DNA from: Patescibacteria group bacterium
GTDB lineage: Bacteria; Patescibacteriota; Patescibacteriia; PEXW01
Assembly (NCBI GenBank): GCA_041671325.1
Contig: JBAZBR010000001.1
Coordinates: 153,771-217,770 of the forward strand
Direction of reading: 5' to 3'
DNA: 64,000 nt
Notes under the pieces: model-generated
The model's input: the letters and a program-made list of their open reading frames with translations, nothing else
Told to the model about the DNA's origin: nothing
Databases searched by the model: none
Translations under genes and position numbers: made by a program
Shown here: piece by piece, positions 1 through 64,000 of the stretch
How the letters are laid out: every line of letters begins with the position of its first letter
Position numbering within the stretch: position 1 is the first letter of the stretch

Positions 1-926
1 TTGAAGCCAAAGAATTAGATCGGGAAAGGGGCGTTATAATCGAAGAAATCAACATGTATGAAGACAACCCCATGGCGCACATTGAGGATGTTTTCGAAAA
101 TGGTTTGTATGGCGACACGCCTTTGGGCTGGAATATTGCCGGAAAAAAAGAGGGGATTACTAAAATGTCCAGGGAAAAAATGCTGGCTTACAAAAATAAA
201 TATTATATCGGCAGGAATATGTGGCTGGTCATTGCCGGTAAAGTGCCGGAGAATTTAAATCAATTGATCAAAAAATATTTCAACTTGATTCCTGGGAAAA
301 GCAATGTGCCAAAGTATGTGGGGCAAAAGGGATATTCAAAAAATAAAATCCACTTGCAATACAAAGAGACAGAACAATCACATTTGATAATTGGCGGGCC
401 TGGGCTGAAATATTCTGCTAAGGAGCTAAACGCGGTTTCATTATTAGCAATTATGCTAGGCGGAAATATGAGTTCCAGGCTATTCATTGAAATTCGGGAA
501 AGAATGGGCTTGTGTTATTTTATCCGCGCAGGCTTGAGTCCCTATGAAGACATTGGGCATTTTCAAGTCCAAGCTGGGTTGGATAAAACCAGGATAAAAG
601 AAGCCATCCCCGCAATTCTGCAGGAAATTTCTAAAATGCAGAAAGGCGATTTTAGCCCCGAAGAATTAAGGCGGGCAAAGGAATTTATTAAAGGCAAATT
701 TATTTTGGAACTGGAAGATTCAGAAAATATTGCCGGCTGGATGGGCAAACAGGCCTTATTCATGAAAAAAATCAAGACTGCCAAGGAAAGGATTGCAGAA
801 GTTGAGGCGGTAAAAATAAACGAAGTTAAAAAAATCGCTAAACAAGTTTTAGATATAAAGAATTTCCATCTGGCCATCATCGGACCTTATAAGGACCAAA
901 AGGTTTTTGAAAAATTCATTAACTAG
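1..926 (+). CDS. M16-family (pitrilysin/insulinase-like) peptidase, C-terminal part; the reading frame continues upstream of the window
   Basis: The frame is open from base 3 (EAKELDRERGVIIEEINMYED...). The domain architecture and length are typical of the inactive C-terminal half of M16 peptidases. There is no stop until 926. Confidence 0.55.
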   Translation, partial: EAKELDRERGVIIEEINMYEDNPMAHIEDVFENGLYGDTPLGWNIAGKKEGITKMSREKMLAYKNKYYIGRNMWLVIAGKVPENLNQLIKKYFNLIPGKSNVPKYVGQKGYSKNKIHLQYKETEQSHLIIGGPGLKYSAKELNAVSLLAIMLGGNMSSRLFIEIRERMGLCYFIRAGLSPYEDIGHFQVQAGLDKTRIKEAIPAILQEISKMQKGDFSPEELRRAKEFIKGKFILELEDSENIAGWMGKQALFMKKIKTAKERIAEVEAVKINEVKKIAKQVLDIKNFHLAIIGPYKDQKVFEKFIN

Positions 927-928
927 AC

Positions 929-1735
929 GTGCGAGTCCAAACTTTCATCAAGAAAGGCTCGGGTAAAATTTTGGAGGATGCTTTGATTGTTAAGCCTCCA
1001 GTTTTTGGGGTTTTTGACGGGGCCACAGGTTTAGACGAATTTGCTAATAACAAAGGCTTGACAGGCGGTTATTTGGCGGCGAGTCTGGCAAAAAAGATTT
1101 TTGCTAATTCTAAAATGACATTAGCAAAATCTGCCGTGAGTTTGAACAATAAACTGCGAATTACCATGCAGAAAGAGGGGATAAACATAAACGAGAAGTT
1201 CCGGCGTTGGGCCCTAGCTTTAGCAGCAATTAAAATCTATGATAAATATTTTGAATGGATACAAATTACCGATTGTTCAATTTTGGTTATTTATAAAACT
1301 GGCAAATGCAGGCTTTTAGTAGAAAATTATGAAATTGATAGAGATCTGTTACTATTATGGCAAAAATATTCAATGTTAAAAATCAAAGATATTTTTACTA
1401 TAATTAAACCAATTATTCGTGAAAAGAGAAATGATGCCAACAAAAAATATGGCCTAATTGATGGGGGTTTAAAGATGGAAAAATTTTTACGATTAGGCAA
1501 AGTAAATTTAGAAGGGATCAAACATGTAATTCTTTTTACTGACGGCTTCCTTCCGCCAAAAAAAGATCCTCGAAAAAAAGATGATTTTTCGAATTTTGTA
1601 AGATTGTTTGAAAAGGGCGGTTTAAAATTAGTTGCCAAAACTCATTGGCAAATTCAAAGCGCTGATCCTTGGGGCTGGAAATATATCCGCTTGAAAAAAC
1701 ATGATGATATGGCGGCCATAGCCTTGAGTTTTTAA
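929..1735 (+). CDS. PP2C/PPM-like phosphatase-fold protein (degenerate)
   Basis: It has a GTG start. The motifs VFGVFDGATG and ILFTDGF resemble PPM motifs 1 and 8. The assignment is weak. Confidence 0.35.
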   Translation: MRVQTFIKKGSGKILEDALIVKPPVFGVFDGATGLDEFANNKGLTGGYLAASLAKKIFANSKMTLAKSAVSLNNKLRITMQKEGININEKFRRWALALAAIKIYDKYFEWIQITDCSILVIYKTGKCRLLVENYEIDRDLLLLWQKYSMLKIKDIFTIIKPIIREKRNDANKKYGLIDGGLKMEKFLRLGKVNLEGIKHVILFTDGFLPPKKDPRKKDDFSNFVRLFEKGGLKLVAKTHWQIQSADPWGWKYIRLKKHDDMAAIALSF

Positions 1736-1774
1736 GTTTTTGCCCTAAAAACCAAATACCGATATAATTATCCC

Positions 1775-2839
1775 ATGGCAGATACTATTAATAACCCAGG
1801 AAGTTTTTCCATAAACATATCAACCTCAACTATGTTGAGGGTGGTTTTAATCATAATTTTATTGGCTTTTGCCTATGCTATTAGGGAAGTCTTTGTTTTA
1901 TTCATCGTTGCTTTGGTTTTAGCTACGGCCTTAGACCCGATGGTGGATAAAATGGCTACCCGAAGGATCCCCAGAACTTTAAGCGTAATCATGCTTTACA
2001 TTGTACTTTTTGGCACCATAGCTTTGATTTTAGCCTTAATAATTCCGGCTTTAGTTAACCAGGTTAATGAATTATCCTCAAGTTTCCCAAGTTTATACCA
2101 AAAATTTGTTGATGAATTTACTGCATTACGCGATATTTCCGCCAATGCCGGGTTCCAAAATAGCATTAGTAATTTCTTGCAATCTTTGCAGATGAATGTT
2201 GGCAAGGCGGGAACCAGCATCTTTGGCGCCATTACCAGTTTTTTTGGCGGCTTGATTGCTTTTATCGCCATTCTGATCATGACTTATTACATGCTGAGTG
2301 AAGAAAATGGCATGAAAAAGTTCTTTACTAATATTGCCCCAGTAAAATACCAACCGTTCATTAACCAACTTTTAATCAAAGTCCAATTCAAGCTCGGCGG
2401 CTGGTTAAGGGGACAGCTATTGATCATGTTGATTGTGGCAGTTACAGATTTTATCGGCATGTCTATTATTGGCGTAAAATACGCGCTGGTCCTGGCATTG
2501 TTTGCCGGGCTTCTGGAAATCGTGCCTTTGGTCGGTTCGACCATCGCGGCAATACCGGCAGTTTTTGTGGCCTTTACTTTAAGCCCGCTTAAAGGCATTT
2601 TAACTCTCATTCTATTCTTTGTGGTTCAGCAAATCCAGAATAATTTCATATCCCCAAAAGTCATGAAAAGCAATACTGGCCTGCATTCGGTAGTGACCAT
2701 CGTAGTCTTGTTAATTGGCGGGAAAATCGCTGGCTTGTTGGGCATCCTTTTAGCAATTCCAGTCACTTTAATCATTATGACAATTTATTCCGAAATTTGG
2801 GGCAAGCGTCGGGCAGAAGAAATGACCTTGGAACAATAG
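1775..2839 (+). CDS. AI-2E family transporter (PerM/UPF0118)
   Basis: It is a multi-TM protein with the characteristic LEIVPLVGSTIAAIPAV segment. Confidence 0.7.
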   Translation: MADTINNPGSFSINISTSTMLRVVLIIILLAFAYAIREVFVLFIVALVLATALDPMVDKMATRRIPRTLSVIMLYIVLFGTIALILALIIPALVNQVNELSSSFPSLYQKFVDEFTALRDISANAGFQNSISNFLQSLQMNVGKAGTSIFGAITSFFGGLIAFIAILIMTYYMLSEENGMKKFFTNIAPVKYQPFINQLLIKVQFKLGGWLRGQLLIMLIVAVTDFIGMSIIGVKYALVLALFAGLLEIVPLVGSTIAAIPAVFVAFTLSPLKGILTLILFFVVQQIQNNFISPKVMKSNTGLHSVVTIVVLLIGGKIAGLLGILLAIPVTLIIMTIYSEIWGKRRAEEMTLEQ

Positions 2840-2845
2840 GATAAT

Positions 2846-4309
2846 ATGAAAAAAAATCTGGTACCCTTATTAATTACCACGCCTATTTATTATGCCAATG
2901 CGGCGCCGCATGTGGGCTCGGCTTATACGACTATTGCCACGGATGTGTTAGCCAGGTTTTGGCGTAGCCAAGGCAGAAAAGTTTTTTTTCTGACTGGAAC
3001 TGATGAACATGGCTCAAAAGTGGCTGAGGCGGCCAATAAAGCAGGGGTAGATCCCCAGGCTTTTGTTGACCAGCAAGCAAAAGTTTTCAAAGCCGCTTTT
3101 GAAGAGCTGAATATCAGTTTTAACCGTTTTATCCGGACAACCGAATCAGACCATGTTTTAGGCGTTGAGGTATTTTTGGACAAATTAAAAAAAGCCCAGA
3201 CCCCCCTGGGCAATCCCGCAATTTATGAAGGCGAGTATAAAGGTCTATATTGCCAAGGCTGTGAAAAATTCATAACCGAAAAAGAACTGGTTGACGGTAA
3301 ATGCCCATTGCATCTCACGGTGCCGCAGCATTTGGTTGAAAACAATTATTTTTTCAGGCTTTCAGACTATTTACCGGATTTAAAAAAAGCCATTGTTAAA
3401 AACAAGATTAGCATTTTCCCTAAAACTGCACGGGAAGAAGTTTTGGGATATTTTAAACAAGGCCTGAATGATTTTTCCATTTCCCGGCAAAATGTGAAGT
3501 GGGGGATCCCACTGCCATTTGACAAGTCCCAGACGGCTTATGTTTGGGTGGATGCTTTGCCGAATTATTTGACTGGCATTGGTTTTGGCAAGAATACTTC
3601 ATACCGCAATTGGTGGCGAAGCGAAGTTATCCATTTCATGGCCAGGGATATTTTGAAATTCCATGCCATATATTGGCCAGCCTTGTTAATGGCCATTAAA
3701 GAACCCATTCCTGAAACTATCATTGCCCATGGCTATTTCACAATCGCGGGCAAGAAAATGAGCAAGTCTTTGGGTAATGTCATTTTGCCCTCGGAAATGA
3801 TTGCCAAATATGGGGTTGATGGCACGCGTTACCTTTTGCTGTCCGCTTTCCCGTTTGGCCAGGATGGGGATTTGCCAGTCGATAAGTTTGCTGAAAAATA
3901 TAATGCAGATTTGGCTAATGGCTTGGGCAACCTGGTTTCCAGGACTACCAACATGGTTGAAAGGTTTTTAGCTGGGAAGATTAAACCGGTTAAACCGCCA
4001 AAATCACTGGACAAGGCCCTGGGTTATATTGCCAAATACCAATTCAGCCAGGCTTTGAATGAGATCTGGAAAACTATCGCTTGGGCAAACCAGCAGATTG
4101 ATAATGCCAAGCCTTGGGAGCTTGCCAAAAATCAAGTAAAAGCTGATACTTTAAAATTAGAGGGGCTGTTGAATGGTTTAGTGGCGCAATTGCTAGAAAT
4201 TGCCAAAGTCCTTAAGTCTTTTATGCCTGAATCGTGCGAAAAAATTGAAAAAATTTTGAAAGCCAAAAAGATTCTAAAAAATTTACCCTTATTCATGCGG
4301 GTTGTATGA
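2846..4309 (+). CDS. metG: methionyl-tRNA synthetase
   Basis: It has a HIGH-like class I motif (AAPHVGSAY), a KMSKS motif, a CxxC...C zinc knuckle and a TDEHG motif. Confidence 0.85.
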   Translation: MKKNLVPLLITTPIYYANAAPHVGSAYTTIATDVLARFWRSQGRKVFFLTGTDEHGSKVAEAANKAGVDPQAFVDQQAKVFKAAFEELNISFNRFIRTTESDHVLGVEVFLDKLKKAQTPLGNPAIYEGEYKGLYCQGCEKFITEKELVDGKCPLHLTVPQHLVENNYFFRLSDYLPDLKKAIVKNKISIFPKTAREEVLGYFKQGLNDFSISRQNVKWGIPLPFDKSQTAYVWVDALPNYLTGIGFGKNTSYRNWWRSEVIHFMARDILKFHAIYWPALLMAIKEPIPETIIAHGYFTIAGKKMSKSLGNVILPSEMIAKYGVDGTRYLLLSAFPFGQDGDLPVDKFAEKYNADLANGLGNLVSRTTNMVERFLAGKIKPVKPPKSLDKALGYIAKYQFSQALNEIWKTIAWANQQIDNAKPWELAKNQVKADTLKLEGLLNGLVAQLLEIAKVLKSFMPESCEKIEKILKAKKILKNLPLFMRVV

Positions 4310-4821
4310 ACACCACAGATATAATTTTGTTAATACTTTTATTCGGTTTTACCTGGGCAGGTTTTTGGTATGGCTTGATCCAAACTCTGGGCGGTATTGT
4401 CGGGGTGGTAGCCGGGGCGATTATTGCCAGCCGCACTTATTCGGTTGCCGCCGGCTGGGTTGGCGGGGTTGGCACCCGGGCCGGTTTATCAGAATGGCTG
4501 GCTTTTTCGGTAATATTCGTGGTGGTAAACCGAGCTATGGCAATTGCCACGGGCTCAGTAGGAAAAATTTTAAACGTGGTAAAAGTTGTGCCTTTTGTCG
4601 GCACCATCAACCGGTTGGGCGGGGCTGTTGTTGGCTTGGCTGAAGGCGCCTTAGTCATAGGCTTGATAATTGCCATGGCCCAGAGGTTTGAATTAAGCCC
4701 GCAATTAGTAACCATGTTGGATAATTCAAGGGTCGCGAATATTCTGGGGGCTTTTGGTTCAAGCCTAATGCCTTTGATGCCTAGCGCCATCCGCGGGACA
4801 AAAGCTCTTTTAGGCGTTTAA
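4306..4821 (+). CDS. cvpA: CvpA-family membrane protein
   Basis: It is a small 4-TM protein of Gly/Ala-rich helices. Its start overlaps the metG stop (ATGA). Confidence 0.55.
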   Translation: MNTTDIILLILLFGFTWAGFWYGLIQTLGGIVGVVAGAIIASRTYSVAAGWVGGVGTRAGLSEWLAFSVIFVVVNRAMAIATGSVGKILNVVKVVPFVGTINRLGGAVVGLAEGALVIGLIIAMAQRFELSPQLVTMLDNSRVANILGAFGSSLMPLMPSAIRGTKALLGV

Positions 4822-5499
4822 ATGTCCGGCATACTTTACATTGTTGCCACGCCAATCGGGAATTTGTCAGACCTTTCGGTTCGGGCGAAAGAAGTTTTAG
4901 CGCATGTCAACGCGGTTTTGTCCGAAGACACGCGGGAGGCGGCAAAATTGTTGGCCCATATTGGCGCGGAAAAAACCGTCATCCGTTATGATGAGCATAC
5001 CCGTGGCGCAAGAGAAGACACGATTTTGAATAAATTAAAAAGCGGTGAAAGTTTAGCCTTGATTGCGGATAGGGGAACGCCGAATATTGCGGACCCAGGC
5101 GGTAGATTAGTGGAAAGGGTTTATAGAGAATGTCCGGGGGTAAAAGTCGTGCCCATACCCGGTCCTTCAGCCATGAGCGCGGCTTTGTCAGTCTGCGGTT
5201 TTCCTTTACAACAATTTTGCGGTTATGGCTTTTTGCCTTTGAAAAACAAAAGGCAAGCAATTTTAAGACAGATGGCTGAAGATCCTCGGCCAGCCGTATT
5301 TTTTGAATCACCGCATCGGATTGAAAAAGTCCTGACTTTTTTTATCGAAACTTGTCCGGACAGGGAAGTGTTTATCGGCCGGGAATTAACCAAGACTTTT
5401 GAACATCTTTATCGCGGCAAACCCGAAGAAGTTCTTAAAGCATTGCGAGCTGATGCAGTGAAGGGGGAGTTTGTGGTGGTTTTGGGACCGGGAAAGTAA
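4822..5499 (+). CDS. rsmI: 16S rRNA (cytidine1402-2'-O)-methyltransferase RsmI
   Basis: The N-terminus ILYIVATPIGNLSDLS is the tetrapyrrole-methylase-fold RsmI signature. Confidence 0.8.
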   Translation: MSGILYIVATPIGNLSDLSVRAKEVLAHVNAVLSEDTREAAKLLAHIGAEKTVIRYDEHTRGAREDTILNKLKSGESLALIADRGTPNIADPGGRLVERVYRECPGVKVVPIPGPSAMSAALSVCGFPLQQFCGYGFLPLKNKRQAILRQMAEDPRPAVFFESPHRIEKVLTFFIETCPDREVFIGRELTKTFEHLYRGKPEEVLKALRADAVKGEFVVVLGPGK

Positions 5500-5620
5500 A
5501 AAATGTTTGGTCTTGACCGCGCACCACTTTCTAAACAAATATCAATTTTATTAATTAATATGTTAGTTCGATAAATATCCTAATAATTCGAGTGTAGTTA
5601 TTATAGAAAGTGGTGCGGGG

Positions 5621-5649
5621 TTGACAGAATCATTAATCCATGATACTAT
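5621..5649 (+). promoter_or_regulatory. sigma70-like promoter (TTGACA, 17 nt spacer, TACTAT) upstream of the DGR target gene. An inverted repeat at 5508-5527 and 5601-5620 precedes it.
   Basis: The hexamers and spacing were read directly. The inverted repeat is ttgaccgcgcaccactttct / agaaagtggtgcgggg. Confidence 0.4.
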
Positions 5650-5850
5650 ACTTTGTTATTTAGTACCTTGAAAATCTACCCGCCCGCCACGGCTACGCCG
5701 TAGGCGTATCGGGCAGGCCTGCGAAACAACGTAGTCATAGCCAAAAGGTACTGATTATTTGGTACTTCCTGGCTACGACTACCAAGGTGGCGGTCCGCTG
5801 GCAATAAACCAAAATTGGCGAAACCCTAATTACAGAAAGGAAAAAACGCC

Positions 5851-6462
5851 ATGGATAAGCAAACAGGAAAACTGGTTGCTAGAATCTCCGAGAATCTTCC
5901 GGACATGGATCCTCGCCAGATGCAAATCTGGATCGACGATCCTAAAAGACTTCAAGTAGCTCTTGCAAACGCGCTCTGTCCGGTCAGAATGGTTGACGTT
6001 ACGACCAATGGTCGCGGCGGTGAGGAGTGGATTACCCACCTCGAAGAAAAACGCTACCGTGTTGGTGACTGGGCGAAGCAGCTACTCCGCAACAAGAAGT
6101 TTGTTGCCACGAACGGCAAAACCTACACTCTCGCCATCATCATGGGCGACGAGTTCAAGGATAATGAACGCACCAACAAGAACATCAGAGAAACTGCTCA
6201 CGCTCGTGGGTACCTTGATCCGTCTGTCGAACTTGGCCCCTACCTTCGCGAGATGTTCTCTGATGAAGATCTCAAGAAAATGGGCCTTTGGGCACTCATT
6301 CTCATGCATGAGCCCATTGCCGATTCGGTTGGTGACCTGTACATGCTTGGTGTCGACCGCTTCGATGTTGGTCGTTGGCTGAACACCTACCACGGTAACC
6401 CTGACGATGGGTGGAGTCGTGAGGTCGGGTTCATGTTCTTGGTTCCCGTAAGTAGCAATTAG
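5851..6462 (+). CDS. DGR target protein; its C-terminal 43 residues are the variable region (C-type-lectin-like VR, inferred)
   Basis: The 3' end of the gene is a 129-bp near-copy of the template repeat downstream, differing only at template adenines. There is no signal peptide or TM segment. Confidence 0.8.
   Translation: MDKQTGKLVARISENLPDMDPRQMQIWIDDPKRLQVALANALCPVRMVDVTTNGRGGEEWITHLEEKRYRVGDWAKQLLRNKKFVATNGKTYTLAIIMGDEFKDNERTNKNIRETAHARGYLDPSVELGPYLREMFSDEDLKKMGLWALILMHEPIADSVGDLYMLGVDRFDVGRWLNTYHGNPDDGWSREVGFMFLVPVSSN
6320..6448 (+). repeat. DGR variable region (VR)
   Basis: It aligns base-for-base with 6879-7007 and has 12 mismatches. Every mismatch has A in the TR copy and T, G or C in the VR copy. 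Confidence 0.9.
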
Positions 6463-6500
6463 TCCTTTGGACTTCTAACCTTTGGTCTTTTGGACCCTTG

Positions 6501-6532
6501 CCCGCCTCGACTCGACGTCTCGGCGAGGCGGG
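6501..6532 (+). promoter_or_regulatory. GC-rich hairpin downstream of VR (cccgcctcg ... cgaggcggg, 9-bp stem)
   Basis: It is a perfect inverted repeat 52 nt after the VR end. It resembles the hairpin/cruciform element required for DGR target recognition in characterised systems. Confidence 0.65.
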
Positions 6533-6878
6533 GCTTTAGCCCTTGGACAAACGTACAAACCCCGCATCTTGATTTCGTAACACACGAATGATGGATGTGG
6601 GGTTTATTTATTTCTGTTAAAATAAAGATGGTAGTAGGTGAATAGGTGGATGGCTACGGCTTTCCGCTACCGAATCCAGTGAACATATAACTCAGAATAT
6701 CTTCGGGTACGCCTTAAGATAGCGCAGTGTATGTGAACTTAAAAAAATGAAGCTACTTGGTATAGCGTCCTAGGGCATTTTATATGCCGGATTCGATTCA
6801 GCCTTGAGAGTATCCCGTTGCGACTTGCGCAGCGAGGCGAGTCAAGAGGCAGTGGCATGGGCGGTACGTTATACAAAT

Positions 6879-7007
6879 CCGATTCGGATGGTGACCTGAA
6901 CATGCTTGGTGTCAACCGCAACGATAATGGTCGTTGGCTGAACACCTACAACGGTAACCCTGACAATAGGTGGAATCGTGAGATCGGGTTCATGTTCTTG
7001 GTTCCCG
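6879..7007 (+). repeat. DGR template repeat (TR). It is non-coding, and the 6818..7069 ORF is an artefact of VR homology.
   Basis: Its codons corresponding to varied VR positions are AAC/AAT (N). It is followed by a small hairpin (ctctccc/gggagag) at 7024-7044. Confidence 0.9.
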
Positions 7008-7120
7008 CAACTCGCTTCGTCACTCTCCCTATTTATGGGGAGAGTTTTGTTTCCCCGTTAGAGGTGTAATATTAACAGTATCACTCTTGGACGACATTTT
7101 TTACTTAAACGTAAGAACCT

Positions 7121-7459
7121 CTAACGGGGTTTTGTCAGTTGGCCGTTCCACCCGCCCAACATTTTTCCGATTTCATCTATTTTCATGGACAACGCGATAT
7201 ACTTTTTGTTATCCAGCGATTTTGTTTCCCACAAGATCATTAAAAGTATTTTTAGCGTGTCTGTTTTTTGAATGGCGCGACGAACATAGGGCAATTTTTC
7301 AGTTCGTCCTAAAAAGCTTGCGGTAGCAATCGCTTCTATTGTTTCGATGAAGAGGGTATCAATGCGTTGACCTAATGTGTGCCTGTGTGTTTTTGGTATT
7401 GTTTGAAAATATCCGTACCAAAGCAAATACGCACTTTTTACCTTTTGCAGGACTGGCAA
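7121..7459 (-). CDS. avd: Avd-like accessory variability determinant (four-helix-bundle protein)
   Basis: It is about 112 aa with an IPKTHRH segment. Its C-terminal EIGKMLGGW segment parallels the Bordetella phage bAvd EVGRILGSW region. It lies between TR and RT on the opposite strand. Confidence 0.6.
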   Translation of the reverse strand: MPVLQKVKSAYLLWYGYFQTIPKTHRHTLGQRIDTLFIETIEAIATASFLGRTEKLPYVRRAIQKTDTLKILLMILWETKSLDNKKYIALSMKIDEIGKMLGGWNGQLTKPR

Positions 7460-8481
7460 AAGTCGGGGGGGGTAGGATTAAGAGTATGAGTAGGATGCAA
7501 CTCATTCATAGTTATCAGCATATCATTTCCATAGAAAATTTACTTGAGGCATGGCGAGAATTCTTGGTAGGAAAACGATCTCGTTTGGATGTGCAGGCAT
7601 TTGAGATTAACTTAATGAGTAATATCATATCGTTACATAATGATCTTGCTACCAAAAAGTATCAGCATTCGTCGTATGAAGCTTTTAATATTTCCGATCC
7701 AAAACCTCGCAACATTCATAAAGCCAAGGTGCGAGACAGGTTATTACATCACGCCCTATACCGTGTTTTGTATCCATTTTTTGATAAGACATTTGTTGCC
7801 GATTCGTATTCGTGCAGGATTGGGAAAGGGACACATAAAGCAATGGAGAGGTTTCGAGGATTCGCGAATAAGACATCTCGCAATAACACAAAAACATTGT
7901 GGGTGCTAAAGTGCGATGTCAAGAAATTTTTTGCATCCATTGACCAAACTTTGCTCATGGAAATTTTGAGTGAGTACATTCCGGATAACAATGTCAGATG
8001 GCTTATGGGTCAGATTATTGGCAGTTTTTATTCAACCGAAAAAGGCAAAGGGTTACCACTTGGCAACCTAACCTCGCAACTGTTCGTTAATATGTATATG
8101 AATGAATTTGATCAATTCGTAAAGCATAAACTTAAAGCCAAGTATTACATTCGCTATGCGGATGATTTTGTTTTCATGTCGGATAGTAAGGCGTGGTTAG
8201 AATCACTGGTTCCGTTGATTAGAGATTTTTTAGCAGTCAGACTTCGCCTCACCTTACATCCACAAAAATTATTTCTTAAAACCTTGGCTTCAGGCGTTGA
8301 CTTTCTGGGATGGGTGAATTTTCCCGATCATCGCGTGTTACGCACGACAGCCCGACGGCGGATGGAAAGTCGCATCATAGAGCATCCAACGAGTGAAACG
8401 ATCCAGTCTTATTTAGGCTTACTTAAACACGGGAATACTGAGAAAATTAAAGCACAAATGTTAGGTGGTCAATTTTTGTAG
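7375..8481 (+). CDS. DGR-type reverse transcriptase (the real start is probably ATG at 7486, MSRMQLIHSY)
   Basis: It has RT motifs including LGNLTSQ (the DGR-specific [ILV]GxxxSQ in place of QGxxxSP) and YADDFVF. The size of about 330 aa is typical of DGR RTs. An AGGA-like ribosome-binding site precedes 7486. Confidence 0.85.
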   Translation: MCACVFLVLFENIRTKANTHFLPFAGLAKVGGGRIKSMSRMQLIHSYQHIISIENLLEAWREFLVGKRSRLDVQAFEINLMSNIISLHNDLATKKYQHSSYEAFNISDPKPRNIHKAKVRDRLLHHALYRVLYPFFDKTFVADSYSCRIGKGTHKAMERFRGFANKTSRNNTKTLWVLKCDVKKFFASIDQTLLMEILSEYIPDNNVRWLMGQIIGSFYSTEKGKGLPLGNLTSQLFVNMYMNEFDQFVKHKLKAKYYIRYADDFVFMSDSKAWLESLVPLIRDFLAVRLRLTLHPQKLFLKTLASGVDFLGWVNFPDHRVLRTTARRRMESRIIEHPTSETIQSYLGLLKHGNTEKIKAQMLGGQFL

Positions 8482-8514
8482 CTGGATTAATCCAAGATTT
8501 TAAAAATTAACCGC

Positions 8515-8542
8515 TTGACTTTTTGCTGAAAATTACTACAAT
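8515..8542 (+). promoter_or_regulatory. sigma70-like promoter (TTGACT, 16 nt spacer, TACAAT) for the atp operon leader
   Basis: The hexamers were read directly. It is followed by a leader of about 230 nt with alternative pairings (atcctcc/ggaggat; cctccttcg/cgaaggagg). Confidence 0.4.
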
Positions 8543-8780
8543 ATTGGTGCTTGTTGAGCCCGACTGTTTTTTTAGCCTTAGTCGTACATATGGGTTTTAC
8601 CGGGCGAAACCCTCCGAAGCGCATCCTCCTTCGTCCCACTGTCGCGTGACTACGGAGGATATCCTCGTATTAAAACCTTTATCGATAGGTTTTCTCTAAT
8701 CGTTGATGGAAGCGAAGGAGGGTAATAATGTGCAAAATCCCCCGGAAAATCGGGGAATCGTCTGTTTTAAATATAAGTAA

Positions 8781-9056
8781 ATGGAAAATCGTGAAAAATC
8801 CGGCTTTTGGCAAGCCTTGGGGATTGCCTGGGAACTCGGTTATGTTATTGCTATCCCCATTGTCGTTTTTGGCCTCTTAGGCAGGTTTTTAGACAAGAAA
8901 TTCCAGACTTCGCCTTGGCTTTTATTGGCCGGCATAATCATTTCAATTGCAATTTCTTCGTTCGGCCTGGTTTCCAAATTTAAAAAAATGCTGAAAAAAA
9001 TTGAAGACACCACAAAAACCCCACCTTCTTCAAATCCTAACCAAGAATCAAAATAA
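8781..9056 (+). CDS. atpZ: AtpZ/AtpI-like small membrane protein of the ATP synthase operon
   Basis: It is a 91-aa 2-TM protein immediately upstream of atpB, the typical position and size. Confidence 0.55.
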   Translation: MENREKSGFWQALGIAWELGYVIAIPIVVFGLLGRFLDKKFQTSPWLLLAGIIISIAISSFGLVSKFKKMLKKIEDTTKTPPSSNPNQESK

Positions 9057-9805
9057 TGGCATCTGAAGTTTCCTTAGCTGCAGAAAAAGTATTCCATCTT
9101 GGGCCTTTGCCCATAACCAACAGCCTTTTGGCTACTTGGGTGGTTATGGCGATTTTGGTTATTGGTGCCATTATTTTAAACCGAAAAATAAAGAAAGACC
9201 GGCCAGGTGGTTACCAAAATTTAGTGGAAATGATTTTTGAAGGCGCTTTGGGTTTGATGGACTCGGTCACACAAGATCGCAAGCAATCCATGAAATTTTT
9301 TCCTTTTGTTTTCACCTTTTTCATTTTAATAATTTGTGGCAACTGGTTTGGGCTATTGCCTGGTGTAGGAACCGTGGGCTTCCATGAAATCCATGATGGT
9401 AAGGAATTGTTCGTGCCTTTGTTAAGAGGCTCGGCCGCAGATTTGAATTTTACTTTGGCCTTAGCTGCCATTTCGGTAGTAGCTACCCAAATAATCGCTG
9501 TCGTCACTTTGGGTTTTTTCAAGCATGCAAAGAAATATATAAACTTTAAAAATCCGATTATGGGTTTTGTCGGCGCCTTAGAAGTCATTTCCGAATTCGC
9601 CAAAATCTTATCCTTTTCCTTCCGGTTATTCGGGAATATTTTTGCCGGGGAAGTCTTGTTGATTGTCATAGGATTAATAATTCCATATCTTGTACCAATC
9701 CCATTTTTATTCCTGGAATTATTTGTTGGCTTTATCCAGGCTTTTATTTTCTCGGTATTGACCTTAGTTTTCTTGAAAATTGCCACTACGGCCACCGAGC
9801 ATTAG
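9056..9805 (+). CDS. atpB: F0 ATP synthase subunit a
   Basis: It carries RLFGNIFAGE, the conserved Arg-containing helix. Confidence 0.9.
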   Translation: MASEVSLAAEKVFHLGPLPITNSLLATWVVMAILVIGAIILNRKIKKDRPGGYQNLVEMIFEGALGLMDSVTQDRKQSMKFFPFVFTFFILIICGNWFGLLPGVGTVGFHEIHDGKELFVPLLRGSAADLNFTLALAAISVVATQIIAVVTLGFFKHAKKYINFKNPIMGFVGALEVISEFAKILSFSFRLFGNIFAGEVLLIVIGLIIPYLVPIPFLFLELFVGFIQAFIFSVLTLVFLKIATTATEH

Positions 9806-9915
9806 TAATCAGGCCTTTGGATTTTAGTTATAAAATTCAAATGTTTCATTATTAATTAACAGCATTTTAACTTCGACTTTAAAAATCCAAAAAACAGTCG
9901 GAAGGAAAAATGTGA

Positions 9916-10155
<240 letters not shown>

Positions 10156-10217
10156 TTTTCAATTAGCCTTGTCTTGCTCCGCAACTGCGGGGCTGGACAG
10201 GCTAGTGGATAATTCTA

Positions 10218-10323
10218 TTGTCATTTCGAGCGGAGCAAAGCGAAGTCGAGAAATCTCGCCTTTACTAGACTAGATTCCTCCACTCCGTTCAGCCAAATGG
10301 CTGAACTTCGGTCGGAATGACAA
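10218..10323. repeat. Foldback MITE-like element, copy A (terminal inverted repeats TTGTCATTTCGAGCG / CGGTCGGAATGACAA)
   Basis: The terminal inverted repeats and internal hairpins (cgagaaatctcg; gttcagcc/ggctgaac) were read directly. It is related to copies at 13661 and 15606. Confidence 0.7.
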
Positions 10324-10354
10324 GTTTGTAAATTAACTAATAAATTACTTAAAT

Positions 10355-10858
10355 ATGGGAGATTTAATAAAACAATTCGGCATAGAACCCAGCCTCTTGA
10401 TTGCGCAAATAATTAATTTTGGCATTGTCCTGTTTGTCTTGTGGAAGTTTGCCTATAAACCAGTCCTAAAAGTATTGCGTGAAAGGCAAGCTAAAGTCAA
10501 AAAAAGTCTGGAAGATGCCAAAGCGGTGGAAATGAAACTGCAGGAAGCGGAAAAGATGAAACAGGAAAAGATTTTGGAAGCCAGGGGTGAAGCCGAGGCA
10601 ATTTTGGAGAATGCCTCTAAAGAAAGCGAAAGATACCGCCAACAGAGATTGGCGGAAGTCCAGTCCGAAATTGACGGCATGAAAGTCCATGCTCAGGCTG
10701 AAATTGTTGCCCAAAAAGCCCAAGCTTTGAATCAAGCCAAGGCCGAGATGGTGGATTTGGTAATTAGCGCAACCGGGAAAGTCGTGGGTAAATCCGGCAT
10801 TGAAAAAGTTAATAAAGCTTTAGTGGAAGAAGCGGTGGAGGAAACCAAGAATGTCTAA
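10355..10858 (+). CDS. atpF: F0 ATP synthase subunit b
   Basis: It has an N-terminal TM segment followed by a long charged coiled coil. Confidence 0.8.
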   Translation: MGDLIKQFGIEPSLLIAQIINFGIVLFVLWKFAYKPVLKVLRERQAKVKKSLEDAKAVEMKLQEAEKMKQEKILEARGEAEAILENASKESERYRQQRLAEVQSEIDGMKVHAQAEIVAQKAQALNQAKAEMVDLVISATGKVVGKSGIEKVNKALVEEAVEETKNV

Positions 10859-11258
10859 ATTTACAGTTAACCAATATGCGGCTGCTTATCAGGCTGCAGT
10901 CAAAGATAAAGCAGGGAAAGAGCGGGAAGTTATTGCCCATAATTTGGTAAAGACCTTGGCTTACCGCCGGCAAATAAAATTATTGCCAAGGATAATGACA
11001 GCTTTGGAAAGATTGATTGCGGAAGCTGGCGGGCCGATTGTGGTTAAAATTAAGGCCACCAGTAAACCAGATGAACAGACTTGCGGAATATTAAAACAAC
11101 AATTGGAAAAAGCCTTGGGCCGGGAAGTAAAAGTCCGCTGCCAAGTTGACCCGAAAATTTTGGCCGGCATCAAAATCCAGATAGGGGACCAATTAATCGA
11201 CAATTCCCTAGCTTCCAGGTTATTTAATTTAAAAAAACAACTTTTAACTAATTCCTAA
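10851..11258 (+). CDS. atpH: F1 ATP synthase subunit delta (OSCP), short form
   Basis: Its position between atpF and atpA and its C-terminal LAGIKIQIGDQLIDNSL segment support the call. Confidence 0.7.
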   Translation: MSKFTVNQYAAAYQAAVKDKAGKEREVIAHNLVKTLAYRRQIKLLPRIMTALERLIAEAGGPIVVKIKATSKPDEQTCGILKQQLEKALGREVKVRCQVDPKILAGIKIQIGDQLIDNSLASRLFNLKKQLLTNS

Positions 11259-11261
11259 ATT

Positions 11262-12764
11262 ATGCCCCACACTATCGTTGAAGTCCTTAAAACCCAACTC
11301 CAAAATTTTCAAGCCCAAGTCGCCAAAACCACAGTCGGCCATGTCATCGAAGTCGGCGATGGCATTGCCCGGGTTGAAGGCTTGTCCGATATCCGTTCAA
11401 GCGAAAAAGTAGTTTTTGCCTCTGGCGCCCAGGGCGTAGCTCAGAATTTGGAAGAAGACACGGTTGGCATCATGATCATGAAAGGTGCGGTAGAAGTTAA
11501 AGAGGGTGAAGAAGTTCGGGGTACGGGAGAAATACTGTCTGTTCCCGTGGGCCAGGAAATGGTTGGTCGGGTAGTAAACCCTTTGGGTGAAGCTATTGAT
11601 GGCAAGGGCGCTATTCAAACTAAAACGACTTATCCCGTAGAAAGGATCGCGCCCGGGGTAATTACCCGGGAATCAGTTAAACAGCCCTTACAAACCGGTA
11701 TAAAAGCTATTGATGCGCTTATCCCAATTGGCCGAGGTCAAAGAGAATTAATTATCGGTGATAGACAAACTGGCAAGACTGCGATCGTCATTGACACCAT
11801 TATCAATCAAAAAGGCACGGGTGTAACTTGCATTTATGTAGCCATTGGCCAAAAAGCCTCAAAGATCGCGCGTATTGTGGCAGAACTTGAAAAGCACGGA
11901 GCTATGGAGCACACTATCGTGGTTTTAGCCAACGCCTCAGATCCGGCAGCTTTATCTTTCCTGGCACCCTATGCTGGCTGTGCCATGGGTGAATATTTCA
12001 TGGATCAAGGCAAGGATGCTTTGGTAATTTATGATGACCTCTCCAAACACGCTTGGGCTTACCGCCAAATTTCCTTGCTTTTGCGCCGTCCCCCAGGCCG
12101 GGAAGCCTACCCAGGTGACATTTTTTACTTGCATTCCAGGTTGTTGGAACGCGCTGCGAAATTAAACAAGGATATGAAAGGCGGTAGCTTGACGGCTTTG
12201 CCGATTATTGAAACCCAAGCTGGGGATGTTTCGGCTTACATCCCGACTAACGTGATTTCCATTACTGATGGCCAAATTTATTTGGAATCAGATTTGTTTT
12301 ACCAAGGCCAAAGGCCGGCTTTGAACATCGGCTTGTCAGTATCCCGCGTAGGTTCAGCCGCGCAAAATAAAGCCATGAAAAAAGTAGCAGGCAAATTAAG
12401 GTTAGACATGGCCCAATACCGGGAATTAGCGGCTTTTGCCCAATTCGGTTCAGATTTAGACGCAGCCACTAAAGCGCAGTTGGAAAGAGGCAAGCGGACA
12501 GCAGAATTATTGAAGCAGGGCTTACTTAAGCCAATACCCGTTACCCAACAAATTTCAGTTTTGTATGCAGTCACCCAAGGTTTGCTAGATGAAGTTGCCG
12601 TTGAAGATATCCAGGCCTGGGAAAAAGCTTTTTTACACGCGCTTTCAACCCAGCAAAACAAGTTTTTGGAAAAATTGGCCAAATCGGCCGAGTTGACTCC
12701 GGAAATCGAGAAAGAACTCAAGGAGATAATCGTGAATTTTAACGCTTTAAGGAAAAATAAATAA
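11262..12764 (+). CDS. atpA: F1 ATP synthase subunit alpha
   Basis: It has the Walker A motif GDRQTGKTA and full alpha-subunit length. Confidence 0.95.
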
Positions 12765-13660
12765 TGCCCAGCACCCGCGACATCAAACGTCGGATCAAAT
12801 CCATTGGTAATACCCGCAAGATTACCAAAGCCATGGAATTGGTTTCGGCCGCGAAAATGCGCAAAGCCGTGAGTCAAGCTTTAGCTACCCGGGCGTATGC
12901 GCATGCGGCCTGGGAGGTTTTAACCAATGTTTCCGAAGTCACTAATCGGGAAAGCCATCCTTTGTTAATTCAGAGGACTGTAAAAAAAGTTGCCGTGATT
13001 GTCATCAGCTCTGACCGCGGTTTGGCCGGAGGCTTTAATGCCAACGTGGTTAGGCAGGCTTTGGAAGTAATCGCCCTGGAAAACCAAGTACCGGTGGATA
13101 TCATTGCTTTGGGAAATAAAGGTGCGGATGGTTTGCGCCGGGCAGGTACGAATTTAGTTGCAGCTTTTTCCAATCCCCACACCAAACCCACTATTGAAGA
13201 TTTGACGCCAATTACCAAGATTGCCATTGATGATTTTGTATCAGGGGTTTATGACAAGATTTATACGGTGTACACGGATTTTGTTTCTACCTTAACTCAA
13301 AAAGCCAGGTCAAGAATAATTTTGCCAATCCAAAAAGAAACCCTCCGCCAAGTCTTGGATGATGTAGCGCCGGAAATTGAAACAATGAAAGTTGATGCCA
13401 ATAATCCCTACCTGTTTGAGCCAAACCCGGATGAAGTTTTGGAAAAAATGTTGCGGGCTTTGGTCCAGTCCCAAGTTTACCAGGTGGTTTTGGAATCTTT
13501 AGCTTCAGAACACGCCGCCCGCATGGTCGCCATGCGCAATGCCAATGATGCGGCTGAAGAATTGACTGATGATTTGACTTTAACTTACAACCAAGCTCGC
13601 CAGGCTGGCATTACCCGGGAGATCGCGGAAATATCCGCTGGCCGTGCGGCGTTGGAGTGA
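12764..13660 (+). CDS. atpG: F1 ATP synthase subunit gamma
   Basis: The N-terminus RDIKRRIKSIGNTRKITKAMELVSAAKMRKA is the gamma signature. Confidence 0.9.
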   Translation: MPSTRDIKRRIKSIGNTRKITKAMELVSAAKMRKAVSQALATRAYAHAAWEVLTNVSEVTNRESHPLLIQRTVKKVAVIVISSDRGLAGGFNANVVRQALEVIALENQVPVDIIALGNKGADGLRRAGTNLVAAFSNPHTKPTIEDLTPITKIAIDDFVSGVYDKIYTVYTDFVSTLTQKARSRIILPIQKETLRQVLDDVAPEIETMKVDANNPYLFEPNPDEVLEKMLRALVQSQVYQVVLESLASEHAARMVAMRNANDAAEELTDDLTLTYNQARQAGITREIAEISAGRAALE

Positions 13661-13763
13661 TGTCATCCCGAGCGAAGTCGAGGGATCTCGTTAACCTAAA
13701 TATTTAAGAAATCGAGATTCCTCCGCTTCACCCCGCAATGCGGGGTTACGGTCGGAATGACAA
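13661..13763. repeat. Foldback MITE-like element, copy B. It starts immediately after the atpG stop codon. A partial extra copy with a CCCCGCGGCCGCGGGG palindrome lies at 13795-13836.
   Basis: The left end is TGTCATCCCGAGCGAAGTCGAGGGATCTCG. The right end is GATTCCTCC...CGGTCGGAATGACAA. Confidence 0.7.
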
Positions 13764-14199
13764 ATAAAAAACGTACATTACAAAATCTGATTACCCTCAT
13801 CCGGCCCCGCGGCCGCGGGGTCGCTCGCAATGACAGATAAAAAGTGTTCCTTACAAAACGAAAAAGCGCCTTGAAGTTATCGCAGCGCTTTAGTAAAGAT
13901 AATTCAATTACAGAGGTTTTCTGGACACTACGGTAAAAAATCCGTCAATGTAAAGAATCTGGAAGAGTTCAAATTTTTTAATACACAGGCCATTAAGGTA
14001 ACCCTTAAGTTCTGTGGGTGTAACCACTTCAACATGGTAATCATAAGCAATAACCACTTTTTTACCCCTTTCCTTTTGTGTTTATACAGGCTAATTTAAT
14101 TAGATATGTTAACAAAAGTATGAATATTTGTCAAGCCATTTATGAAATGAAAGTTTTAATTTCTAAATAACATTAGGAATTAAAATTTCTAGTTCATAA

Positions 14200-15600
<1,401 letters not shown>

Positions 15601-15605
15601 ATTAC

Positions 15606-15743
15606 TTGTCACCCTGAGCCTGAGTATTATGAAGGCGAAGGGTCTCCACAAGTGTAAATAATATTTATAAAGATTCTCCCGCCTGCCTCGCCAGTGCGAG
15701 TACGGTGGGCAGGTCCCCCGCAGTCGCGGGGTCAGAATGACAA
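15606..15743. repeat. Foldback MITE-like element, copy C. It contains the inner palindrome cccgcctgcc...gtacggtgggcagg, which is also inserted in a pseudo-tRNA at 39116-39152.
   Basis: The terminal inverted repeats are TTGTCACCCTGAGCC / GGGGTCAGAATGACAA. It begins 6 nt after the atpD stop. Confidence 0.7.
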
Positions 15744-15750
15744 AAACCTT

Positions 15751-16170
15751 ATGCTAAAAGTTTTAAACCTCACTATTACCACGCCTGAAAAAATCGTTTA
15801 CCAAGACACGGTTGATGAGATTGTTTTACCAACCTTGCAAGGCGAGATTGGCATACTGCCGAATCATATCCCTTTAGTTTCAATTTTAGCTGCTGGTGAA
15901 ATCAGGATAAAAAAACAAGGTGAAATAACCCTCATGGCAGTCTCCGCCGGCTTTATTGAGGTGAAAAATAATAATATAACGATTTTGGCTGACACTGCGG
16001 AAAAGGCCGAAGAGATTGACGAGCAAAGGGCGCAAGCGGGCAGGGAACGGGCTTTGAAATTAATGCAGGAAAGGGCGACTGATGATGTTGGTCTGGCTAG
16101 CGCCCAAGCGGCCTTGGCCAAAGAACTAGCCAGGTTAAAAGTCGCCAGGAAACACCGGAAACGAGTTTAA
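15751..16170 (+). CDS. atpC: F1 ATP synthase subunit epsilon
   Basis: The ATG at 15751 (MLKVLNLTITTPEKIVYQD...) is the likely start. The longer ORF-track start at 15694 would read through repeat copy C. Confidence 0.8.
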   Translation: MLKVLNLTITTPEKIVYQDTVDEIVLPTLQGEIGILPNHIPLVSILAAGEIRIKKQGEITLMAVSAGFIEVKNNNITILADTAEKAEEIDEQRAQAGRERALKLMQERATDDVGLASAQAALAKELARLKVARKHRKRV

Positions 16171-16207
16171 TATTAATAAGTGAAATATTGACAATCCACC
16201 CTTAAAG

Positions 16208-16732
16208 ATGGATAGTTTTAGCGTAGAATTATTGAAAAAGCCTATGACTCGAATTACCACGATATTAGGCGATATTACTCAACAGAAAGTTGACGCTATT
16301 GTTAATGCTGCCAACCCGCGTTTATCCGGAGGCGGGGGAGTTGATGGGGCGATCCATAAAGCCGCCGGCCCAGGTTTGTTAAAGGAATGTCAAACTTTAG
16401 GTGGTTGTAAAGTGGGGGAAGCGAAAATTACCAAAGGCTATAATTTGCCAGTGAAATTTGTCATTCATACTGTGGGTCCGGTATACAGGGGTTTGGCCCA
16501 AGACGCTGAATTGTTAGCTTTATGCTATCGGAATTCATTAGATTTGGCGTTAAAAAATAAAGTTCGCACTATTGCTTTTCCGGCAATATCCACAGGCGCC
16601 TATGGCTACCCTAAAGAAGAAGCGGAAAAAATTGCTTTGCATACAGTTAAAGAATGGGTTCTAGCCCACCCTGAGACTTTAGATGAAGTTAGGCTTGTCT
16701 TATTTGCTACGCGGGATATAGGCGGTGTTTAA
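16208..16732 (+). CDS. Macro-domain protein (O-acetyl-ADP-ribose deacetylase-like)
   Basis: It has [16 protein letters not shown] and [14 protein letters not shown] motifs. Confidence 0.8.
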
Positions 16733-16836
16733 GTCAAATTTAATTATTAAAATGAGGTTTTTCTAATCACCTTGATTTTTAGGAAGGTTTTGGATTATCA
16801 TTTAAATAGTACACTCAAAGCCGAAAGGAGGCCGGT

Positions 16837-17028
16837 ATGGCCAAATTGCCCAAAGGTGGAATGATTGACCTATCAACCAGAAAATCAGGCGCCGTAGTTC
16901 CTTCTACCGGTACCCCGTCAATTGGAACACCAAGGCCGCAAGATCATGCATGGATGTCAACATCTGACATTGATCATTGCAATCCACCATTTCCAAAAGG
17001 GAAGCCAAGAAACAATCGCAAGGAGTAA
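16837..17028 (+). CDS. small hypothetical protein
   Basis: A strong Shine-Dalgarno AAAGGAGG precedes the ATG. An intrinsic terminator hairpin (agagagg/cctctct plus a T-run) lies at about 17055-17085. Confidence 0.5.
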   Translation: MAKLPKGGMIDLSTRKSGAVVPSTGTPSIGTPRPQDHAWMSTSDIDHCNPPFPKGKPRNNRKE

Positions 17029-17117
17029 CACTACTTTTCATGCGATTCCAGATCCTTAAAAGAGAGGCATTAACCTCTCTTTTTTAAATTAATAATGGGT
17101 ATATACTAAACTCTAGT

Positions 17118-17297
17118 ATGGGTTCAAAAATTTTAATTTATATGGGCTTGTTTATCGGTTCAACGGTTGGAAGTTTAGTCCCTTCGCTTTGGCACCAAAG
17201 CGTTTTTTCAGGTCAGTCCTGGCTTGGCAGTTTAATTGGCGGAATTGTAGGAATTTGGGCGGGTTTTAAAATTAACCAGAAAATTACTGGAGGTTAA
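17118..17297 (+). CDS. small 2-TM glycine-zipper membrane protein (YeaQ/YmgE-like, 59 aa). It is not in the supplied ORF track because it is 59 aa.
   Basis: The ORF was read directly as MGSKILIYMGLFIGSTVGSLVP...GGIVGIWAGF. Confidence 0.4.
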   Translation: MGSKILIYMGLFIGSTVGSLVPSLWHQSVFSGQSWLGSLIGGIVGIWAGFKINQKITGG

Positions 17298-17301
17298 AAC
17301 T

Positions 17302-17592
17302 ATGTTTCATATCACCCCGCCAAAACCTACAAAAGCTAAGCATATTATTTATTTGATCAGTACTACGATTTTGGGCATTCTCTTGAGTTTGTTAGCTCAC
17401 GTGGGTTTGGAGTCATGGTATTTACATTGGGCTCAAGACAATAATCATTTAGTGGTTTGGTATGGCGGCTGTGCCTTGCCCTGGGAAGTCCAAGTAGCGC
17501 TACCAATTTTAGGAGCTTTGTTTGGTTTTTGGCTGGGCAGGATTTGGTGGCGAATTGTTTATGTTGAACAAAAGTGGCTGAAGAAAAAGTAA
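17302..17592 (+). CDS. hypothetical membrane protein
   Basis: It has two predicted TM helices. A bidirectional terminator hairpin follows at about 17597-17625. Confidence 0.45.
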   Translation: MFHITPPKPTKAKHIIYLISTTILGILLSLLAHVGLESWYLHWAQDNNHLVVWYGGCALPWEVQVALPILGALFGFWLGRIWWRIVYVEQKWLKKK

Positions 17593-17632
17593 TAAAAAAA
17601 CGCCCGGTAAGCCAGGCGTTTTTAATGTTCAG

Positions 17633-18022
17633 CTATTCATAGACGATGTTGTAGTCAGGGTCTGATAAGCGTTTCAAAACCAAGAAGGTATTAAGCGTCT
17701 CGCCGTTGGAACAGGGGACAAACCCGCCCTCACCTTTAGGGCAAAGTGCCCTGAGTATTGGTATAAAAACAGGAAGATGACTTGGGGTAGTTCCCAACCA
17801 GACTTCACCACCGTGGGTGATTATAACCATGATACCATTATTGGTCGACCATTTACCCATTTTGGCGTCCGTGAGTCTTTCACCAATGTATTCGCCTGCG
17901 TGGTTACCATAAGCTTCGAGACCAGTCACGTGGACGAATCCAAATCGCCTTAATGCGTCTCTCTCCTGTTGATTTGTTTTCGCTCCTTGTAAATGAACTA
18001 CACGATCGACAGAGATTTTCAT
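17633..18022 (-). CDS. hypothetical protein
   Basis: It has a minus-strand Shine-Dalgarno AGGAGGA and a TTGACA-17-TATACT promoter upstream (plus coordinates about 18060-18125). Confidence 0.5.
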   Translation of the reverse strand: MKISVDRVVHLQGAKTNQQERDALRRFGFVHVTGLEAYGNHAGEYIGERLTDAKMGKWSTNNGIMVIITHGGEVWLGTTPSHLPVFIPILRALCPKGEGGFVPCSNGETLNTFLVLKRLSDPDYNIVYE

Positions 18023-18136
18023 ACTTTTCCTCCTTTCTCTGTCTTTTTACATACATACCATACAGCGTGATTGCTGTATTTTTAACCTAAGAGTATAGGG
18101 TATTTTTGGTTTATTGTCAAGGCTAATTTTTGGAAT

Positions 18137-18268
18137 TAAAAAATAGGCTGGAGTCTTACCCAAGACTCCAGCCCCTTAACGATCCCTCAAGGAGGCCTTA
18201 GAAAAGGCCGTTACTAGCCCTGCTACCAAGAGCTCTTGTCTTGCCGCCGCTCAAGAGCGCCTAGCAGC
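18137..18268 (-). ncRNA. candidate small RNA of about 130 nt. It has a consensus promoter (TTGACA at 18303-18298, TATACT at 18280-18275) and an intrinsic terminator (12-bp stem at 18146-18173 plus a U-run).
   Basis: The promoter hexamers with a 17-nt spacer and a perfect hairpin followed by TATTTTTT on the minus strand were read directly. No ORF with a ribosome-binding site is present. The identity is unknown. Confidence 0.4.
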
Positions 18269-18404
18269 AAAACCAGTATAAAATAAAAAACGCAGTTGTC
18301 AAATATGATTATAGTAAAAGCTTTAATTTTAAAGGAGGTTTTAAATTTGCTTTTTAACGCATTTTAAGTAAAAATTAAGTTATCTACTATTAATCATCAA
18401 GAAT

Positions 18405-18965
18405 ATGACCAGAAAAACATATTACTTATTAATGCCAGCACTTTTATTGGCTATGGTTTTTGGGCTTTCAGCCTGTAAAAGCACCAGCCAAAAAGCTGCC
18501 GAATCAATTATTGAAAAATCCACCAATGGCCAAGCTGACGTGGATTTAACCAATAATAGCATCAAGGTAAATACAAACGGGTCTTCTTGGGAAACTGGCG
18601 ATAAAGTCAGCTTGCCAACGGATTTCCCATCAGATATTTATGTGCCAGAAGGAACCATTAAGACAGCGCTCAAGACTGATGCAAACAGCAGCTTTACGGT
18701 TAGTTTGGAATCCACAACTTCCATGGCAGACATCAAATCCGCTTATGAAAGCCATTTTCAATCCCAAAGCTGGACTATTACTTCTTCAGGCGCAATCCAA
18801 AATTCTTTTTCTTACCTGGCCCAAAAGGGCAATCGGGATTTGACCGTGGGCATTTCAGATTCTGACGGCAAGAGAATCGTTTCGATTACTACTTATACCA
18901 ATTCAACGACAACACAGGTTCCTGATAATAATACCAATTCAGACGAAGCCGCAACCAATAATTAG
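18405..18965 (+). CDS. secreted lipoprotein (hypothetical)
   Basis: It has a signal peptide with the lipobox LSAC. Confidence 0.5.
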   Translation: MTRKTYYLLMPALLLAMVFGLSACKSTSQKAAESIIEKSTNGQADVDLTNNSIKVNTNGSSWETGDKVSLPTDFPSDIYVPEGTIKTALKTDANSSFTVSLESTTSMADIKSAYESHFQSQSWTITSSGAIQNSFSYLAQKGNRDLTVGISDSDGKRIVSITTYTNSTTTQVPDNNTNSDEAATNN

Positions 18966-18992
18966 ATAGTTTTTCATTAAAAATAAACAAAT

Positions 18993-19781
18993 ATGGGAAA
19001 ATTTATTATTCTACCGACTGAGCAAAAGTTTATAAAAATCAGGAATTTCAATGTTGTAATGGGTTTCTTACATTTGATCCAGGCCATTGCCATGCTTTTT
19101 ATTAGTTCGGATTTTAGCTTGCCAGTAAATTCCTCTTTTGTTCAATTCAATGTGGCCAGCGGGAAATTAGAACCGGTATTGAATACGCTTTTTAGCTTGC
19201 GCATTGGGCCTTTGGTTGCCGGGTTCTTATTCCTTTCTGCTTTAGCGCATTTCGCCATTTCTTCCGGCCGGATTTACGAATGGTATATCAAGAATTTGAA
19301 AAAAGGCCTAAACCTTGCACGCTGGATTGAATATGCCCTAAGTTCATCTTTAATGATCGTGATAATTGCCATGCTGGTTGGCATGTATGATGGGGTCAGC
19401 CTGATGTTGATGTTCTTCTTAAACATGATGATGATTTTCTTTGGTTGGCTTATGGAACTGCATAACCAATCAATTTCAAAAACTAACTGGACATCCTACG
19501 TTTTTGGTTGTATTGCCGGCGCCATTCCTTGGTTAGCCGTGGCGTTTTATCTTTTTGGTTCGGGCGGTCCAACCGGCCATGCGCCGACCTTTGTCTACTG
19601 GATTTTCTTTTCAATTTTCATTTTCTTCGATATTTTTGCGGTCAATATGATTTTGCAATACAAGAAAGTCGGCAAGTGGAAAGATTACTTATATGGCGAA
19701 AGGGCGTATATAATCTTGAGTTTGGTAGCTAAGTCACTTTTAGCTTGGCAAGTCTTTTTCGGGACTTTAAGGCCGGTTTAA
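18993..19781 (+). CDS. heliorhodopsin
   Basis: It is a 7-TM protein. Its C-terminal segment GERAYIILSLVAKSLLAWQVFFGTL is nearly identical in pattern to heliorhodopsin 48C12 (ERAYIVLSLVAKSALAWQIFSGTL) and includes the retinal-binding Lys. Shared WIEYALSSSLMIV, FGWL and GCIAGAIPW segments support the call. Confidence 0.8.
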   Translation: MGKFIILPTEQKFIKIRNFNVVMGFLHLIQAIAMLFISSDFSLPVNSSFVQFNVASGKLEPVLNTLFSLRIGPLVAGFLFLSALAHFAISSGRIYEWYIKNLKKGLNLARWIEYALSSSLMIVIIAMLVGMYDGVSLMLMFFLNMMMIFFGWLMELHNQSISKTNWTSYVFGCIAGAIPWLAVAFYLFGSGGPTGHAPTFVYWIFFSIFIFFDIFAVNMILQYKKVGKWKDYLYGERAYIILSLVAKSLLAWQVFFGTLRPV

Positions 19782-19875
19782 TCTAGTTTGACAAAAATAT
19801 TTATAATTTCTATTATTAAGTTGCCTGCGGTTGCTTTATCCTTGCCTAAGCAGCCCGCAGCATTTGTAGAGTGCC

Positions 19876-19915
19876 CCTTTTGAAAGCCATCTCTCTGCCC
19901 CCCGCAGGAGATGGC
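19876..19915 (+). terminator. rho-independent terminator after heliorhodopsin (agccatctc ... gagatggct plus a T-run)
   Basis: A perfect 9-bp stem followed by TTTTTTT was read directly. Confidence 0.6.
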
Positions 19916-19961
19916 TATTTTTTTAAATGACTAGAGCCTAAACCAAAAATATTTTATCTAT

Positions 19962-20330
19962 ATGAAAAAGATTTTAATGATTGAGGATAATCAGGCTTTG
20001 CTGGAATTAATGAAATCAAAATATCAAGCTCTGGATTTGGAATTTCTAAGTTTAACTTACCCGCCAAAAAATTTAATTGAAGTCATTACGAATTTTCTAC
20101 CAGACATTATTTCTATGGACGTAACTATGCCGAATATGGATGGTTTTACCGCAACAAAAATTATAAAAACTAACTCAGAAACCAAAAACATCCCCATATT
20201 CTTTTATACGAACATGGGCAGAAAGCAAGACGTGGCCTTAGGCAGAGCATTAGGCGCAATCGGATACTTTATCAAGACTGAAAACTCTCCCGATGAAGTT
20301 GTTAATTGGGTAAAAAGCTTTTTGGGTTAA
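19962..20330 (+). CDS. stand-alone response-regulator receiver (CheY-like REC) domain protein
   Basis: It has an acidic pocket IEDN, a phospho-acceptor context DIISMDVTMPNMDG and a conserved Thr/Lys region FFYTNMGRK. Confidence 0.6.
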   Translation: MKKILMIEDNQALLELMKSKYQALDLEFLSLTYPPKNLIEVITNFLPDIISMDVTMPNMDGFTATKIIKTNSETKNIPIFFYTNMGRKQDVALGRALGAIGYFIKTENSPDEVVNWVKSFLG

Positions 20331-20974
20331 ATTGGTTTAAGGATGTCAACCGTGTCAATTGTTGGCGCGTTGACTGTCTTGGAAATCGGGTAGACTTGAA
20401 GCAAATCATCCGGAAAAACAGCCAAGCATTTCTTTAAGCTTTCAATTGGGCTTGTCAAATCCAACCATGTTTTTTCAGTTTCGGGATTTAAAATTACTGG
20501 CATGCGGTCATGTATTTTACTAATCAGCGAATTGGGTTCAGTCGTGATGATGGTGAAAGAGGGGAGGGTTTCATCCTTAAAAACATATGGCTCCCAAAGA
20601 CCGGCAAAAGCAAAGGGTTGGTTTGACTTTAAGGCAATCCGAAATGGCTGGCTGCCAGTCTTTAACCTTTGCCATTCAAAGAAGCCATCGCAAATCACCA
20701 AGCACCTTTGTTTTTGGAAGGCGTGTTTGAAAGTCGGCTTTTCTGCCACTGATTCAGCCCGGGCATTGATCAGACCTTCGGGTCTGTCCTTCAGCCATTT
20801 CAGTCTTAAACCCCAAATCCCAGGTTGGATAGCTTGAGGTTTTTCGTTGGTGATAACTGGCAAAATCTGTGAAGGCGCGGCATTATAGTGCTTAAAAATC
20901 TTGCCTTGGACTTTTGCGCCAAAGCGTTTTTCCAGGATTTCATCCGGTGAGAATATTGAATAACGGCCACACAT
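20327..20974 (-). CDS. SOS-response-associated peptidase (SRAP/YedK, abasic-site processing)
   Basis: It has the N-terminal MCGR with the catalytic Cys2, and typical family length. Confidence 0.8.
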   Translation of the reverse strand: MCGRYSIFSPDEILEKRFGAKVQGKIFKHYNAAPSQILPVITNEKPQAIQPGIWGLRLKWLKDRPEGLINARAESVAEKPTFKHAFQKQRCLVICDGFFEWQRLKTGSQPFRIALKSNQPFAFAGLWEPYVFKDETLPSFTIITTEPNSLISKIHDRMPVILNPETEKTWLDLTSPIESLKKCLAVFPDDLLQVYPISKTVNAPTIDTVDILKPI

Positions 20975-21037
20975 AGATAAAAACAGTATATCTTGAGGCA
21001 GGAAAGCCGTAAAACTGATATAATATACCCATAAAAT

Positions 21038-21562
21038 ATGCCAAATCCAGTACCCACGCCAAAATCAATAAATCCAGAAGAAGAACCCGAGGATATTTTT
21101 GAATTTGTCGAAAAAACTCCTGAAAAACCAGTGGAAGTGAAGATTGAGAAAGTCCGGGAAGCCTTAGAACAGCACGGCGAGAGGTTTGAACCTAAAGCCG
21201 CCCAGCAAACCGAAACCCGTGAATTGCCAGCCCAAGCGCCTGTTTCAAGCCAACCGACCATGCCTCTGCCCATCGCTGAGGAAGAAAAACGGGTTCAAGA
21301 GGTGGAGCAAATATTAGCTGATGGCTTGCAGGATTTGTACATGTCTTTGCCTCCGGTAGAACAACAAAAATTTAAAATTGAAGGCGAAAAAGCTGCCCGG
21401 GAAGTCGTTGGTCTTTTAGGCCAAGTTAAAGTAAAAATTGATTTGATAATAAGCGTCATCCGCAGGTGGTTATCTATTATTCCAGGCGTGAATAAGTTTT
21501 TTATCGAGCAGGAATCAAAAATTAAAGCCCAAAAACTCCTACTCTTAAAACAAAGAAAATAA
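21038..21562 (+). CDS. hypothetical protein (acidic and Pro-rich N-terminal region)
   Basis: It has an ORF and is adjacent to the following ATPase. There is no recognisable domain. Confidence 0.4.
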   Translation: MPNPVPTPKSINPEEEPEDIFEFVEKTPEKPVEVKIEKVREALEQHGERFEPKAAQQTETRELPAQAPVSSQPTMPLPIAEEEKRVQEVEQILADGLQDLYMSLPPVEQQKFKIEGEKAAREVVGLLGQVKVKIDLIISVIRRWLSIIPGVNKFFIEQESKIKAQKLLLLKQRK

Positions 21563-21565
21563 AAT

Positions 21566-24115
21566 ATGTTAGGAATTTGGCCAAGTCCAGCCTTTGCCCA
21601 AGACCTGGAAACCGAAACCGCAATCCAGACTCCGTCTAATTACATTTTATACGGCGTAATTGCTTTGACCATAATTTTCATCATCTTGTTTTTCATTTGG
21701 TTAAGGCAACGGCGGAAGAAAAATGCGCCCGAAGGCCTGCAAAGAATCTGCCTAATGATTACCTTGCCAAAAGAACAGCAGGAAGAGGAAGGCAGCAAAG
21801 GCCCTTCTCGGATCCAGCACATGCAAGAACAGATAAGCGTAGGGGAATCATTCCTTTCGTTTTTGGGCAATATGCGTTCCCAACGCTGGTTTAACACTTT
21901 GGGCCGAGGCCGGAGCGACCATTTTAGCTTGGAAATCGTCGCGGATAGGGGCGATATCCGTTTTTATGCCGTCATTCCGCAGATGATGCAGGAATTCATG
22001 GAGCAGCAAATTCACGCCCAATATCCCAGCGCAGAAGTGGTTGTCCAACCAGAATATAATCCTTTTCGGCCGAAATCTTTTATCGTCGGCGCCATGCTGG
22101 CCCAGAAAAAAAATAAAGTTTTGCCGATGCTCACCTTTCGCCGGATGGATGTTGATCCTTTATCTGGTTTGACAAATGCCTTGAGCAAATTGGAAAAAGA
22201 CGAATCAGCGGTTATCCAATTTGTTTGTCGGTCTTCACACCCGCGCTGGCATATCCGCGCAAATTTGGTCATCAGGCAATTACGGGACGGAAAAAGGTCA
22301 GTGCTGTACAATCGGTACTGGGTATTTATGGCAAAAAGCATTATTTCCGGAATTTTTTCAACCTTTTTTTCCAAAAAATCCAAGCAAGACGAGCTTAGCT
22401 TGCAAAAGCAGCTGACTCCGGGTGATGAAGAAATTCTCCAGAAAGTTCAGGAAAAAAATGCCAAAGCCGGTTTAGACGTAAACATTCGGGTTATTGTATC
22501 ATGCCCAAATTTAAGCGCGGCTGACTTGCGTTTAAAAAACATTTTGGATTCTTTTGGTCAATATAATGCTTTTAATACTGGCAATACCTTAATAAGAAGA
22601 AATCCATGGAAAAAGGATGAACTAATCCATGATTTTATTTACCGTTCATTTGATAGATGGCGATTTTCAATTTTGAATGTGGAAGAGCTGGCCAGCATGT
22701 GGCATCTGCCTATTCCCTCAACGGAAACCCCGAACATTCGCTGGATCCTTTATCGGACCGCGCCACCGCCGATAAATATTCCGCCGACTGGAGTAATTTT
22801 AGGCTCCAGCCATTTCCGGGGTGAAGAAAAAATAATCAAGATTGCCCGGGAAGACCGGCGGCGTCATGTCTACATTATTGGTAAATCTGGCGTGGGTAAA
22901 TCCGTGCTCATGACGCAAATGGCCCTGCAGGATATTGCCAATGGCGATGGGGTTTGCGTGGTAGATCCGCATGGGGATTTAATCATGGATATCCTAGCCA
23001 GACTGCCGATACACCGCCGGAATGACGTCATCCATTTTAATCCTTCGGATGTTGAAAATCCTGTGGGTTTGAATATGCTGGACGCCAAGACGCCTGAAAC
23101 TCAGGATTTTGCCGTGCAGGAAATGATTGCGATTTTCATGAAATTGTTCCCGCCGGAAGTCATTGGCCCGATGTTTGAGCATAATATGCGCAATGTCATG
23201 TTAACCCTGATGGCTGACCGCGAACACCCAGGCACGATCGTGGAAATCCCACGGATGTTTACCGACCCGGTTTTCCAAAAAGCCAAAGTTTCCAAAGTTA
23301 CGGATCCGATCGTCAGGTCTTTTTGGGAAAAAGAAATGGCCAAGACTTCGGATTTCCACAAAAGCGAAATGCTGGGTTATCTGATTTCCAAAGTCGGCAG
23401 GTTTGTGGAAAACAGCATGATGCGCAATGTCATTGGCCAGTCGGAAAGCGGTTTTGATTTTGAAAAGATCATGAATGAAGGCAAAATTCTCTTAGTCAAC
23501 CTTTCCAAAGGCACGACCGGCGAAGTCAATGCCAACTTGCTTGGCTTGATAATTGTTTCCAAATTGCAAATGGCTGCCTTGCGCCGGGCCAGTCTGCCCC
23601 AAGAGCAAAGGAAAGATTTTTTCCTGTATATTGACGAGTTCCAAAATTTCATCACGGATTCCATCGCCACCATTTTGTCCGAAGCTAGAAAATACCGCTT
23701 GAACCTGACGATTGCCCACCAGTACGTCGGCCAGTTGGTGGAAAAGCAAGATACCCGCATTCGTGATGCGGTCTTCGGCAATGTTGGCACTATTGTGGCT
23801 TTCCGGGTTGGAGTCGAAGACGCGGAAATTTTTTCCCAAGCCTTTGCCCCAATCTTCAACCAGTTTGACGTGACTAATATGGAAAAATACACAGCCATCG
23901 TCAAACTGCTTATTGATAATGCTTCTTCCAAGCCATTTACCATGAACACTTTGCCGCCCAGTCAGCCAATTCCAGGCCAGGCCGAACAAATAGTCGCCTT
24001 ATCCAGGCAACTTTATGGGCGACCTCGGGCGCAAATCGAAGCCGAAATTATGGAAAGGTCGCAATTAGGCGCCAGTGCCGCCCCACCGCCCATGGTGGCG
24101 GAAAAAAAGGCGTAA
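21566..24115 (+). CDS. membrane-anchored P-loop ATPase, VirD4/TraG/TrwB-like coupling-protein or HerA/FtsK-like
   Basis: It has N-terminal TM helices, a Walker A motif IGKSGVGKS, a Walker B motif FFLYIDEFQNF, and a size of about 850 aa. Confidence 0.55.
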   Translation: MLGIWPSPAFAQDLETETAIQTPSNYILYGVIALTIIFIILFFIWLRQRRKKNAPEGLQRICLMITLPKEQQEEEGSKGPSRIQHMQEQISVGESFLSFLGNMRSQRWFNTLGRGRSDHFSLEIVADRGDIRFYAVIPQMMQEFMEQQIHAQYPSAEVVVQPEYNPFRPKSFIVGAMLAQKKNKVLPMLTFRRMDVDPLSGLTNALSKLEKDESAVIQFVCRSSHPRWHIRANLVIRQLRDGKRSVLYNRYWVFMAKSIISGIFSTFFSKKSKQDELSLQKQLTPGDEEILQKVQEKNAKAGLDVNIRVIVSCPNLSAADLRLKNILDSFGQYNAFNTGNTLIRRNPWKKDELIHDFIYRSFDRWRFSILNVEELASMWHLPIPSTETPNIRWILYRTAPPPINIPPTGVILGSSHFRGEEKIIKIAREDRRRHVYIIGKSGVGKSVLMTQMALQDIANGDGVCVVDPHGDLIMDILARLPIHRRNDVIHFNPSDVENPVGLNMLDAKTPETQDFAVQEMIAIFMKLFPPEVIGPMFEHNMRNVMLTLMADREHPGTIVEIPRMFTDPVFQKAKVSKVTDPIVRSFWEKEMAKTSDFHKSEMLGYLISKVGRFVENSMMRNVIGQSESGFDFEKIMNEGKILLVNLSKGTTGEVNANLLGLIIVSKLQMAALRRASLPQEQRKDFFLYIDEFQNFITDSIATILSEARKYRLNLTIAHQYVGQLVEKQDTRIRDAVFGNVGTIVAFRVGVEDAEIFSQAFAPIFNQFDVTNMEKYTAIVKLLIDNASSKPFTMNTLPPSQPIPGQAEQIVALSRQLYGRPRAQIEAEIMERSQLGASAAPPPMVAEKKA

Positions 24116-24133
24116 ATTTTATTTTAATTTGCT

Positions 24134-24535
24134 ATGAAAACTATACCCGATTCACGGACTGAAGAAATTTCCAATAAGCAGATTGTGATATTAAAACAAT
24201 CTTGGCTGTTAATATTGATTATCGCGTTAGCAATGTTAATAGCCGGAGGAATGTATTATTGGTCGCAGGTACGTCCTGTTTATATCCGGCGTGAATGTCA
24301 GGTCATGGTAGACCATGTTCTTGCTGAAAAGCTAGCAAAAAATGGTTTTTATTATAATAATGAAAGTCGATGGGTAAGGACTGAAACAAAAGATTGTAGT
24401 TATCTAGATGAACTACTAGAAAATAAAGAATGTGGCAGACCGGTCATCAAGGAACTTGATCCAGAGGACTTAGTAGAAAATCAAGAAGTCGCCAACAAGT
24501 CTTATACCCCGTGTTTACGGAGGCATGGGCTGTAA
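24134..24535 (+). CDS. hypothetical membrane-anchored protein
   Basis: It is an ORF with one TM helix. Confidence 0.4.
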   Translation: MKTIPDSRTEEISNKQIVILKQSWLLILIIALAMLIAGGMYYWSQVRPVYIRRECQVMVDHVLAEKLAKNGFYYNNESRWVRTETKDCSYLDELLENKECGRPVIKELDPEDLVENQEVANKSYTPCLRRHGL

Positions 24536-24587
24536 TACCAGTTAAACAAAATTCGTTTTTGGCCTAAACAATAAATAACCAAACATT

Positions 24588-25031
24588 ATGATTGTCATTC
24601 ACGTTTTAATATCAATAATATTCTACTTTATCTTAATGTATCTAAGTATAAATCTGTTAGGGCTGCTCATAAGAGGTCTCTTTACTTATCCAGAAATTGA
24701 TAAAATAAAAGCCGAAACAAAGAATGATTTTATTAAAAAAGAAATTGGAAAATCTGAACGCGCTGATAAATGGATTAATCTCATCGCGTTTTTAGGTATT
24801 ATCGGTTATATTTATGCCACATTTCATTTTTGGAATATAGGGGTTTCTGCTATTGCAATAGTATTGATGTTGGTCAGGCTTCCTTATTTACTATGGGAAA
24901 TTAAAACAGGACAAGAACTTAACCGTGTTGCCTCAGTCTTTTCTATGCCCAAAAACGCTTTGCAATATATTGCTACTTTTTTAACCTTAGCTGCCCTACC
25001 AGCTTTATATTATTTTTTGTATCACTTTTAA
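24588..25031 (+). CDS. hypothetical multi-TM membrane protein
   Basis: It is an ORF with 4 predicted TM helices. Confidence 0.4.
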   Translation: MIVIHVLISIIFYFILMYLSINLLGLLIRGLFTYPEIDKIKAETKNDFIKKEIGKSERADKWINLIAFLGIIGYIYATFHFWNIGVSAIAIVLMLVRLPYLLWEIKTGQELNRVASVFSMPKNALQYIATFLTLAALPALYYFLYHF

Positions 25032-25147
25032 AAACGTCTTAAGTAAATAAGCACTTAAATTTTAAGAATCACAGGCAAAAAATTAATTTCATCTAACATG
25101 GGTTAGTTGGCTAGATGGCTAAATAAAACTACCTTAATAAATATGTC

Positions 25148-25384
25148 ATGAAAAAAGTTATTGATTTACTCACTGTAAATAAATATTACCGAATGAGCGA
25201 TGGTGATTTAGAAAGAGAGGCAGCAAAATGGAAAATTGGAGAATATTTTGATGGACGTTTAATCTCAAGAAGACTAGTAATTGAACAGTTAATTGAGCGC
25301 CAAAAAGCAAACAATTCAAGAATTGCGATTTTCATATCATTTATTGCTTTGCTAATAAGCCTTGTCGCATTACTCATACCTTGA
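25148..25384 (+). CDS. hypothetical small protein with a C-terminal TM anchor
   Basis: It is an ORF only. Confidence 0.3.
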   Translation: MKKVIDLLTVNKYYRMSDGDLEREAAKWKIGEYFDGRLISRRLVIEQLIERQKANNSRIAIFISFIALLISLVALLIP

Positions 25385-25528
25385 ATCTGGTAACAAAAAA
25401 ACTGCGCCCACTCACCCAAATTGCTTGTTCACTTACGCGGTCGGCTCCGCCGGAATGATACCGCGACGCTCTATCGCAACTTCGGCTAGCCCGAAACGTC
25501 AGGCGCCATTAGGCAGATATTTATATCT

Positions 25529-25825
25529 ATGAAAGTATTTACAAGGGAAGAGTGGATAAAATTACTAAAAAGAGATCTTTCGCCGTTACCTTCAAATGAT
25601 AGTCCAGTTCATCAATACGCGGTCCCGGAGAATCTAATTGTAACAGTGACTACAAAGAATAAGGTCAGGAGAAATTATACATTCGGTGGGCCAATCTGGT
25701 GCGGTATATTAGATTTTTCTAATGAGAGTGTATTAAAGCTGACATATTTAAGCCCATTGAAAAAACCTCATAATATCAAGTGGAATAAAATTAAAGAAAT
25801 TACACTACATTACATATCTACCTGA
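25529..25825 (+). CDS. hypothetical protein
   Basis: It is an ORF preceded by repeat-containing intergenic sequence. Confidence 0.35.
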   Translation: MKVFTREEWIKLLKRDLSPLPSNDSPVHQYAVPENLIVTVTTKNKVRRNYTFGGPIWCGILDFSNESVLKLTYLSPLKKPHNIKWNKIKEITLHYIST

Positions 25826-25863
25826 CATCACTTAACACAGGCTAGTCGGTTCGTGAGAAAAAA

Positions 25864-26145
25864 ATGAGACTAACCAATATTTTTCAAAGTAAAATAATAA
25901 TACTAGCTTTGTTTATTATTTTAATACTCATATTACATGGTTGTGCTTTATCTGAACCAAATGAAACCTCATCGTCTACTTCCGATTGTCATCCTAGCTA
26001 TTCGGAATGTCTAAAAGCAGATGCTAGTGATTATGATTGTGCCGGTGGTTCCGGGAATGGTCCATTCTATACAGGGAGAGTGAAAGTCACGGGTCCAGAT
26101 GAATTTGATCTAGATCGTGATAACGATGGTTGGGGGTGTGAATAA
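25864..26145 (+). CDS. lipoprotein with a C-terminal Excalibur calcium-binding domain
   Basis: It has the lipobox LHGCAL and a DRDNDGWGCE motif (DxDxDGxxCE). Confidence 0.6.
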   Translation: MRLTNIFQSKIIILALFIILILILHGCALSEPNETSSSTSDCHPSYSECLKADASDYDCAGGSGNGPFYTGRVKVTGPDEFDLDRDNDGWGCE

Positions 26146-26254
26146 TATAATTTTACCTCACCCATATCTCTCAGCTTCGCTCGGGTCATTGGCTAACCCG
26201 AAACGTTTTATTTTACGGCTTATTCAATTCGCGAGCTACACACTAATTTGATCT

Positions 26255-26752
26255 ATGAGTTACTACATTATTATCCGAGGACCACTCGGCTGCGGGAAAT
26301 CAACTATCTCAGAGCGATTAGCAATGGCGTTCAACGCAGAGCACATTTCTGTTGATCGCGTTCTAGATGATCACGGATTGACAGATGACAAAGAGGATGG
26401 ATATATCTCTCAAGCCAGCTTCAAACGTGCTAATGAAATCATTACCCCGAAAGCTAAAGAGTTTTTGGATAACGGTAAAACCATTGTCTTTGATGGAAAC
26501 TTCTACTGGAAGTCCCAACTGGATGATCTCATCCAAAGATTAGATTATCCTCATTACGTATTTACCCTTAAAGTTCCTCTGGAGCTCTGTATTGTACGCG
26601 ATCACAAAAGAGATAAAACACATGGAAAAGACGCAGCCGAGGCGGTTTATGCAAAATCAACGTCATTTGAGTACGGCATGCCGATTGATGCCACTGGAAC
26701 GATTGATGAAACAATCAACAAAATCTGTTCTTTTATTCCAGCATTAAATTAG
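26255..26752 (+). CDS. P-loop NTPase / small-molecule kinase-like (AAA_33-type)
   Basis: It has the N-terminal Walker A motif GPLGCGKST and is about 165 aa. Confidence 0.5.
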   Translation: MSYYIIIRGPLGCGKSTISERLAMAFNAEHISVDRVLDDHGLTDDKEDGYISQASFKRANEIITPKAKEFLDNGKTIVFDGNFYWKSQLDDLIQRLDYPHYVFTLKVPLELCIVRDHKRDKTHGKDAAEAVYAKSTSFEYGMPIDATGTIDETINKICSFIPALN

Positions 26753-26857
26753 TATGTAACTTGTTCACCTAAATTGCTTGTCCGCTTAGGCGGTTGGCAT
26801 GCCGGCCAATTATACCGCCCCGCCGCCTATGGTGGCAGAGAAGAAGGCTTAAAAATA

Positions 26858-27859
26858 CTAAGATTTTTTTGAAGCGGCTTCTTCGAACGCTTTATCAATA
26901 AGTTCGGCAATTTTATTAACAACCGCTTCTGGATCGGCTTTTTCATCGAAAAAAATGTTATGGTAGTTTTCGGCTTTAAAACCCATGCTGTTAAGCATGG
27001 ACCAAACTCGGTCTTGTTGGGCTTTAAAATGATTAGGTAAGATGACCAAGTGCGCAATTTTCCGGTTTTCGGCATCTAAAAACGCTGAAGCATCCAATGC
27101 TTCGCACATCCAACGGCCTTGCTTTGACCTTAACACAAAACTTTCAGAACCATTATTAAACCTGATGGTCTTATCCTTAACCTCTTCGCCAGATACTATT
27201 TCTTTTAAACCCTCGCCCTCCAATAAGCCGGGGTTATTTTGGTATAAAGCCCTTATTAATTCAGGAGCTTTTTCAGTCTTACTGCTTTCAGACACTAATA
27301 AATAATTTTCATTTTCTTGGTCTTCATTTTTTATGACCCCTTGCTCCTGTAAAAATTGCTTTATGCTGGCCTTAAAATTTTCCTTGACTTCATCTGAAAG
27401 CGCAATTTGTTTAGTCTCACCCTGACCTCCGGCTTTTTCAAAATTTTTTGCTAAGGGGTCAACCGGTACACCGCTTGGGCCTGTGGTATCTGGCAGATCA
27501 GTATTATATTCATCATAAAGTGAGATCATCCGAGCTTTTTTAAATTTTTCCCTTAGGTATCTGCCAATAGCTACGCCTATCTTGTCGATATTCGGCAGGT
27601 TTTCTTTTAAAATATCCCCAGTGGCTAAATTATGGTCAGAAAGGTAAGGACTATAAGATTCCCATTCTAATTGCGTACCCTGTAAATAAGCTTTAATAAT
27701 CTGATCTATTTGGCATTTTTCAAAATCCACAATTTCCCGGGAAACTTCCTGGTTTTCTGGTTGAGAGATAACTTCAGTTCTTTTCAAGGCTTGTTCTTGA
27801 TTAAATTGTGCTGCCGCTGCTTTTTCTTCAGTTGACCGAAAACCGATGGCTTCAGACAT
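26858..27859 (-). CDS. hypothetical protein
   Basis: It is a 333-aa ORF with no recognised domain. Confidence 0.45.
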   Translation of the reverse strand: MSEAIGFRSTEEKAAAAQFNQEQALKRTEVISQPENQEVSREIVDFEKCQIDQIIKAYLQGTQLEWESYSPYLSDHNLATGDILKENLPNIDKIGVAIGRYLREKFKKARMISLYDEYNTDLPDTTGPSGVPVDPLAKNFEKAGGQGETKQIALSDEVKENFKASIKQFLQEQGVIKNEDQENENYLLVSESSKTEKAPELIRALYQNNPGLLEGEGLKEIVSGEEVKDKTIRFNNGSESFVLRSKQGRWMCEALDASAFLDAENRKIAHLVILPNHFKAQQDRVWSMLNSMGFKAENYHNIFFDEKADPEAVVNKIAELIDKAFEEAASKKS

Positions 27860-27987
27860 ATATACTTAATTAATTTTGTACGTTTTCATTTTAATCTAAT
27901 TTGGTCTTAAGTCAAATATTTGACTTCTGCTTTGAATTGGTTTAAGTTTGAATGAAAATAAAGAACCTTTAAAAAGAAGGGTTAAAA

Positions 27988-28614
27988 ATGAGGCGCCAGA
28001 GAATTGGCTATACTCGGAAAGTTTTTACCAAGCAATTTATTGAAAAGTTAATTTTATCAAAATTCAACTCTGACGAAATCAGGTTGATTATGTTGGCTTG
28101 GCTATTTTCCGAAGTGGGGCATAAAGGGCAGACCCGAAAAGATGGTATCACTCCTTACGCTTATCATCCGCTCAGAGTTGTTTTGATCTTGATGTTGGAA
28201 TGCGGAGTTTTCCTGACAAGAACGTGTATTTTGGGCTTTATTCATGACTTGCGTGAAGATTCAGAAATCCTGACCGATGAACTAGTAAGACTGCTTTTCG
28301 GTGAAGCCGTGCTTGCAGATTGGCTGACGATTTCCAAATTTCCGGGTAAAAATTATTTTGCCGAGTTTGAAAAAGCCTCTTGGCTGGCAATCCTGGTCAA
28401 ACTGGCTGATCGGCTTGATAATTTACGCGATTTTAAAGCCCCAGAGTCTTTTCGGCGCGAATACATTGCTGAAACCGAAGCTAATTACTTTGCGCTGATT
28501 AGGATTTTTGAGAGAAAAGCTCCCAAAAGATATAAGCACTTAGCGAATTACTTCAGGCTTGAGCTTAATTACGCCCTAGCCAAAGTCCGCCGGTCTTTAA
28601 AAAAAGCAACTTGA
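27988..28614 (+). CDS. HD-domain (p)ppGpp hydrolase-like (small alarmone hydrolase, RelA/SpoT HD family)
   Basis: It has YAYHPLRV, GFIHDLREDS and VKLADRLDNLRD motifs. A bidirectional terminator lies at 28621-28648. Confidence 0.65.
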   Translation: MRRQRIGYTRKVFTKQFIEKLILSKFNSDEIRLIMLAWLFSEVGHKGQTRKDGITPYAYHPLRVVLILMLECGVFLTRTCILGFIHDLREDSEILTDELVRLLFGEAVLADWLTISKFPGKNYFAEFEKASWLAILVKLADRLDNLRDFKAPESFRREYIAETEANYFALIRIFERKAPKRYKHLANYFRLELNYALAKVRRSLKKAT

Positions 28615-28630
28615 TTAAAGCGCGTCAGCC

Positions 28631-29509
28631 TTATGGCGCGCTTTTTGTAATAATCAGGAATCTGGTTTTTTGACTTAAATCCTTTTGGAATTCAAATTTA
28701 TAATTATTATAATCCCGCATTTTGGTTTCCAGCCAAGGCTCTTGGGCGGGAGAGATTTCCAAAATCGCCTGGGGGATTTGCTTGTCAATAATTTCCTCAA
28801 TCAGTTGGTAAATTAAGTCTAAACCTTGCCGGCCGCCATCAAGGGCAAGTTTTGGCTCAAAGGGGACATTCTGGAGTTCTGTCTGAGTCAAATAGGGAAG
28901 ATTACTAATAACCAAATCCAAACGGGCAAATTTATTTATGGGCTGGAGGTATTTGCCTTTTAAGAATTTAACTTTGGCATTTTGGCCATGAAGTTTGGCA
29001 TTAGTCCTGGCAACCGCTAAGGCTTTTTCCGATGGGTCAAGCGCCAGGATTTCCGCTAAGGGAAAGTATTTTGCCAAGGTAATAGCCAAACAGCCTGAAC
29101 CAGTGCCGACATCCGCAATCGTCAGCCGGATATCGCGTTTATAATTCTGCAAAACCCAATCAACTATTTGTTCGGTTTCCGGGCGGGGGATTAAGACGTT
29201 TTCGTCAACCTTAAAATCCAAACCATAAAAACCCTTGCTGCCAGTCAAATAAGCCATTGGCCAGCCTTTAATCCTTTTTTTCAATAAGCTATAAAATATT
29301 TTGGATTGGCTGGCTGTAATTTTGTAATCCGGGTGGGCTACTAAATAACTGACCGGTTGTTTCAAGACAAGACTCAAAATATCCCGGGCTTCATTTAAAG
29401 TTACGGGAGTTAAATTAATTATTTTTTGGGCTTGGAGCAATATTTCTTCAATCGAAAGGGTTTTTGCCCGCATATTAGCTGTTTTCTCGGCGCATTTTTT
29501 GCAGGGCAA
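28631..29509 (-). CDS. prmC: release-factor glutamine N5-methyltransferase
   Basis: It has the SAM-binding motif [10 protein letters not shown] and an NLPY (NPPY-type) motif. It lies immediately downstream of prfA. Confidence 0.8.
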
Positions 29510-30548
29510 CAGTTATTTTTTCAATATCGCCATCCATAATGCTGTTAATATTATGAAAGTTTTCATTCAAACGGTGATCGGTTATACGGTCTTGGGGGAA
29601 ATTATAGGTCCGGATTTTTTCACTGCGGTCGCCACTGCCGACTTGGCTTTTCCTGATGCGGGAATCTTCGATGCGTTTTTTTTCTTGTTGCATGTCAAAA
29701 ACCCTGGCCCGCAAGACTTCCATGGCTTTCTCCCTATTTTGTTTTTGCGACCTTTCGTCTTGGCATTTGACTACAATGCCAGTAGGAATATGGGTCATCC
29801 TGACAGCGGAGTAGGTAGTGTTAACAGATTGGCCGCCATGCCCAGAAGAAGTCGTTACTTCAAGTTTTACTTCCTCGGGTTTGATTTGGACATCACCTTC
29901 TTCCACAACTGGAAGGACAGCTACTGTTGAGGTGGAAGTGTGGACCCGACCGCTTTTTTCTGTAGCTGGCACCCTTTGCACGCGATGCACGCCTGATTCT
30001 GTTCTTAGTATGCCATAAGCATCCAAACCGTTTACTTCAAAAATAATTTCTTTATATCCGCCAATGCCTGTCCGGTTAGTATCTAAAATGTGGGTTGACC
30101 AGCCTTGCCTTTCGGCAAAACGGATATACATGCGGGAAAGTTCAGCCGCAAATAAGCCTGACTCATCCCCGCCAGCACCGGCGCGAATTTCAATTATGAC
30201 ATTATGGGAATCCAGCGGGTCTTTTGGTTTTTCAAAATCCAATATTTTTTGGCTTACTTCCTTAAGTTCTTCAACAATTCTCTTTTCTTCATCAGAGCCT
30301 AAACTTACTAACTCCAGATCAGCATCCATTTGCGCGGATTTGGCGTCGACTAGCTGTTTTTCAAGCAAATTTTTTTGAGTTAGCAAGTTTAAACTTTCCA
30401 AAACCTCTTTAAGTTCGCGAGAAAATTTTTGTAAACTTAAAGCGTCACCAGAACTGGCGGCGTTCTGGATTTTTGTTTCTAATTCCTCGCGTTTTTTTAA
30501 TAAGTCAATTTTGTCCATAAATATTTGCTTGCACTGAACGATAGCCAA
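29475..30548 (-). CDS. prfA: peptide chain release factor 1
   Basis: It has a GGQ motif (SGHGGQSVN) and a PAT tripeptide characteristic of RF1. Confidence 0.85.
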
Positions 30549-30587
30549 AAAGCCCCAATAAAAAAATTGAGACTAAGTTTGCCAGGG

Positions 30588-30842
30588 TTATTTTTTTGAC
30601 TTGGTTTTTTTTTGCGCTAATCTCGAAGTTACTTTAGCGGTTGATTTCTCTTTCAAACGCTTAAACCTCTCAACCCGGCCTTGGGTATCAACAACCTTTT
30701 GTTTGCCCGTAAAAAGCGGATGGCAATTGGAACAAACTTCCACGTGAAGCTCTTTTTGGGTGGAACCCGTAGTAAAGCTATGGCCGCAACCGCAAATAAC
30801 CTTGGCGTCAGTATGGTATTCTGGGTGGATTTTTTTCTTCAT
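30588..30842 (-). CDS. rpmE: 50S ribosomal protein L31
   Basis: It has the zinc-ribbon CGCGH...CSNCH and MKKKIHPEY. Confidence 0.85.
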
Positions 30843-30982
30843 AAGTTCGTCAAATATAACACATTCCTAATATCCGTCAAGTCTGGGTTGGATAAGCAAA
30901 GAGTTTGATTTTGTTGCTGCGCTATTGTAGTATATTTTGAAGTGCAGTTCTTTTAAAAAACAGTTATATTAAGGCGGAGACA

Positions 30983-31837
30983 ATGAAAATAGAGAAAGCT
31001 ATTGAATCAGCGAGGTTGTACTTAAATGCGCAAGTAAATGATGGTTTTTGTTTAGAGTTTCATCAACTCCGGAACGGCCCAAGTATTGCATGGACAACTG
31101 CTTGAGTAGGTTCCACACTTTCTGAATTTCATGCTATTCCTCAAGGAATGCTTGAGGCGGTATTGTCTTTACAACAAAAGGATTGTGGCGGTTGGTCATA
31201 TAATCAGCACGTTGTACCTGACGCTGACACTACATTAAGGGTTCTTCAATTTCTGGGTAAGGCAGGATTCAATAACGAAGTTATAATTAACAGAGCTGAA
31301 CAATTCGTTATTGCTCATCAACAAGCCGATGGGGGTATAGCAACCTACTTGCCCGATATGGTTACAGCCATGGGTTACCCCGAAGGCGGATGGACGGTCT
31401 CACACCCTTGCGTTACCGCCCTGGCCAGTCGTATTTTGCGAAATGAACAAGCGAAGCAAAAAGCACGTCAATACTTAGATATACGACTTGCCAATGGTGA
31501 TACCCGAGCGTATTGGTGGAAAACACCATGGTATGTCAGATATGAATCTGGGTTTATTAACGGGGAAAGTTTCAGTAATGATCCAGTCGAACTTTCATTA
31601 GTGCTTCTTTTAAAGGCACGCTATAGCTTAGCCGACAGAAAGCTACTCGTGAGCTTGAAGAATTTACAGCTTGATGATGGTAGCTGGCCGGCTAGTCGAC
31701 AGTTTCGAATTCCTCGGCCTAATCAGTTTCTTGAAGATATCAACGAAGGAACTGAGTTAGTTGAAGATCGGACAAGAATTTTTTCAACCGCAGCCGCAGT
31801 AGTAGCAATCTCTCGCCAAAAGGCACTTCTTAATTGA
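30983..31837 (+). pseudogene. prenyltransferase/terpene-cyclase-like alpha/alpha-toroid repeat protein, interrupted by an in-frame TGA at 31103-31105. The downstream 31148..31837 ORF may be expressed alone.
   Basis: QxxDGGW-type repeats are present (QQKDCGGWSY, HQQADGGIATY, LQLDDGSWPAS). The upstream 40-codon ORF with the ribosome-binding site AAGGCGGA is in the same frame. Confidence 0.5.
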
Positions 31838-32032
31838 GGCGCCTTTTTATATGTGTTAAATTTATTAAGTGAGCCCTTGCCAGAAATTAAGCTTTATGTT
31901 AAAGTCTAGCAAGTTATTATTAATATCTCTCATACGCCCCCTCTAGCAAGAGTTTAATTGTTTCCTGCCTTAAATCATTAAGGTTAACAATTAAGAAAGG
32001 CGTAGCGGAAATTTAAAGAAAGGATTATTTTT

Positions 32033-32731
32033 ATGCATGAGGTCACTCTCCTCGAAATGCTCCAAAAGGGCGTGCATTTTGGACATCAAGAATCAAGATG
32101 GAGCCCAAAAATGAAGCCATTCATTTTTACGTCCCGTAATGGCATTCATATCATTAATTTGGAAGCAACGCGGGATAGAATGAAAGTCGCGGCTGAATTT
32201 GCTGCCTCGATTGCCAAATCAGGCGGCAAGATTTTATTTGTCGGCACTAAAAGACAGGCCAAAGCCATAATCAAGAAATACGCTGAAACATGCGGCATGC
32301 CTTTTATGGTTGAAAGGTGGGTTGGTGGGGCGTTAACAAACTTTTCGACAATCCACGAATTGATAAAGAAATTAAAGCGGCTTAAAAGCGAGCAGATTGC
32401 TGGGTTATTGGATAAATACACCAAGAAAGAGCAATTGAACATAAACAAGGAAATTGTGAAATTACAGAACGAAATTGGCGGCATGGAAATGCTTGACCAG
32501 GTTCCCCAAGCGATATTCATAGTTGATTCTACTAAAGAAAGGACGGCCTTGCGTGAAGCTAGAAAAATGAAAATTCCAGTTATCGCAATTTGCGATACAA
32601 ATAGCAATCCAGATATAATTGATTTTCCAATACCTGCTAATGATGACGCCACAAAATCAATTGATTTTATAGCTGGTTATATCTGTGAAGCAATTCAAGA
32701 AGGCAAGTCAAATCAGGCTCAAACCGTCTAA
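32033..32731 (+). CDS. rpsB: 30S ribosomal protein S2
   Basis: The N-terminal LLEMLQKGVHFGHQESRWSPKM segment matches S2. Confidence 0.9.
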   Translation: MHEVTLLEMLQKGVHFGHQESRWSPKMKPFIFTSRNGIHIINLEATRDRMKVAAEFAASIAKSGGKILFVGTKRQAKAIIKKYAETCGMPFMVERWVGGALTNFSTIHELIKKLKRLKSEQIAGLLDKYTKKEQLNINKEIVKLQNEIGGMEMLDQVPQAIFIVDSTKERTALREARKMKIPVIAICDTNSNPDIIDFPIPANDDATKSIDFIAGYICEAIQEGKSNQAQTV

Positions 32732-32743
32732 GTTTATAAAAAA

Positions 32744-33335
32744 TATGACAAATATTTCAATTAATAATGTCCAACAATTAAGAGAAAAAACTGGAGTGGG
32801 CGTGATGGCCGCCAAAAAAGCCCTGGAAGAAAGCGGGGGAGATGTTGAGAAAGCAGTGACGGTTTTGCGCAAAGCCGGGCAAAAAATTGCTGAAAAAAAG
32901 CAAAATCGCCAGACTCATGAAGGCGTGGTTGGAACGTACTTGCATTCCAACAAAAAACTTTTAGCTGCAGTGGCGGTGGCTTGCGAAACGGATTTTGTTG
33001 CGCTGACCGACCCCTTTCAAGAATTAGCCCATGATTTAGCCATGCACGTGGCGGCTATGAACCCGGAATATTTAGGCCCAGAAAATGTACCCGCTGACTT
33101 GGTTAATAAAGAAAAAGAAATTGCTAAAGCCCAAGCAATCAGCGAAGGCAAATCCGTAAAAATCATTGAGAATATCGTTAGCGGCAAGCTTAATAAATTT
33201 TTTGAAGAGAAGTGTTTACTGAAGCAAAAGTTTTTTAAAGACGATGAAAAGACCATCGAACAGGTAATCCAAGAAGCAATTCAGAAGTTAGGTGAAAACA
33301 TCAAAATAAAAGAATTTATCCGTTTTACTATTTAA
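32744..33335 (+). CDS. tsf: elongation factor Ts (short form)
   Basis: The N-terminus ISINNVQQLREKTGVGVMAAKKALEESGGDVEKAV carries the UBA-like domain. The likely start is the ATG at 32744. Confidence 0.85.
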
Positions 33336-33340
33336 TTTTT

Positions 33341-34231
33341 ATGTTAATTGACTGGATTGCGCTTGCTATTTTTGGGCTTTGTATGGTAATCTGCGCGGTT
33401 ATTATTTGGCGCAAGCTTCCAACTTTAGCCAGTATAAAAACCGAAGCAATTCCTAAACATCAGCAAGCTGCCCAAAAGAAGGCGCTCTTAGATAAGAGAT
33501 TACAAGATAAACTAGGCAGTTTTGAAACCGCAGTAATAAAAGTCTTTAAATTAATTTACCTGAATTTACAGAAATTCTTTAGAAATTTACTTAAATATCT
33601 GAAAGTTCGGGAAAGTGAATATCGCCGCAAAGTAATCACTCAAAAGGCAATTGAAAATCCCGATGCCTTAAGGGCAAAAATTGTAACTGCCCTGAATGAG
33701 GCTCAAATAAATTTAAAACAGAATGATCTGGAAAAAGCCGAGCAAATATTTGTTGATGTGATAAGTATGGATGCAAAAAATATAGACGCTTATTTGGGTT
33801 TATCTGATGTGGCAATGTCAAAAAAAGATTATGCAAATGCCAAGGAAGCTTTAAATTTTGTTTTAAAACTGCATCAAGATAATGAAGCGGCTTATAGCCG
33901 GCTTGGCAGGATTGCTTCGGATGAAGGAAACTTCAATGAAGCTGAAGCTGATTATTTAAAATCAATATCCCTGAATGCTTCCATGGCCAATGCGCAATTT
34001 GAATTGGGGAGTGTTGAAGAAAAACTTGGCAATTACGAGAAAGCAGAACAGGCTTTTTCTGAATCAGTAAAATTAGAGCCTGCCAACCCAAAATATTTAG
34101 ATGGATTAATACAGTTTGCCATTAGACAAAAAAATAAAAATTTAGCCAAAGAAACCTTGAAAAAATTAAAAGAAGCTAATCCAGAAAATGAAAAAATTGA
34201 TGAGTTATCAGAAAACATTAAAACAATTTAA
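33341..34231 (+). CDS. TPR-repeat protein with an N-terminal TM anchor
   Basis: It has a TM helix followed by several 34-residue A/Y/L-pattern repeats. Confidence 0.55.
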   Translation: MLIDWIALAIFGLCMVICAVIIWRKLPTLASIKTEAIPKHQQAAQKKALLDKRLQDKLGSFETAVIKVFKLIYLNLQKFFRNLLKYLKVRESEYRRKVITQKAIENPDALRAKIVTALNEAQINLKQNDLEKAEQIFVDVISMDAKNIDAYLGLSDVAMSKKDYANAKEALNFVLKLHQDNEAAYSRLGRIASDEGNFNEAEADYLKSISLNASMANAQFELGSVEEKLGNYEKAEQAFSESVKLEPANPKYLDGLIQFAIRQKNKNLAKETLKKLKEANPENEKIDELSENIKTI

Positions 34232-34257
34232 ATAATTTGTTTTCTCCCGCCACCTCT

Positions 34258-34333
34258 GCCGTTGTAGCTCAGCTGGTAGAGCAACTCCATGGTAAGGAGT
34301 AGGTCGCCGGTTCAATTCCGGCCAACGGCTCCA
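34258..34333 (+). tRNA. tRNA-Thr (anticodon GGT)
   Basis: The cloverleaf was folded by hand, with acceptor stem gccgttg/caacggc and anticodon loop aTGGTaa. A CCA end is encoded. It is enclosed by a 17-bp inverted repeat (34241-34257 / 34333-34349). Confidence 0.85.
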
Positions 34334-34444
34334 GAGGTGGCGGGAGAAATTACGCAACGGTTTTGTCCCGCACATTATAAATTCAATAGTTGTAAACGGG
34401 ATCTTCGAAATTGCATCAAAATTTGCCAGCGTAGCTCAGCTGGT

Positions 34445-34688
34445 ACCCCGCACAACTCACTACGTTCGTTTGCGGGGCAGGGAGCAACGGTTTTGTCTCC
34501 CTTCGGGAGATGTCCCGTAGGGACATAAACCTTGAAAAATAATTAGTTTTAAACCCGAGCCGCCCTAGCTCAGTGGTAGAGCAACTGTTTTGTAAACAGT
34601 AGGTCGTCAGTTCGACTCTGACGGGCGGCTCCAAACCCGGCGGGCAGAAACCGTAGGTCGTCCCGCGGCCGCGGGACCGCTGGCTCCA
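34445..34688 (+). pseudogene. degenerate tRNA-Thr(TGT)-like gene with hairpin insertions in the D-loop, anticodon loop and T-loop. The intact tRNA-Thr(TGT) is nested inside its anticodon-loop insertion.
   Basis: The 5' half gccagcgtagctcagctggta...gagcaacggttttgt and the 3' half aaaccgtaggtcgtc[ccgcggccgcgggac]cgctggctcca pair as acceptor and anticodon stems. Confidence 0.55.
34559..34633 (+). tRNA. tRNA-Thr (anticodon TGT)
   Basis: The cloverleaf was folded by hand, with anticodon loop ttTGTaa. A CCA end is encoded. Confidence 0.85.
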
Positions 34689-34830
34689 CGCGTCATCGCT
34701 TGTTCCACCCTTCGTGTACTCGAATTGTCGAGTCCACTGCGGGTTCCACAAGCGTGCCGCTTTCCCCAAATTTTTCTTTGAAAAATTTGGGGCTCCAATT
34801 CATTAATTTCAATAATTCAATTATTATCCT

Positions 34831-34986
34831 ATGTCACAAGAAAATCTTATCAAGTTAGAATGTACGGTTTGCAAGCACGTGAATTATCATTCAAAAAAGA
34901 ACAAAAAAACTTTGAAAAAACGTTTGGAATTGAAGAAACACTGTTCATGGTGCGAAAAGCATACTTTACACAAGGAAACTAAATAA
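34831..34986 (+). CDS. rpmG: 50S ribosomal protein L33 (zinc-ribbon form, 51 aa). It is not in the ORF track because it is under 60 aa.
   Basis: The ORF was read directly as [51 protein letters not shown], with CxxC...CxxC and a KKRLELKK segment. Confidence 0.7.
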
Positions 34987-34992
34987 TTGGAT

Positions 34993-35083
34993 GGGGGAAT
35001 AGTTCAGCGGTAGAACAGCGGTCTCCCCGCCTTCCACGCCCGACGTACCAGACGCACTCTGGCGGGGACGGGTCGGAGTACGG
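34993..35083 (+). pseudogene. degenerate tRNA 5' fragment (tRNA-Trp-like) with a GC-rich hairpin insertion after the anticodon
   Basis: gggggaatagttcagcggtagaacagcggtctcc parallels the intact tRNA-Trp 5' half. It is followed by the insert ccgcc...ggcgg and has no T-arm or acceptor 3' strand. Confidence 0.5.
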
Positions 35084-35108
35084 AAATTATATTATATTGC
35101 TAGTTGAT

Positions 35109-35182
35109 GGGGGCGTAGTTCAACAGTAGAACTTCGGTCTCCAAAACCGGTAACGAGGGTGCGACACCTTCCGCCCCCGCCA
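35109..35182 (+). tRNA. tRNA-Trp (anticodon CCA)
   Basis: The cloverleaf was folded by hand, with anticodon loop ctCCAaa. A CCA end is encoded. The T-loop tgcgaca is non-canonical. Confidence 0.75.
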
Positions 35183-35238
35183 ACTAGCGGTATACATGAT
35201 ATTATTCCTATTTTTTCTATATTTTTTAACAAAAATTA

Positions 35239-36609
35239 ATGCAACTTACAATATTATTTTTCATACTGTATATTGCCGTTGTAGTAATAATCGGTGTAAT
35301 ATCTTCACGAAAAGAGACTGAAGACGGTTTTATGATCGCAGAAAGGAAGGTGTCTGGTATCCAGGTTGCTGCCACAATGAGCGCTGGTTTTTTTGACGGT
35401 GCAACACTCGCGGTATATCTTGCGTATATTTACCTATACGGAATGTCGGCGGCATGGCTCTTTGTTGGTTTAGCCATTGGCTTTATTCTTTTGCGCCGTC
35501 GATATGCGCTGATAATAAAGAAAAGGGCGGATGAAATGCATGTGTACTCTATGCCTGAATATTTTTATAAAATTTTTGGGAAAAGAACTGGTTTAATGTT
35601 CACATTTTTACTAGTTCTGCAGTATTTTCTTCTGCTAATAGTAAACTTCATAATCGCTGGCAAAGTATTGTCATTAATTTTCCCTGTATCTTATTTCATT
35701 TCGGTAATGATCGGAGGTGCTGTAATCCTTACTTATCTTTTACTCGCCGGTTTTAAAGCCGTTATTAAAACAGACTTTTTTCAGTTAATAATAATGTTTA
35801 TAATGAGTTTAACAGTAGCAATATTCTTGTTTGGTAAAACCAATATACCAATTTCTGATTTTAGACCTTTTACTTTAGGAGTTGGCAATTTAGTAGGATT
35901 TTTACTGTTAGGATGTGTAGGAATAATGGTCGCACCCGACCTTTGGCAACGTATTTTCGCTACCAAAGATGAAATTAACCTCAAACGAGGATTGGGTTAT
36001 TCCGCAATCATCTTGCCATTACTTGCTATCATTATTAGTATTGTTGGTCTTGCAACTAAACAATTCTTTCCAAATATTGTCCCTGAAAATGCACTTATTA
36101 CAGGGTTCTCTGAGTTATTACCCTTTGGGCTTAAGGAGTTTGGCATTGTCCTGTTATATGCCGTCGCCCTTTCGTCGTCGGACACTATCACTTTCTTAGT
36201 ATCATCAATCTTTACCAGAGATTTGAAAAATTACACTAAACGGTTTGGCGAAGAATCAATGAAAAAACTTACTCGATTTTTCATGATAGTATTCGTATTA
36301 GTTGCCGTTCTTATTGCTATATTCTATCAAAACATTGTTGCCCTCGGTCTATCATTGGGCAGTTTAAGTTTGGCCTTATTCCCTGTCATTCTCGGCACCT
36401 TTTATTGGAAGCTAAACGAACGTGCGGTTTATTGGAGCTTGTTGATAGCTTTTCTGAGCGTTGTCGCAGTATTTTTAGCTGATGCTGTGAATCCGCAAAA
36501 TGTGGCAATTTCTCTACCTGTTGCGGTCATTAGTCTGTTTATCCTTAACAAAATTTTTAAGAAAAAAGAAAGAATAACCTCTGCGCCTAAAGTTACAATG
36601 ACTTTGTAG
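35239..36609 (+). CDS. sodium:solute symporter (SSS) family transporter
   Basis: It is a roughly 13-TM protein of 456 aa with an SSS-like N-terminal region. It lies between tRNA-Trp and a 29-nt repeat of the tRNA 3' part. Confidence 0.5.
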   Translation: MQLTILFFILYIAVVVIIGVISSRKETEDGFMIAERKVSGIQVAATMSAGFFDGATLAVYLAYIYLYGMSAAWLFVGLAIGFILLRRRYALIIKKRADEMHVYSMPEYFYKIFGKRTGLMFTFLLVLQYFLLLIVNFIIAGKVLSLIFPVSYFISVMIGGAVILTYLLLAGFKAVIKTDFFQLIIMFIMSLTVAIFLFGKTNIPISDFRPFTLGVGNLVGFLLLGCVGIMVAPDLWQRIFATKDEINLKRGLGYSAIILPLLAIIISIVGLATKQFFPNIVPENALITGFSELLPFGLKEFGIVLLYAVALSSSDTITFLVSSIFTRDLKNYTKRFGEESMKKLTRFFMIVFVLVAVLIAIFYQNIVALGLSLGSLSLALFPVILGTFYWKLNERAVYWSLLIAFLSVVAVFLADAVNPQNVAISLPVAVISLFILNKIFKKKERITSAPKVTMTL

Positions 36610-36661
36610 AAAACGTGGGCATTATCCAATATCACGGTACTATATCTGCCAAGCGGGCATG

Positions 36662-36690
36662 CAAAACCGGTAACGAGGGTGCGACACCTT
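36662..36690 (+). repeat. 29-nt perfect direct repeat of the tRNA-Trp 3' part (caaaaccggtaacgagggtgcgacacctt), equal to 35142-35170. It looks like an att-site scar.
   Basis: The exact match was read directly. Confidence 0.8.
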
Positions 36691-36721
36691 TTGCTCCTGT
36701 TGCATAACTATATCGAAATTT

Positions 36722-37318
36722 ATGTTACCAAAAATAATTCTTTTTGATGTCGGCAATGTGGTTATCGATGCCGATCAAGCAATTACTCATAAACTTCTTC
36801 AAAGTTTGGGTGTTCCAAAGGAACAGTCCGAATTATTTTATAAGAATAAGGAATACTTTGAGTTTAGCCGCGGTAATATTTGCGGGCAGGATTTTTATAA
36901 ATCCTTAATTAATGAGTATTTAAAAATTCCGCTCTCTTACGAGCAGGTGGTAAACGCCCACAACCAACATATTTATGGAGTTAATGAAAACGTTATTCAA
37001 ACCATTAAGGGCTTATCAAAGTACACAATTTTATTTGCGACAGATACCAACGAGTGGCAAACCGCCAGAGAGAAGGAGTTAATAAACTTGAAATTATATA
37101 GCCAACATATTTTTAGATCTCACGAATTACATAAGTTAAAAGTGGATGATGGATTCTTTGAGGGTATTCTTGAATTTCTTAACATTAATTCAGCCGAGGT
37201 TCTTTTTATCGATGATGATCCGCAAAAGTTAAATATGGCGATAAGACAGGGTTTGGAAGGGTTAATTTTTGAAAATAATCTTCAATTGAAACAATCTTTA
37301 AGCAATTTGGGTATTTAA
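36722..37318 (+). CDS. HAD-superfamily hydrolase
   Basis: It has motif I ILFDVGNVVID, motif II ILFATDTN and motif IV LFIDDD. Confidence 0.55.
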   Translation: MLPKIILFDVGNVVIDADQAITHKLLQSLGVPKEQSELFYKNKEYFEFSRGNICGQDFYKSLINEYLKIPLSYEQVVNAHNQHIYGVNENVIQTIKGLSKYTILFATDTNEWQTAREKELINLKLYSQHIFRSHELHKLKVDDGFFEGILEFLNINSAEVLFIDDDPQKLNMAIRQGLEGLIFENNLQLKQSLSNLGI

Positions 37319-37448
37319 GGCTTATTTAGAAATGAATTTAAAATAACCTGTTTGTCAATTAATACCGCCAAGAAAGCGGTTTTTTTGTTAGTGTTGACGG
37401 AATTTCATTATTGTGTGAAAATAAAAAAGCTACAATGCTTACCTTAAG

Positions 37449-37859
37449 ATGCGAAATCAACATCAAAAACAATTCCTAAAGCGGGTTTTAACCTCAAGAG
37501 GTATAATTGTTTTTGAGGTTTTAATTATAGCTTTTTTACTTATTGGCATTTCTAAGGAAATTATCAGGCGAGTTTCATTAAGGCAGGAAATAACGACCCT
37601 AGAAAAGCAAATTACCGAACTTGAATCGCAAAACCGAAGCTTGGGAGAATATGTAGCCTCGATAAATACCGAAAGTTTTAAAGAAAAAGAGGCGCGGAAG
37701 CGCTTAAACCTTCAAAAACCCGGAGAATCTTTACTAATCTTGCCGGAAACCAAGAGTTTATCAAATGAAACACCAGAAAATTCAATTTCAAACTCCATTG
37801 GAAAAGGAAAGTCGAACCCGCTTCGATGGTGGCGATATTTCTTTACTTCTTCAACTTAA
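37449..37859 (+). CDS. FtsB/DivIC-like septum formation initiator (TM plus coiled coil)
   Basis: It has an N-terminal TM helix and a leucine-zipper coiled coil LRQEITTLEKQITELESQNRSL. Confidence 0.55.
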   Translation: MRNQHQKQFLKRVLTSRGIIVFEVLIIAFLLIGISKEIIRRVSLRQEITTLEKQITELESQNRSLGEYVASINTESFKEKEARKRLNLQKPGESLLILPETKSLSNETPENSISNSIGKGKSNPLRWWRYFFTSST

Positions 37860-37866
37860 TTAATTT

Positions 37867-38955
37867 ATGACCGAAATTCATCCTGATCATGAGGCGGTTC
37901 GAGCAGAGATTGCGGAAGCAAAATTACCCGATCCAGAGCATCATGATTTAAAAAAATTACCTCCTCCGCACATCCATTGGCTTAGAAGGATAGCTATCTG
38001 GCTGGGCGGCTTGGTTGTTTTATTAATCCTGGTTTTTGCCGTAGGCTATTTGCGGTTCAGCTGGCAGAACAAAATATTATTATGGCCAGCCAAAGTTTTG
38101 CCCTATCCAGTCTCAATTGTGGGAGGTGAATGGCTTTCATATTATGATTATCAAGCTGATGTGCCAAATATAACCCAATACGTTGAAAGAAATTCCCCAC
38201 CAGATGCCGAGGTTACCAGAAATATGTCTTTAGACGTTTATTCCCGCAAGATAATCTTGAATAAGATGATTGGCGAGGAAATTATCAATAAAATTGGTCT
38301 AGCCAAAAAATTAACCGTCACCCAGGCTGATATTGATAAAACTTATCAAAATTACGTCACCCAGGCTGGCAGTACTGAAGCAGAAATTTCTGATACTATT
38401 AAAACTTTGTACAACTGGTCGGTGGATGAATTCAAACAAAAATTAATCAGTTCTCAGGTTATCCAGGAAAAATTGGCTGAATCATATTTTGCTGAAGTAA
38501 AAAATCAAGTTGAACAGCTCCGAACGGAAATCCTGAAAGACCCCAAAACTTTTGGTGAAGTTGCAAAAACACAAAGCGATGATACCTCAGCTGCCAAAGG
38601 TGGATTAATTGAGCCTATGAATACTGCTGCCCTTAAGACAGCCTATAGCGATTCGGCCGCGCAGATTGAAAGCCTGAAGGTTGGCGAAATCTCAAACGTT
38701 CTGGAAACCAGCCGAGGTTATGAAATTGTGTATTTGGAAAAGAAGGAAGCGGCAAAAAAAACGGCTGATGGTAATATGTTTACTTTGAGGGTAATTTCCA
38801 AAATGCCGGATTATAATACCTGGATCCAGGATTTAGTTAATGCAGAAATAAAGAAAAGCCGAATTATTGTTTTTGAACCAAGATTCAGATGGGAAGCGGA
38901 CTGCGGTATCTTAACTAAAGCGGAGCCAAGCTGCAAAACTACGGCTAGTAATTAA
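37867..38955 (+). CDS. membrane-anchored PpiC/parvulin-type peptidyl-prolyl isomerase (PrsA/SurA-like foldase)
   Basis: It has a TM anchor and a C-terminal parvulin domain (GGLIEP...GEISNVLETSRGYEIVYL). Confidence 0.55.
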   Translation: MTEIHPDHEAVRAEIAEAKLPDPEHHDLKKLPPPHIHWLRRIAIWLGGLVVLLILVFAVGYLRFSWQNKILLWPAKVLPYPVSIVGGEWLSYYDYQADVPNITQYVERNSPPDAEVTRNMSLDVYSRKIILNKMIGEEIINKIGLAKKLTVTQADIDKTYQNYVTQAGSTEAEISDTIKTLYNWSVDEFKQKLISSQVIQEKLAESYFAEVKNQVEQLRTEILKDPKTFGEVAKTQSDDTSAAKGGLIEPMNTAALKTAYSDSAAQIESLKVGEISNVLETSRGYEIVYLEKKEAAKKTADGNMFTLRVISKMPDYNTWIQDLVNAEIKKSRIIVFEPRFRWEADCGILTKAEPSCKTTASN

Positions 38956-39070
38956 ATTAAGTTTGGATCCCCGCGCGGCGGAACTGGCGCGTGGGGAAGG
39001 CGAGGCTTCGTGCGGAGTCTGGAGTGAGCAAGCGTTAGCGTGCTTACGGAAGGCGAAGCACGAAACGAGC

Positions 39071-39270
39071 TGGAGCCAGCGGTCCCGCGGCCGCGGGACG
39101 ACCTCTGCTTTACCTGCCCACCGTACTTCGCTTGGCGAAGGCAGGCGGGCGAAAGCATTGCTCTTCCGGGGAGTTCGGATCCCGTAAGCGGGATAGCCTC
39201 ACTCCCGTCTTGGCTCTCGCAAACTCAAGCAGTTGAGTTTGCTCGTCGCCTCGACCCAACTGAGCTAGAT
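39071..39270 (-). pseudogene. degenerate tRNA-Thr(CGT)-like copy immediately downstream (minus strand) of the intact gene. It has a 95-nt D-loop insertion, a 37-nt anticodon-loop insertion and the same palindromic T-arm and tail as the 34445-34688 pseudo-tRNA.
   Basis: The minus-strand read is ctagctcagttgg[ins]gagcaatgctttcg[cccgcctgccttcgccaagcgaagtacggtgggcagg]taaagcagaggtcgtcccgcggccgcgggaccgctggctcca. The 34-nt tail is identical to 34655-34688. Confidence 0.55.
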
Positions 39271-39346
39271 TGGAGCCACCCGTCGGAGTCGAACCGACGA
39301 CCTCTGCTTTACGAAAGCATTGCTCTACCAACTGAGCTAGGGTGGC
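39271..39346 (-). tRNA. tRNA-Thr (anticodon CGT)
   Basis: The cloverleaf was folded by hand on the minus strand, with anticodon loop ttCGTaa. A CCA end is encoded. Confidence 0.8.
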
Positions 39347-39361
39347 ATAAGATATGACGCG

Positions 39362-39435
39362 TGGAGCGGGTAACGGGAATCGGACCCGTATCTCATCCTT
39401 GGGAAGGATATGTACTACCACTGTACTATACCCGC
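39362..39435 (-). tRNA. tRNA-Gly (anticodon CCC)
   Basis: The cloverleaf was folded by hand on the minus strand, with acceptor gcgggta/tacccgc and anticodon loop ttCCCaa. Confidence 0.75.
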
Positions 39436-39456
39436 CTGCAATCAGGATTTTAAACA

Positions 39457-41442
39457 ATGTATGGATATATGACAAGCTTAAAAAAACTTTCATTCGCCAT
39501 TTGCGCCTTTTTAGTGATTTTTTTGCCAATCAAAGTTTTTGCGGCTGAACCAACGATAATTGACGTTGAAAGCGATTTCGCAGTCCGCGGCAGGGAATAT
39601 AAAATTGGAGAAGAATTCACTTTAGGTTTAAGACCCGACCTTTTTTCCTCTCCAGCCAGGATTACCATCACCCCGGAAGCTACTTTACCATTAGCCCTGC
39701 CTCCTAGGTATGAAGAGGCTGGCAAGCGTTATGAGTTAGTAATTGACGCGGCAGATGAAGGTGTGATGGCGGCAGATGCCATGTGGTTAAAAGTTTTAAG
39801 CGCTCCAAAAGCTGGGACAGAAACAGTTTTATTAGGCTTTAATTTTTCCAAACAAATTTGGGAATTTTTGGGACGTGGTGCGGACGCTCAGAATTTTATT
39901 AAAGGATCAACAAAACAACTGCATACTGTAATTGTAGCGGCAGCAGATTTATTTACCGTTCCAGGGAATTTTGGCAGTGATTTAATTGTTAATTCAAAAA
40001 CACAAGTTATAGATTTATCATCCCAATCAGTATTAAATTTTAAATTTGAAAATCTGCAATTTACTTTACCGAGTTCAACTATCAGCCAGAATGCGAGTTT
40101 AATAGTAATTCCAAATGTCGTTAGTCCTTTAATTTTACCGAGTCGATTTAAGGCCCGAACTTCATATTATCAGATAGCTCTACGTCAGCCCGGTGGGATA
40201 AAAATCCGGCCAACCGCTCCAATTACAATTTCGCCGACTTTAGCCAAGAACGGTTTTTTTGAACAAAAAGTTTTAATTTATAATGCCACCCATAAAACCT
40301 GGGAAACAGCCATTAAAAACCGTGTACCCAATCCAGAATCAATTTTTTTAATTGTTGATGATTTGGGCGAAGAGCAGGGGATAGCCAGTTGGTATTCAAG
40401 CAAAAAGTATCCTGATGGCGTAGCTCATAATCGTTATCCCATGGGTACTAAGCTAAAAGTCACAAATATCGAAAATAACAAATCAACCATCGTTAAAGTC
40501 GTCTCACGGGGACCGTACATTCGCGGTCGGGTTATTGATATGGTTTATACGGCATTTAAAAAGATAAAAGGCAAAAATGGCGGGGTAGCCACGGTCAAGG
40601 TTGCGGTTGTCGATTTGAAAGTTTTAGGCGAAACCATTGCAAAAACTGAAACACAATTAAATCCGGTTCCCACAGATGTCAATTCCAAGGAGCCTATTAA
40701 GCTTCCAATTTCGAGTACTGCTGGTGCAGTTTATGATGTTGATAATAAGGTCTTTGTGGCAATAAAAAATTCAGATGAAGCCCATCCAATCGCCAGCCTG
40801 TCCAAATTAATGACAGCTTTAGTTTATCTTGATCGCAAACCAACCTTTAGGAATAAAGTCACTTATCAAAAATCAGATTCAGCAATATGCGCTTGTCTGT
40901 ATGTGTCACCAGGCGAAACTTTAACAACCAAAGATTTGTGGAATGCCATGCTGATCGGTTCGGCAAATAACGCAGTTAAAGCGTTAGTCAGGTCAACGAA
41001 ATTATCAGAAGCAGAGTTTGTAAAACTAATGAACGAGAAGGCAAAGGCCTTGGGCCTTAACACCCTAACTTTTGCCGATCCAACCGGCTTAGATCCAGCA
41101 AACCAGGGCTCAGCTGCGGATATGGCAAAACTTGCCGCCATTGCTTTTTCTCGCCCAGAAATTGCCAATACGACCATTAAAAAAAGCTATACTTTTTCAA
41201 CCCTTAATACCAAAAGAAGCCATACCATAACCAACCGTAACCAGATTTTAACCAGTGGCTGGCAAGTAACCGGGACAAAAACTGGATATATAGAAGAATC
41301 AGGTTTTTGCTTAATCGGCCAGGTAAAAGGCAAGACCACAAACCGGAATTTAGTCGTGGTCACTTTGGGGGCCCAATCAAAAGCCCTGCATTATACTGAA
41401 ATGGAAAATTCATTTAGCATTGGTTTTGCAAATATTCAATGA
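39457..41442 (+). CDS. secreted cell-wall enzyme with an RlpA-like double-psi beta-barrel domain and a D-alanyl-D-alanine carboxypeptidase (S11, PBP5-like) domain
   Basis: It has a signal peptide, a DPBB-like region WYSSKKYPDGVAHNRYPMGTKLKVTN, an SxxK motif IASLSKLMTA and a serine-carboxypeptidase region. Confidence 0.65.
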   Translation: MYGYMTSLKKLSFAICAFLVIFLPIKVFAAEPTIIDVESDFAVRGREYKIGEEFTLGLRPDLFSSPARITITPEATLPLALPPRYEEAGKRYELVIDAADEGVMAADAMWLKVLSAPKAGTETVLLGFNFSKQIWEFLGRGADAQNFIKGSTKQLHTVIVAAADLFTVPGNFGSDLIVNSKTQVIDLSSQSVLNFKFENLQFTLPSSTISQNASLIVIPNVVSPLILPSRFKARTSYYQIALRQPGGIKIRPTAPITISPTLAKNGFFEQKVLIYNATHKTWETAIKNRVPNPESIFLIVDDLGEEQGIASWYSSKKYPDGVAHNRYPMGTKLKVTNIENNKSTIVKVVSRGPYIRGRVIDMVYTAFKKIKGKNGGVATVKVAVVDLKVLGETIAKTETQLNPVPTDVNSKEPIKLPISSTAGAVYDVDNKVFVAIKNSDEAHPIASLSKLMTALVYLDRKPTFRNKVTYQKSDSAICACLYVSPGETLTTKDLWNAMLIGSANNAVKALVRSTKLSEAEFVKLMNEKAKALGLNTLTFADPTGLDPANQGSAADMAKLAAIAFSRPEIANTTIKKSYTFSTLNTKRSHTITNRNQILTSGWQVTGTKTGYIEESGFCLIGQVKGKTTNRNLVVVTLGAQSKALHYTEMENSFSIGFANIQ

Positions 41443-42119
41443 TTACTTTTGAAAAGGTTTCCAAAATTTACCCTCATAATGTCATTGCCCTAAAAGACAT
41501 AAACCTTACCATTGAACCCGGCGAGTTAGTTTCTATTGTTGGCCAATCCGGCACGGGCAAGACCACTTTAGCAAAAATGATCATTGCCGAAGAGCATGCT
41601 TCAGAAGGCCGGGTAATTATCGGTGATTGGGATATTACGAATATAAACACTAAGGACGTACCGCTTTTACGCCGGCAGATTGGTGTGGTGTTCCAGGATT
41701 TTAAGCTTTTGCCCCAGAAGACCTTATTTGAAAATGTAGCTTTTGCCTTGGAGGTATCCGGGGCTTCCCATAGCAAAATTCAGCAAATCGTTCCGCAAGT
41801 TTTAAAAATAGTCGGTCTGCAACAAAAGCAAGACCGTTTTCCAAGGGAGGTTTCTGGTGGCGAGCAGCAGCGCGTGGTTATTGCCCGAGCCTTGGTCCAT
41901 CGCCCAAAAATTTTAGTTGCGGATGAACCAACCGGCAATCTTGACGCGATTAATGCCCATGAGATTGTTGAATTACTGCTCAAAATCAATAGTTTTGGAA
42001 CAACCGTTGTTTTGGTAACCCACAATCGGGAAATCGTAAACGGCCTTCGAAAAAGAGTTATAACCCTTGATCACGGCCACTTGGTCTCAGATCAAGCTAC
42101 AGGGAAATATCGATTATGA
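41439..42119 (+). CDS. ftsE: cell-division ABC transporter ATP-binding protein FtsE
   Basis: It has a Walker A motif GQSGTGKTT, an ABC signature LSGGEQQR and a Walker B motif. It is followed by ftsX. Confidence 0.85.
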   Translation: MITFEKVSKIYPHNVIALKDINLTIEPGELVSIVGQSGTGKTTLAKMIIAEEHASEGRVIIGDWDITNINTKDVPLLRRQIGVVFQDFKLLPQKTLFENVAFALEVSGASHSKIQQIVPQVLKIVGLQQKQDRFPREVSGGEQQRVVIARALVHRPKILVADEPTGNLDAINAHEIVELLLKINSFGTTVVLVTHNREIVNGLRKRVITLDHGHLVSDQATGKYRL

Positions 42120-43042
42120 TAGCCTTACAAACCAGTCGTGCCATCAAATTTGCCATTCAGAATTTCCGCAGGAACCTTTGGCTTTCCATTGTAACCATAA
42201 TTATCGTCGCGGTTGCGGTTTTTTCAATAAGTTTAGTATCGGCTTTAAATGTTTTGGGCGGGCGGGCTTTGCAGACCGTTGAAAAGAAAGTTGATGTCAC
42301 CTTGGAATTAAAAACTGATGTCACTGAAGATCAAGCGCTTGCTTTTAAGGGAAGATTGGAAGCCCTACCCAACATCCAAAGTATTGTGTATCAAAGCAAA
42401 ACCCAAGCTTTTGAGAATTTCAAGCAAATCCATAAAGACGATCCAAACATTCAAGCTTTATTGGCTGAACTTACGGAAAACCCCTTGCCTGCAAACATAA
42501 TCATTAAGGCAAAAAAAATCACCGACTTTGAGCAAATCATGAAGTTTGTGGACATTGATGAAAATATTAAATTAATTGCGGATAAAGACAGGGATTTTCA
42601 GGATAGCCAGACTGTCATAACAAAATTGACCCAAATTACCGATCGCATCAGGGAAATCGGGATTTTAGTTAGCGGGGTATTTGCCCTGCTGTCTTTAATT
42701 GTTTTATTCAATACTATCCGAATTGCCATTTACACCCATCGGGAAGAGATTGGGATAATGAGATTGGTTGGCGCTTCGAATGGTTTTATCCGTTCACCGT
42801 TTATAATTGAAAGCATTATTTATAGCATCATTGGCGCAGGCATTGCTTTGGCAGTAATTATCGTTCTTTGGCAAAGCGCGGCGCCGGCGGTATACAGGTT
42901 TTTCTTTGTTGGAACAGACGTGAGTGTCAGCAATATTTTAAAACAGGAATTTTGGGCAATTCTTGGCTGGGAGTTTATTGGCGCAATAATCTTGAGCACT
43001 TTAAGCGCTTGGATTGCCGCTCGGAGGTACTTGAAAGTCTGA
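42116..43042 (+). CDS. ftsX: cell-division permease FtsX
   Basis: It has 4 TM helices with a large first periplasmic loop, overlaps ftsE, and has the typical FtsX length. Confidence 0.8.
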   Translation: MIALQTSRAIKFAIQNFRRNLWLSIVTIIIVAVAVFSISLVSALNVLGGRALQTVEKKVDVTLELKTDVTEDQALAFKGRLEALPNIQSIVYQSKTQAFENFKQIHKDDPNIQALLAELTENPLPANIIIKAKKITDFEQIMKFVDIDENIKLIADKDRDFQDSQTVITKLTQITDRIREIGILVSGVFALLSLIVLFNTIRIAIYTHREEIGIMRLVGASNGFIRSPFIIESIIYSIIGAGIALAVIIVLWQSAAPAVYRFFFVGTDVSVSNILKQEFWAILGWEFIGAIILSTLSAWIAARRYLKV

Positions 43043-43069
43043 GAAAATTAATTTAATCTAGTGAATCAT

Positions 43070-43161
43070 TCCGGGATCGTCTTCCGCCAGAGGCGGATTA
43101 AGAAAATGGTAGGACAGCGGCCTTTTCCGCCCTAGGCGGACTCGCCTCCGGCGAGGAAGCC
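43070..43161 (+). pseudogene. degenerate tRNA-Gln 5' half with a hairpin insertion in the D-loop and two hairpins after the anticodon position. It lies upstream of a GIY-YIG gene.
   Basis: tccgggatcgtc[ttccgccagaggcggattaagaaaa]tggtaggacagcggcctttt[ccgccctaggcgg actcgcctccggcgagg]aagcc parallels intact tRNA-Gln positions 1-38. Confidence 0.55.
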
Positions 43162-43173
43162 AAGATATAATTT

Positions 43174-43371
43174 ATGTATTACGTTTACGTATTACTAAGT
43201 CATAAAGATAGAACAAGATATATTGGTTATTCTTCAAAAGAACCACATATTCGTCTCGCTGAACATAATAGTAGCAAAGGAATGTTTACACGTGGTCATC
43301 AACCCTGGATACTGACTTATTATGAAGAATTTGAACAGATAAAGACTGCTCGTGAGCGTGAGTTATTCTAA
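43174..43371 (+). CDS. GIY-YIG nuclease family protein (65 aa)
   Basis: It has an YVYVLLS...RTRYIGYS GIY-YIG core. Confidence 0.65.
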   Translation: MYYVYVLLSHKDRTRYIGYSSKEPHIRLAEHNSSKGMFTRGHQPWILTYYEEFEQIKTARERELF

Positions 43372-43425
43372 AAAAAGCGGCCAGGGCAGGAAATGGCTTG
43401 ACGACAAGTTTAAAAAATAATTTAT

Positions 43426-43499
43426 TCCGGGATCGTCTAATGGTAGGACAGCGGCCTTTGAAGCCGTTTATCTTGGTTCGAATCCAGGTCCCGGAGCCA
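43426..43499 (+). tRNA. tRNA-Gln (anticodon TTG)
   Basis: The cloverleaf was folded by hand, with acceptor tccggga/tcccgga, anticodon loop ctTTGaa and T-loop ttcgaat. Confidence 0.8.
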
Positions 43500-45080
43500 A
43501 TGTGCACGAAGCGACCGCTCTGGGTCGTTTTGTGCTGTAGTTGCAAAGGATTTCTTTGGTTCTAACATAGTCATTACTCGCTCTGCATTCTGATCAAGAT
43601 TTTTCACCGCAAACAGGAGAATGTCCAATGAAAGGTGGAGCTTTCCGTCCTTTAAAGAAAAGTTCGAACCTAGCGTTGTAAAAATCTCTTTTTTCACCTC
43701 AAGGCTTCCCGTAGCGAATACGCGCCGTGCTTTCTCTGCAAAGTTGATGCCCCGCTCGGCAATCCCCAGCCAATTTTCAATCCGCTTGTCCGTATCTTTC
43801 AAGAATTCCTGCATACGGTCTTTCTCTTTTAGTAAGGCAACCTTCCTGCCTCGAAACTCCACCTCATCAATCTCACTGTTTGCCCGCATGTCAATGAGGT
43901 TATCAAGCTTCTTCACGCACGATTCGTACTCTCGACGTTGGTTGCCGTAAACACGTTCCCGGTCCACTACTTCAAGCTTGTGCATTTCCCGGAGCCTCGC
44001 AATAGCCCAGTCTCGAAAATCCTCTTTGATTTCTAATTTACCAAGTTCAGTGGCAATCTGCTTTTCCACTTCACCTTCCTCAAGGGACTTTTGGGTGCAG
44101 TTCGGGTACTTCCGCTTCGTGCAGTGGTAGTAAATGTAGTGTTGGACGGTTCCATCAGCGAGGCGTTTCGTTTTCTCTTCAGCCGTGACCATTGCACCGC
44201 ACTCGCCACAGCGGATTGGGCCACGGTAAGGAAAGTCATGCGTCTTTGAGCGCTGGGGTGACGGGCGGCCAAGGAGTTCCTGAATGCGTTCAAACTCCTC
44301 TCGGTTAATCATTGCTTTGTGAATACCTTTATGCCAGTTGCCGCTACCCTTGGGATACTCGAACTCCCCATAGTAGAACGTATTTGTGAAAATGTTGTAG
44401 ATGGAGCTTCGACAAATTGGGGTGCCATAAGTGCCCCTAAGTTTCCACTCATCAGCCGCAATTTGCTGGATGCGTGGCGGAGAGTAGTTACCCGTAAGCA
44501 TGAGATCAAACATCTTTCGCACCAGGCCAAAGCGCTCCGGGTCGGGTGTAATAGTTTTCATGCCTTTGGTCATGTACATTTCGTTTTTATAACCCAGGGG
44601 TGCGGGAGCGGGCAGTACTCCCATTTGTGCTTTTTGAACCAAACCACGCTTCACATCCCTGCCTTTCTTGGCGCTCTCATACTGCGACTGCGAAAGCGCC
44701 AGTTGTAGCATCCAGATACCTTCAGGCGAGTTATTCTCAAAGTGGTAGGTGGCCAGCTTGAGGTCTTTGATGATGCCCTCACGTAACATGTAGGTAATAC
44801 TACTCGCGTCAACTTCATTGCGAGAAAGACGATCTGGATGCCACGCGAGTAAGCCCTGGCGTTCGCCCTTCCGAATACGTTCCAACATCTTGGTAAAAGC
44901 AGGGCGATTATACGGGTGAAAGGCACTGGCCTTGTCCTCAACGAATTCAATATCGAGGTCAGCAAAGACCTCAGTGAGCTTATTCTTTTGCGCAGGGATA
45001 GATAACGCCTGTCGCTCTTTTCCTTCAGAGGACTTACGTACGTAAGCGAAGTATTTAGTTGTTTTGCCGTGTGGATCCAT
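43437..45080 (-). CDS. large serine recombinase (resolvase N-terminal domain, recombinase domain and zinc ribbon). Its 3' end overlaps tRNA-Gln.
   Basis: It has an N-terminal YVRKSS...RQ.LSI catalytic Ser region, a YYHCTKRK...NCTQ zinc-ribbon region and a length of about 547 aa. It is a paralog of 58183..59859. Confidence 0.8.
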   Translation of the reverse strand: MDPHGKTTKYFAYVRKSSEGKERQALSIPAQKNKLTEVFADLDIEFVEDKASAFHPYNRPAFTKMLERIRKGERQGLLAWHPDRLSRNEVDASSITYMLREGIIKDLKLATYHFENNSPEGIWMLQLALSQSQYESAKKGRDVKRGLVQKAQMGVLPAPAPLGYKNEMYMTKGMKTITPDPERFGLVRKMFDLMLTGNYSPPRIQQIAADEWKLRGTYGTPICRSSIYNIFTNTFYYGEFEYPKGSGNWHKGIHKAMINREEFERIQELLGRPSPQRSKTHDFPYRGPIRCGECGAMVTAEEKTKRLADGTVQHYIYYHCTKRKYPNCTQKSLEEGEVEKQIATELGKLEIKEDFRDWAIARLREMHKLEVVDRERVYGNQRREYESCVKKLDNLIDMRANSEIDEVEFRGRKVALLKEKDRMQEFLKDTDKRIENWLGIAERGINFAEKARRVFATGSLEVKKEIFTTLGSNFSLKDGKLHLSLDILLFAVKNLDQNAERVMTMLEPKKSFATTAQNDPERSLRAHWLRDLDSNQDKRLQRPLSYH

Positions 45081-45121
45081 AAACCTTTTAATAGGATAGC
45101 TTAGTTGCGTTATAGCACTTT

Positions 45122-45751
45122 TTATATTTCAAGGTTAGTATAGCTTCTAGACGCCTGTTCGTAGAGCCTATACAGACGTTGTTGTTTTTTTGTGGGCTTT
45201 CCGGCGTAGTATGGGTTTTTTATTTTCTCCTGAAGTTCATACATTTTCTTGTGCATCATAAGAGTATTGAAGAGCGAAAAGTATTTACTACGTCGGTTTT
45301 CATTTCTGGAACTGTAGGTGAGATTGTAACAATGCCGGCAGGCGAAAAAAGTGCCAATTTGGTAGAGAACCCCCACCCGTCGACCGCAGTAATGACCATT
45401 GGAGAAGAATGGGCAACGAAACCAATATCGTTTACCCCCGTATCGGCATACCGTGGTAGTAAGAGGTACCCGACAGTCAAAAGCCTTCTCATCGCCATTG
45501 GGGTCGGTCTGTGCATAGGTTAAAAGTATATAAGCATTTTCACCAAGTGCCGAGACAGCGAGGTGGGTACTACTTTCCTCACCAGTGTAACCGTTGGTCC
45601 AGGTCATGGTCGCTGTTCTCCCGCTGGAAAGAAGGCCATTATGTTTGAGCACGTTAATAGATAGCTTCTTTAACCGATCTGCCTCGATTTTGCGTAAAAT
45701 CGTTATCCTATAATTACCGAAATCATTTGAGATTGGGGTCGGTTGCGGCAT
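45122..45751 (-). CDS. hypothetical Cys-rich (zinc-ribbon-like) protein
   Basis: It is an ORF with CRYGGKRYWFRCP...CRHC and lies between the recombinase and the primase. Confidence 0.45.
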   Translation of the reverse strand: MPQPTPISNDFGNYRITILRKIEADRLKKLSINVLKHNGLLSSGRTATMTWTNGYTGEESSTHLAVSALGENAYILLTYAQTDPNGDEKAFDCRVPLTTTVCRYGGKRYWFRCPFFSNGHYCGRRVGVLYQIGTFFACRHCYNLTYSSRNENRRSKYFSLFNTLMMHKKMYELQEKIKNPYYAGKPTKKQQRLYRLYEQASRSYTNLEI

Positions 45752-47940
45752 TAAAGTAATTTTTCAGTTACATTTACCCCACCCTTCGTCTCACTATTAT
45801 TGCCAGGAGGATTAGCCGTCAAATCGTTGGCGTCTTTACTACCATCAGAATTTTGAAAGTGGGAGGATGGGAAAATCAAGATTTTCCGTTTATCATCGGG
45901 ATCTTGCTCCTGGATGATAAGCCCGGCCGTCTCCAACATTGGCAGTATTTGCTGACGGAGCTGATGCGTGTCCAGCATCCGTCCGTAGACGGCGAAGTGT
46001 TTACTTAGCACCTCTTGGCGGGTAACTCCGACTGTACCTACGACTTTCTCTATTCCGTCTTGCCCTACATTTTTTTCCTCCCAAGCAGGAAAAATTATGT
46101 CTTTATAGAGGTCGTAAATGTAGGGTGGCAAATTGAGTTCCTGGCTTACAGAGATTTTATCCCAGAGCATGAAGGCCGCATCAATATCTTCATTATTAGC
46201 CATGATGGTTGAGTCTGTCTGTTCCCGCCACCAGATATTAAGGAGGGCAAACGCTTTAATAAGGGAGAGAAGTCGTTTGATGTCCCGTTGGTGACGCGGT
46301 TTGAGGAACTGATGATCGCCAAGGAAGCGTTTCTCTATCCTCTCCGGTGATACGATATTTATTTCCTTTGCATTCTCCAGCTTGATGGCACGGATGCGTT
46401 CTTTGAGCAAGATGCGTCCTGGATCCGCCTCTAGCCAGCTCGTGAAGCTTTCGCTGTTTGCTTCTTTGCGAATAACGGCGCTAATACCCTCGTGAATTTT
46501 TTCCTGATTAACCTCTGGCGAGAGTAGAAGAAAGCGGGTTGCTTCTTGCTCATCTATACGGAGTCCCGCGGTACAAAAGATGACTGACGGAAAACCTTTA
46601 ATAATTACAGTCTTGGTTCGGTTGCCACCTTTTTCATTTTTGTCGGTTATTTTGGATTGCATCTCTTTTTCGTCATGGGACAAAAGAGATCGTAATCGCT
46701 CTAGAAGATCGGCATGAGGTTGATCTAGAAAAATGATTATTTTCCTCGATAAATCCACTACGATTGTATTCGTATCCTTGTCAAACTCACCTTGCTCGTG
46801 AAAAAAAGCGTTGGGTGAGCAGTTGCCCAATTTCATAACATCTTGATTTGGAAACAAATTGGAGATTTCCAGTGGGATGTAGCTTTTCCCCGTTGAGGAT
46901 GGTGCGTTGTAACTGATGTTGAATTGGGCGTTTTCGGTGTATGCAGACAATTCACATAAGAACGTGGCGAGCTTGTTTTCTGCGTCGTGTTTAATGGTCA
47001 ACCCAAGCGTTGCAAGGAGCTGATTGACTGTGAGCGGCGTGAACTTGCTAGTATCAATCCGTTCGGGATACGGTTTCGCGTACTTGGAGAATAGGTCCTC
47101 AACCGTGCCATTCAGCTTAGTGAAGTAATCAGTTACATCCCCCCCATCGCCGACCTCCGGCGGAAGGGTGATGATGAATGTTTCTACTTTTCCGCCATCT
47201 TCAACCATTTTTGCGGTTCGCTCTGCGCCCTTTCGACCAGCATTATCGTTGTCGAAGCATACATAAACCTCCTTGAGGTTTTGGATACGTTCTGCCCATT
47301 CTTTATTGAACGTCATTGCCCCATGAGTCGAAGTAACAGCTAAAACACCTTTGGAGATGAGTAAGAGTCTGTCTAGTTCTCCCTCACACACCACCAGAGG
47401 GCTATCTGAAGTTTCTAGAGCTCCCCAGTCATACAGTTGGGCTTCCACCCCACTGGGGTAGGTCATTTTGTCATTCCCAAATGCTGGATCCTGTCGGAGC
47501 TTAAAAAAGACGTAATTCCCGTAGGTATCCTTGATGGGTATGGTAATCCACTGCTTACGGTAGAATTGCCCGTAGCCGAGCTTGTAGGCGTCAATTACAG
47601 CGTCTGTAAGCCCCCGCTCGTGTAGGTATTCACGAATATGAATTGGGAGTGCCTGGTGGTACTTCTCAACCTTGTCTGTAACAGAGTTGATCGTCCGGCG
47701 AGGGCGTGACTCCTCGTCGCCCAGATGTTTGCGGAGGGTTTGGAGATTACCTTGTGCGCCACACTTCTTGCAGTCGTACTGCCCGGTTTCGGTATTGAAG
47801 TACAAGTGCGCCTCTCCGTTCCTGCTATCCTTGTCGCACTCGTTTAATAGGCATTTCGTGATGAGTTCGTTGCCACTCTCGCGGAATGCGATACCCTTCT
47901 GGGCTAGGTACTCGCGGATGGTAATTGTCTGTAGGGTCAT
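45751..47940 (-). CDS. phage/plasmid-type DNA primase-helicase (zinc finger, Toprim and P-loop region)
   Basis: It has an N-terminal CxxC...CxxC zinc finger, a Toprim-like EGELDRLLL...TSTHG region and a Walker-A-like PSSTGKSY motif. It is 729 aa. Confidence 0.6.
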   Translation of the reverse strand: MTLQTITIREYLAQKGIAFRESGNELITKCLLNECDKDSRNGEAHLYFNTETGQYDCKKCGAQGNLQTLRKHLGDEESRPRRTINSVTDKVEKYHQALPIHIREYLHERGLTDAVIDAYKLGYGQFYRKQWITIPIKDTYGNYVFFKLRQDPAFGNDKMTYPSGVEAQLYDWGALETSDSPLVVCEGELDRLLLISKGVLAVTSTHGAMTFNKEWAERIQNLKEVYVCFDNDNAGRKGAERTAKMVEDGGKVETFIITLPPEVGDGGDVTDYFTKLNGTVEDLFSKYAKPYPERIDTSKFTPLTVNQLLATLGLTIKHDAENKLATFLCELSAYTENAQFNISYNAPSSTGKSYIPLEISNLFPNQDVMKLGNCSPNAFFHEQGEFDKDTNTIVVDLSRKIIIFLDQPHADLLERLRSLLSHDEKEMQSKITDKNEKGGNRTKTVIIKGFPSVIFCTAGLRIDEQEATRFLLLSPEVNQEKIHEGISAVIRKEANSESFTSWLEADPGRILLKERIRAIKLENAKEINIVSPERIEKRFLGDHQFLKPRHQRDIKRLLSLIKAFALLNIWWREQTDSTIMANNEDIDAAFMLWDKISVSQELNLPPYIYDLYKDIIFPAWEEKNVGQDGIEKVVGTVGVTRQEVLSKHFAVYGRMLDTHQLRQQILPMLETAGLIIQEQDPDDKRKILIFPSSHFQNSDGSKDANDLTANPPGNNSETKGGVNVTEKLL

Positions 47941-48125
47941 AGTGGGTAATGTTTAGTGAGTGAGGGGTTGGGGAAAGTTCTTTGCGCTTTCTTTCAGGAC
48001 AACCTCCATTAGGCGGATGAGTCGTAGTCCCTTCTCCAGTGCTTCCTCCTTGGTGAGGTCCACACCAAAGTGCTTGCGGTAGAGCATTTGGAACTCGGTA
48101 AGGTGGTCGTCCGTGAGCTGCATGG

Positions 48126-48419
48126 CTATTCGGAGTAGAGCCGATTTTTTAGCATTTTGAGGGTGTCGAAGTACTGTAATGCAGAGATTTTGAGTTCACC
48201 CGCCCAATATTTATTTATAGCCTCGTCGATTCCTTCCTTACGTTTGAAGACAAAAAGTGCCTTCCGTGGGTTCGTTTTATCGAGCGTTACAAGTTCAAAA
48301 CCTGAACAGAGGAGCGCGGAACAAGCGCCCATGTCAAAGGACCTTAGAAGATGCTCTTGGTTGTCAAGCGGAATGTGGCGGATCTCTTCCGGGGGTATGC
48401 TCTTCTGTCCTTGAGTCAT
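48126..48419 (-). CDS. hypothetical protein
   Basis: It is an ORF in the mobile region. Confidence 0.35.
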   Translation of the reverse strand: MTQGQKSIPPEEIRHIPLDNQEHLLRSFDMGACSALLCSGFELVTLDKTNPRKALFVFKRKEGIDEAINKYWAGELKISALQYFDTLKMLKNRLYSE

Positions 48420-48518
48420 AAATATTTAGGTAATAAAAAAATAGCGTAATCTACTTTAAAGTTACGCGTTAGCTGTTTTGTTGTCGTTGTAGGCTTATTG
48501 GGTCATATCATTTCTGAC

Positions 48519-49337
48519 TTAATCTGTATGTTTCCACTCCGGTAAACCTTTAAGAAATGAATTGATGATTTCTTCGTTAATATTTAGACTTCGTAAGTTC
48601 TGCGTATCTATTTTTGTACGAAATTCTACACCGGCGCTTGATATACCCGGAAAGAAGAGTTTTTTAAGTTCCTTAGTAAAACCTAAATCATCAATGATTT
48701 GGTGAAGCGACTTTTTGAGAGTTGTTCTCATTCCCGACTCGATATCCTTTTTCGTATGCTTTTGATCAGGATGAGCAAAAACATACTCACAAAATTTATC
48801 ATTTTCGCTGTCAAAGTTAGGCCTACTAAGAATGCGGTCGTTAATAATCAGCTCACGGGTTTTGGGACGAAAAATAGAGTAAATGGAGCGGGGATCAATA
48901 CTATTATGTGAATAGACAATAGATTGTTTCTTCTTACTTCCAGCTTTCAACTTTTGAAAAGAAGGTTCGACATCTTCATATTCGTCTGCGACCCATTTTA
49001 AGTAGTTTTCAAAAGCAACATTATCAATAATTTGTATAGAAAAATGATCTAAGGGAGCGACATGATCGGTTAGGGTAATCCACCTGTACCGAATACCACC
49101 ACCCTCAAGTGAAGCTTTTTTTAGAATGCTTTCAACTTCGGATTGATTTTTTACAAGTCCTCGGCCGGCTTCGAAGAAGTCAGTCCATTTGATATTAAAA
49201 TTAACCTGATCACGTGGCGCTATCTCTTTTCGTTGCCGTATATAAAGTAATATCCTCTTTATCTTCAGAAGGCCGTCTCTCTTGAGTTGTAATTGATTCT
49301 TATCTTGTTGATCCATAGTAATAATATACTTGCACAA
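48519..49337 (-). CDS. hypothetical protein (low GC, about 35%)
   Basis: It is an ORF with no recognised domain. A nested perfect hairpin lies upstream at 49426-49497. Confidence 0.4.
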   Translation of the reverse strand: MCKYIITMDQQDKNQLQLKRDGLLKIKRILLYIRQRKEIAPRDQVNFNIKWTDFFEAGRGLVKNQSEVESILKKASLEGGGIRYRWITLTDHVAPLDHFSIQIIDNVAFENYLKWVADEYEDVEPSFQKLKAGSKKKQSIVYSHNSIDPRSIYSIFRPKTRELIINDRILSRPNFDSENDKFCEYVFAHPDQKHTKKDIESGMRTTLKKSLHQIIDDLGFTKELKKLFFPGISSAGVEFRTKIDTQNLRSLNINEEIINSFLKGLPEWKHTD

Positions 49338-49585
49338 TGTCCTGCTTTTCAGTATGATTTTATCAGCTTCAAGACTTTTTTCAAGAGCAAATGCGTTAGC
49401 AGAATAGACAATTTTCGAGCCTAAACCTCACTTCGTGAGGCATGGTACCAAACCCCTTAGTAGATACTGAACCCCGTGTTCAGCGACTCTACTAAGGGTC
49501 ACATTCCGAAAGGGATGTGGGTGGCCGAAAGGTCGCTAGCTGGCGCGGGGTTTTGTGTTTTTACTCTCTTATCAAATCATAAACT

Positions 49586-49885
49586 ATGGAAAGTTCTGCA
49601 GAAAAAATTATCAAAGTGCAACAAAAAAGATACTACCATTGTGAAAAGTGTGGTTCCTATACAAGAGCGCCAATTGAAGAGCCAAACTTCTTTTTCCTGT
49701 TGTTGGGAGGTTTTCTGATAGCACTTATTCGTCAATGGGTAAAATCTAAGCCGCCTAAAGTATGCGTGAAATGCGGTAGTAGTATTACATCAAAAGAAAT
49801 ATTTTTAAGAACAGAGATGGGTAAAAGCCGAAAGGAAATTGCATTTTATTTACCCTCAGGTGATAGAGTTCAATCGCAAACTTAA
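49586..49885 (+). CDS. hypothetical zinc-ribbon membrane protein
   Basis: It has CEKCG...CVKCG flanking one TM helix. Confidence 0.35.
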   Translation: MESSAEKIIKVQQKRYYHCEKCGSYTRAPIEEPNFFFLLLGGFLIALIRQWVKSKPPKVCVKCGSSITSKEIFLRTEMGKSRKEIAFYLPSGDRVQSQT

Positions 49886-50437
49886 TATATGAAAATTGTT
49901 AAAGCTAAACAGTCTTTTATTATTCTTGCCGTACTGTGGTTTATGATGTTGATCCCGATTATTGTGGACGCTCATTTGAGTCGTGTTGGGGCACTGATTT
50001 TCTGGCTGCCCTTTTGCTTTATGATTTTCTACTTGTATCGTATTTTAACCCCATGACCTCACGTCTCGAAAAAGTACTCATTGTAAGTATGGGTTTTAAT
50101 TGTCATCCAATGTCCCGCCGCTGATGGTGGTGTAGCGGATGACGTGGTCAATCTTATGCAACAGTCAAATTCAACCCATATAGTTATTGGTATCAGTGCT
50201 TTCATTGCCAGTTTTTTCTTCTATTTCATATTGCTTCCACGAAGTATCACGGTGAGTTATGCTTATGAAGATACCTTAAGCTTGAGTACTCTGTGGCTAG
50301 TTCTTGGTACTTTATGTTTTTGGATCGCTTTTTTGTGTGTGTATGGTTATTTCAAAAAATAATAGAACATTATTATCTCGGCATGTCGATATAAAGAGAC
50401 TTTGTTCTACTGGATATAATGCTTTATCGAAATAGCA

Positions 50438-51283
50438 ATGTATAAAATTTTTATCTTTGAGGACGATCATTTTCTACGTGAGATGTATGTTGGGATGCTT
50501 AAGACAGAAGGTTTTGAGGTTTTTGAATTTGAATATCCGCCAATTAACGTGGTGGATATTATCGCTCAAGCAAAACCCGACGTGATAATATTTGGTATAC
50601 TGCCGAACCTTTCGGGTCCTGAAACTATTAAGCAGTTGCAAGTTGACCCAAGAACCAAGAATATCCCTTGTCTTGACCTTGGTAACATCAATAAACCTAT
50701 TGATAAAAAATCTCATAAATGGAGCGGCGCGGATGACTATAAAATGATGGCTGACATGATGCCTTCTGCTGTTATCAACCGCGCGAAGGCGTTGATCGGT
50801 TTGCCTCCAACTAAATATAAATCAGTATACAAACAGAAACCTTTAGAAACATTACAACCACCAGCTACGCCAACTAAAGTTGCAAATCCACAATACAACT
50901 TTAAAATAATGATGTTTGAAGATGATCTGTTTATGCAGGGAATGTATGAACTAAAATACCAAGCGCATGGTATTACAGTAGTTGCATTTGAATACCCACC
51001 AGTAAATGTTGCTGATGTAGTTGCAAAAGAAAAACCAGATGTAATATCTATGGGAGTAATTATGCCACACATGGATGGTTTTGAGGCAGCGGCTATTCTT
51101 CATAAAGATCCACGAACAAAAGCCATTCCACTTTTCTTTTTTACAAACATGGGGAGGAAAAAAGACATTGAAAAAGGCGTGTCTTTAGGAGCGGTAGATT
51201 ACATAATTAAAACTAATTGTCCTCCCCAGGCAGTTCTTGAAAGGGTAGTAACGATTGTACAAAAATCAAATGCTAACCATTAA
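50438..51283 (+). CDS. tandem receiver-like (REC-REC) protein, a paralog of the REC protein at 19962. The first domain lacks the phospho-acceptor Asp.
   Basis: Its second half (DVISMGVIMPHMDGF...FFFTNMGRKKDIEKGVSLGAVDYIIKT) is clearly similar to 19962..20330. Its first half has FGILPNLSG in place of the acceptor Asp. Confidence 0.55.
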   Translation: MYKIFIFEDDHFLREMYVGMLKTEGFEVFEFEYPPINVVDIIAQAKPDVIIFGILPNLSGPETIKQLQVDPRTKNIPCLDLGNINKPIDKKSHKWSGADDYKMMADMMPSAVINRAKALIGLPPTKYKSVYKQKPLETLQPPATPTKVANPQYNFKIMMFEDDLFMQGMYELKYQAHGITVVAFEYPPVNVADVVAKEKPDVISMGVIMPHMDGFEAAAILHKDPRTKAIPLFFFTNMGRKKDIEKGVSLGAVDYIIKTNCPPQAVLERVVTIVQKSNANH

Positions 51284-51614
51284 CCACGCTAGAAAGCTAA
51301 TTGGCGACAGTGCGCTTACTGATGATGAAGTTCAGGATATTATGGATAGACTTTACCAACTGGCAGCAACTGGGTTAGATCATTACGTTGCTTATCGTAA
51401 AAACGGAAAGGAGGAAAGTGATGTAGCGCCATTTTTTATAAAAAGGGGAAACGTGTAGTAGGTTAAAAGATTTAGAGCAGCCCTTTCTGCAGAAGGTATG
51501 GCGGTTAGTACGGATTTTTTACGTTTTAAAGTAGTAAGTAACAGGGTGGGGACGCTTGACGACCTGAGCAAATTACGAGAGGATTAAGCCATCAAATTTT
51601 AACCATATACACCT

Positions 51615-52544
51615 ATGGACAACCAACCTCAACCAACAACATCAACTAATAAAGCTCTGTGGATCGTGCTTATTATTGTAGTCCTCGCAATTGCCGGGTA
51701 TGGGATATATACGCTTGTTTCTAATCAAGACAATGAAAATACTAACAATGCCAATACCGCCGTAAACCAGAATACGAATGTGGTTGCTAATTCAAACATT
51801 GCTCTGAATCAGAACACGAATAGCGCCATAAACGGAAATGCGAATCTGAATGTGAATGCCGAGAATACAAATGGTTCGGTTAGCGCTAACCAGAATAGTA
51901 ATACATCCATAGTCAGTTTTACAAAAGGGTCATATGATTATACTGACCAACTGAAGAATTCATTTACCAACGCTACCTATTACATTCGTAAAGCGACCGG
52001 TGAACAGTTTTGTGGTGTAAATGGATCTGGGGTATGTGAATTGGTTCGAGCAGAAACCAATGAGTCGTTCATGGTTGTGGCGAACCTCTTTTTTAAAGAA
52101 ACTCCAAAGACATCTGGTGCGCTCCAGGGTGCATCGCTCCTTACGTTCTCTGATGCTAACACGCTTATCATTAAGTATGCTTCGGGTGACCATGGTGGCA
52201 GCAGTAGTAGCGTATACGCCTATAATCTTAAGACTAAGAATTTGCAACAAAAAATTGTTTTTATTCAAGCGGAATCCAGCACTTCTGGCACATACGGTGT
52301 TGATTACTACCAGATTGAAAAAGATGGAAAGAAGCTAGTTTTTGTGAACAACTCTACATCTACGTATACAACGGTAGGTATATTTACTGTCTCAGGCTCT
52401 ACAGTCACGCCCCTCTCTTCATCTATCACAACGCCTTTTACGGTGGTGTTTGATGTAGCAAAAAATTACCAGAATAATAGAATTTCATTGCTAGTTAATA
52501 ATACTACTCTCACATTTGATTTTTTAACCCTCAGATTCGAGTAG
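51615..52544 (+). CDS. membrane-anchored Asn/Thr-rich low-complexity secreted protein
   Basis: It has an N-terminal TM helix followed by NQNTN-type repeats. Confidence 0.4.
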   Translation: MDNQPQPTTSTNKALWIVLIIVVLAIAGYGIYTLVSNQDNENTNNANTAVNQNTNVVANSNIALNQNTNSAINGNANLNVNAENTNGSVSANQNSNTSIVSFTKGSYDYTDQLKNSFTNATYYIRKATGEQFCGVNGSGVCELVRAETNESFMVVANLFFKETPKTSGALQGASLLTFSDANTLIIKYASGDHGGSSSSVYAYNLKTKNLQQKIVFIQAESSTSGTYGVDYYQIEKDGKKLVFVNNSTSTYTTVGIFTVSGSTVTPLSSSITTPFTVVFDVAKNYQNNRISLLVNNTTLTFDFLTLRFE

Positions 52545-52608
52545 TTACAAATCCAATAACGGACATTCACAACTTAATACTTAACTAAAACCCAAACACA
52601 GGAGGTCA

Positions 52609-55332
52609 GTGATGAAACTGACAAAAGTAATGTGGCTAGTAGTAGTCACAGTTGTTCTCTGGACTGCTGGACTTTCTCTAGCTGCAGAAGGACCGGCGAT
52701 GTTACCGATCTTTGGTAACCACGCAAGGGGCGCCTCAGCAGGTTGGAAGTTCACGGAGTACGCATGTGGGTATCCAAATGGGTGTGTTTATCACCCTGGG
52801 TGGGACTTTAATTTGTCCAATCCAAACGATGCCCATCAGAATGTTTACGCCATTGCGGACGGCACGGTGGTTAGCGCGGCGCCCCATTACCCAACCACAT
52901 GGGGATCCGTAATTATTGAGCATAACATCAATGGACAGCACTTTTACTCACAGTATGGTCACTGTGAAGAAGTATTTGTTATTGCTAACCAGCAAGTGCA
53001 TAAGGGGAATCGAATTGCAAAGGTTGGCGACATTGGCGCACAAGGTGCGTACCATTTGCACTGGGAGATAAGAACAACCTCTCATGAGAACCCGGCTCTT
53101 CTGGATTACTGGACTGATAATCTAAAGAATCAAGCAACGGTTGAATCTTGGTACCGTAATCCTGAACGCATGATTGTCCGTCTGGACATTGATGCCGAAC
53201 GACAATCACAAGGCGAAGGGAACTATGGCAGTCTGGTGCAGGACAACGACTGGTTTATTCCCCTGAACGCCGATGCTCCGTACAACGGTGACAACACCCC
53301 GAAGACTTGTTACGTCCAAAGATGGTCGGGTGGCACGTTCGGCCCCTGTGGCGTTATCTATGATGCTCTCGGTGGAACTCGTACCGCCTATACAGTTCGT
53401 AACGGTTTCTGGGGTACGTGGAACGGTGCGGGTGGCCCCTCGAGCTCCATTGGCATACCCATAACCAATGAGTACAACAATGGCGGCTCAACTGCCAGAC
53501 AGGATTTTCAGAAAGGATACCTGTATTGGAACGGTAGTTCAGTGTCAGTCAATTACTATCCAAACTGTTCGCCTGGTTGGACCTCATCAGGCTGGAACAA
53601 CCAGTACTCGTATCTCTTCGCTCGGGCGTATGAACGCAACGGTGCGCGAAATGCGCTCGGTGAGGCAATTGGGCAGGTAAATGGCTGGAACGGTTTCTTT
53701 CGTCAGAATTTCACTGACGGTCGCTGTGTAATATACGACCCGAACAACGCTGTGGACAATTCTGCAGCGACGAACGAGGCGTACTACCTCACTGGCAACT
53801 TCTACACCGTGTATTTCCAAGAGTACCCGAGCGCCTGGCAAACCATCGGCCCCCCGACGCGCGATCGCGAGGGAAATGTGCAGTACTTTAAGACTGGCCG
53901 GATGGTGGAAGAGGCGAACGGCGTAATCCGCGTGTACAACGCGAGTGGCCAGCAAGTGTGGACGAACTACGTTGGGGGTGCTGGTGGCGGAGGAGACCCG
54001 TACGTCGACCTCGCCGTTCTGTACGATTACGGCGGGTGCCAGACGCGAGCCCATACGTTCCTGTCTACGGGTAGTACGTTCAACTACCAAGGTAACGAAG
54101 GCTGGGCGATCCTGAACAACTATTGCTTGCAGTATGTTGTGCGGAGCGTATCTGGCGACTTCGACGGTAATGGCGTTGCCGATGTGGCCATGCTTTACCA
54201 ATACGGCGAGTGTAGCGTCGGCATCCACGTGCTCCTCTCTACGGGTGCAAGCTTCACATACCAACCATACTGGTGGCAGTCGAGTGGGTTCTGTCCATAC
54301 GCCATCAGGGGTATGGTTGCCGGTGACTTCAATGGCGATGGTAAGGATGATATTGCCACGGTCTACGACTTCGGGAACAACCAAATCCGCATCTTCGTCT
54401 TGCTCTCTACAGGCAGTGGCTTCGCGTACCAGCCAGGAAACGAAGCCTGGTTGATTAACTACAGCTACGATGGGAGTGCGGTGAAGTTCGTGAACGCTGG
54501 TGATTTGAACGCCGACGGTAAAGACGACATTGTCATGGCCTACCGTTACGGCCCCTCAAGTACAGCGTTGCACGTCTTCCTTTCCACGGGTTCCAGCTTC
54601 ACATATCAGTCCTTCTGGTTCTGGGCTGATGGCTGGTTCGCCCTGGACGCCATGAAGTTCATGGAGATGGGTGACCTGAATGGCGATGGGAAGTGCGACG
54701 TGGTTATGGCCTGTCGGTACGGGTCGAATGAAATGGCTCTGCTCACATTCCTCTCCACCGGTACTGGCTTTAACTACCAGGGCTGGTGGTACCACAACGT
54801 CTCCTACAGCCTAGATGCTGTGAAATACATGGCGGTTGGGGATATCACTGGTGATGGCCTGGCCGACGTAGCTATGTCTTACCTCTATAGTGAGTATTCC
54901 GGTGCCATCCACTGTTTTACTTCCAGTGGTTCGGGCTTCAACTACTCGCCGTGGTGGTGGCAGAGTACGAGCTACGGCTGGGACCATACGAACGGTTTCT
55001 TCCTTGGGAAGTTCGACGGCAGCGGTACGCCAAAAGTGCTGGCAGGTGATCAGGAATGTTCACTCCCGCTGATGTTCCAGCTTAACCAGAATTACCCGAA
55101 CCCATTTAACCCGGCAACAGTAATTGCCTATACGTTACCAAGCGCCACGCACGTAACCCTAGAGGTGTACAACGTCTTGGGTCAGCGTGTTACGACTTTG
55201 GTAGATGAACAGCAAACAGCAGGTGAGCATACCGCTACTTGGGATGCTAACCCCTACTCTTCCGGCGTGTACTTCTATCGTCTCCGAGCTGGAGAAGCCA
55301 CGGAGACGAAAAAGATGCTCTTGCTGAAATGA
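52609..55332 (+). CDS. secreted M23-family peptidase fused to FG-GAP/VCBS-type repeats and a T9SS-type C-terminal sorting domain (Por_Secre_tail-like). It has high GC (about 52%).
   Basis: It has a signal peptide and M23 motifs (HPGWDF...D, HLHWE). Repeated GDFDGNGVADV / GDFNGDGKDDI / GDLNADGKDDI motifs are present. The C-terminal NYPNPFNPAT...GVYFYRL beta-sandwich tail is typical of T9SS cargo. Confidence 0.65.
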   Translation: MMKLTKVMWLVVVTVVLWTAGLSLAAEGPAMLPIFGNHARGASAGWKFTEYACGYPNGCVYHPGWDFNLSNPNDAHQNVYAIADGTVVSAAPHYPTTWGSVIIEHNINGQHFYSQYGHCEEVFVIANQQVHKGNRIAKVGDIGAQGAYHLHWEIRTTSHENPALLDYWTDNLKNQATVESWYRNPERMIVRLDIDAERQSQGEGNYGSLVQDNDWFIPLNADAPYNGDNTPKTCYVQRWSGGTFGPCGVIYDALGGTRTAYTVRNGFWGTWNGAGGPSSSIGIPITNEYNNGGSTARQDFQKGYLYWNGSSVSVNYYPNCSPGWTSSGWNNQYSYLFARAYERNGARNALGEAIGQVNGWNGFFRQNFTDGRCVIYDPNNAVDNSAATNEAYYLTGNFYTVYFQEYPSAWQTIGPPTRDREGNVQYFKTGRMVEEANGVIRVYNASGQQVWTNYVGGAGGGGDPYVDLAVLYDYGGCQTRAHTFLSTGSTFNYQGNEGWAILNNYCLQYVVRSVSGDFDGNGVADVAMLYQYGECSVGIHVLLSTGASFTYQPYWWQSSGFCPYAIRGMVAGDFNGDGKDDIATVYDFGNNQIRIFVLLSTGSGFAYQPGNEAWLINYSYDGSAVKFVNAGDLNADGKDDIVMAYRYGPSSTALHVFLSTGSSFTYQSFWFWADGWFALDAMKFMEMGDLNGDGKCDVVMACRYGSNEMALLTFLSTGTGFNYQGWWYHNVSYSLDAVKYMAVGDITGDGLADVAMSYLYSEYSGAIHCFTSSGSGFNYSPWWWQSTSYGWDHTNGFFLGKFDGSGTPKVLAGDQECSLPLMFQLNQNYPNPFNPATVIAYTLPSATHVTLEVYNVLGQRVTTLVDEQQTAGEHTATWDANPYSSGVYFYRLRAGEATETKKMLLLK

Positions 55333-55499
55333 TCTTAACCTTAAACATCAACACGCCCTGCGGACTATCCGTGGGGCGTTTTTCAATTCAGAAATTTAAA
55401 ATTAGCAATAGTGAGTTGCGGTAATCACGAAAATTTTTTATAGTAAAGACTATTTTTAATGGATCTTGCCTCCCAAATATAACTCATTAGGTGTAAGAT

Positions 55500-56432
55500 T
55501 TGATCATGCGAAAGCCCCTAGAAAAACTTAGAAAAATTGGCCTAAAGCATGCTCTTAGCACGCGTCTTTACGGAATCGTTGGTGTTTTTATTGTATTATC
55601 CTTCGCCATCCCCCAGTTATCACTAGCGTCAACAATTACCGCTCGTTCTTTGGCACTCAAGCTTACCGTACACGCAGAGGATGGAGCCGGGTATGTTCGT
55701 TCTGCATTTAAGCTATGGATTGATGCTGACCATGACGGTTGTGATACGCGACAGGAGGTATTGATTGTTGAATCAAAGGTTAAACCTAAGCTTGGAGCCA
55801 AATGTAAAATTATCTCGGGCAAGTGGATATCCTGGTATGACAACAAAACCTGGACGAAACCTGCTGACGTTGCTATTGATCATGTTGTCCCTCTTAAGGA
55901 AGCCTGGGATTCTGGGGCAAAATTTTGGACAGCCGCAACCCGCGAGCGTTATGCAAACGATTTAAGTTTCAGTTGGGGACTTGATGCCATAACTAGCAAA
56001 GTTAACTCCAGTAAGGGTGACAAAGACCCCGCTCAGTGGCTCCCTCCACTCACTTCCGCACGGTGTACCTATGCTATCCATTGGGTTGCAATTAAATACC
56101 GATGGAAGCTTACCGTTGACTCTGCTGAGCAAAAAAAGTTACTATCCATCCTCTCTGGTACCTGTGGCTCACGTACACTTACAGTACCAACTGTAATTGC
56201 TACAAGTACCACGATAAATCAAAATACCAATGCAAACACTAATACAATCAACACCAGTGCGCCTATTATTGCCCCGGTCCAGACGCCCGCACCAACACCA
56301 GTAGTTGTTACTCCAGTACCTAACACGAGTTCCTGTTGCAAAGTTTGTACAAGCGGGCAAGCTTGTGGCGATAGCTGTATTTCTTGGTCTTACACATGCC
56401 ATAAGGGCGTAGGCTGCGCCTGCCAAGGATAA
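55500..56432 (+). CDS. secreted HNH-like nuclease-fold protein (GmrSD C-terminal / DUF1524-like) with a Cys-rich C-terminus
   Basis: It has a signal/TM anchor, IDHVVPLKEAW...N...SKGDKDP (a His-Me finger-like motif) and a C-terminal CCKVCTSGQACGDSC. Confidence 0.45.
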   Translation: MIMRKPLEKLRKIGLKHALSTRLYGIVGVFIVLSFAIPQLSLASTITARSLALKLTVHAEDGAGYVRSAFKLWIDADHDGCDTRQEVLIVESKVKPKLGAKCKIISGKWISWYDNKTWTKPADVAIDHVVPLKEAWDSGAKFWTAATRERYANDLSFSWGLDAITSKVNSSKGDKDPAQWLPPLTSARCTYAIHWVAIKYRWKLTVDSAEQKKLLSILSGTCGSRTLTVPTVIATSTTINQNTNANTNTINTSAPIIAPVQTPAPTPVVVTPVPNTSSCCKVCTSGQACGDSCISWSYTCHKGVGCACQG

Positions 56433-56441
56433 ATCATTCCA

Positions 56442-56990
56442 ATGTCAATGAAATGGAACAAAGCTAGTACCCTAGTGGTTTTACTTTTTCTTGTAACAGT
56501 AACTCTAAATTTTTATTATGGTTCTGTTTTATATTCAAAAGTATTAGGGAAGCAGTACCAATTCACTATTGGCAAGGAATGTTTTAAATCACGTCCTGAT
56601 TGCGAAGCAAAGTATTTTCAAGGTTATTTAGATAAAATTGGTTCTCTTACCAATGAGAGCAGAACCTATTTTTCAAACATCATTATTCAAAACAACCAAA
56701 AAGGATATACAGGAAATTGTCCTTGTCCTTACGATAGTGATAGTGCGGGGAATAGTTGTGGAGGGAGATCTAGTTACTCAAAAAATGGACGAATATCATT
56801 TTGCTATGACTCCGATGTACCAGCTGAACAGATTGTGGACTTAAAGAGCTCGATGATTGCTCAGGAAAGAAAAAATCTTGATGATGCTATACAAAAAGAT
56901 ATTAACATTTATCACGAACAGTACACATTGCTTATAGTAGTAATTATATATAGTGTGATATTTTTCTACTTTAAAAATAAAAAATATTGA
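56442..56990 (+). CDS. hypothetical membrane protein with a Cys-rich central region
   Basis: It is an ORF with N- and C-terminal TM helices. Confidence 0.35.
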   Translation: MSMKWNKASTLVVLLFLVTVTLNFYYGSVLYSKVLGKQYQFTIGKECFKSRPDCEAKYFQGYLDKIGSLTNESRTYFSNIIIQNNQKGYTGNCPCPYDSDSAGNSCGGRSSYSKNGRISFCYDSDVPAEQIVDLKSSMIAQERKNLDDAIQKDINIYHEQYTLLIVVIIYSVIFFYFKNKKY

Positions 56991-57179
56991 AGGAATCTCC
57001 CTAGACACTGACACTTTAACGTTAAATAGAATTTAGCCATGATGTTGCTTTAAAAATTTTTTATTTTTTTCTAACAAACGAGGCGTATACTAGAGAAAAA
57101 TTTGGAGACGGCTCTTTATTTCAGGTGGGTAGGGGGGGGCGGTAATAAAACTTCACAAAATGAGTAGTATTGAGTATAC

Positions 57180-57716
57180 TTGAGTTGCTTTATGAATATC
57201 GCAATAACGGGCAATAGAAGAATATCCGAGACAATTCTTTACTTGCTCAAACGAGCTGATGAGAGAGGGGTACACAACCTCTCGAAATTTCAAATTATGA
57301 AACTTCTATACCTAATTGAGGTAGAGTATAGGAGATATCTTGGGAAAGGATTCTTTGAGACGCCAACATTTACAAGATTTGATCGAGGACCAATTCTTAA
57401 TGAAGCATATCCAATTATTGATACATTAATTTCAAGTGGTAAGGTCAAACTAACAATTCAAAGAAACCCAGGGTATGGACACGATAGGCATAGCCATTCT
57501 TTAAACAATCCAGATATTAAGGTGAGCCTTAGAGATGGAGAAAAAATATTCTTGAATAGTATTATTGATAGCTACATTGAATTAACACAAGCAAAATTGA
57601 GTAAAATTGCATACTCAACCGAACCAATGAAGAAAGTTCTGGCTAAAGAAAAAGGGGGAGAAATTTCTAAAGAAGCATTAGACATGGGACTAGTAAAAAA
57701 ACAAAGCTTTGGCTAA
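57180..57716 (+). CDS. Panacea-domain (DUF4065 / SocA-like) protein, a candidate antitoxin-associated protein
   Basis: It has the Panacea-like core KLLYLIEVEYRRYLGKGFFETPTFTRFDRGPI. Confidence 0.5.
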   Translation: MSCFMNIAITGNRRISETILYLLKRADERGVHNLSKFQIMKLLYLIEVEYRRYLGKGFFETPTFTRFDRGPILNEAYPIIDTLISSGKVKLTIQRNPGYGHDRHSHSLNNPDIKVSLRDGEKIFLNSIIDSYIELTQAKLSKIAYSTEPMKKVLAKEKGGEISKEALDMGLVKKQSFG

Positions 57717-58134
57717 TCCACCGGGATCAATACTTCATTTTACTAAGTACGTTTTCCTGGATAATAATGAGGCCAGGAACCATTTCGCTTTGCTTCTTAT
57801 CCCAGAGGACAAGACTAGTTTTACTAGAAGCGTTTGGTGTTGCGTCATTTCGTCAAACATTGATTACACCACTGGAATGAAAAAGTATTGTGTAAGGTTG
57901 GGAGAACGCTACCCATGTTTTTTACACCGTACTTACGTACACACTCACAAAATTGATTTACAGGAGAAAATTAATCTTCATAGAAACAACCCACGTGGGC
58001 TATTACGTGGAAGTGATCTCCGTCTTGTATTTCGAAAACTTCAAAGTTATATCTCTTCAAAAACATCATTAGAACCTGAAATCAAAGCCACCATATTCAG
58101 AGAGTGGCAGTTGCATTATGGGACCCTGCTTTGA
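57709..58134 (+). CDS. hypothetical protein (a possible partner of the Panacea-domain protein)
   Basis: It is an ORF overlapping the previous gene by 8 nt. Confidence 0.35.
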   Translation: MANPPGSILHFTKYVFLDNNEARNHFALLLIPEDKTSFTRSVWCCVISSNIDYTTGMKKYCVRLGERYPCFLHRTYVHTHKIDLQEKINLHRNNPRGLLRGSDLRLVFRKLQSYISSKTSLEPEIKATIFREWQLHYGTLL

Positions 58135-58182
58135 AGATGAGTTTTGTCCTGATTAAATAGTGAGTACTGGGGTGGGGTAAAT

Positions 58183-59859
58183 TTACAAAGTAATTGTTTG
58201 GTAGCAAAAGTTTGATTTTCCGCTTAAAGCTGCGTTTCTAACGTCGTCCAACAATCGGAGCCAGTTAGAAATGCCGCTCCCGACAGGGGAGGTTTTTGCT
58301 TTAGCGTAGCTCAAGAATTGGGGTTCGAACCGCAATGTTTTGACCAATGACATCTGCACGGCAGTTTGAATATCCCTCAGTGGTTTTTGCGGCTTTATTT
58401 GCAGAATTCCATTAAGAAGAACGAGGTTCGAACCTGTATAACACAGTATTGCCCGTTTGTCCTCAAGGGTGCCATTGTCGAACTGACCTTTCGCGGTATG
58501 AGCAAAGTCAAAGGCATCTTCGCAGGCCTTTAATACATGTTCGAAGCGAGCATCACTATCATTGAGAAGTTCCTTCAGTCGGAATTGTTCTTGCTCAAGG
58601 TCGGACTTCTTCGCTAGGTATTCATCATCATTGAGAAGACCACGCAAGCGCATGTTAACCAATTCTCCAAGTTCCTTTCTGCCTGCCTCAAAACGTCGAT
58701 GCAAAGAATTAAGAGTGGCACTGTCGGCCTTGCGTTCGTCATCATGAAGTTCTTTTAGGATTTCAATAGTCCAATCTCGAATTTCTCGGCTGATCGTGAG
58801 ACTGCCCAAGAAATCGGATATCTGTATTTCCAATGCGGCACGCTCAATTACGCGTTGGGTGCAGTTGACCGAACGCTTTCGTTTTGTACAATGATAGTAA
58901 ATGTACGTACGTCCGTTGCGGTTCGTTTTATGCTCGGCCGTGATAGCAGCGCCGCATTCCCCGCACTTTATCATTCCAGTGAATGCAAAATTATGTTGTT
59001 TCGGTCGAGGCCGGCTTGAAAGCCCCAGTATTTCCTGCACACGGTCGTATTCAGATTTAGAAATCATTGGTTGATGAGAACCAGTGAAGAGTTCGTTGTT
59101 GTAGAGAATAGCTCCATAGTAAAACGGATTTGTAAATATCCGGTAGATTGTCGAATATTGCACTGGACCGCCGCCCATTCGGACAAATTTGCGGGTACGA
59201 AGTGCAAGTTGATCTGTGGCAATCTGAAGCACTTTCCTTGGGGTAAAGCTTCCAGTTATCATCATATCCCACATCTTGCGAACTAAAGGAAACCGGACCG
59301 GATCTTTGATCACCGTATGTGTATTGCGGTCATTTAGATAACCCAAAGGCGGCATTCCTGGCATCCAACCTTGGGCGATTTTCGCCCGGAGGCCGCGTTT
59401 GACGTTGTCAGAGAGATCATCGACGTACTTTTTGGCCATGCCGAATTCAAGTTGCATCCAAAATTTGTCATTACCCGTATTCAGAAATGAACGCTGAGGA
59501 GTGTGGATGACTTTTAGCTTTTGTTCTTCCATCGCCCAGATGACGGCACCGCCATCAACCGGATTTCTGGCCAGGCGGTCAAGCTTCCAGCAGACAACCT
59601 GGTCGATTATTCCCTTTTGGACCAAGGCGAATAGTTGATTAAAGATCGGTCGGCCCGGAGATTTGGCCGATCGGGATTCCGTGAAGACTTTTTCAATGAC
59701 AAGTCCATCGTTTTCTGCAAAGGCCTTCAATTCGCGGACCTGAGATTCAATAGACAATATCTGTCGATCCTCAGATTCGCTCGATTTTCTAGCATAGATA
59801 ATAGTTTTGGACATATGGCTAATGTGGTTCATTATTAACCCTACTCCGAACTGCCCCAT
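58183..59859 (-). CDS. large serine recombinase (second paralog)
   Basis: It has IIYARKSSESEDRQ.LSIESQ with the catalytic Ser, the same architecture and zinc ribbon (YYHCTKRKRSVNCTQ) as 43437..45080. The likely start is MSKTIIY. Confidence 0.8.
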   Translation of the reverse strand: MGQFGVGLIMNHISHMSKTIIYARKSSESEDRQILSIESQVRELKAFAENDGLVIEKVFTESRSAKSPGRPIFNQLFALVQKGIIDQVVCWKLDRLARNPVDGGAVIWAMEEQKLKVIHTPQRSFLNTGNDKFWMQLEFGMAKKYVDDLSDNVKRGLRAKIAQGWMPGMPPLGYLNDRNTHTVIKDPVRFPLVRKMWDMMITGSFTPRKVLQIATDQLALRTRKFVRMGGGPVQYSTIYRIFTNPFYYGAILYNNELFTGSHQPMISKSEYDRVQEILGLSSRPRPKQHNFAFTGMIKCGECGAAITAEHKTNRNGRTYIYYHCTKRKRSVNCTQRVIERAALEIQISDFLGSLTISREIRDWTIEILKELHDDERKADSATLNSLHRRFEAGRKELGELVNMRLRGLLNDDEYLAKKSDLEQEQFRLKELLNDSDARFEHVLKACEDAFDFAHTAKGQFDNGTLEDKRAILCYTGSNLVLLNGILQIKPQKPLRDIQTAVQMSLVKTLRFEPQFLSYAKAKTSPVGSGISNWLRLLDDVRNAALSGKSNFCYQTITL

Positions 59860-59889
59860 AGGGGCAACCGAGAAAACGTTCGAACCCGT

Positions 59890-60123
59890 TTAATCGATAT
59901 CAGCATCTGATTTCATCAAGGTTTTAAAAAGATTGGTGAGTCTATTTGCTATCTCCCAGGCTTCCTTATCAGAGAGCTTATGACCAAATTCATCTTCATA
60001 GATGGCCTTAAGTTCTTCAATCGATTTCTGCGCTAATGGCATAAGCCCTAACCATAACAATCCCGTTAAGTCTGAACAGAGAGGAAATATTGCCTCTACG
60101 AGCAAACCAACCCAAAATGTCAA
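59890..60123 (-). CDS. hypothetical small protein
   Basis: It is an ORF. Confidence 0.3.
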   Translation of the reverse strand: MTFWVGLLVEAIFPLCSDLTGLLWLGLMPLAQKSIEELKAIYEDEFGHKLSDKEAWEIANRLTNLFKTLMKSDADID

Positions 60124-60184
60124 TTCCTTGGGTCATCCTTGTTTTTATCCACAGCGGGTTGCCTAGAGTGGCAATTGCAGGCAT

Positions 60185-60532
60185 TTGCATCCCTGCCCTA
60201 ATCTTGCTGTTACTGCTAGTTTAGTAATCAGGAGGGTATATTTTATGTCAAAAATCGCTCTTTCCCCGCGATTCCCAAATGATATCCGGCGGATTCGAAG
60301 ATCACGGCATCTAAGATTGAAGGATGTGGCCATTCTTATGGGTCAAAAATCAGTGGCACATATCTCGCACTGGGAAAAAGGTCGGAAGATTCCGTCTTTA
60401 ACAAATCTTTTCAAACTCGCGGCAATTCTGGGTATTCAGCCGGAATTCCTATTCCTCGAACTATACAGGCAGATTCGAAAAGATGTGCATGAACTCAACC
60501 AGAACCATAATATTTTCGAAAGGTATGACTGA
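60185..60532 (+). CDS. XRE-family helix-turn-helix transcriptional regulator
   Basis: It has the HTH region LRLKDVAILMGQKSVAHISHWEKGRKIPSLTNLFKLAAILGI. The likely start is the ATG at about 60245. Confidence 0.6.
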   Translation: MHPCPNLAVTASLVIRRVYFMSKIALSPRFPNDIRRIRRSRHLRLKDVAILMGQKSVAHISHWEKGRKIPSLTNLFKLAAILGIQPEFLFLELYRQIRKDVHELNQNHNIFERYD

Positions 60533-60797
60533 CCTTTGAAACGGATTCTCATATTGCATATCATGTTCCTCTATGTCAGCCGCATGATTGCCGGCACAAC
60601 TAATTCATTGGAATACAAGTGATTGTGCCTATTTTATGGGCACGACGCTGAGGCCATCGAGAGATCAGGTTGGGGCAAGATAATGCCTTGGGGAAAATCT
60701 TAGATTTCTACCGACAAATGGATAGGCGATTTTATGCGAAACATAAATGGGGACGAAACAGTATAGTGCCCCCACTTGGCAACTTTATGACACATCG

Positions 60798-61847
60798 TTA
60801 TCGCTTGATAATCTGTCGATATAGCAACAATTCATTTCCCTTAAAGGCGAACTTGCCATTGTCCTCAATGTCATATCGGATCAATGGGTGAACTGAAGTG
60901 TAAAGCCGAGTTGCGATTATACGTCCCCATTCGCAAAGAAATATCGAGACTCCGGAATCATCGACCAATTCAAAGAAATTTTCTTCCCAGGTCGTTTTCA
61001 ACCACTCTGGAGGCGACTCTGAGGCCCTATACGGAGTTGAATAGGCAATAGTGCCGAGCTCTCCAGATTCAATCCACTCAACAAGCCACGGATTTCCAAG
61101 CTTTGCTAATCGATCTCTATCTTTGGACGTTAGCGCCGCGCCGCCAAGAATTACTATGTTTGTTTCGTAATTCGAAAACAGTTCTTTTCCCTTCTCGAGG
61201 GCAGGCATAAATATTTCTCGCAGTACATTTGGTGATGTGGCCAAGATTTGGGGTTTCGTAATGACCAACGCCTTAAACAAGCGGTCCTTTTCAAGTAGTG
61301 CCTCTTTGTCCGATATCTTATACGCAAGAAACCTGAGACCAGTACAATATGTTGTCAACCCGAATTGAATCGCTGCCGACTTGAATATCTTTCCGGATAC
61401 ATGATCGCTCCTATAATTTCCAGATTCCGGTTCCGATTCTATCTGAATTCCAAAATCGTAAGGATATGGATCTGTACCGGGAAAGGTGATAAGAATCTTC
61501 TCTTCATGAAGCTTCAATTCACGAAACAGTTTACTGATTGGCTTCTGCATAATCAAGAATTCATCAGGACTCAAGTAGCTTATGAGTGGCGATCTAAATG
61601 GTTTGCCACCAGTGCTGACTTTCACAAATGAATCGGTAGGTCTTTGCGTCAACAGTTCTTCCACAAAACCATGATCATATAGGTTTGCGAGTTCTGACCT
61701 ATTGACAATCGGGATATTTCTAAAATCATTAATGGTGCATATCTCACGAATATGAATTCTGTTTCTCCAAAATATTGATTTATGACAATTCTCGACGACC
61801 TCCTTCAATTTTGGCAGGCTTGATAATATGTATTCATTTTCAGTCAT
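60798..61847 (-). CDS. adenylate-forming enzyme-like (PaaK / F390-synthetase / CapK family, tentative)
   Basis: The VSTGGKPFRSP segment resembles the family AMP-binding motif SSGTTGKP. The assignment is weak. Confidence 0.35.
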   Translation of the reverse strand: MTENEYILSSLPKLKEVVENCHKSIFWRNRIHIREICTINDFRNIPIVNRSELANLYDHGFVEELLTQRPTDSFVKVSTGGKPFRSPLISYLSPDEFLIMQKPISKLFRELKLHEEKILITFPGTDPYPYDFGIQIESEPESGNYRSDHVSGKIFKSAAIQFGLTTYCTGLRFLAYKISDKEALLEKDRLFKALVITKPQILATSPNVLREIFMPALEKGKELFSNYETNIVILGGAALTSKDRDRLAKLGNPWLVEWIESGELGTIAYSTPYRASESPPEWLKTTWEENFFELVDDSGVSIFLCEWGRIIATRLYTSVHPLIRYDIEDNGKFAFKGNELLLYRQIIKR

Positions 61848-61856
61848 ACGGTCATA

Positions 61857-62615
61857 TTATACCATGTTATATCGACAGTCATACAAATCGATGTCCAAAA
61901 GAGGGAAATATTCATTGAGTAGTCTAAACAACATAAGTACCGCTGGGCGTTCTAATGCATAATCATCGCAATTAATAGTGCAAAGCCCAAGATCCCTTGC
62001 GTATCGAATCGCGAAATCATCGGGATCGCCACTTAAGTAGCATTGGACTCCAATGTCACTCATAAAATCAATATCTTGAAGTGACATGGCCGAGCCAGCT
62101 ACGATACCGACCCGCTCAATAATATTCATTGGATCACCAGCGACAACAATATATTCAGGGTTTAATCTGGAATTGACATACACGGCGAATTCGCTCAGTG
62201 TCGTGGAGGGCATGGTTGTTACCACGTATTCGCCTGTTTGTGAAACAACCCGCAACTCAAGATTTGCGGCTAGTTGATACCCGGTGCCATGACTGGCCCT
62301 ATCAAGGTTATCATGAAGACTGTAAATCGCAATATTTGAACGATTTAAAAGATCGGTAATTTTACCCCACCATTTTTCGGGAGGAGGCCCAAACTTGGAT
62401 TGGAGAAGGAGGGGCCTATGAGTTATCAAGAGATCACACCTAGTATTGATACAATAACTGATCACATCGAGTGTTTTCTCATAGGAGACCACCACTCGCT
62501 TAACACCTATTCGATCTGATCCCCATTGAAGTCCGCTGGTATCCTGGGGGCCCTGTAAAGAGAGTGGAAAACGGGCCTCGAGGTAATCGATAATGGTTTT
62601 AGCATTCATTATCAC
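61857..62615 (-). CDS. Nif3-family (YqfO-like) dinuclear-metal protein
   Basis: It has an N-terminal LEARFPLSLQ...SGLQWG...VKRVVVSYEKTLDVISYCINTRCDLLITHRPLL pattern. Confidence 0.55.
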   Translation of the reverse strand: MIMNAKTIIDYLEARFPLSLQGPQDTSGLQWGSDRIGVKRVVVSYEKTLDVISYCINTRCDLLITHRPLLLQSKFGPPPEKWWGKITDLLNRSNIAIYSLHDNLDRASHGTGYQLAANLELRVVSQTGEYVVTTMPSTTLSEFAVYVNSRLNPEYIVVAGDPMNIIERVGIVAGSAMSLQDIDFMSDIGVQCYLSGDPDDFAIRYARDLGLCTINCDDYALERPAVLMLFRLLNEYFPLLDIDLYDCRYNMV

Positions 62616-63294
62616 AATATCGAATTGCTAGCCTTATTGCGAGTTTAGCCGCCAAGCGTTTAGCGAGCCGGCATTGGGTGAGAAGAGTTGGAATTCCCCG
62701 TACAACCTTAAGGCTCTGACCAAGGATCAAGTTATCGGAAACGTATAGAACCGCGATTGCTTGCACACCTCGAAAGCTACATTCATACATAAGCTCTGCC
62801 GCTTCTTGATCGATTACGGATACATAATTGCGCATGTCAAGTGGCACATTCCGCATTGCACTGACCAGATAGTTGACCGAACCACAACTTGCCACTCGCA
62901 CGGGAACATTTGATAATGCCGCTAATGAAAGAGCGTCCTTTATTAGCTTCGGGTCTAAGATCGTAACCTTTCCATCCAAAGTGGTAGTATAATTCGGTAT
63001 CACCAGGGTACCTATATTAATATGGGGATCGATACTTGCGCAAGCACCGCAGGATACGATTAACCGGAGAGCAGGAGGAAATGCATGCACGCATTTATGA
63101 GCTTCAATTCTTCCTTGGACAAAGTAGACGGATAGATAGATTGATCCGACGGTGAGGAATACATTATTGGATACTTTTTGGGCTGTAACAATAGGCGCTG
63201 CAGTCGCCATAAACCATTTCTGTTTCCATGCATAACCGTAGTGAGGAATTCTATTGCCACACATCACCAAGGATGATAACGCAGGGCTATTCAT
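62599..63294 (-). CDS. PNP_UDP_1 family nucleosidase/phosphorylase (MTA/5'-deoxyadenosine nucleosidase Pfs-like)
   Basis: It has VSCGACASIDPHINIGTLVI and EAAELMYECSFRGVQAIAVLYVSD family patterns. Confidence 0.5.
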   Translation of the reverse strand: MNSPALSSLVMCGNRIPHYGYAWKQKWFMATAAPIVTAQKVSNNVFLTVGSIYLSVYFVQGRIEAHKCVHAFPPALRLIVSCGACASIDPHINIGTLVIPNYTTTLDGKVTILDPKLIKDALSLAALSNVPVRVASCGSVNYLVSAMRNVPLDMRNYVSVIDQEAAELMYECSFRGVQAIAVLYVSDNLILGQSLKVVRGIPTLLTQCRLAKRLAAKLAIRLAIRYCDNEC

Positions 63295-64000
63295 GAGGTG
63301 TCCCCCAGTCGAATCTTAGCGGAATTTCCTTTTCTCGAAATACAATCCAATCCTCATCGATAAGGCGATATATCCTTTCAACCGTACCATAGTGTTTTAG
63401 GAGGGCAATCTGCGGTCGCGGATTAGCCTCTGCGCACATCATCATTACATTGTTAATACTTGGTTCGATAAGGCCAGCGTTTAGAAAATCACGTACCGGC
63501 TGAAACTGAACCGCGACATTACTCGGAAAGCCGGTTGCGGATTTGACATCGCGAAGAATTGCCTCAATATCGTCTTTTGTCGTATGCTCATGAATAATTA
63601 TTTTAAACTCAACGTTTGTGAATCTGGAAGCGTTGGACAAGGATTCCATCACCAAATCATAGGCGTCTTGCCCCGATGTATCACGGTATTTCCCTCGCGT
63701 ATCCTTTATATCAATTTTCACCGCATCGGCGTATTGACACATTGCAGTAACTCGGTCAGGAAATAATCCGTTAGTGGAAAATAATGTGGTAATTCCTTCG
63801 GCTTGTAGTGCATTCATAATTGAAATAGCGGCTTTGAAGTGGAGGGTGATTTCGCCACCAGTAACTACGACGGTATTGTAATATTCAAGCTCCCTTAATC
63901 TGATAAGAATTTCATTTACGGGCACGTCGGGGAATCTTTTTTCTAGAAAGTCGCGCCGGTGACAATAGTAACAGCGACAATTGCATGGGCCGGCTAATAT
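63287..64000 (-). CDS. radical SAM protein (NrdG/QueE-like small activase type). It is partial, and its N-terminus lies beyond the window end.
   Basis: The minus-strand read near the window end gives ...ILAGPCNCRCYYCHRRDF... with a CxxxCxxC motif, followed by VVVTGGEITL...STNG. Confidence 0.6.
   Translation of the reverse strand: MLAGPCNCRCYYCHRRDFLEKRFPDVPVNEILIRLRELEYYNTVVVTGGEITLHFKAAISIMNALQAEGITTLFSTNGLFPDRVTAMCQYADAVKIDIKDTRGKYRDTSGQDAYDLVMESLSNASRFTNVEFKIIIHEHTTKDDIEAILRDVKSATGFPSNVAVQFQPVRDFLNAGLIEPSINNVMMMCAEANPRPQIALLKHYGTVERIYRLIDEDWIVFREKEIPLRFDWGTPHE

Follow-up and report, generated by a model that had tools for sequence, protein, structure and literature searches.

An intact tRNA-Thr(UGU) gene was found inside the anticodon loop of a second, degenerate tRNA-Thr(UGU) gene in a 64,000-nucleotide stretch of DNA from a Patescibacteria group bacterium (contig JBAZBR010000001.1; the whole of this stretch is referred to as the window). 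The preliminary description of the window had claimed such a nesting at the anticodon, and it holds: the outer pieces (34425-34445, 34482-34496 and 34648-34688), when joined, give a full-length tRNA-Thr(UGU) sequence in everything except the T arm. Moreover, hairpin-riddled dead copies of tRNA-Trp, tRNA-Thr(CGU) and tRNA-Gln lie beside intact genes in the same window (Table 1), and Thr, Trp and Tyr genes are affected in related Patescibacteria. The explanation that we favour, and hold to be probable rather than established, is that tRNA genes have been serially replaced by cassettes bounded by hairpins and bearing a tRNA of their own. The recurrence of the arrangement, both in the window and among related genomes, suggests a previously undescribed family of small tRNA-replacing insertion cassettes.

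Table 1. Features of the nested tRNA-Thr(UGU) locus and of the parallel cases in the window, in order of position.
Feature	Position	Strand	Support
tRNA-Thr(GGU) cassette: intact tRNA (34258-34333) within an 18-nt inverted repeat	34241-34349	+	ARAGORN, Rfam
Oldest-layer remnant: gcaacggttttgt (34354-34366), decayed hairpin (cccgc...cggga ends), leader of the next gene	34354-34424	+	
Start of the outer tRNA-Thr(UGU) pseudogene: 5′ sides of the acceptor and D stems, with the D loop (gccagcg ta gctc agctggta)	34425-34445	+	
D-loop insert, 36 nt: 32-nt hairpin ccccgca...tgcgggg, then cagg	34446-34481	+	
Outer gene, continued: 3′ side of the D stem, 5′ side of the anticodon stem, loop up to anticodon TGT (gagc a acggt tttgt)	34482-34496	+	
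Insert, left part: hairpin A (34497-34509), hairpin B (34510-34526), AT-rich spacer (34527-34558)	34497-34558	+	
Inner tRNA-Thr(UGU), intact, canonical	34559-34633	+	ARAGORN; Rfam RF00005, 71.3 bits
Insert, right end: aacccggcgggcag (aacccGGCGGGCAG)	34634-34647	+	
Outer gene: final two anticodon-loop bases (aa), 3′ side of the anticodon stem (accgt), variable region (aggtc)	34648-34659	+	
Perfect 18-nt palindrome gtcccgcggccgcgggac, replacing the outer T arm	34660-34677	+	
Outer gene: acceptor 3′ strand cgctggc, then tcca	34678-34688	+	
Resident-type tRNA-Trp 5′ half, cut after anticodon base 2	34993-35026	+	31/34 bases match intact tRNA-Trp of L167
Trp anticodon-loop insert: GC hairpin, intact other-type tRNA-Trp (35109-35182), Pfam SSF gene (35239-36609)	35027-36661	+	
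tRNA-Trp 3′ fragment, from anticodon base 3	36662-36690	+	29/29 match; junction resembles that of L173
Pseudo-tRNA-Thr(CGU), immediately following the intact gene	39071-39268	-	
tRNA-Gln case with enzyme gene	43070-43499	+	

The insert in the outer anticodon loop (34497-34647) is 151 nt long and lies between positions 36 and 37. The stems of the outer gene are perfectly complementary (acceptor 7 bp, D 4 bp, anticodon 5 bp), which bears out an earlier claim of perfect pairing in the acceptor and anticodon stems. The 5′ part had been placed at 34445-34506 and the two halves 140 nt apart; its true start is about 20 nt off, at 34425, and the measured gap equals the length of the insert. The spliced outer 77-mer aligns end to end with the tRNA-Thr(UGU) genes of relatives except in the T arm, where a canonical 5-bp stem and 7-nt loop are missing and the palindrome gtcccgcggccgcgggac stands instead, as had been seen for the T loop. 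The 32-nt D-loop hairpin that had also been noted is present, with cagg completing the insert, and the fragments sharing gcaacggttttgt, given as lying at 34355 and 34485, were located at 34354-34366 and 34484-34496. An Rfam scan of 34150-35300 gave no tRNA match for the outer parts. In the minimum free energy fold of 34420-34695 the outer acceptor and D stems are paired (z = -4.9, a value that also reflects the real tRNA and several GC hairpins in the segment).

The inner and outer Thr genes differ in the acceptor stem, the D loop and the anticodon stem and are therefore not recent duplicates of each other. The insert between the outer halves ends in GGCGGGCAG, a terminal 9-mer that is also the right end of a Trp insert in a related genome (L173, see below), and the near-identical GGTGGGCAG closes two empty elements of 36-37 nt at 15678-15713 and 39113-39149, which have the form CCCGCCTGCC...GGTGGGCAGG. 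All of the window copies of the right-end 9-mer (3/3) are found at right junctions of such inserts. The inserts share a left end of CCCGCC(T)... and a right end of GG(C/T)GGGCAG; the Thr(UGU) insert, which begins with ctccc..., is the exception on the left. No enzyme gene was found in 34497-34647 or adjoining this copy of the cassette, and the insert is too small to hold a recombinase gene. Pairing in hairpins A and B, as in the leader/trailer helices of the region, is kept through compensatory or G-U changes, an observation that could mean a function at the RNA level and not decay.

Two candidate mechanisms were rejected. The inner tRNA is flanked by a 7-nt direct repeat, aaacccg, which might suggest a target duplication or a retrocopy; however, other cassettes have inverted flanks, and in L044 the same leader is paired with its trailer. 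Targeting of a fixed 4-5-nt site of the IS200/IS605 type was also discarded, as the left flanks (TCTCC, TTTCG, TTTGT and ATTCT) share no such motif.

Upstream of the outer gene, the sequence from 34354 to 34424 aligns collinearly with positions 4436-4536 of L172 and 4352-4453 of L173 (alignment; blastn). The fragment at 34354, previously listed as an additional anticodon-arm piece, is the remnant of an older outer layer and not a stray duplicate. Since the outer gene lies in the anticodon arm of this remnant (34354-34366), the locus comprises three nested levels.

The hairpins within the outer gene belong to wider families. CCCGC...GCGGG hairpins number 9 in the window against 1.1 expected, and the core of the T-arm palindrome, CCCGCGGCCGCGGG, is present in 3 copies (13806, 34662 and 39084) against 0.07 expected, one of them in the atpG-atpD spacer. 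The 7-bp stem of the D-loop hairpin is the stem of a palindrome at 13731-13745. GC-rich palindrome families also occur in the spacers of the atp operon, with several copies at unrelated intergenic sites. This corrects a second part of the earlier picture: the hairpin in the D loop and the palindrome at the T arm are copies of dispersed GC-rich palindromes and lie outside the tRNA-bearing insert.

Three further cases in the window resemble the Thr(UGU) nest. The Trp gene is cut between anticodon bases 2 and 3 by an insert that contains, in addition to a tRNA-Trp of another type, a gene of the sodium:solute symporter family. The pseudo-tRNA-Thr(CGU) carries a hairpin insert of about 90 nt in its D loop and one of the empty elements (39113-39149, 37 nt) between anticodon bases 2 and 3. 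The Gln case begins with 34 nt of tRNA-Gln containing a D-loop hairpin (43070-43125), followed by a pair of hairpins (43126-43155), an 82-aa GIY-YIG gene with a frameshift (43174 to about 43420; PF01541, E = 9e-13) and an intact tRNA-Gln (43426-43499). No 3′ half of the interrupted tRNA-Gln could be detected above shuffled background downstream of the intact gene.

GIY-YIG (PF01541) genes also lie between remnant and intact tRNA at Trp loci (L012, L018 and L172) and at a Tyr locus (L018), and the Tyr locus of L090 gave a partial tblastn match. At the Gln, Trp and Tyr loci the protein is encoded exactly between the 5′ remnant with its hairpins and the replacement tRNA. The GIY-YIG proteins at tRNA loci are 81-86 aa long and consist of the catalytic domain alone; their nearest solved structures are UPF0213 proteins and SLX1. 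We infer that a nuclease moves the cassettes, the candidates being these small UPF0213/SLX1-like GIY-YIG proteins. The Thr(UGU) copy, which has no such gene, would then be a non-autonomous, enzyme-less derivative.

Relatives were obtained by searching for protein homologues and then looking up their contigs. When genomes and metagenomes were scanned with EF-Ts (tsf), the only relatives returned were at ≤54% identity, and a metagenome scan with the TPR protein encoded next to the locus gave no match. No filled and empty pair was obtained for the Thr(UGU) nest: the own-clade genome L165 is arranged differently, and two other contigs, those of the closest relatives L166 (68%) and L175 (70%), end at the first tRNA. 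Such a pair does exist for tRNA-Trp. In L167 and L171 the resident tRNA-Trp is uninterrupted; in L173 that gene is opened by a 178-nt insert between bases 2 and 3 of the anticodon, and the site shows neither target duplication nor loss of bases. The TPR proteins of L173 and L167 are 86% identical. The insertion at the Trp site is thus precise. A closer inspection of the tRNA within the L173 insert revealed that it is of a different type from the resident gene, and that it is identical to the inner tRNA-Trp of the window at 74/74 bases (92/101 with flanks), whereas the TPR proteins of L173 and the window are only 59% identical. By analogy with this Trp site, the Thr(UGU) nest would have arisen through the same kind of insertion. 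It is mostly this analogy that speaks for the earlier proposal that an element with its own tRNA had inserted after the anticodon of the resident gene.

At the position of the outer gene, L172 and L173 have a gene that is unbroken across the D and anticodon loops, with a shared upstream leader. The L173 counterpart has a normal T arm and is called as a tRNA by ARAGORN. In L172 a hairpin takes the place of the T arm in a gene with no split (Rfam tRNA, 44.9 bits), and because of this the outer gene of the window may have been dead before it was split. The inner type (anticodon stem actgt) is the working type in several relatives, so sequence type does not settle which copy is the newcomer.

Nested or 5′-remnant arrangements recur in independent assemblies (L169 and L170, from two samples, L173, L165, L164, L018 and L012). 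L167, in contrast to these, shows the plain, remnant-free order Thr(GGU)-Thr(UGU)-rpmG-Trp, which we describe as ancestral. Working Thr(UGU) genes of close relatives have varying acceptor stems (gccaccc, gccggga, gccggtg and gccgccc), as would be expected if these genes were replaced rather than slowly changed. The Thr(GGU) gene of L165 carries an insert of about 197 nt, in which Rfam found no group I intron, and L118 also has an intron-sized tRNA insert; these are intron-sized inserts, not proven introns. In L165 an integrase fragment adjoins the tRNA cluster. A tblastn search of the window with this fragment revealed no homologue (best E = 0.67).

Taken together, these data suggest the following course of events. 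The outer tRNA-Thr(UGU) gene, now dead, would have been opened between its anticodon and position 37 by a short cassette with GC-rich ends and a complete tRNA-Thr(UGU) of its own. Decoding would now be performed by the cassette tRNA, and the host would for this reason presumably be unable to lose the cassette. The leftover halves would stay unspliced and decay, their D loop and T arm being colonised by small GC-rich palindromes, and repetition of the process would produce nested layers. The Trp, Thr(CGU) and Gln cases of the window and the Thr, Trp and Tyr cases of related Patescibacteria would belong to the same family of events. More tentatively, and with considerable doubt, we suggest that Patescibacteria harbour undescribed site-specific cassettes that home to the anticodon loop (35/36 or 36/37), bring a replacement tRNA and make the host dependent on them; these would exist in enzyme-less forms and in forms bearing the gene of a small structure-specific GIY-YIG nuclease, could take up cargo, form nested layers and cause rapid turnover of tRNA genes.

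The same anatomy might have come about by local rearrangement, with no dedicated mobile cassette, if unequal or illegitimate recombination took place among tandem Thr genes and palindromes settled later in the redundant pieces. The Thr genes do have long identical stretches (e.g. the outer gene and Thr(GGU) have 15 nt in common), and a 34-nt 3′ module of the outer gene (34655-34688) has an exact second copy on the minus strand (39071-39104), where it forms the 3′ module of the pseudo-Thr(CGU); it has thus been copied between loci 4.4 kb apart. Moreover, L172 and L173 have the T-arm hairpin in different copies of the gene, a distribution that calls for gene conversion between copies, and tandem tRNA 3′ fragments occur in L134 and L018. 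However, the Trp insert is a clean unit that brings a tRNA of another type into a single phosphodiester bond and is common to distant genomes and absent from a close relative. The shared end motifs of the inserts, and the finding that the outer and inner genes are not recent duplicates, also argue against rearrangement alone, which we regard as unlikely.

Rather less likely still is that the structure is a working RNA scaffold kept by selection, in which the helices of the outer frame, at its D loop, anticodon loop and T arm, present the embedded tRNA and organise the processing of a long co-transcript of ribosomal protein genes, tRNAs and rpmG. In its favour, no promoter-like or terminator-like site was predicted between the TPR gene and rpmG. 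In the perfect 18-nt leader/trailer repeat of the Thr(GGU) cassette (34241-34258 and 34332-34349), two double (compensatory) changes preserve the pairing when it is compared with the inner Thr(GGU) of L169/L170. The left module of the Thr(UGU) insert (hairpins A and B and the spacer) is also found in L165, with one compensatory pair in hairpin B and an A-to-G change in hairpin A that keeps a G-U pair. A two-hairpin D-arm insert is likewise retained with compensatory changes in L171, L172 and L173, and the outer 5′ part with its hairpins is about 80% identical between the window and L165, against 66% for the adjoining TPR protein. However, a mobile element could conserve its own sequence with no host function. 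L167 has the same tRNA genes and none of this architecture, the outer acceptor strands of L173 are unpaired and its outer Trp 3′ half is gaining substitutions, and the same palindromes occur in atp operon spacers that are unrelated to tRNAs.

The preliminary description had also allowed for a multi-intron tRNA, that is, a functional gene, multi-intron or split, whose transcript is spliced in the manner known from certain archaea and red algae. The inserts do lie in or at loops and leave all stems intact, and the 36/37 site is near the 35/36 site of group I introns in Patescibacteria (PMC13011429). Yet we consider this very improbable, because removal of the inserts leaves no T loop and because no group I intron (RF00028) was matched in 34150-35300 at E values up to 10. 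ARAGORN finds no tRNA in the spliced outer sequence with its own T arm and calls tRNA-Thr(tgt) once a normal T arm is swapped in. Moreover, the hairpins in the outer gene are, by eye, self-contained and not paired to exon sequence, the T-arm palindrome is a dispersed repeat, and the outer gene encloses an intact gene with an identical anticodon. That the resemblance is fortuitous, or was produced by misassembly of repeated tRNA-like sequence, has hardly any probability either: two independent short-read assemblies of the same organism do break within the locus (at about 34285 and 34659), so its interior is unconfirmed by them, and a look-up of a spurious 117-aa ORF spanning the nest retrieved no record, but 16 stem positions are perfectly paired, the sequence matches tRNA-Thr(UGU) end to end, and the architecture recurs in independent assemblies from other organisms, including the two samples of L169/L170.

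If serial replacement by cassettes is true, tRNA genes in reduced genomes are unstable and repeatedly overwritten by small selfish cassettes, which become indispensable by supplying the very tRNA that they destroy. This would explain the unrelated acceptor stems on same-anticodon tRNAs of close relatives, the breaks of short-read assemblies at tRNA clusters in these organisms, and the odd gaps and duplicates reported there by tRNA finders. It would also offer a candidate function for the widespread small UPF0213-type GIY-YIG proteins and, in bacteria, a parallel to the disrupted tRNA genes known from archaea. Annotation pipelines should expect nested, hairpin-riddled tRNA remnants in Patescibacteria.

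Lastly, we compared the cassettes with known systems. Small palindromic repeats of bacteria include REP/BIME, Rickettsia palindromic elements and Correia elements. Like REP/BIME-type repeats, the hairpins described here are short, GC-rich, present in many intergenic copies and able to sit inside RNA or protein genes, and copies in the window are found both in atp operon spacers and in tRNA remnants; unlike them, some copies carry a tRNA as cargo, and tRNA loops are targeted. The tRNA gene cluster of phage T4 holds SegB, a free-standing GIY-YIG homing endonuclease (PMC2330249). The wedging of a GIY-YIG nuclease gene between tRNA genes, and its co-inheritance with them, are common to both systems, whereas the proteins here, at 81-86 aa, have the catalytic domain alone, and the Thr(UGU) copy has no such gene.

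Group I introns in tRNA anticodon loops of Patescibacteria are enriched at 35/36 (PMC13011429). The cassettes share with them the phylum, the anticodon-loop sites (35/36 in Trp and Thr(CGU), 36/37 in the outer Thr gene), precise insertion with no target duplication, and the intron-sized tRNA inserts at the same loci in L165 and L118. They differ in that a ribozyme core is not detectable in these inserts and in that the host tRNA is replaced by that of the insert, not restored by splicing. Disrupted tRNA genes of archaea and red algae are likewise interrupted in the D loop, anticodon loop and T region and have GC-rich complementary sequences at their breakpoints. However, those multi-intron, split and permuted genes give functional tRNAs through a bulge-helix-bulge splicing endonuclease, which the outer Thr gene cannot, and it is redundant.

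Tyrosine integrases reportedly have attachment sites in the anticodon loop and T loop of tRNA genes, and the elements that they integrate are said to leave tRNA fragments behind. The similarities to such integrase scars are that after a mobile insertion a working tRNA is restored and a partial one persists, that the breakpoints lie in the anticodon loop and T loop, and that an integrase fragment adjoins the tRNA cluster of L165. In contrast to integrase scars, the insert here carries a complete tRNA, so that the old gene persists on either side as two halves; these flanking 5′ and 3′ halves come from a different gene copy and do not form a direct repeat of the intact gene. Moreover, the insert is only 151-178 nt when free of cargo, there is no duplicated core, no recombinase gene was detected, and the layers are nested. 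The closest single known case is the tRNA-Thr(GGU) locus of the archaeon Caldiarchaeum, where a recombinase-encoding element separates the intact gene from a 5′ fragment 1.8 kb upstream of it (PMC3293823).

Direct reading, with exact location of each piece, confirmed the nested arrangement, in which an intact tRNA-Thr(UGU) gene lies within a degenerate outer gene of the same kind. The outer gene consists of 34425-34445, 34482-34496 and 34648-34688, which join as gccagcg ta gctc agctggta gagc a acggt tttgtaa accgt aggtc gtcccgcggccgcgggac cgctggc tcca, with perfect pairing in the acceptor, D and anticodon stems. The preliminary description had given 5′ positions too high by about 20 nt and a gap of 140 rather than 151 nt; its remaining details stand. 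The 151-nt insert comprises two short hairpins, an AT-rich spacer, the intact gene (34559-34633) and a 14-nt tail. On sequence grounds, the resemblance of the outer halves to tRNA-Thr(UGU) is not chance, because the 77-mer obtained by splicing matches relatives' tRNA-Thr(UGU) genes over its full length except in the T arm, and ARAGORN, which otherwise rejects it, calls tRNA-Thr(tgt) once a normal T arm is substituted. In 34689-34797, 3′ of the outer gene's CCA, a stretch cgcgtcat...tccaccct mirrors the spacer and start of tRNA-Thr(CGU) on the opposite strand (39340-39365), followed by an imperfect hairpin with 27-nt arms (34697-34754) and a perfect AT-rich 13-bp hairpin ending in ctcca (34764-34792); this is possibly one further decayed tRNA copy.

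The other reading first offered, an unusual tRNA with several introns, proved wrong. The T loop is still missing once the inserts are removed, a permissive Rfam scan found neither a group I intron nor a second tRNA at the locus, the hairpins pair with themselves and not with exon sequence (by reading and folding), and a working gene of identical anticodon sits within the outer gene.

Interrupted tRNA genes of the window and arrangement of syntenic loci in related genomes (L-numbers)
Feature	Position	Strand	Description
Interruption 1, outer gene	34446-34481		36-nt hairpin insert, D loop
Interruption 2, outer gene	34497-34647		151-nt insert 3′ of anticodon
Interruption 3, outer gene	34660-34677		18-nt perfect palindrome replacing T arm
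Pseudo-Thr(CGU)	39071-39268	minus	directly 3′ of intact tRNA-Thr(CGU), copying its positions 7-51
Pseudo-Trp, 5′ piece	34993-35026		first 34 nt of a different tRNA-Trp, upstream of tRNA-Trp, then GC hairpin
Pseudo-Trp, 3′ fragment	36662-36690		begins at third anticodon base; beyond symporter gene
Pseudo-Gln region	43070-43499		5′ remnant, hairpins, GIY-YIG gene, intact tRNA-Gln
L167			plain Thr(GGU), 120 nt, Thr(UGU), rpmG, Trp; remnants absent
L169/L170 (two samples)			intact Thr(GGU) within remnant of resident Thr(GGU); remnant T arm changed to gtcccgc-cctg-gcgggac
L173			one Thr gene nested, one Trp gene nested
L172			three consecutive Thr(UGU)-type copies; GIY-YIG gene preceding Trp
L165			hairpins of 34497-34526 also present, 3′ of anticodon-arm fragment; about 80% identity

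Direct scans returned distant relatives only. The pattern is visible even among these: partial Tyr, Trp and Thr(GGU) copies occur in the Moranbacteria loci L012 and L018, with GC hairpins at the T loop (ttc/gaat, the slash marking the site) or after the anticodon and with 82-86-aa GIY-YIG genes separating the 5′ remnant from the intact tRNA. Syntenic loci were collected by a TPR-protein search and contig look-ups (57-70% protein identity). In a TPR distance tree the window groups with L165, L166 and L175; a separate tight group (82-86% identical) comprises L173, L167, L169 and L171, and L172 pairs with L174.

The clearest test of the insertion reading comes from the Trp site. The tRNA-Trp is uninterrupted in L167 and L171. 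In L173 the resident gene is in two pieces, identical to L167 at 33/34 and 38/40 bases, and a 178-nt insert lies exactly between anticodon bases 2 and 3 with zero duplication and zero loss. This insert bears a tRNA-Trp of another sequence type, identical to the window's working tRNA-Trp at 74/74 bases; including flanks 92/101 bases match, and the left junction is shared (ggtctcc/ccgcct). By TPR identity L173 stands at 86% to L167 and 59% to the window. This distribution, shared by two distant genomes and missing from a close relative, is the one expected of a mobile, site-specific insertion. In the window (34993-36705) a resident-type tRNA-Trp is cut after the second anticodon base by the same insert, grown to 1635 nt, which holds the working tRNA-Trp and the gene for a 456-aa SSF symporter. 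A pseudouridine synthase gene takes the place of the symporter gene in L171, L172 and L174.

For the Thr(UGU) nest, no empty site was found from a close relative. Positions 34354-34445 are collinear with L172 4436-4536 and L173 4352-4453, in the order anticodon-arm 5′ piece ending ttttgt, cccgc...cggga hairpin, leader and tRNA-Thr gene start. The outer gene therefore corresponds to one that both relatives carry without a break at the D and anticodon loops; the L173 copy is intact, and in L172 a hairpin replaces the T arm, the Rfam tRNA model still scoring 44.9 bits. Since the latter has the T-arm hairpin without the split, the outer gene may have been dead by the time it was split. The 34354 fragment is best read as the remnant of an older gene whose anticodon loop once received the outer gene together with its leader, so that the locus would comprise three layers. 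The initial proposal of a tRNA-bearing element inserted after the anticodon is largely right but incomplete. At its right end the 151-nt insert reads GGCGGGCAG, as does the L173 Trp insert; the empty 36-37-nt elements end in near-identical GGTGGGCAG, and 3/3 window copies of the pattern GG(C/T)GGGCAG lie at such right junctions. A weakness is the left end (ctccc...), which departs from the CCCGCC of other inserts. In L173 the inner tRNA occupying the Thr(UGU) position (4429-4504) is intact and has anticodon GGT (ctttggtaa), giving that locus two Thr(GGU) genes and zero Thr(UGU); either the anticodon switched recently or a Thr(UGU) gene is located elsewhere.

Exact-match mapping of each tRNA onto the window and direct reading revealed three more cases. 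Pseudo-Thr(CGU) has a hairpin insert of about 90 nt in its D loop, a 37-nt element separating anticodon bases 2 and 3, and a 3′ end of the same 34 nt as the outer Thr(UGU) gene (34655-34688: aggtc, palindrome, cgctggctcca). The trailer after its CCA (gctcgtttcg...) recurs 3′ of Thr(GGU) and Trp genes in L167, L169, L171, L172 and L174, where it starts a GC-rich repeat of about 110-170 nt. At the Gln locus the first 34 nt of tRNA-Gln are exactly duplicated upstream of it, with a 22-nt D-loop insert opening with a 15-nt hairpin and two further GC hairpins downstream. The gene there encodes 82 aa, in which Pfam recognises a GIY-YIG catalytic domain (E = 9e-13 once an A-run frameshift is repaired); its stop lies in the A-run (43369-43371), and the gene runs to within 5 nt of the intact tRNA-Gln, downstream of which no tRNA-Gln 3′ half was found.

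The D-loop and T-arm changes are copies of GC-rich palindrome families also present in ordinary intergenic DNA, because these sequences recur in the window. The palindrome core CCCGCGGCCGCGGG occurs 3 times (13806, in the atpG-atpD spacer; 34662; 39084) against 0.07 expected, and the 36-37-nt element CCCGCCTGCC...GGTGGGCAGG has one copy in the atpD-atpC spacer (15678-15713) and another in the pseudo-Thr(CGU) anticodon loop. CCCGC...GCGGG hairpins number 9 against 1.1 expected, including the D-loop insert, whose 7-bp stem is that of a palindrome at 13731. The atp operon spacers (13660-13860 and 15600-15745) hold GC-rich repeats, with three ccccgc-NNNN-gcgggg units followed by ...aatgaca(a/g)ataaaaa; they also contain gtcatcccgagcgaagtcgagggatc, resembling a stretch within the D-loop insert of L174. 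Separately, the Rfam LOOT RNA family matches 49418-49537 over its full length (84.1 bits; gathering score 46.4).

We infer that short cassettes bounded by complementary GC-rich ends make up a family whose members would each bring a complete tRNA and insert into tRNA anticodon loops, at 35/36 or 36/37, without duplicating the target. The interrupted gene would have no RNA-level repair, the cassette's tRNA would take over and the cassette could then not be lost, while the old halves would decay and accumulate palindromic repeats. Repeated rounds would give nested layers and, among close relatives, the striking variety of acceptor stems in working Thr(UGU) genes. The small GIY-YIG proteins at the equivalent position of the Gln, Trp and Tyr loci are candidate drivers; the Thr(UGU) nest copy lacks an enzyme gene. 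Among solved structures, those nearest to these GIY-YIG proteins are of UPF0213 proteins and of the structure-specific nuclease SLX1, and one might speculate that such an enzyme acts on stem-loops that a tRNA gene can form. The same small gene lies between pheS and pheT in L061 (7680-7950) and L068 (7490-7770), inside a 12-13-nt inverted repeat (gcccgttagagat ... atctctaacgggc), and looks as if it had entered a palindrome at its midpoint. A 227-aa helix-turn-helix ORF of L118 lies before tRNA-Trp, where other genomes carry the GIY-YIG gene.

Recombination between similar tandem Thr genes has clearly shaped the region as well. The 34-nt module has been copied from locus to locus, and L172 and L173 carry the T-arm hairpin in different gene copies. 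The helices could also have some role in RNA processing, as several keep their pairing through compensatory changes; the L165 hairpins differ from those of the window by one compensatory pair and one G-U-preserving change. Intact tRNAs lie inside leader/trailer helices at Thr(GGU) (34241-34349, 18 perfect pairs) and Trp (35093-35194, 23 nt, 83% complementarity), and similar helices surround tRNA-Thr(UGU) in L044, L164, L165 and L173, which suggests processing by a double-strand-specific RNase. The gene order at this place in the Patescibacteria (candidate phyla radiation) genome is rpsB, tsf, TPR protein, tRNA-Thr(GGU), nest region, rpmG, tRNA-Trp, SSF (sodium:solute symporter family, Pfam SSF), HAD hydrolase, DivIC and rotamase. 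Because a consensus scan predicted no promoter-like or terminator-like site from the TPR gene to rpmG, the tRNA region is probably one transcript. Two short-read assemblies break at repeats here, and neither independently confirms the interior of the locus.

Nested or cassette-replaced tRNA genes in bacteria have no description in the literature searched, which does not prove absence, and no known system compared fits fully. Disrupted tRNA genes of Archaea differ in that the outer gene here is unable to give a functional tRNA. Group I introns occur at 35/36 in Patescibacteria tRNAs (PMC13011429), whereas no ribozyme core was detected here. Group I intron-sized inserts of about 190-200 nt do interrupt tRNA-Thr(GGU) in L165 (4777-5050, with a tyrosine-integrase fragment after the tRNA) and tRNA-Tyr in L118 (6309-6590), each 3′ of the anticodon, and gave no Rfam match to a group I intron. 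The GIY-YIG gene segB lies in the phage T4 tRNA cluster (PMC2330249), while the Thr(UGU) copy is without an enzyme gene. REP-like palindromic repeats come nearest to the D-loop and T-arm hairpins, though this does not extend to the tRNA-bearing insert. An archaeal tRNA-Thr locus has a 5′ fragment upstream of an intact gene, the scar of an integrating element (PMC3293823); unlike such scars, a complete tRNA is carried here and both old halves are retained. The finding would seem to belong to mobile DNA at tRNA genes.

Follow-up and report, generated by a model that had tools for sequence, protein, structure and literature searches.

Genomic islands that integrate into tRNA genes leave behind a displaced 3' fragment of the target gene (Reiter 1989; Williams 2002; Islander database, PMC4383910; PMC9897764). 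Such fragments are usually taken as traces of integrase-borne islands and serve to define the borders of these. Mobile-element integration has reportedly also been put forward by Randau and Soll as a cause of tRNA gene fragmentation. In streptococci, cis-mobilisable elements (CIMEs), which are flanked by att sites and lack an integrase, derive from integrative conjugative elements and occupy one fixed att site. Moreover, split and multi-intron tRNA genes have been reviewed for archaea (PMC4090602). In phage T4 the free-standing GIY-YIG homing endonuclease SegB is encoded in a tRNA gene cluster and causes the linked tRNA region to be inherited preferentially by break-and-copy repair, in an intron-free manner (PMC2330249).

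Here we describe a tRNA-Trp locus in a Patescibacteria genome which shares features with each of these systems. The window, i.e. the whole stretch of DNA that was analysed, comprises 64,000 nt, and all features named below lie on the forward strand unless stated otherwise. Both ARAGORN and Rfam (57.1 bits) identified a tRNA-Trp(CCA) gene at 35109-35182, confirming the intact gene described in the initial annotation. Its loops are non-canonical (D loop AACAGTA, T loop TGCGACA). By direct reading it is preceded by an AT-rich leader (35084-35108), in which GCTAGTTG (35099-35106) is complementary to CAACTAGC (35181-35188) in the trailer; a leader/trailer complementarity with other sequence was also found in the relatives L091 and L094. 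The exact repeat of the 3' part of this gene was confirmed as well. The 29-mer CAAAACCGGTAACGAGGGTGCGACACCTT, which reaches from anticodon position 35/36 through the T arm, is present at 35142-35170 and at 36662-36690; it is otherwise unique even if up to three mismatches are allowed, and a 29-nt match occurred in none of 100 dinucleotide-preserving shuffles. The similarity extends to 36 nt at 92% (35142-35177 versus 36662-36697), and the 12 nt following the exact repeat differ from the tRNA 3' end by transitions only (CCGCCCCCGCCA versus TTGCTCCTGTTG). The segments 34659-39100 and 34659-38657 recur without a single base change in two independently assembled Logan contigs, each from a different sample. 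Therefore, the locus is not an assembly artefact.

As initially annotated, the only gene between the repeats encodes a sodium:solute symporter family (SSS) protein of 456 amino acids (35239-36609). It is the sole sizeable ORF in this interval and matches only SSF in Pfam (E = 2e-20; 73.3 bits at a cutoff of 22.8), while NCBIfam equivalogs scored far below their cutoffs. No integrase gene was found in the repeat interval, consistent with the earlier description. Exact look-ups of the SSS and L33 proteins returned the same organism only.

On balance, and with slightly better than even confidence, we interpret this region as the layered scar of a tRNA-Trp gene replacement that later became a lodging site for ordinary genes. 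The left border is formed by rpmG (34831-34986; ribosomal protein L33, Pfam Ribosomal_L33 E = 7e-18), which is 87% identical at the nucleotide level to positions 915-1088 of L091, the closest syntenic relative, whose flanking genes share about 71% nucleotide identity with those of the window. It is followed by the outer-layer 5' relic of an older tRNA-Trp (positions 1-35) at 34993-35026 (GGGGGAATAGTTCAGCGGTAGAACAGCGGTCTCC), as seen by BLAST and by alignment to L091. BLAST matched this relic to tRNA-Trp positions 8-34 with 85% identity. It has the canonical D loop AGCGGTA and stops within the anticodon (after CTCC). The distal 5' relic of L091, located immediately behind rpmG, aligns with the start of this relic, and analogous relics are present in L094 and L095. 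The diverged upstream copy proposed earlier is real and is followed by GC-rich sequence (35027-35083), which folded no better than shuffled sequence (z = +1.2). By direct reading and alignment to L091 1070-1246, this segment contains a GC-rich insert end (CCGCC...GGCGGGG) and, at about 35064-35083, the remnant of an inner-layer 5' relic (GGGGAC..AGTACGG).

On the right side of the SSS gene lies a further GC-rich insert end, GCGGGCATG (36653-36661), a member of the GGCGGGCAGG motif family found before 3' relics; the motif is also present in L091, where it directly precedes CAAAACCG, in L094, and at 34639 and 39113 of the window. Next to it is the inner 3' relic of tRNA-Trp (36662-36702, positions 36-76), whose first 29 nt equal the live gene and whose tail differs from it by seven transitions. 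This relic is positionally orthologous to an L091 relic at 1381-1423, and both flanks align. Further downstream, a gene for a HAD-family hydrolase (36722-37318; Pfam HAD_2) separates the inner relic from a probable decayed outer 3' relic, AAAATAACCTGTTTGTCAATT (37340-37361), which aligns weakly with the second L091 relic CAAAACCGTCAATGAGAGTCAATT (about 1461-1484). The right border is a terminator-like hairpin (37364-37387) ahead of the DivIC gene, which was detected by a terminator scan and is conserved with L091. A reading in which 34993-35026 and 36662-36702 would be the halves of a single gene, with compensatory changes in the acceptor, was rejected because the pairing between the 5' and 3' Trp relics of the window is ambiguous and the refined alignment with L091 assigns them to different layers.

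The initial annotation had interpreted the two repeats as attL and attR of an integrated element with the transporter as its cargo. In such a scenario, an integrase-borne SSS element would have entered tRNA-Trp on its anticodon-loop side, the live tRNA would represent attL and 36662-36702 attR, and the integrase together with most of the cargo would have been deleted. This has some appeal, as the direct repeat begins in the anticodon loop and proceeds in 3' direction like classical tRNA integration sites (PMC4383910) and the SSS gene is missing at the tRNA-Trp site in the relatives L091, L093, L094 and L095. Besides, large serine recombinase elements abut tRNA-Gln in the window and tRNA-Ser in L099, and the SSS gene of L005 is bracketed by its own perfect direct repeat of 33 nt. 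At the far end of the serine recombinase element in the window, the search for a tRNA-Gln 3' fragment yielded 10-mers only. We nevertheless regard integration as an unlikely origin of the repeat. A scan of a genome collection with EF-Ts returned only relatives of at most 53% identity and was of no use for the empty-site comparison proposed earlier, which was possible with L091. L091 indeed lacks the SSS gene, and also the HAD gene, but it retains a 3' fragment of tRNA-Trp in the equivalent position: its tRNA-Trp is followed by a 61-nt spacer and then by GGCGGGCAGG and CAAAACCGTTAACGAGGGTTCGATTCCCTCAACCACTGTCA. The left flank of this fragment is the same as in the window (GCGGGCA-G before CAAAACCG), the right flank is alignable, and the window sequence on either side of the SSS gene matches the short L091 spacer. 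The fragment therefore predates the transporter and is not its attR. To uphold integration, the SSS gene would need to be of the same age as the relic, with losses in L091 and L094. Moreover, only one relic precedes the HAD gene, whereas two would be expected after a fresh integration, gene conversion would still be required for the 29-nt identity, and classical integration yields no 5' fragments, so that the 5' and 3' fragments nested around the live tRNA are left unexplained.

The GC content (0.368), GC3 (0.339) and codon-usage distance (0.145) of the SSS gene are within the range of the neighbouring genes and typical of the genome, so the suggested codon-usage and GC analysis revealed no foreign signature, although this test is weak if the donor was a similar genome. 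Codon usage and GC3 of the HAD gene were likewise without anomaly. Seven close SSS homologs in other genomes are located neither beside tRNA-Trp nor beside any tRNA relic, and a search for shared cassette ends across the seven loci found no common sequence beyond the ORF. Scans of viral contigs with the 29-mer and with the CCCGCC palindrome gave no matches; hence a phage attP is without evidence.

The T arm of the live tRNA-Trp is identical in L091 and L093-L095. All Trp relatives came from a search pattern demanding this new-type T arm and thus constitute a biased sample. Two 5' and two 3' tRNA-Trp relics are present in L091, and the same number surrounds the live tRNA in L094. There, the acceptor strands of the proximal pair are complementary (GGGGGTT/AACCCCC, 7/7), and the distal pair has complementary anticodon stems. 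An older tRNA-Trp with canonical loops was interrupted in the anticodon loop after position 35 by DNA with GC-rich ends that brought in a complete tRNA-Trp of a different sequence type along with an AT-rich leader. The 5' half of the old gene remains upstream and its 3' half downstream, so that the live, new-type gene now sits nested amid relics, and such interruption took place at least twice in the clade, resulting in nested layers. The SSS gene occupies the spacer of the inner layer, between the live tRNA-Trp and the inner 3' relic, and the HAD gene lies between the inner and outer 3' relics, whereas the relative with relics has neither. Judged from few relatives, both genes were probably gained in the window rather than lost in L091.

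Under the replacement reading, the perfect 29 nt would result from gene conversion, with the live tRNA, located 1.5 kb upstream, as donor for the old inner 3' relic, and not from an integration crossover. Orthologous relics carry an old-type T arm in some relatives and a new-type T arm in others, which supports conversion in the window lineage. Alternatively, the sharp boundary at 36690/36691 could be a recombination junction.

It could also be argued that the fragments and GC hairpins are selected functional parts of the tRNA-Trp transcription unit, such as structures for processing the leader and trailer, insulators, terminators or operator-like decoys. We consider this quite improbable, even though the relics are held in place while coding DNA is only about 71% identical between genomes, retained segments often match the live tRNA at 100%, and leader/trailer complementarity is kept with sequences that differ per genome. 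The same hairpin forms (TCCGCC-NNN-GGCGGA; CCCGCCTCTCGCGAG-GCGGG) recur in different genomes and at different tRNAs, and at the Gln locus the 5' relic with its hairpin, ahead of a GIY-YIG ORF, is far more conserved than the ORF, with one stretch of 31/31 identical positions. On the other hand, the folds of both relic flanks were no more stable than those of shuffled sequences, and the relic content varies strongly among relatives with respect to T arm type, lost stems and truncations. The same tRNA-Trp is present in L093 with zero relics. A permissive Rfam search of 34200-43600 returned six tRNAs only and no other family, Rfam at gathering thresholds likewise gave tRNAs alone in the region, and function alone would not account for the nesting.

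The initial annotation had pointed to a resemblance with the Thr and Gln loci, which our analysis bore out, as both show the same nested pattern. At 34425-34688, an outer tRNA-Thr(TGT) is preserved in four segments (34425-34445, 34482-34496, 34648-34662 and 34675-34688) which correspond exactly to positions 1-21, 22-36, 37-51 and 63-76 of the tRNA-Thr(TGT) that L091 has intact, all 65 retained nucleotides being equal to this ortholog. The outer tRNA carries a hairpin in the D loop, its T loop is replaced by ccgcggccgcgg, and its anticodon loop encloses a live tRNA-Thr(TGT) that differs from it (34559-34633). Within the outer gene, the acceptor strands (7/7) and the strands of the anticodon stem (5/5) are complementary, and they do not pair with the inner gene. 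A pseudo-tRNA-Thr(CGT) beside the live gene (39071-39268, reverse strand; repeat families D13, D14 and I3) has GC-rich inserts in the D loop and, after position 35, in the anticodon loop, and its T loop is replaced by the same palindrome as in the outer Thr(TGT). A Thr(GGT)-like 17-mer at 40205 is located inside a long ORF and was rejected as probably due to chance. The Gln locus (43070-43499) consists of a 5' relic with TCCGCC-NNN-GGCGGA hairpins (43070-43160), a GIY-YIG ORF (43174-43371; Pfam E = 1.5e-11) shortened by a stop codon, and the live tRNA-Gln (43426-43499). This arrangement is conserved in L091, where the ORF is intact.

Breakpoints at anticodon positions 34-37 are common to the Trp, Thr(CGT), Thr(TGT), Gln and Asp loci, and the insert ends are shared as well (left CCGCC(T/C)GCC, right GGCGGGCAGG). 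GC-rich hairpins were also observed in non-tRNA spacers (13730-13820 and 15677-15731) and may therefore be an independent repeat family. Nesting was likewise found at Trp, Tyr, Thr, Ser and Asp loci of other Patescibacteria. Partial tRNA copies beside live tRNAs were detected at 12 of 92 loci screened, ten of which are named Patescibacteria or stem from the search for relatives, the other two (L059 and L069) being labelled just 'bacterium'. Such inserts in D, anticodon and T loops with complementary GC-rich ends are reminiscent of multi-intron archaeal tRNAs, and the outer halves might in principle be an expressed split or intron-containing tRNA (archaeal or group I type) whose intron harbours the inner tRNA and the SSS gene. 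This is hardly credible. The genome is bacterial (EF-Ts, L33, encoded CCA), and the permissive Rfam search detected no group I intron. The anatomy of the relics already contradicts splicing: T loops are replaced and not interrupted in the Thr relics, acceptor strands are absent, and the broken copies are always accompanied by a live paralog. Nor is a 1.6-kb intron plausible that would harbour a protein gene in the same orientation.

A candidate for the driving force emerged from the GIY-YIG genes. Such ORFs are present at Trp and Tyr in L073 and L022, at Thr in L067, and at Gln in L091 and in the window. Six of the eight small GIY-YIG ORFs are located just upstream of a co-oriented live tRNA, each of them after a decorated pseudo-copy. 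Five of the six end 5-9 nt from the tRNA, and the shortened window copy stops 55 nt before it. The seven intact ORFs tested all encode 80-95 amino acids and consist of the catalytic domain alone, whereas characterised homing enzymes carry a DNA-binding domain. A GIY-YIG gene was found at the Trp locus neither in the window nor in L091, and the driver is hence extrapolated from other loci. We propose that the inserts are selfish, self-contained tRNA cassettes, for which the small nuclease encoded upstream of the live tRNA in intact versions would be the most likely driver. The nuclease would break the resident tRNA gene and repair would copy the cassette in; at the Trp locus of the window genome the nuclease gene would since have been lost. 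The SSS and HAD genes may have come later by recombination at this repeat-rich, transcription-ready site. Homologs of the HAD protein with 78% identity are encoded directly after tRNA-Ser in L100 and L101 and among tRNA-Asp relics in L102-L104.

A broader and more speculative proposal, which we put forward tentatively and hold to be rather doubtful, is that Patescibacteria carry an undescribed class of such cassettes, each with GC-hairpin ends, a self-contained tRNA gene with a leader of its own and, in many cases, a single-domain GIY-YIG gene, which insert into the cognate anticodon loop, kill and replace the resident gene, and leave scars that capture genes. Successive rounds would produce the nested relics, and a conserved family of GC palindromes would cap the relic loops. 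The tRNA-Trp with unusual D and T loops might then be an allele that spread in this way or one that resists cutting, and the scars would be hot spots for the capture of HAD and SSS genes and for their shuffling between tRNA loci. If the pattern is general, essential tRNA genes of bacteria with tiny genomes would turn over through the action of selfish cassettes, and single metabolic or transport genes could move between genomes without classical mobile-element machinery. For annotation, these genomes contain many decorated pseudo-tRNAs that are skipped by tRNA finders. Delimiting islands by tRNA fragments would misplace the borders here, as the fragments are nested halves of replaced tRNAs and older than the intervening gene.

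Compared with the archaeal split tRNAs, the locus shows similar breaks in the anticodon loop, inserts in D, anticodon and T loops, and complementary GC-rich sequence at the break. However, the host is a bacterium, the broken copies form no full cloverleaf, a live replacement lies inside, and there is no hint of splicing. CIMEs likewise combine a small cargo between direct repeats at a conserved gene end with the lack of an own recombinase, but the HAD gene follows three different tRNAs, and the SSS gene has no conserved ends. As in tRNA islands, extra DNA lies behind a live tRNA, next comes a direct repeat of the tRNA 3' part starting in the anticodon loop, and the gene in between is missing in relatives; to this extent, the displaced 3' part and the additional DNA described in the initial annotation are supported. 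In contrast to such islands, the Trp locus is devoid of an integrase, the fragment is present in a relative without the cargo, 5' and 3' fragments are nested, and the live gene is a complete gene of another type within the old one and not a joint of host 5' and element 3' parts. T4 SegB resembles the system in that a GIY-YIG gene lies among or adjoins tRNA genes. SegB has a DNA-binding part and splits no tRNA gene into nested halves, whereas the Patescibacteria ORFs, absent from the Trp locus described here, encode putative nucleases with the catalytic domain only, and are placed 5-9 nt upstream of a chromosomal tRNA, after hairpin-decorated pseudo-tRNAs.

The ~42% GC content, the encoded CCA ends, the source names and the genes for EF-Ts, L33, DivIC and PpiC place the window in a genome of the Patescibacteria (candidate phyla radiation, CPR). 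Extra tRNA pieces are present in each of the four tRNA clusters from 34.2 to 43.5 kb, which bears out the initial annotation where it described the Thr and Gln loci as patterned like Trp. At the Trp locus, the 29-mer CAAAACCGGTAACGAGGGTGCGACACCTT is present in exactly two copies (35142-35170 and 36662-36690); no third copy was detected in the window even at 3 mismatches, and none occurred in 100 shuffles, so the repeat is real and non-random. The first copy corresponds to positions 34/35-62 of tRNA-Trp(CCA) at 35109-35182, which was identified by ARAGORN and by Rfam (57.1 bits). Past the 29 nt, the second copy reads TTGCTCCTGTTG and the tRNA CCGCCCCCGCCA, with all seven differences being transitions. 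The upstream 5' tRNA-Trp-like piece (34993-35026) ends within the anticodon and is followed by GC-rich sequence. As described before, the repeats enclose a single sizeable ORF, a 456-aa gene of the sodium:solute symporter (SSS) family (35239-36609, forward strand). Independent assemblies of other samples yielded two contigs that match window positions 34659-39100 and 34659-38657 without any difference. In the live tRNA-Trp, the D loop (AACAGTA) lacks GG, and the T loop is TGCGACA where a TTCGAAT type is usual.

A scan of the genome collection found no close relative. Relatives were sought by a metagenome scan for the unusual tRNA-Trp T arm, which yielded six contigs; this arm is the same in all relatives found, which were themselves retrieved by searching for it. 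Three contigs (L091, L092 and L096) stem from a single organism, which is collinear with the window between the Thr/rpmG region and tRNA-Gln, with 87% identity in rpmG and ~71% in DivIC/PpiC and the next 4 kb. Both the SSS gene and the HAD-family hydrolase gene (36722-37318, forward strand) are missing from this organism, and the region from tRNA-Trp to DivIC comprises ~210 nt compared to 2211 nt in the window. This agrees with the proposed uptake of foreign DNA at the tRNA locus. The short stretch GTATACAT directly 3' of the tRNA is common to L091 and the window. However, the site in L091 is empty only with regard to the two genes, as 61 nt past tRNA-Trp it still holds GGCGGGCAGG joined to CAAAACCGTTAACGAGGGTTCGATTCCCTCAACCACTGTCA, a tRNA-Trp 3' half with a canonical T loop. 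Since both the preceding sequence (CTG....GCGGGCA.G) and the following sequence align with the window, the 3' fragment is positionally orthologous and predates the split of the two lineages. The SSS gene lies within the old spacer, and HAD follows the 3' fragment ahead of a second decayed fragment and the conserved terminator. Judged by this alignment, the repeat cannot be an attR created by the arrival of the transporter, because the fragment is older than the split and SSS sits inside the old spacer. The initial reading of the two copies as attL and attR of a transporter element is therefore not supported, and a classical decayed island is rather unlikely.

L091 carries two 5' tRNA-Trp-like relics in the interval from rpmG to the live tRNA and two 3' relics beyond it. 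The nesting is clearest at the Trp locus of L094, a further comparison contig, which has the order distal 5' relic, proximal 5' relic, live tRNA, proximal 3' relic, distal 3' relic. In its proximal pair, the 3' acceptor strand AACCCCC matches the 5' strand GGGGGTT in 7 of 7 pairs, and in the distal pair the anticodon-stem strand of the 3' relic pairs with the 5' relic. Moreover, the breakpoints of the Trp, Thr(CGT), Thr(TGT), Gln and Asp relics all fall at anticodon positions 34-37, and the inserts end with common GC-rich motifs (CCGCC(T/C)GCC on the left, GGCGGGCAGG on the right). The Trp relics of L091 and L094 have canonical D and T loops, unlike the live tRNA-Trp, which shows that the older tRNA-Trp gene was canonical. 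Taken together, the nesting, the anticodon breakpoints, the common insert ends and the canonical relics around a non-canonical live gene show that older tRNA genes were replaced from within by a different type of gene. According to the alignment with L091, the window piece 34993-35026 belongs to the outer layer, the inner 5' relic has been nearly deleted (remnant 35064-35083) and 36662-36702 is the inner 3' relic. We had considered 34993-35026 and 36662-36702 as two paired pieces of one gene; this was withdrawn as they align to different layers.

The old canonical type is seen in the orthologous L091 relic and in the proximal relic of L094, whereas the window relic carries the new-type T arm and equals the live gene as far as an abrupt border. 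The 29-nt identity is most simply read as gene conversion, with the live tRNA 1.5 kb away converting the relic. Exact identity between relic and live gene is common at such loci; in the comparison locus L073, for example, it extends over 60 nt at Tyr and over 36 nt at Trp. The best-supported picture, which we consider moderately probable, is a nested tRNA-replacement scar in which SSS and HAD were lodged later and the inner relic was homogenised by the live gene. That the relics are functional RNA is quite unlikely in our view.

The decisive case of nesting inside the window is the Thr(TGT) locus. The outer gene survives as 34425-34445, 34482-34496, 34648-34662 and 34675-34688, exact substrings 1-21, 22-36, 37-51 and 63-76 of the intact L091 tRNA-Thr(TGT). 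It has a 36-nt hairpin in the D loop, a T loop swapped for ccgcggccgcgg and, after position 36, a 151-nt insert holding a different, live tRNA-Thr(TGT). The 65 nucleotides that remain of the outer gene (34425-34688) all match the L091 ortholog, yet the D, anticodon and T loops are all hit; three structural changes without a point substitution are suggestive of a rapid or concerted process. A pseudo-tRNA-Thr(CGT) (39071-39268, reverse strand) directly follows its live gene. It carries inserts of 93 nt in the D loop and of 37 nt after anticodon position 35, and a palindrome replaces its T loop; it is a chimera, as its last 34 nt (3') match the outer Thr(TGT) relic exactly. A 41-nt inverted repeat (34648-34688 and 39071-39111, 93% complementary) surrounds the 4.4-kb rpmG-PpiC segment and could mediate its inversion; independent Logan contigs end at both copies (34659 and 39100). 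Besides, tRNA-Thr(GGT) is flanked exactly by a perfect 18-nt GC-rich inverted repeat (34241-34258 and 34332-34349), which lengthens its acceptor stem, so that a long hairpin carries the tRNA in its loop. The window has 14 perfect GC hairpins where ~3 would be expected. GC-rich hairpin elements also occur in the atp operon spacers (15677-15731 and 13730-13820); the stretch 15677-15713 almost matches the 37-nt element inserted into the anticodon loop of the Thr(CGT) pseudo-tRNA.

Homologs of SSS with 75-82% identity are found in many Patescibacteria. The seven homolog loci looked up all differ in context; none has a tRNA-Trp or tRNA relic beside SSS, none shares conserved sequence outside the ORF, and their only tRNAs are one tRNA-Asp and one tRNA-Ser ~3 kb from SSS. 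In one of the seven, from another patescibacterial genome (L005), the homolog lies between the copies of a perfect 33-nt direct repeat (3938-3970 and 5403-5435) of local sequence, taken from the 3' end of the helicase-nuclease gene upstream. HAD is more informative: homologs at 78% identity are located directly behind tRNA-Ser with a hairpin-decorated upstream 5' relic (L100 6760-7000, and L101) and within tRNA-Asp relics (L102-L104; L102 1030-2250); one at 51% lies in an ordinary operon. In L102-L104, a ~125-nt duplication flanks the HAD homolog, and the pseudo-tRNA T arm is swapped for the palindrome TCCCGCCTCTCGCGAGAAGCGGGA, nearly identical to one that L073 carries in its Trp pseudo-tRNA. 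Because of this recurrence, relic-rich tRNA loci seem to capture and exchange single genes, probably by a recombinational route. Both SSS and HAD are ordinary in composition and codon usage.

Partial tRNA copies adjoin live tRNAs in 12 of the 92 fetched loci screened. Ten of these either carry the name of a Patescibacteria lineage (Moranbacteria, Nomurabacteria, Parcubacteria) or derive from the search for relatives; the other two (L059 and L069) are labelled only 'bacterium'. At Trp and Tyr loci of L073 and L022, a decorated pseudo-tRNA is followed by a GIY-YIG ORF of 82-87 aa and, 5-8 nt on, by the live tRNA. The same order occurs at Thr in L067 and at Gln in L091 and the window. The Gln locus (window 43070-43499; L091 7420-7877) consists of a 5' relic with TCCGCC-NNN-GGCGGA hairpins, the GIY-YIG ORF and the live tRNA-Gln. 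A stop codon shortens the window ORF while the L091 copy is intact; the proteins look only about half identical by eye, although the hairpin and TATAAT-like stretch before the ORF are identical at 31 of 31 positions. A 547-aa large serine recombinase ORF in the neighbouring region (43437-47940, reverse strand; GC ~0.47-0.49) overlaps tRNA-Gln in antisense with its 3' end and is followed by a primase-like gene. This region is probably an integrated element, for which a far end was looked for and not found. At 49418-49537, inside or close to this putative element, is a LOOT RNA (Rfam RF03000, 84 bits), and L099 has a similar recombinase/tRNA overlap at tRNA-Ser.

Six of eight such GIY-YIG ORFs lie between a decorated pseudo-tRNA and a live tRNA and two between pheS and pheT, the latter being single-domain ORFs in two other Patescibacteria (L071 7666-7953 and L078 7506-7766). 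The gap between pheS and pheT is a frequent home of free-standing selfish nuclease genes. The Trp locus of the window contains no GIY-YIG gene, and the literature searched included no paper tying GIY-YIG, CPR and tRNA together. Since GIY-YIG ORFs recur directly ahead of live tRNAs behind decorated pseudo-tRNAs, a homing-like cassette that would break and copy by means of a GIY-YIG nuclease is our best candidate for the driver, and would be of wider interest if true. The nested architecture is a new form of a known theme, namely tRNA genes as insertion targets. The GIY-YIG proteins described here consist of the catalytic domain only, and the nearest characterised analogue of the proposed cassette is SegB of phage T4 (PMC2330249).

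Follow-up and report, generated by a model that had tools for sequence, protein, structure and literature searches.

The locus studied here raises the question of how two tRNA-Thr genes, 4.4 kb apart, each came to be accompanied by a copy which makes no tRNA, and why both copies end in the same 34 nt. The window, i.e. the whole 64,000-nt stretch of Patescibacteria DNA analysed, holds locus A around tRNA-Thr(UGU) and locus B around tRNA-Thr(CGU), the disabled copy of the latter being called shadow B; loci of other genomes carry L numbers, L161 being the nearest relative. The explanation preferred here, with a probability of about 0.55, is that shadow B and the "Thr(TGT) pseudo-gene" of locus A are disabled redundant tRNA-Thr copies, left after duplication or replacement by incoming DNA which restored a working copy.

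The disabled tRNA-Thr copy at locus B

Coordinates in this section refer to the minus strand. The first gene of the locus B unit is tRNA-Gly(CCC) (39362-39435; ARAGORN, Rfam), preceded by a promoter-like TTGTCA-17-TAAAAT at 39475-39447, and is followed by the intact tRNA-Thr(CGU) (39271-39346; ARAGORN, Rfam tRNA 64.4 bits), the functional gene adjoining shadow B. The shadow has no 5' acceptor strand and begins directly 3' of the CCA of this gene with a 3-nt linker "atc" and tRNA positions 8-19 (tagctcagttgg; 39256-39270), identical to the intact gene. A D-loop insert of about 92 nt follows (39164-39255), made of two GC-rich hairpins (gtcgagg...ccaagac and gggagtg...ctccccgg), with a 3' junction (ccccgg/aagagca) also present in the shadows of L025 and L026. 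This insert has no second copy in the window, which counts against the preferred explanation. The D-stem 3' strand, the anticodon-stem 5' strand and the first four loop bases come next (gagcaatgctttcg; 39150-39163; 14/14 identical to the intact gene), then a 37-nt hairpin named hpA (cccgcctgcc...ggtgggcagg; 39113-39149), member of a dispersed repeat family, placed between anticodon positions 35 and 36, and the remaining anticodon loop with a CGU-type anticodon-stem 3' strand (taaagcag; 39105-39112). Tail B (39071-39104) consists of aggtcg, a palindrome where the T-arm core would be, the acceptor 3' strand CGCTGGC and TCCA, and is identical to tail A of locus A at 34/34 positions.

The original prediction of an intact minus-strand Thr(CGT) gene followed by a copy starting at tRNA position 8 was confirmed by ARAGORN, Rfam and a minus-strand reading, and the announced 37-nt palindrome after anticodon position 35 (39149-39113) and the replacement of the T-loop, its T-arm core having become a palindrome, were found as described. 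The predicted D-loop insertion is also present, but its length, given as 95 nt, was recounted as 90-92 nt at 39255-39164. Shadow B has blocks of 12, 14 and 16 nt in common with the adjacent tRNA-Thr(CGU), and its A27.G43 state also occurs in that intact gene and in L161; outside its tail the shadow is, judging from these blocks, derived from tRNA-Thr(CGU). No strand complementary to CGCTGGC exists at locus B. Between Thr(CGU) and its trailer, neither L161 nor L165, the two closest relatives, carries a shadow, and which relics are present, and in what order, changes from one genome to the next. Shadow B is a knocked-out spare tRNA-Thr gene whose D-, anticodon- and T-loops were filled or replaced by GC-rich palindromic repeats.

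The term "pseudo-gene" used in the original prediction proved correct for both copies, which have no T-loop and a broken anticodon loop (interrupted by 37 nt at locus B and about 150 nt at locus A), that of locus B being also without 5' acceptor strand. ARAGORN and Rfam recognised six intact tRNA genes only and did not detect the shadows as tRNA; Rfam, run at gathering thresholds over the whole window and at E<=10 over 34.1-39.6 kb, returned these six tRNAs and LOOT only, and matched neither the shadows nor the trailer to any intron, ribozyme, tmRNA, Y-RNA-like RNA or T-box. A non-ribosomal tRNA of the Fem type was considered and rejected, the anticodon loop and acceptor being destroyed.

An intact tRNA gene nested in a disabled one at locus A

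At locus A (plus strand), the region 34354-34424, 83% identical to L161, holds an older relic S1 (gcaacggttttgt, hairpin at 36/37) besides the leader of the resident gene, and precedes the 5' half of a disabled resident tRNA-Thr(UGU), the "outer" gene (34425-34496), in which a hairpin inserted into the D-loop (34446-34481), with a homologue in L043, separates GCCAGCG-tagctcagctggta from gagcaacggttttgt. The left part of an anticodon-loop insert at site 36/37 follows (34497-34558), with hairpins ctcccttcgggag and atgtcccgtagggacat, both also found in L001 with compensatory differences, and an AT-rich spacer. Then come the intact "inner" tRNA-Thr(UGU) (34559-34633; ARAGORN; Rfam 71.3 bits) and the right part of the insert (aaacccggcgggca; 34634-34647), whose GC-rich ggcgggcag end is similar to hpA in its 3' arm. 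Tail A (34655-34688) then completes the disabled resident gene on the 3' side; its CGCTGGC pairs with GCCAGCG at 34425, and in the minimum-free-energy fold these two strands close around the inner tRNA. The "Thr(TGT) pseudo-gene" is therefore a pseudo-gene as had been claimed, but not the downstream fragment that it was taken for: its 5' half (GCCAGCG-TAGCTCAGCTGGTA...) starts at 34425, ahead of the intact tRNA-Thr(TGT), which is consequently nested inside the disabled gene.

The inner gene is a different allele, with a GCCGCCC/GGGCGGC acceptor and an actgt/acagt anticodon stem, and is identical to the gene of L161 at only 62/76 positions. In L161 an intact gene (GCCAGCG...CGCTGGCTCCA) stands behind the same leader, with few bases different, and the four tRNA-like pieces of the outer gene (21+15+14+12 nt) match this intact tRNA-Thr(UGU) collinearly at 62/62 positions. 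Since four-fold sites are only 0.40 identical between the window and L161 while the outer gene blocks are exact, the outer gene was under tRNA-type selection until recently. Three changes disable it: the D-loop hairpin, the anticodon-loop insert carrying the inner tRNA, and a T-arm core swap in which the 14-nt cggtccaaatccga, as in L161, became the 15-nt cccgcggccgcggga of tail A. Comparison with the L161 ortholog shows that tail A belongs, as its 3' end, to the tRNA-Thr(UGU) gene formerly resident at this locus. Nested tRNA-in-relic arrangements also occur in L062, L043, L024 and L001.

Origin of the shared 34-nt tail

The 34-mer AGGTCGTCCCGCGGCCGCGGGACCGCTGGCTCCA occurs exactly twice in the window, at 34655-34688 (plus) and 39071-39104 (minus), in inverted orientation, and was matched in 0/100 shuffles even with 3 mismatches allowed. 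The identity announced in the original prediction is exact over its full length on recount, and the anticodon-stem 3' strands differ as it stated (agcag in shadow B, accgt in the other copy). Of the two origins that it had offered, repeated recombination with one source is supported, CGCTGGC being native to locus A, where it has its partner GCCAGCG and, in L161, an intact ortholog. The other, a mobile tRNA-3'-half module, did not hold: the window has two copies only, and elsewhere the T-arm hairpin adjoins other acceptor strands. Because locus B has no partner strand, and no shadow in the nearest relative, tail B is a copy of tail A, joined at the AGGTCG common to all Thr tRNAs.

An element named A8 (34704-34795) lies at locus A in the window and at locus B in L161. 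An inversion between the inverted tails was considered as the cause of this and rejected as the simple explanation, gene order and orientation between them being the same as in all relatives.

T-arm replacement and dispersed hairpin repeats

The T-arm hairpin swap was found in eight other tails from relatives and other Patescibacteria (L019, L024, L025, L029, L043, L054, L055, L062), beside six other kinds of acceptor strand (seven with that of the window), the acceptor strand matching the intact tRNA of the same identity or the 5' partner wherever one of these is visible. The stem is GTCCCGC-loop-GCGGGAC in 6/8 tails and CCCCGCC-loop-GGCGGGG in L025, while the L054 tail, with a longer stem, fits the inner TCCCGC/GCGGGA only. 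The shared repeat-like part is the palindromic hairpin alone and not the acceptor. The swaps are arm-precise, the whole T-arm (positions 49-65) being exchanged in Thr and Asn relics for a hairpin of nearly the same length; this fits a structure-level constraint as well as a DNA-level mechanism and thus counts against the preferred explanation. A metagenome scan for the T-hairpin gave about 120 loci, mostly chance palindromes in GC-rich genomes, the informative low-GC ones being L029, L043, L054, L055 and L062/L142 in tRNA context and L100 as a dispersed repeat; the scan pattern required GGTCG, and an origin of the dispersed hairpins from tRNA is not shown by it. On viral contigs the same pattern had ten matches, all of 60-74% GC and none with tRNA context.

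The inserted hairpins also occur in spacers of protein genes. A second hpA copy, near-identical to 39113-39149, lies in the atpD-atpC spacer (15679-15714, plus strand), followed by a cccccgcagtcgcgggg hairpin, and the core (ccccgcggccgcgggg) of the CCGCGGCCGCGG palindrome has a second site in the atpG-atpD spacer (13805-13820, plus strand), the core sites of the window being 34662, 39084 and 13806. Near-copies of hpA were also found in L100 and L029, and related hairpins in L062, L001 and L161. Four hairpin families are 12- to 140-fold more frequent than in shuffles (7-21 observed, 0.1-1.2 expected), and lie within 400 nt of tRNA genes in 5/9 cases in the window, for 5.6% of its sequence (p=6e-5), and in 20/25 cases in relatives ascertained by protein (p=8e-14). 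These results show that the inserted hairpins belong to dispersed palindromic repeat families, clustered at tRNA genes and also present in unrelated spacers. The shadow and trailer were unmatched in phage and plasmid collections (BLAST, distant mode), and a tblastn search with IS200 TnpA of the 64-kb window, part of a contig of at least 618 kb, gave only a chance-level match inside a 907-aa secreted protein. The GC-rich block at 52.6-55.3 kb corresponds to a secreted M23/FG-GAP protein.

Relics and nuclease ORFs at other tRNA genes

Relics or a flanking helix were present at 5/6 tRNA genes of the window. The tRNA-Gln case (43069-43499, plus strand) comprises a 5' relic with TCCGCC..GGCGGA hairpins (43069-43165), a GIY-YIG ORF (43174-43371; Pfam PF01541, E=1.5e-11; no match in NCBIfam and PDB sequence searches for a family name) and the intact tRNA-Gln (43426-43499). 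The same succession of 5' relic, GIY-YIG ORF and intact tRNA was found for Trp in L025, for Gln in L161, for Tyr in L012, L014 and L011 and for Glu in L015. In the tRNA-Trp case, a 5' relic (34992-35085, plus strand), its anticodon loop occupied by a cccgcc...ggcgggg hairpin, stands upstream of the intact tRNA-Trp (35109-35182). Loci A and B have no GIY-YIG ORF.

Proposed course of events

In the preferred explanation, tRNA-targeting mobile DNA would create the redundancy, candidates being GIY-YIG cassettes, integrative elements and a helix-flanked tRNA cassette. The dispensable copy may then be rapidly colonised by GC-rich palindromic hairpin repeats, whose preferred targets, or exchange partners, would be the stem-loops of this copy, namely D-loop, anticodon loop and T-arm. 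The locus A tail could finally have been put on the CGU-type relic of locus B through the AGGTCG...TCCA common to both, by short-patch recombination or template switching. It speaks against this explanation that loci A and B have no nuclease, integrase or transposase gene and that no Y1 transposase was found in the window.

A more specific proposal, put forward only tentatively, is that Patescibacteria harbour an undescribed tRNA-gene-targeting mobile DNA, in which GC-rich palindromic hairpins insert into, or exchange with, tRNA stem-loops and some carry a replacement tRNA in their loop, yielding a tRNA nested in a tRNA, the disabled copy being selected as a structured part of the precursor. 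The recurrent swap of the T-arm for GTCCCGC...GCGGGAC would then mark the action of a specific enzyme on hairpin DNA.

Conservation of the trailer and a possible function of the relics

Tail B is followed, from the first base after CCA, by a GC-rich trailer element E made of two hairpins (38962-39070, minus strand; nhmmer E=5.5e-16 to the copies of relatives). Compensatory changes affect 18/34 consensus pairs of E, and its full-length copies in relatives begin right after a CCA in 10/10 cases. Several tRNA-flank modules are 81-86% identical between the window and L161, compared with about 40% at four-fold sites, and the Gln relic is more conserved than the neighbouring GIY-YIG protein (54% identical). 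The conservation of the flank modules, that of the Gln relic above its GIY-YIG neighbour and the compensatory pairs of E look like selection rather than free decay, which goes against the preferred explanation. The folds are more stable than those of shuffles (z=-4.1 and -6.4), and no canonical terminator follows Gly-Thr(CGU), the 310-nt GC-rich trailer being the only structured 3' end. Shadow B makes no tRNA and is probably transcribed only within the long and structured trailer at the 3' end of the Gly-Thr unit.

An alternative of limited but real probability is that selection keeps the shadows, the tails and trailer E as parts of the tRNA operon transcript, i.e. tRNA-derived, hairpin-reinforced spacer RNAs acting as processing scaffold, 3'-end protection, termination signal or decoy, the nested layout being maintained. 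Apart from the conservation of the non-coding modules, the covariation and fixed position of E, the stable folds and the sole structured 3' end just described, it is favoured by the arm-precise, length-preserving swaps, by hairpins differing in a compensatory way between genomes (gggTgc/gcAccc vs gggCgc/gcGccc; gatccc/gggatc vs gacccc/ggggtc) and by a leader-trailer helix around tRNA-Thr(GGU), kept with covariation in the window, L043 and L024. If true, conserved trailers and relics would represent new processing or stability elements of tRNA operons in unculturable organisms. However, the absence of shadow B from L161 and L165, the changing set and order of relics from genome to genome and the missing acceptor partner of tail B do not agree with a maintained function. 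The stem sequence of the T-hairpin is moreover invariant and without covariation, while its loop is free to vary and can be reduced to 0-2 nt, which suits a DNA palindrome better than an RNA hairpin. The same hairpins also stand in spacers without tRNA, and selfish elements under selection, or gene conversion by the neighbouring conserved tRNA, can also produce conservation.

Integrase scars and known mobile DNA at tRNA genes

A direct repeat (92%) of the tRNA-Trp 3' half lies at 36662-36697 (plus strand), and brackets, together with tRNA-Trp, a transporter ORF (35239-36609) absent there in relatives; this is an integrase-type repeat scar and the only site of the window to show such a direct repeat. 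In L001, an integrase ORF directly follows tRNA-Thr(GGU), with duplicated 5' fragments upstream, and L165 has an integrase fragment in the region. These cases, of which the tRNA-Trp repeat and the integrase of L001 also count for the preferred explanation, speak for a second alternative, in which the shadow and tails are att-site scars of tyrosine integrases at the anticodon loop or T-loop of tRNA-Thr, the elements having since been deleted. That the insert sites 35/36, 36/37 and the T-loop coincide with the crossover sublocations of integrases reportedly described by Williams 2002 counts for it too. It is nonetheless improbable. Such a scar simply repeats the 3' part in direct orientation, whereas shadow B spans positions 8-76 with three separate hairpin modules and abuts the CCA of the gene through a 3-nt linker, without element DNA between them; the T-arm is replaced and not duplicated, and the nested arrangement requires an element carrying a whole tRNA. 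Being inverted, the tails cannot be attL and attR of one element, no integrase ORF lies near either locus (32-42 kb), and the viral contig scan yielded GC-rich noise only.

Partial tRNA genes, or tRNA gene fragments, left by integrating genetic elements are well documented in prokaryotes (PMC9897764), and the tRNA-Trp 3'-half repeat of the window is a textbook case. Returning to the preferred explanation of disabled redundant copies, the resemblance to such fragments lies in a non-functional tRNA-derived sequence beside an intact gene of the same identity, mobile DNA restoring the working copy. Unlike them, shadow B covers positions 8-76 with no intervening element and has hairpin repeats in its three loops and a tail from another locus, and at locus A the disabled gene encloses the intact one, which does not stand beside it. 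Free-standing GIY-YIG homing endonucleases are known in tRNA gene clusters, for instance SegB of phage T4 (PMC2988022, PMC13096335), and here too small ORFs stand beside tRNA genes and differ in presence or absence between genomes (window Gln vs L026; L025 Trp vs L026). In contrast to these, the putative nuclease ORF follows a 5' relic of the same tRNA, studded with hairpins, and precedes the intact gene. The two Thr loci are without such an ORF.

REP/BIME elements and Rickettsia palindromic elements are dispersed GC-rich palindromic repeats in AT-rich genomes. Comparable repeats are the GC clusters of yeast mitochondria (PMC4478555) and the repetitive hairpin-forming elements of sponge mitochondria (PMC2800124). 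The families described here are likewise short GC-rich hairpins scattered across low-GC spacers and able to land in RNA genes. They differ by their concentration at tRNA genes and by occupying or replacing the stem-loops of disabled copies, with the whole T-arm (49-65) swapped, and no associated transposase was found for them in the 64-kb window. No description of tRNA relics that are nested, or in which a hairpin was swapped in, came up for CPR/Patescibacteria in a search of the full-text literature.

In small genomes, tRNA genes are usually among the most static parts. The present case is one of an apparently undescribed, unusually active turnover of tRNA genes in a small-genome Parcubacteria lineage, where they would be replaced, nested and knocked out faster than the relics gain point mutations. 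With an intact ortholog in the nearest relative, locus A offers a dated example of an essential single-copy RNA gene being exchanged without loss of function, and points, as to mechanism, to hairpin repeats which markedly prefer the stem-loops of tRNA. Such turnover would also explain odd "pseudo-tRNA" calls in genomes of the Candidate Phyla Radiation, where matches of this kind should not be annotated as extra isoacceptors.

Introns and assembly

Nanoarchaeota and Thermoproteales possess split and multi-intron tRNA genes. The present copies resemble these in the interruption of the D-loop, anticodon loop or T-region, in GC-rich complementary flanks and in halves separated by other DNA, and differ from them in belonging to a bacterial genome, in having no bulge-helix-bulge and no T-loop, in the presence of a complete isoacceptor and in that no tRNA is possible. 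That shadow B might be a functional multi-intron gene, of the archaeal bulge-helix-bulge type or with group I introns, is suggested by insertions placed in loops (D-loop; anticodon loop 35/36) and by the tRNA-Thr(GGU) of L001, where a single insert of about 190 nt at 36/37 leaves the arms otherwise intact and could be a true intron. Rfam had no match to this intron-like insert. For shadow B the idea is refuted, as the T-loop and 5' acceptor strand are still missing once the inserts are removed, the junctions are plain hairpins whose flanks give no 4-bp helix with a 3-nt bulge on either side, Rfam reveals no group I or other intron or ribozyme, and an intact isoacceptor gene is directly adjacent.

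The chance that the identical tails are an assembly artefact, chimeric or collapsed, is negligible, even though short-read Logan contigs break at the tRNA region. Over 34867-39100, the part retrieved, the independent Logan assembly of run SRR6484324 agrees with the window at 100% identity, and its contig of 4442 nt, extending by its stated length over about 34659-39100, ends some 30 nt inside each tail, as expected of a k=31 graph at a true inverted repeat; a collapsed repeat, named in the original prediction as a possible refutation, is therefore not the case. The Logan contigs breaking at the repeats give support that covers both outer junctions of the tails, and independently assembled relatives show the same kinds of structure.

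Structure of the disabled tRNA-Thr copy

Directly 3' of the intact tRNA-Thr(CGU) gene (39271-39346, minus strand; locus B) lies shadow B, a relic of a tRNA gene, and re-reading of the minus strand bore out the layout given in the original prediction. A 3-nt linker is followed by tRNA positions 8-19, a GC-rich D-loop insert of about 92 nt, gagcaatgctttcg, a 37-nt hairpin after anticodon position 35 and taaagcag, and the 3' end consists of aggtcg, a palindrome where the T-loop belongs, CGCTGGC and TCCA. The identity of the 34-nt tail is exact between tail B (39071-39104, minus strand) and tail A (34655-34688, plus strand), and shuffles gave 0 matches. Outside its tail, shadow B derives from the CGU isoacceptor. 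The feature is real and more intricate than first described.

A gene within a gene and the origin of the tail

At locus A, GCCAGCG, the 5' partner of the tail acceptor strand, was found at 34425. After it come an ordinary D-arm start, an inserted hairpin of 36 nt and gagcaacggttttgt, and the intact tRNA-Thr(UGU) (34559-34633, plus strand) sits between this 5' half of an outer gene and tail A. In the minimum-free-energy fold of the locus, GCCAGCG pairs with CGCTGGC and encloses the inner tRNA (z=-6.4, more stable than shuffles).

Comparison was made with L161 (with L162 and L163), the closest relative among those retrieved, whose proteins are 72-92% identical to those of the window and whose four-fold sites are only 0.40 identical. 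Its leader is near-identical (atcctcgaaattgcagtaaaattt against atcttcgaaattgcatcaaaattt in the window) and stands before an intact tRNA-Thr(UGU), GCCAGCGtagctcagctggtagagcaacggttttgtaaaccgtaggtcgtcggtccaaatccgacCGCTGGCtcca. Each of the four tRNA-like blocks in the outer gene (21+15+14+12 nt) recurs without mismatch, and in the same order, in this L161 gene, of which the sole part absent is the 14-nt T-arm core cggtccaaatccga, with the 15-nt cccgcggccgcggga in its place. The inner tRNA-Thr(UGU), on the other hand, is identical to it at only 62/76 positions, the acceptor and anticodon stems being different. With a block-exact outer gene around a divergent inner one, the former is the recently disabled resident and the latter a replacement for it.

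Locus A is the native site of CGCTGGC, locus B has no partner strand for it, and no shadow is present between tRNA-Thr(CGU) and the trailer in L161 and L165. Taken together, these observations show that tail B was copied from tail A, with the junction at the AGGTCG that Thr tRNAs share.

Inserted hairpins and T-arm swaps

A near-copy of the 37-nt anticodon-loop hairpin of shadow B lies at 15679-15714, in the atpD-atpC spacer, and the CCGCGGCCGCGG core is found again in the atpG-atpD spacer. Four hairpin families (TCCCGC..GCGGGA, TCCGCC..GGCGGA, CCCCGC..GCGGGG and CCCGCC..GGCGGG) occur 7-21 times in 285 kb, compared to 0.1-1.2 in block shuffles. Within 400 nt of tRNA genes, which makes up 5.6% of the sequence, lie 5 of the 9 hairpins of the window (p=6e-5), and 20/25 do so in relatives ascertained through proteins (p=8e-14). 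These counts show repeats with a bias towards tRNA genes; their copy number is that of REP-like hairpin repeats, but no transposase was found in the 64 kb of the window. The atp-operon spacers (13661-13845 and 15606-15745) also contain MITE-like composite repeats holding the GC hairpins, with inverted ends TGTCAyyCyGA ... TCrGAATGACA, and similar '...CTCGCAATGACA' units were seen in many low-GC metagenome contigs (L039, L040, L100, L109, L127).

Tails with a swapped T-arm (aggtcg, hairpin, acceptor 3' strand) were found at eight loci of relatives and other Patescibacteria, most with the TCCA end. The swap stem is GTCCCGC-loop-GCGGGAC in L019, L024, L029, L043, L055 and L062, the exceptions being L054, a tRNA-Asn tail that fits the inner TCCCGC/GCGGGA, and L025, with CCCCGCC-loop-GGCGGGG. 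Six other acceptor strands occur among these tails, and the strand agrees with the intact tRNA of the same identity or with its 5' partner wherever one is visible. The mobile tRNA-3'-half module proposed originally was consequently abandoned, the hairpin being the common unit while the acceptor strands differ and, where comparable, fit the local tRNA. The main-form hairpin has an invariant stem sequence and a loop of 0-5 nt, which suits a DNA palindrome.

We favour, with a probability of about 0.55, a combination of tRNA-targeting mobile DNA, hairpin colonisation and short-patch tail transfer. Mobile DNA targeting tRNA genes would make a second tRNA copy; hairpin repeats would soon hit the dispensable copy, preferring or exchanging with its stem-loops; and short-patch recombination or template switching would have carried the locus-A tail to locus B. 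There, the relic is probably transcribed only within the Gly-Thr trailer. Positions 39475-39447 resemble a promoter, and terminator prediction gave nothing ahead of the convergent gene. Integrating elements are well known to leave partial tRNA genes (PMC9897764); for CPR/Patescibacteria, full-text literature searches turned up no account of tRNA relics that are nested or hairpin-swapped. The finding is of interest because arm-precise swaps, nesting and conserved trailers hint at a mechanism beyond current understanding.

Conserved flanking elements

Trailer E (38962-39070, minus strand) is a separate conserved two-hairpin element whose first base is +1 after CCA. All 10 full-length copies in relatives (L020, L022, L024, L025, L026) start directly after CCA, behind Thr, Gly and Trp genes or relic tails, and 18/34 consensus pairs have compensatory changes. 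E matches no Rfam family; processing, termination or a selfish nature are candidate roles. Tail A is followed by A8 (34704-34795), a 92-nt element with a terminator-like hairpin at its end. In L161 it lies at the other locus (B) and on the other strand, between tRNA-Gly and tRNA-Thr(CGU) (3566-3665, minus strand; 83% identical), and a partial second copy is held in locus A of that relative.

In every genome pair, substitution at four-fold sites is close to saturation (0.21-0.50 identity). Despite this, 81-86% identity was observed between the window and L161 for A8, E, the tRNA-Gln relic and the older relic S1 with the leader of the outer gene (34354-34424, plus strand), so that these modules are constrained, spread horizontally or homogenised; the Gln relic is about 86% identical, whereas the adjoining GIY-YIG protein is only 54%. 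Constraint would fit shadows and trailers acting as a functional structured spacer, a possible but doubtful explanation: the relic set is different in each genome and the nearest relatives lack shadow B, both of which speak against an essential role.

Other tRNA genes

The window, from a low-GC (42%) Parcubacteria/Patescibacteria genome whose EF-Ts shares 63% identity with the protein of Parcubacteria SURF_31, contains six intact tRNA genes by ARAGORN and Rfam (Thr-GGU, Thr-UGU, Trp, Thr-CGU, Gly-CCC and Gln), five with a relic or flanking helix, tRNA-Gly being without one of its own. For tRNA-Trp, the anticodon loop of a 5' relic (34992-35085) contains a hairpin, and the 3' half of the gene (35142-35177; gene region from 35109) is repeated directly at 36662-36697 (92%). 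These repeats bracket an SSF-family transporter ORF (35239-36609), a gene that relatives do not have there, and form an integrase-type scar whose integrase is gone. A tyrosine integrase ORF immediately follows tRNA-Thr(GGU) in L001. Plain integrase scars are nevertheless an improbable source of shadow B, which does not have the form of an att scar.

At the tRNA-Gln locus (43069-43499), the gene is preceded by its own 5' relic, which carries two TCCGCC..GGCGGA hairpins, and by a GIY-YIG ORF of 65 aa (Pfam E=1.5e-11). Relic, ORF and intact tRNA recur in this arrangement for Gln in L161, Trp in L025, Tyr in L012, L014 and L011, and Glu in L015; L026 has tRNA-Gln without relic or ORF. These other relics go with nuclease or integrase signatures. 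At 34241-34349, leader and trailer of tRNA-Thr(GGU) form a perfect helix of 16-18 bp around the gene (ttctcccgccacctc / gaggtggcgggagaa). The same CACCTC/GAGGTG helix, with covarying outer pairs, also flanks it in L043 and L024, where an outer relic surrounds the gene; nesting was likewise found in L062 (anticodon loop) and L001 (D-loop, as in L043).

An independent Logan assembly (run SRR6484324) agrees with the window at every position of the retrieved 34867-39100; its contig, of a stated 4442 nt, would span about 34659-39100 and end about 30 nt into each of the tails, as a real inverted repeat should in a k=31 graph, so that an assembly artefact is highly improbable, as is a multi-intron tRNA, shadow B being neither intron-containing nor split.

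Among the tRNA-Tyr relics upstream of GIY-YIG ORFs, that of L014 (10840-10940) has a GC-only anticodon stem of unchanged length and a loop retaining TGTAA, and in that of L011 (10900-11060) repeated hairpins split the T-loop. In L001 (11870-12160), one insert of about 190 nt separates positions 36 and 37 of a tRNA-Thr(GGU) whose arms are otherwise intact; the insert is possibly a group I intron, but an Rfam search of it gave no match. Beside disrupted tRNA-Thr(GGU), tgacccccatatactagacacgacggtctagac and its complement form a terminal sequence common to L001 (12700-12760) and L161 (130-190), which resembles the terminus of a single family of mobile elements. Finally, a LOOT RNA (RF03000) was detected in the window at 49418-49537, with 84 bits, far over the gathering score.
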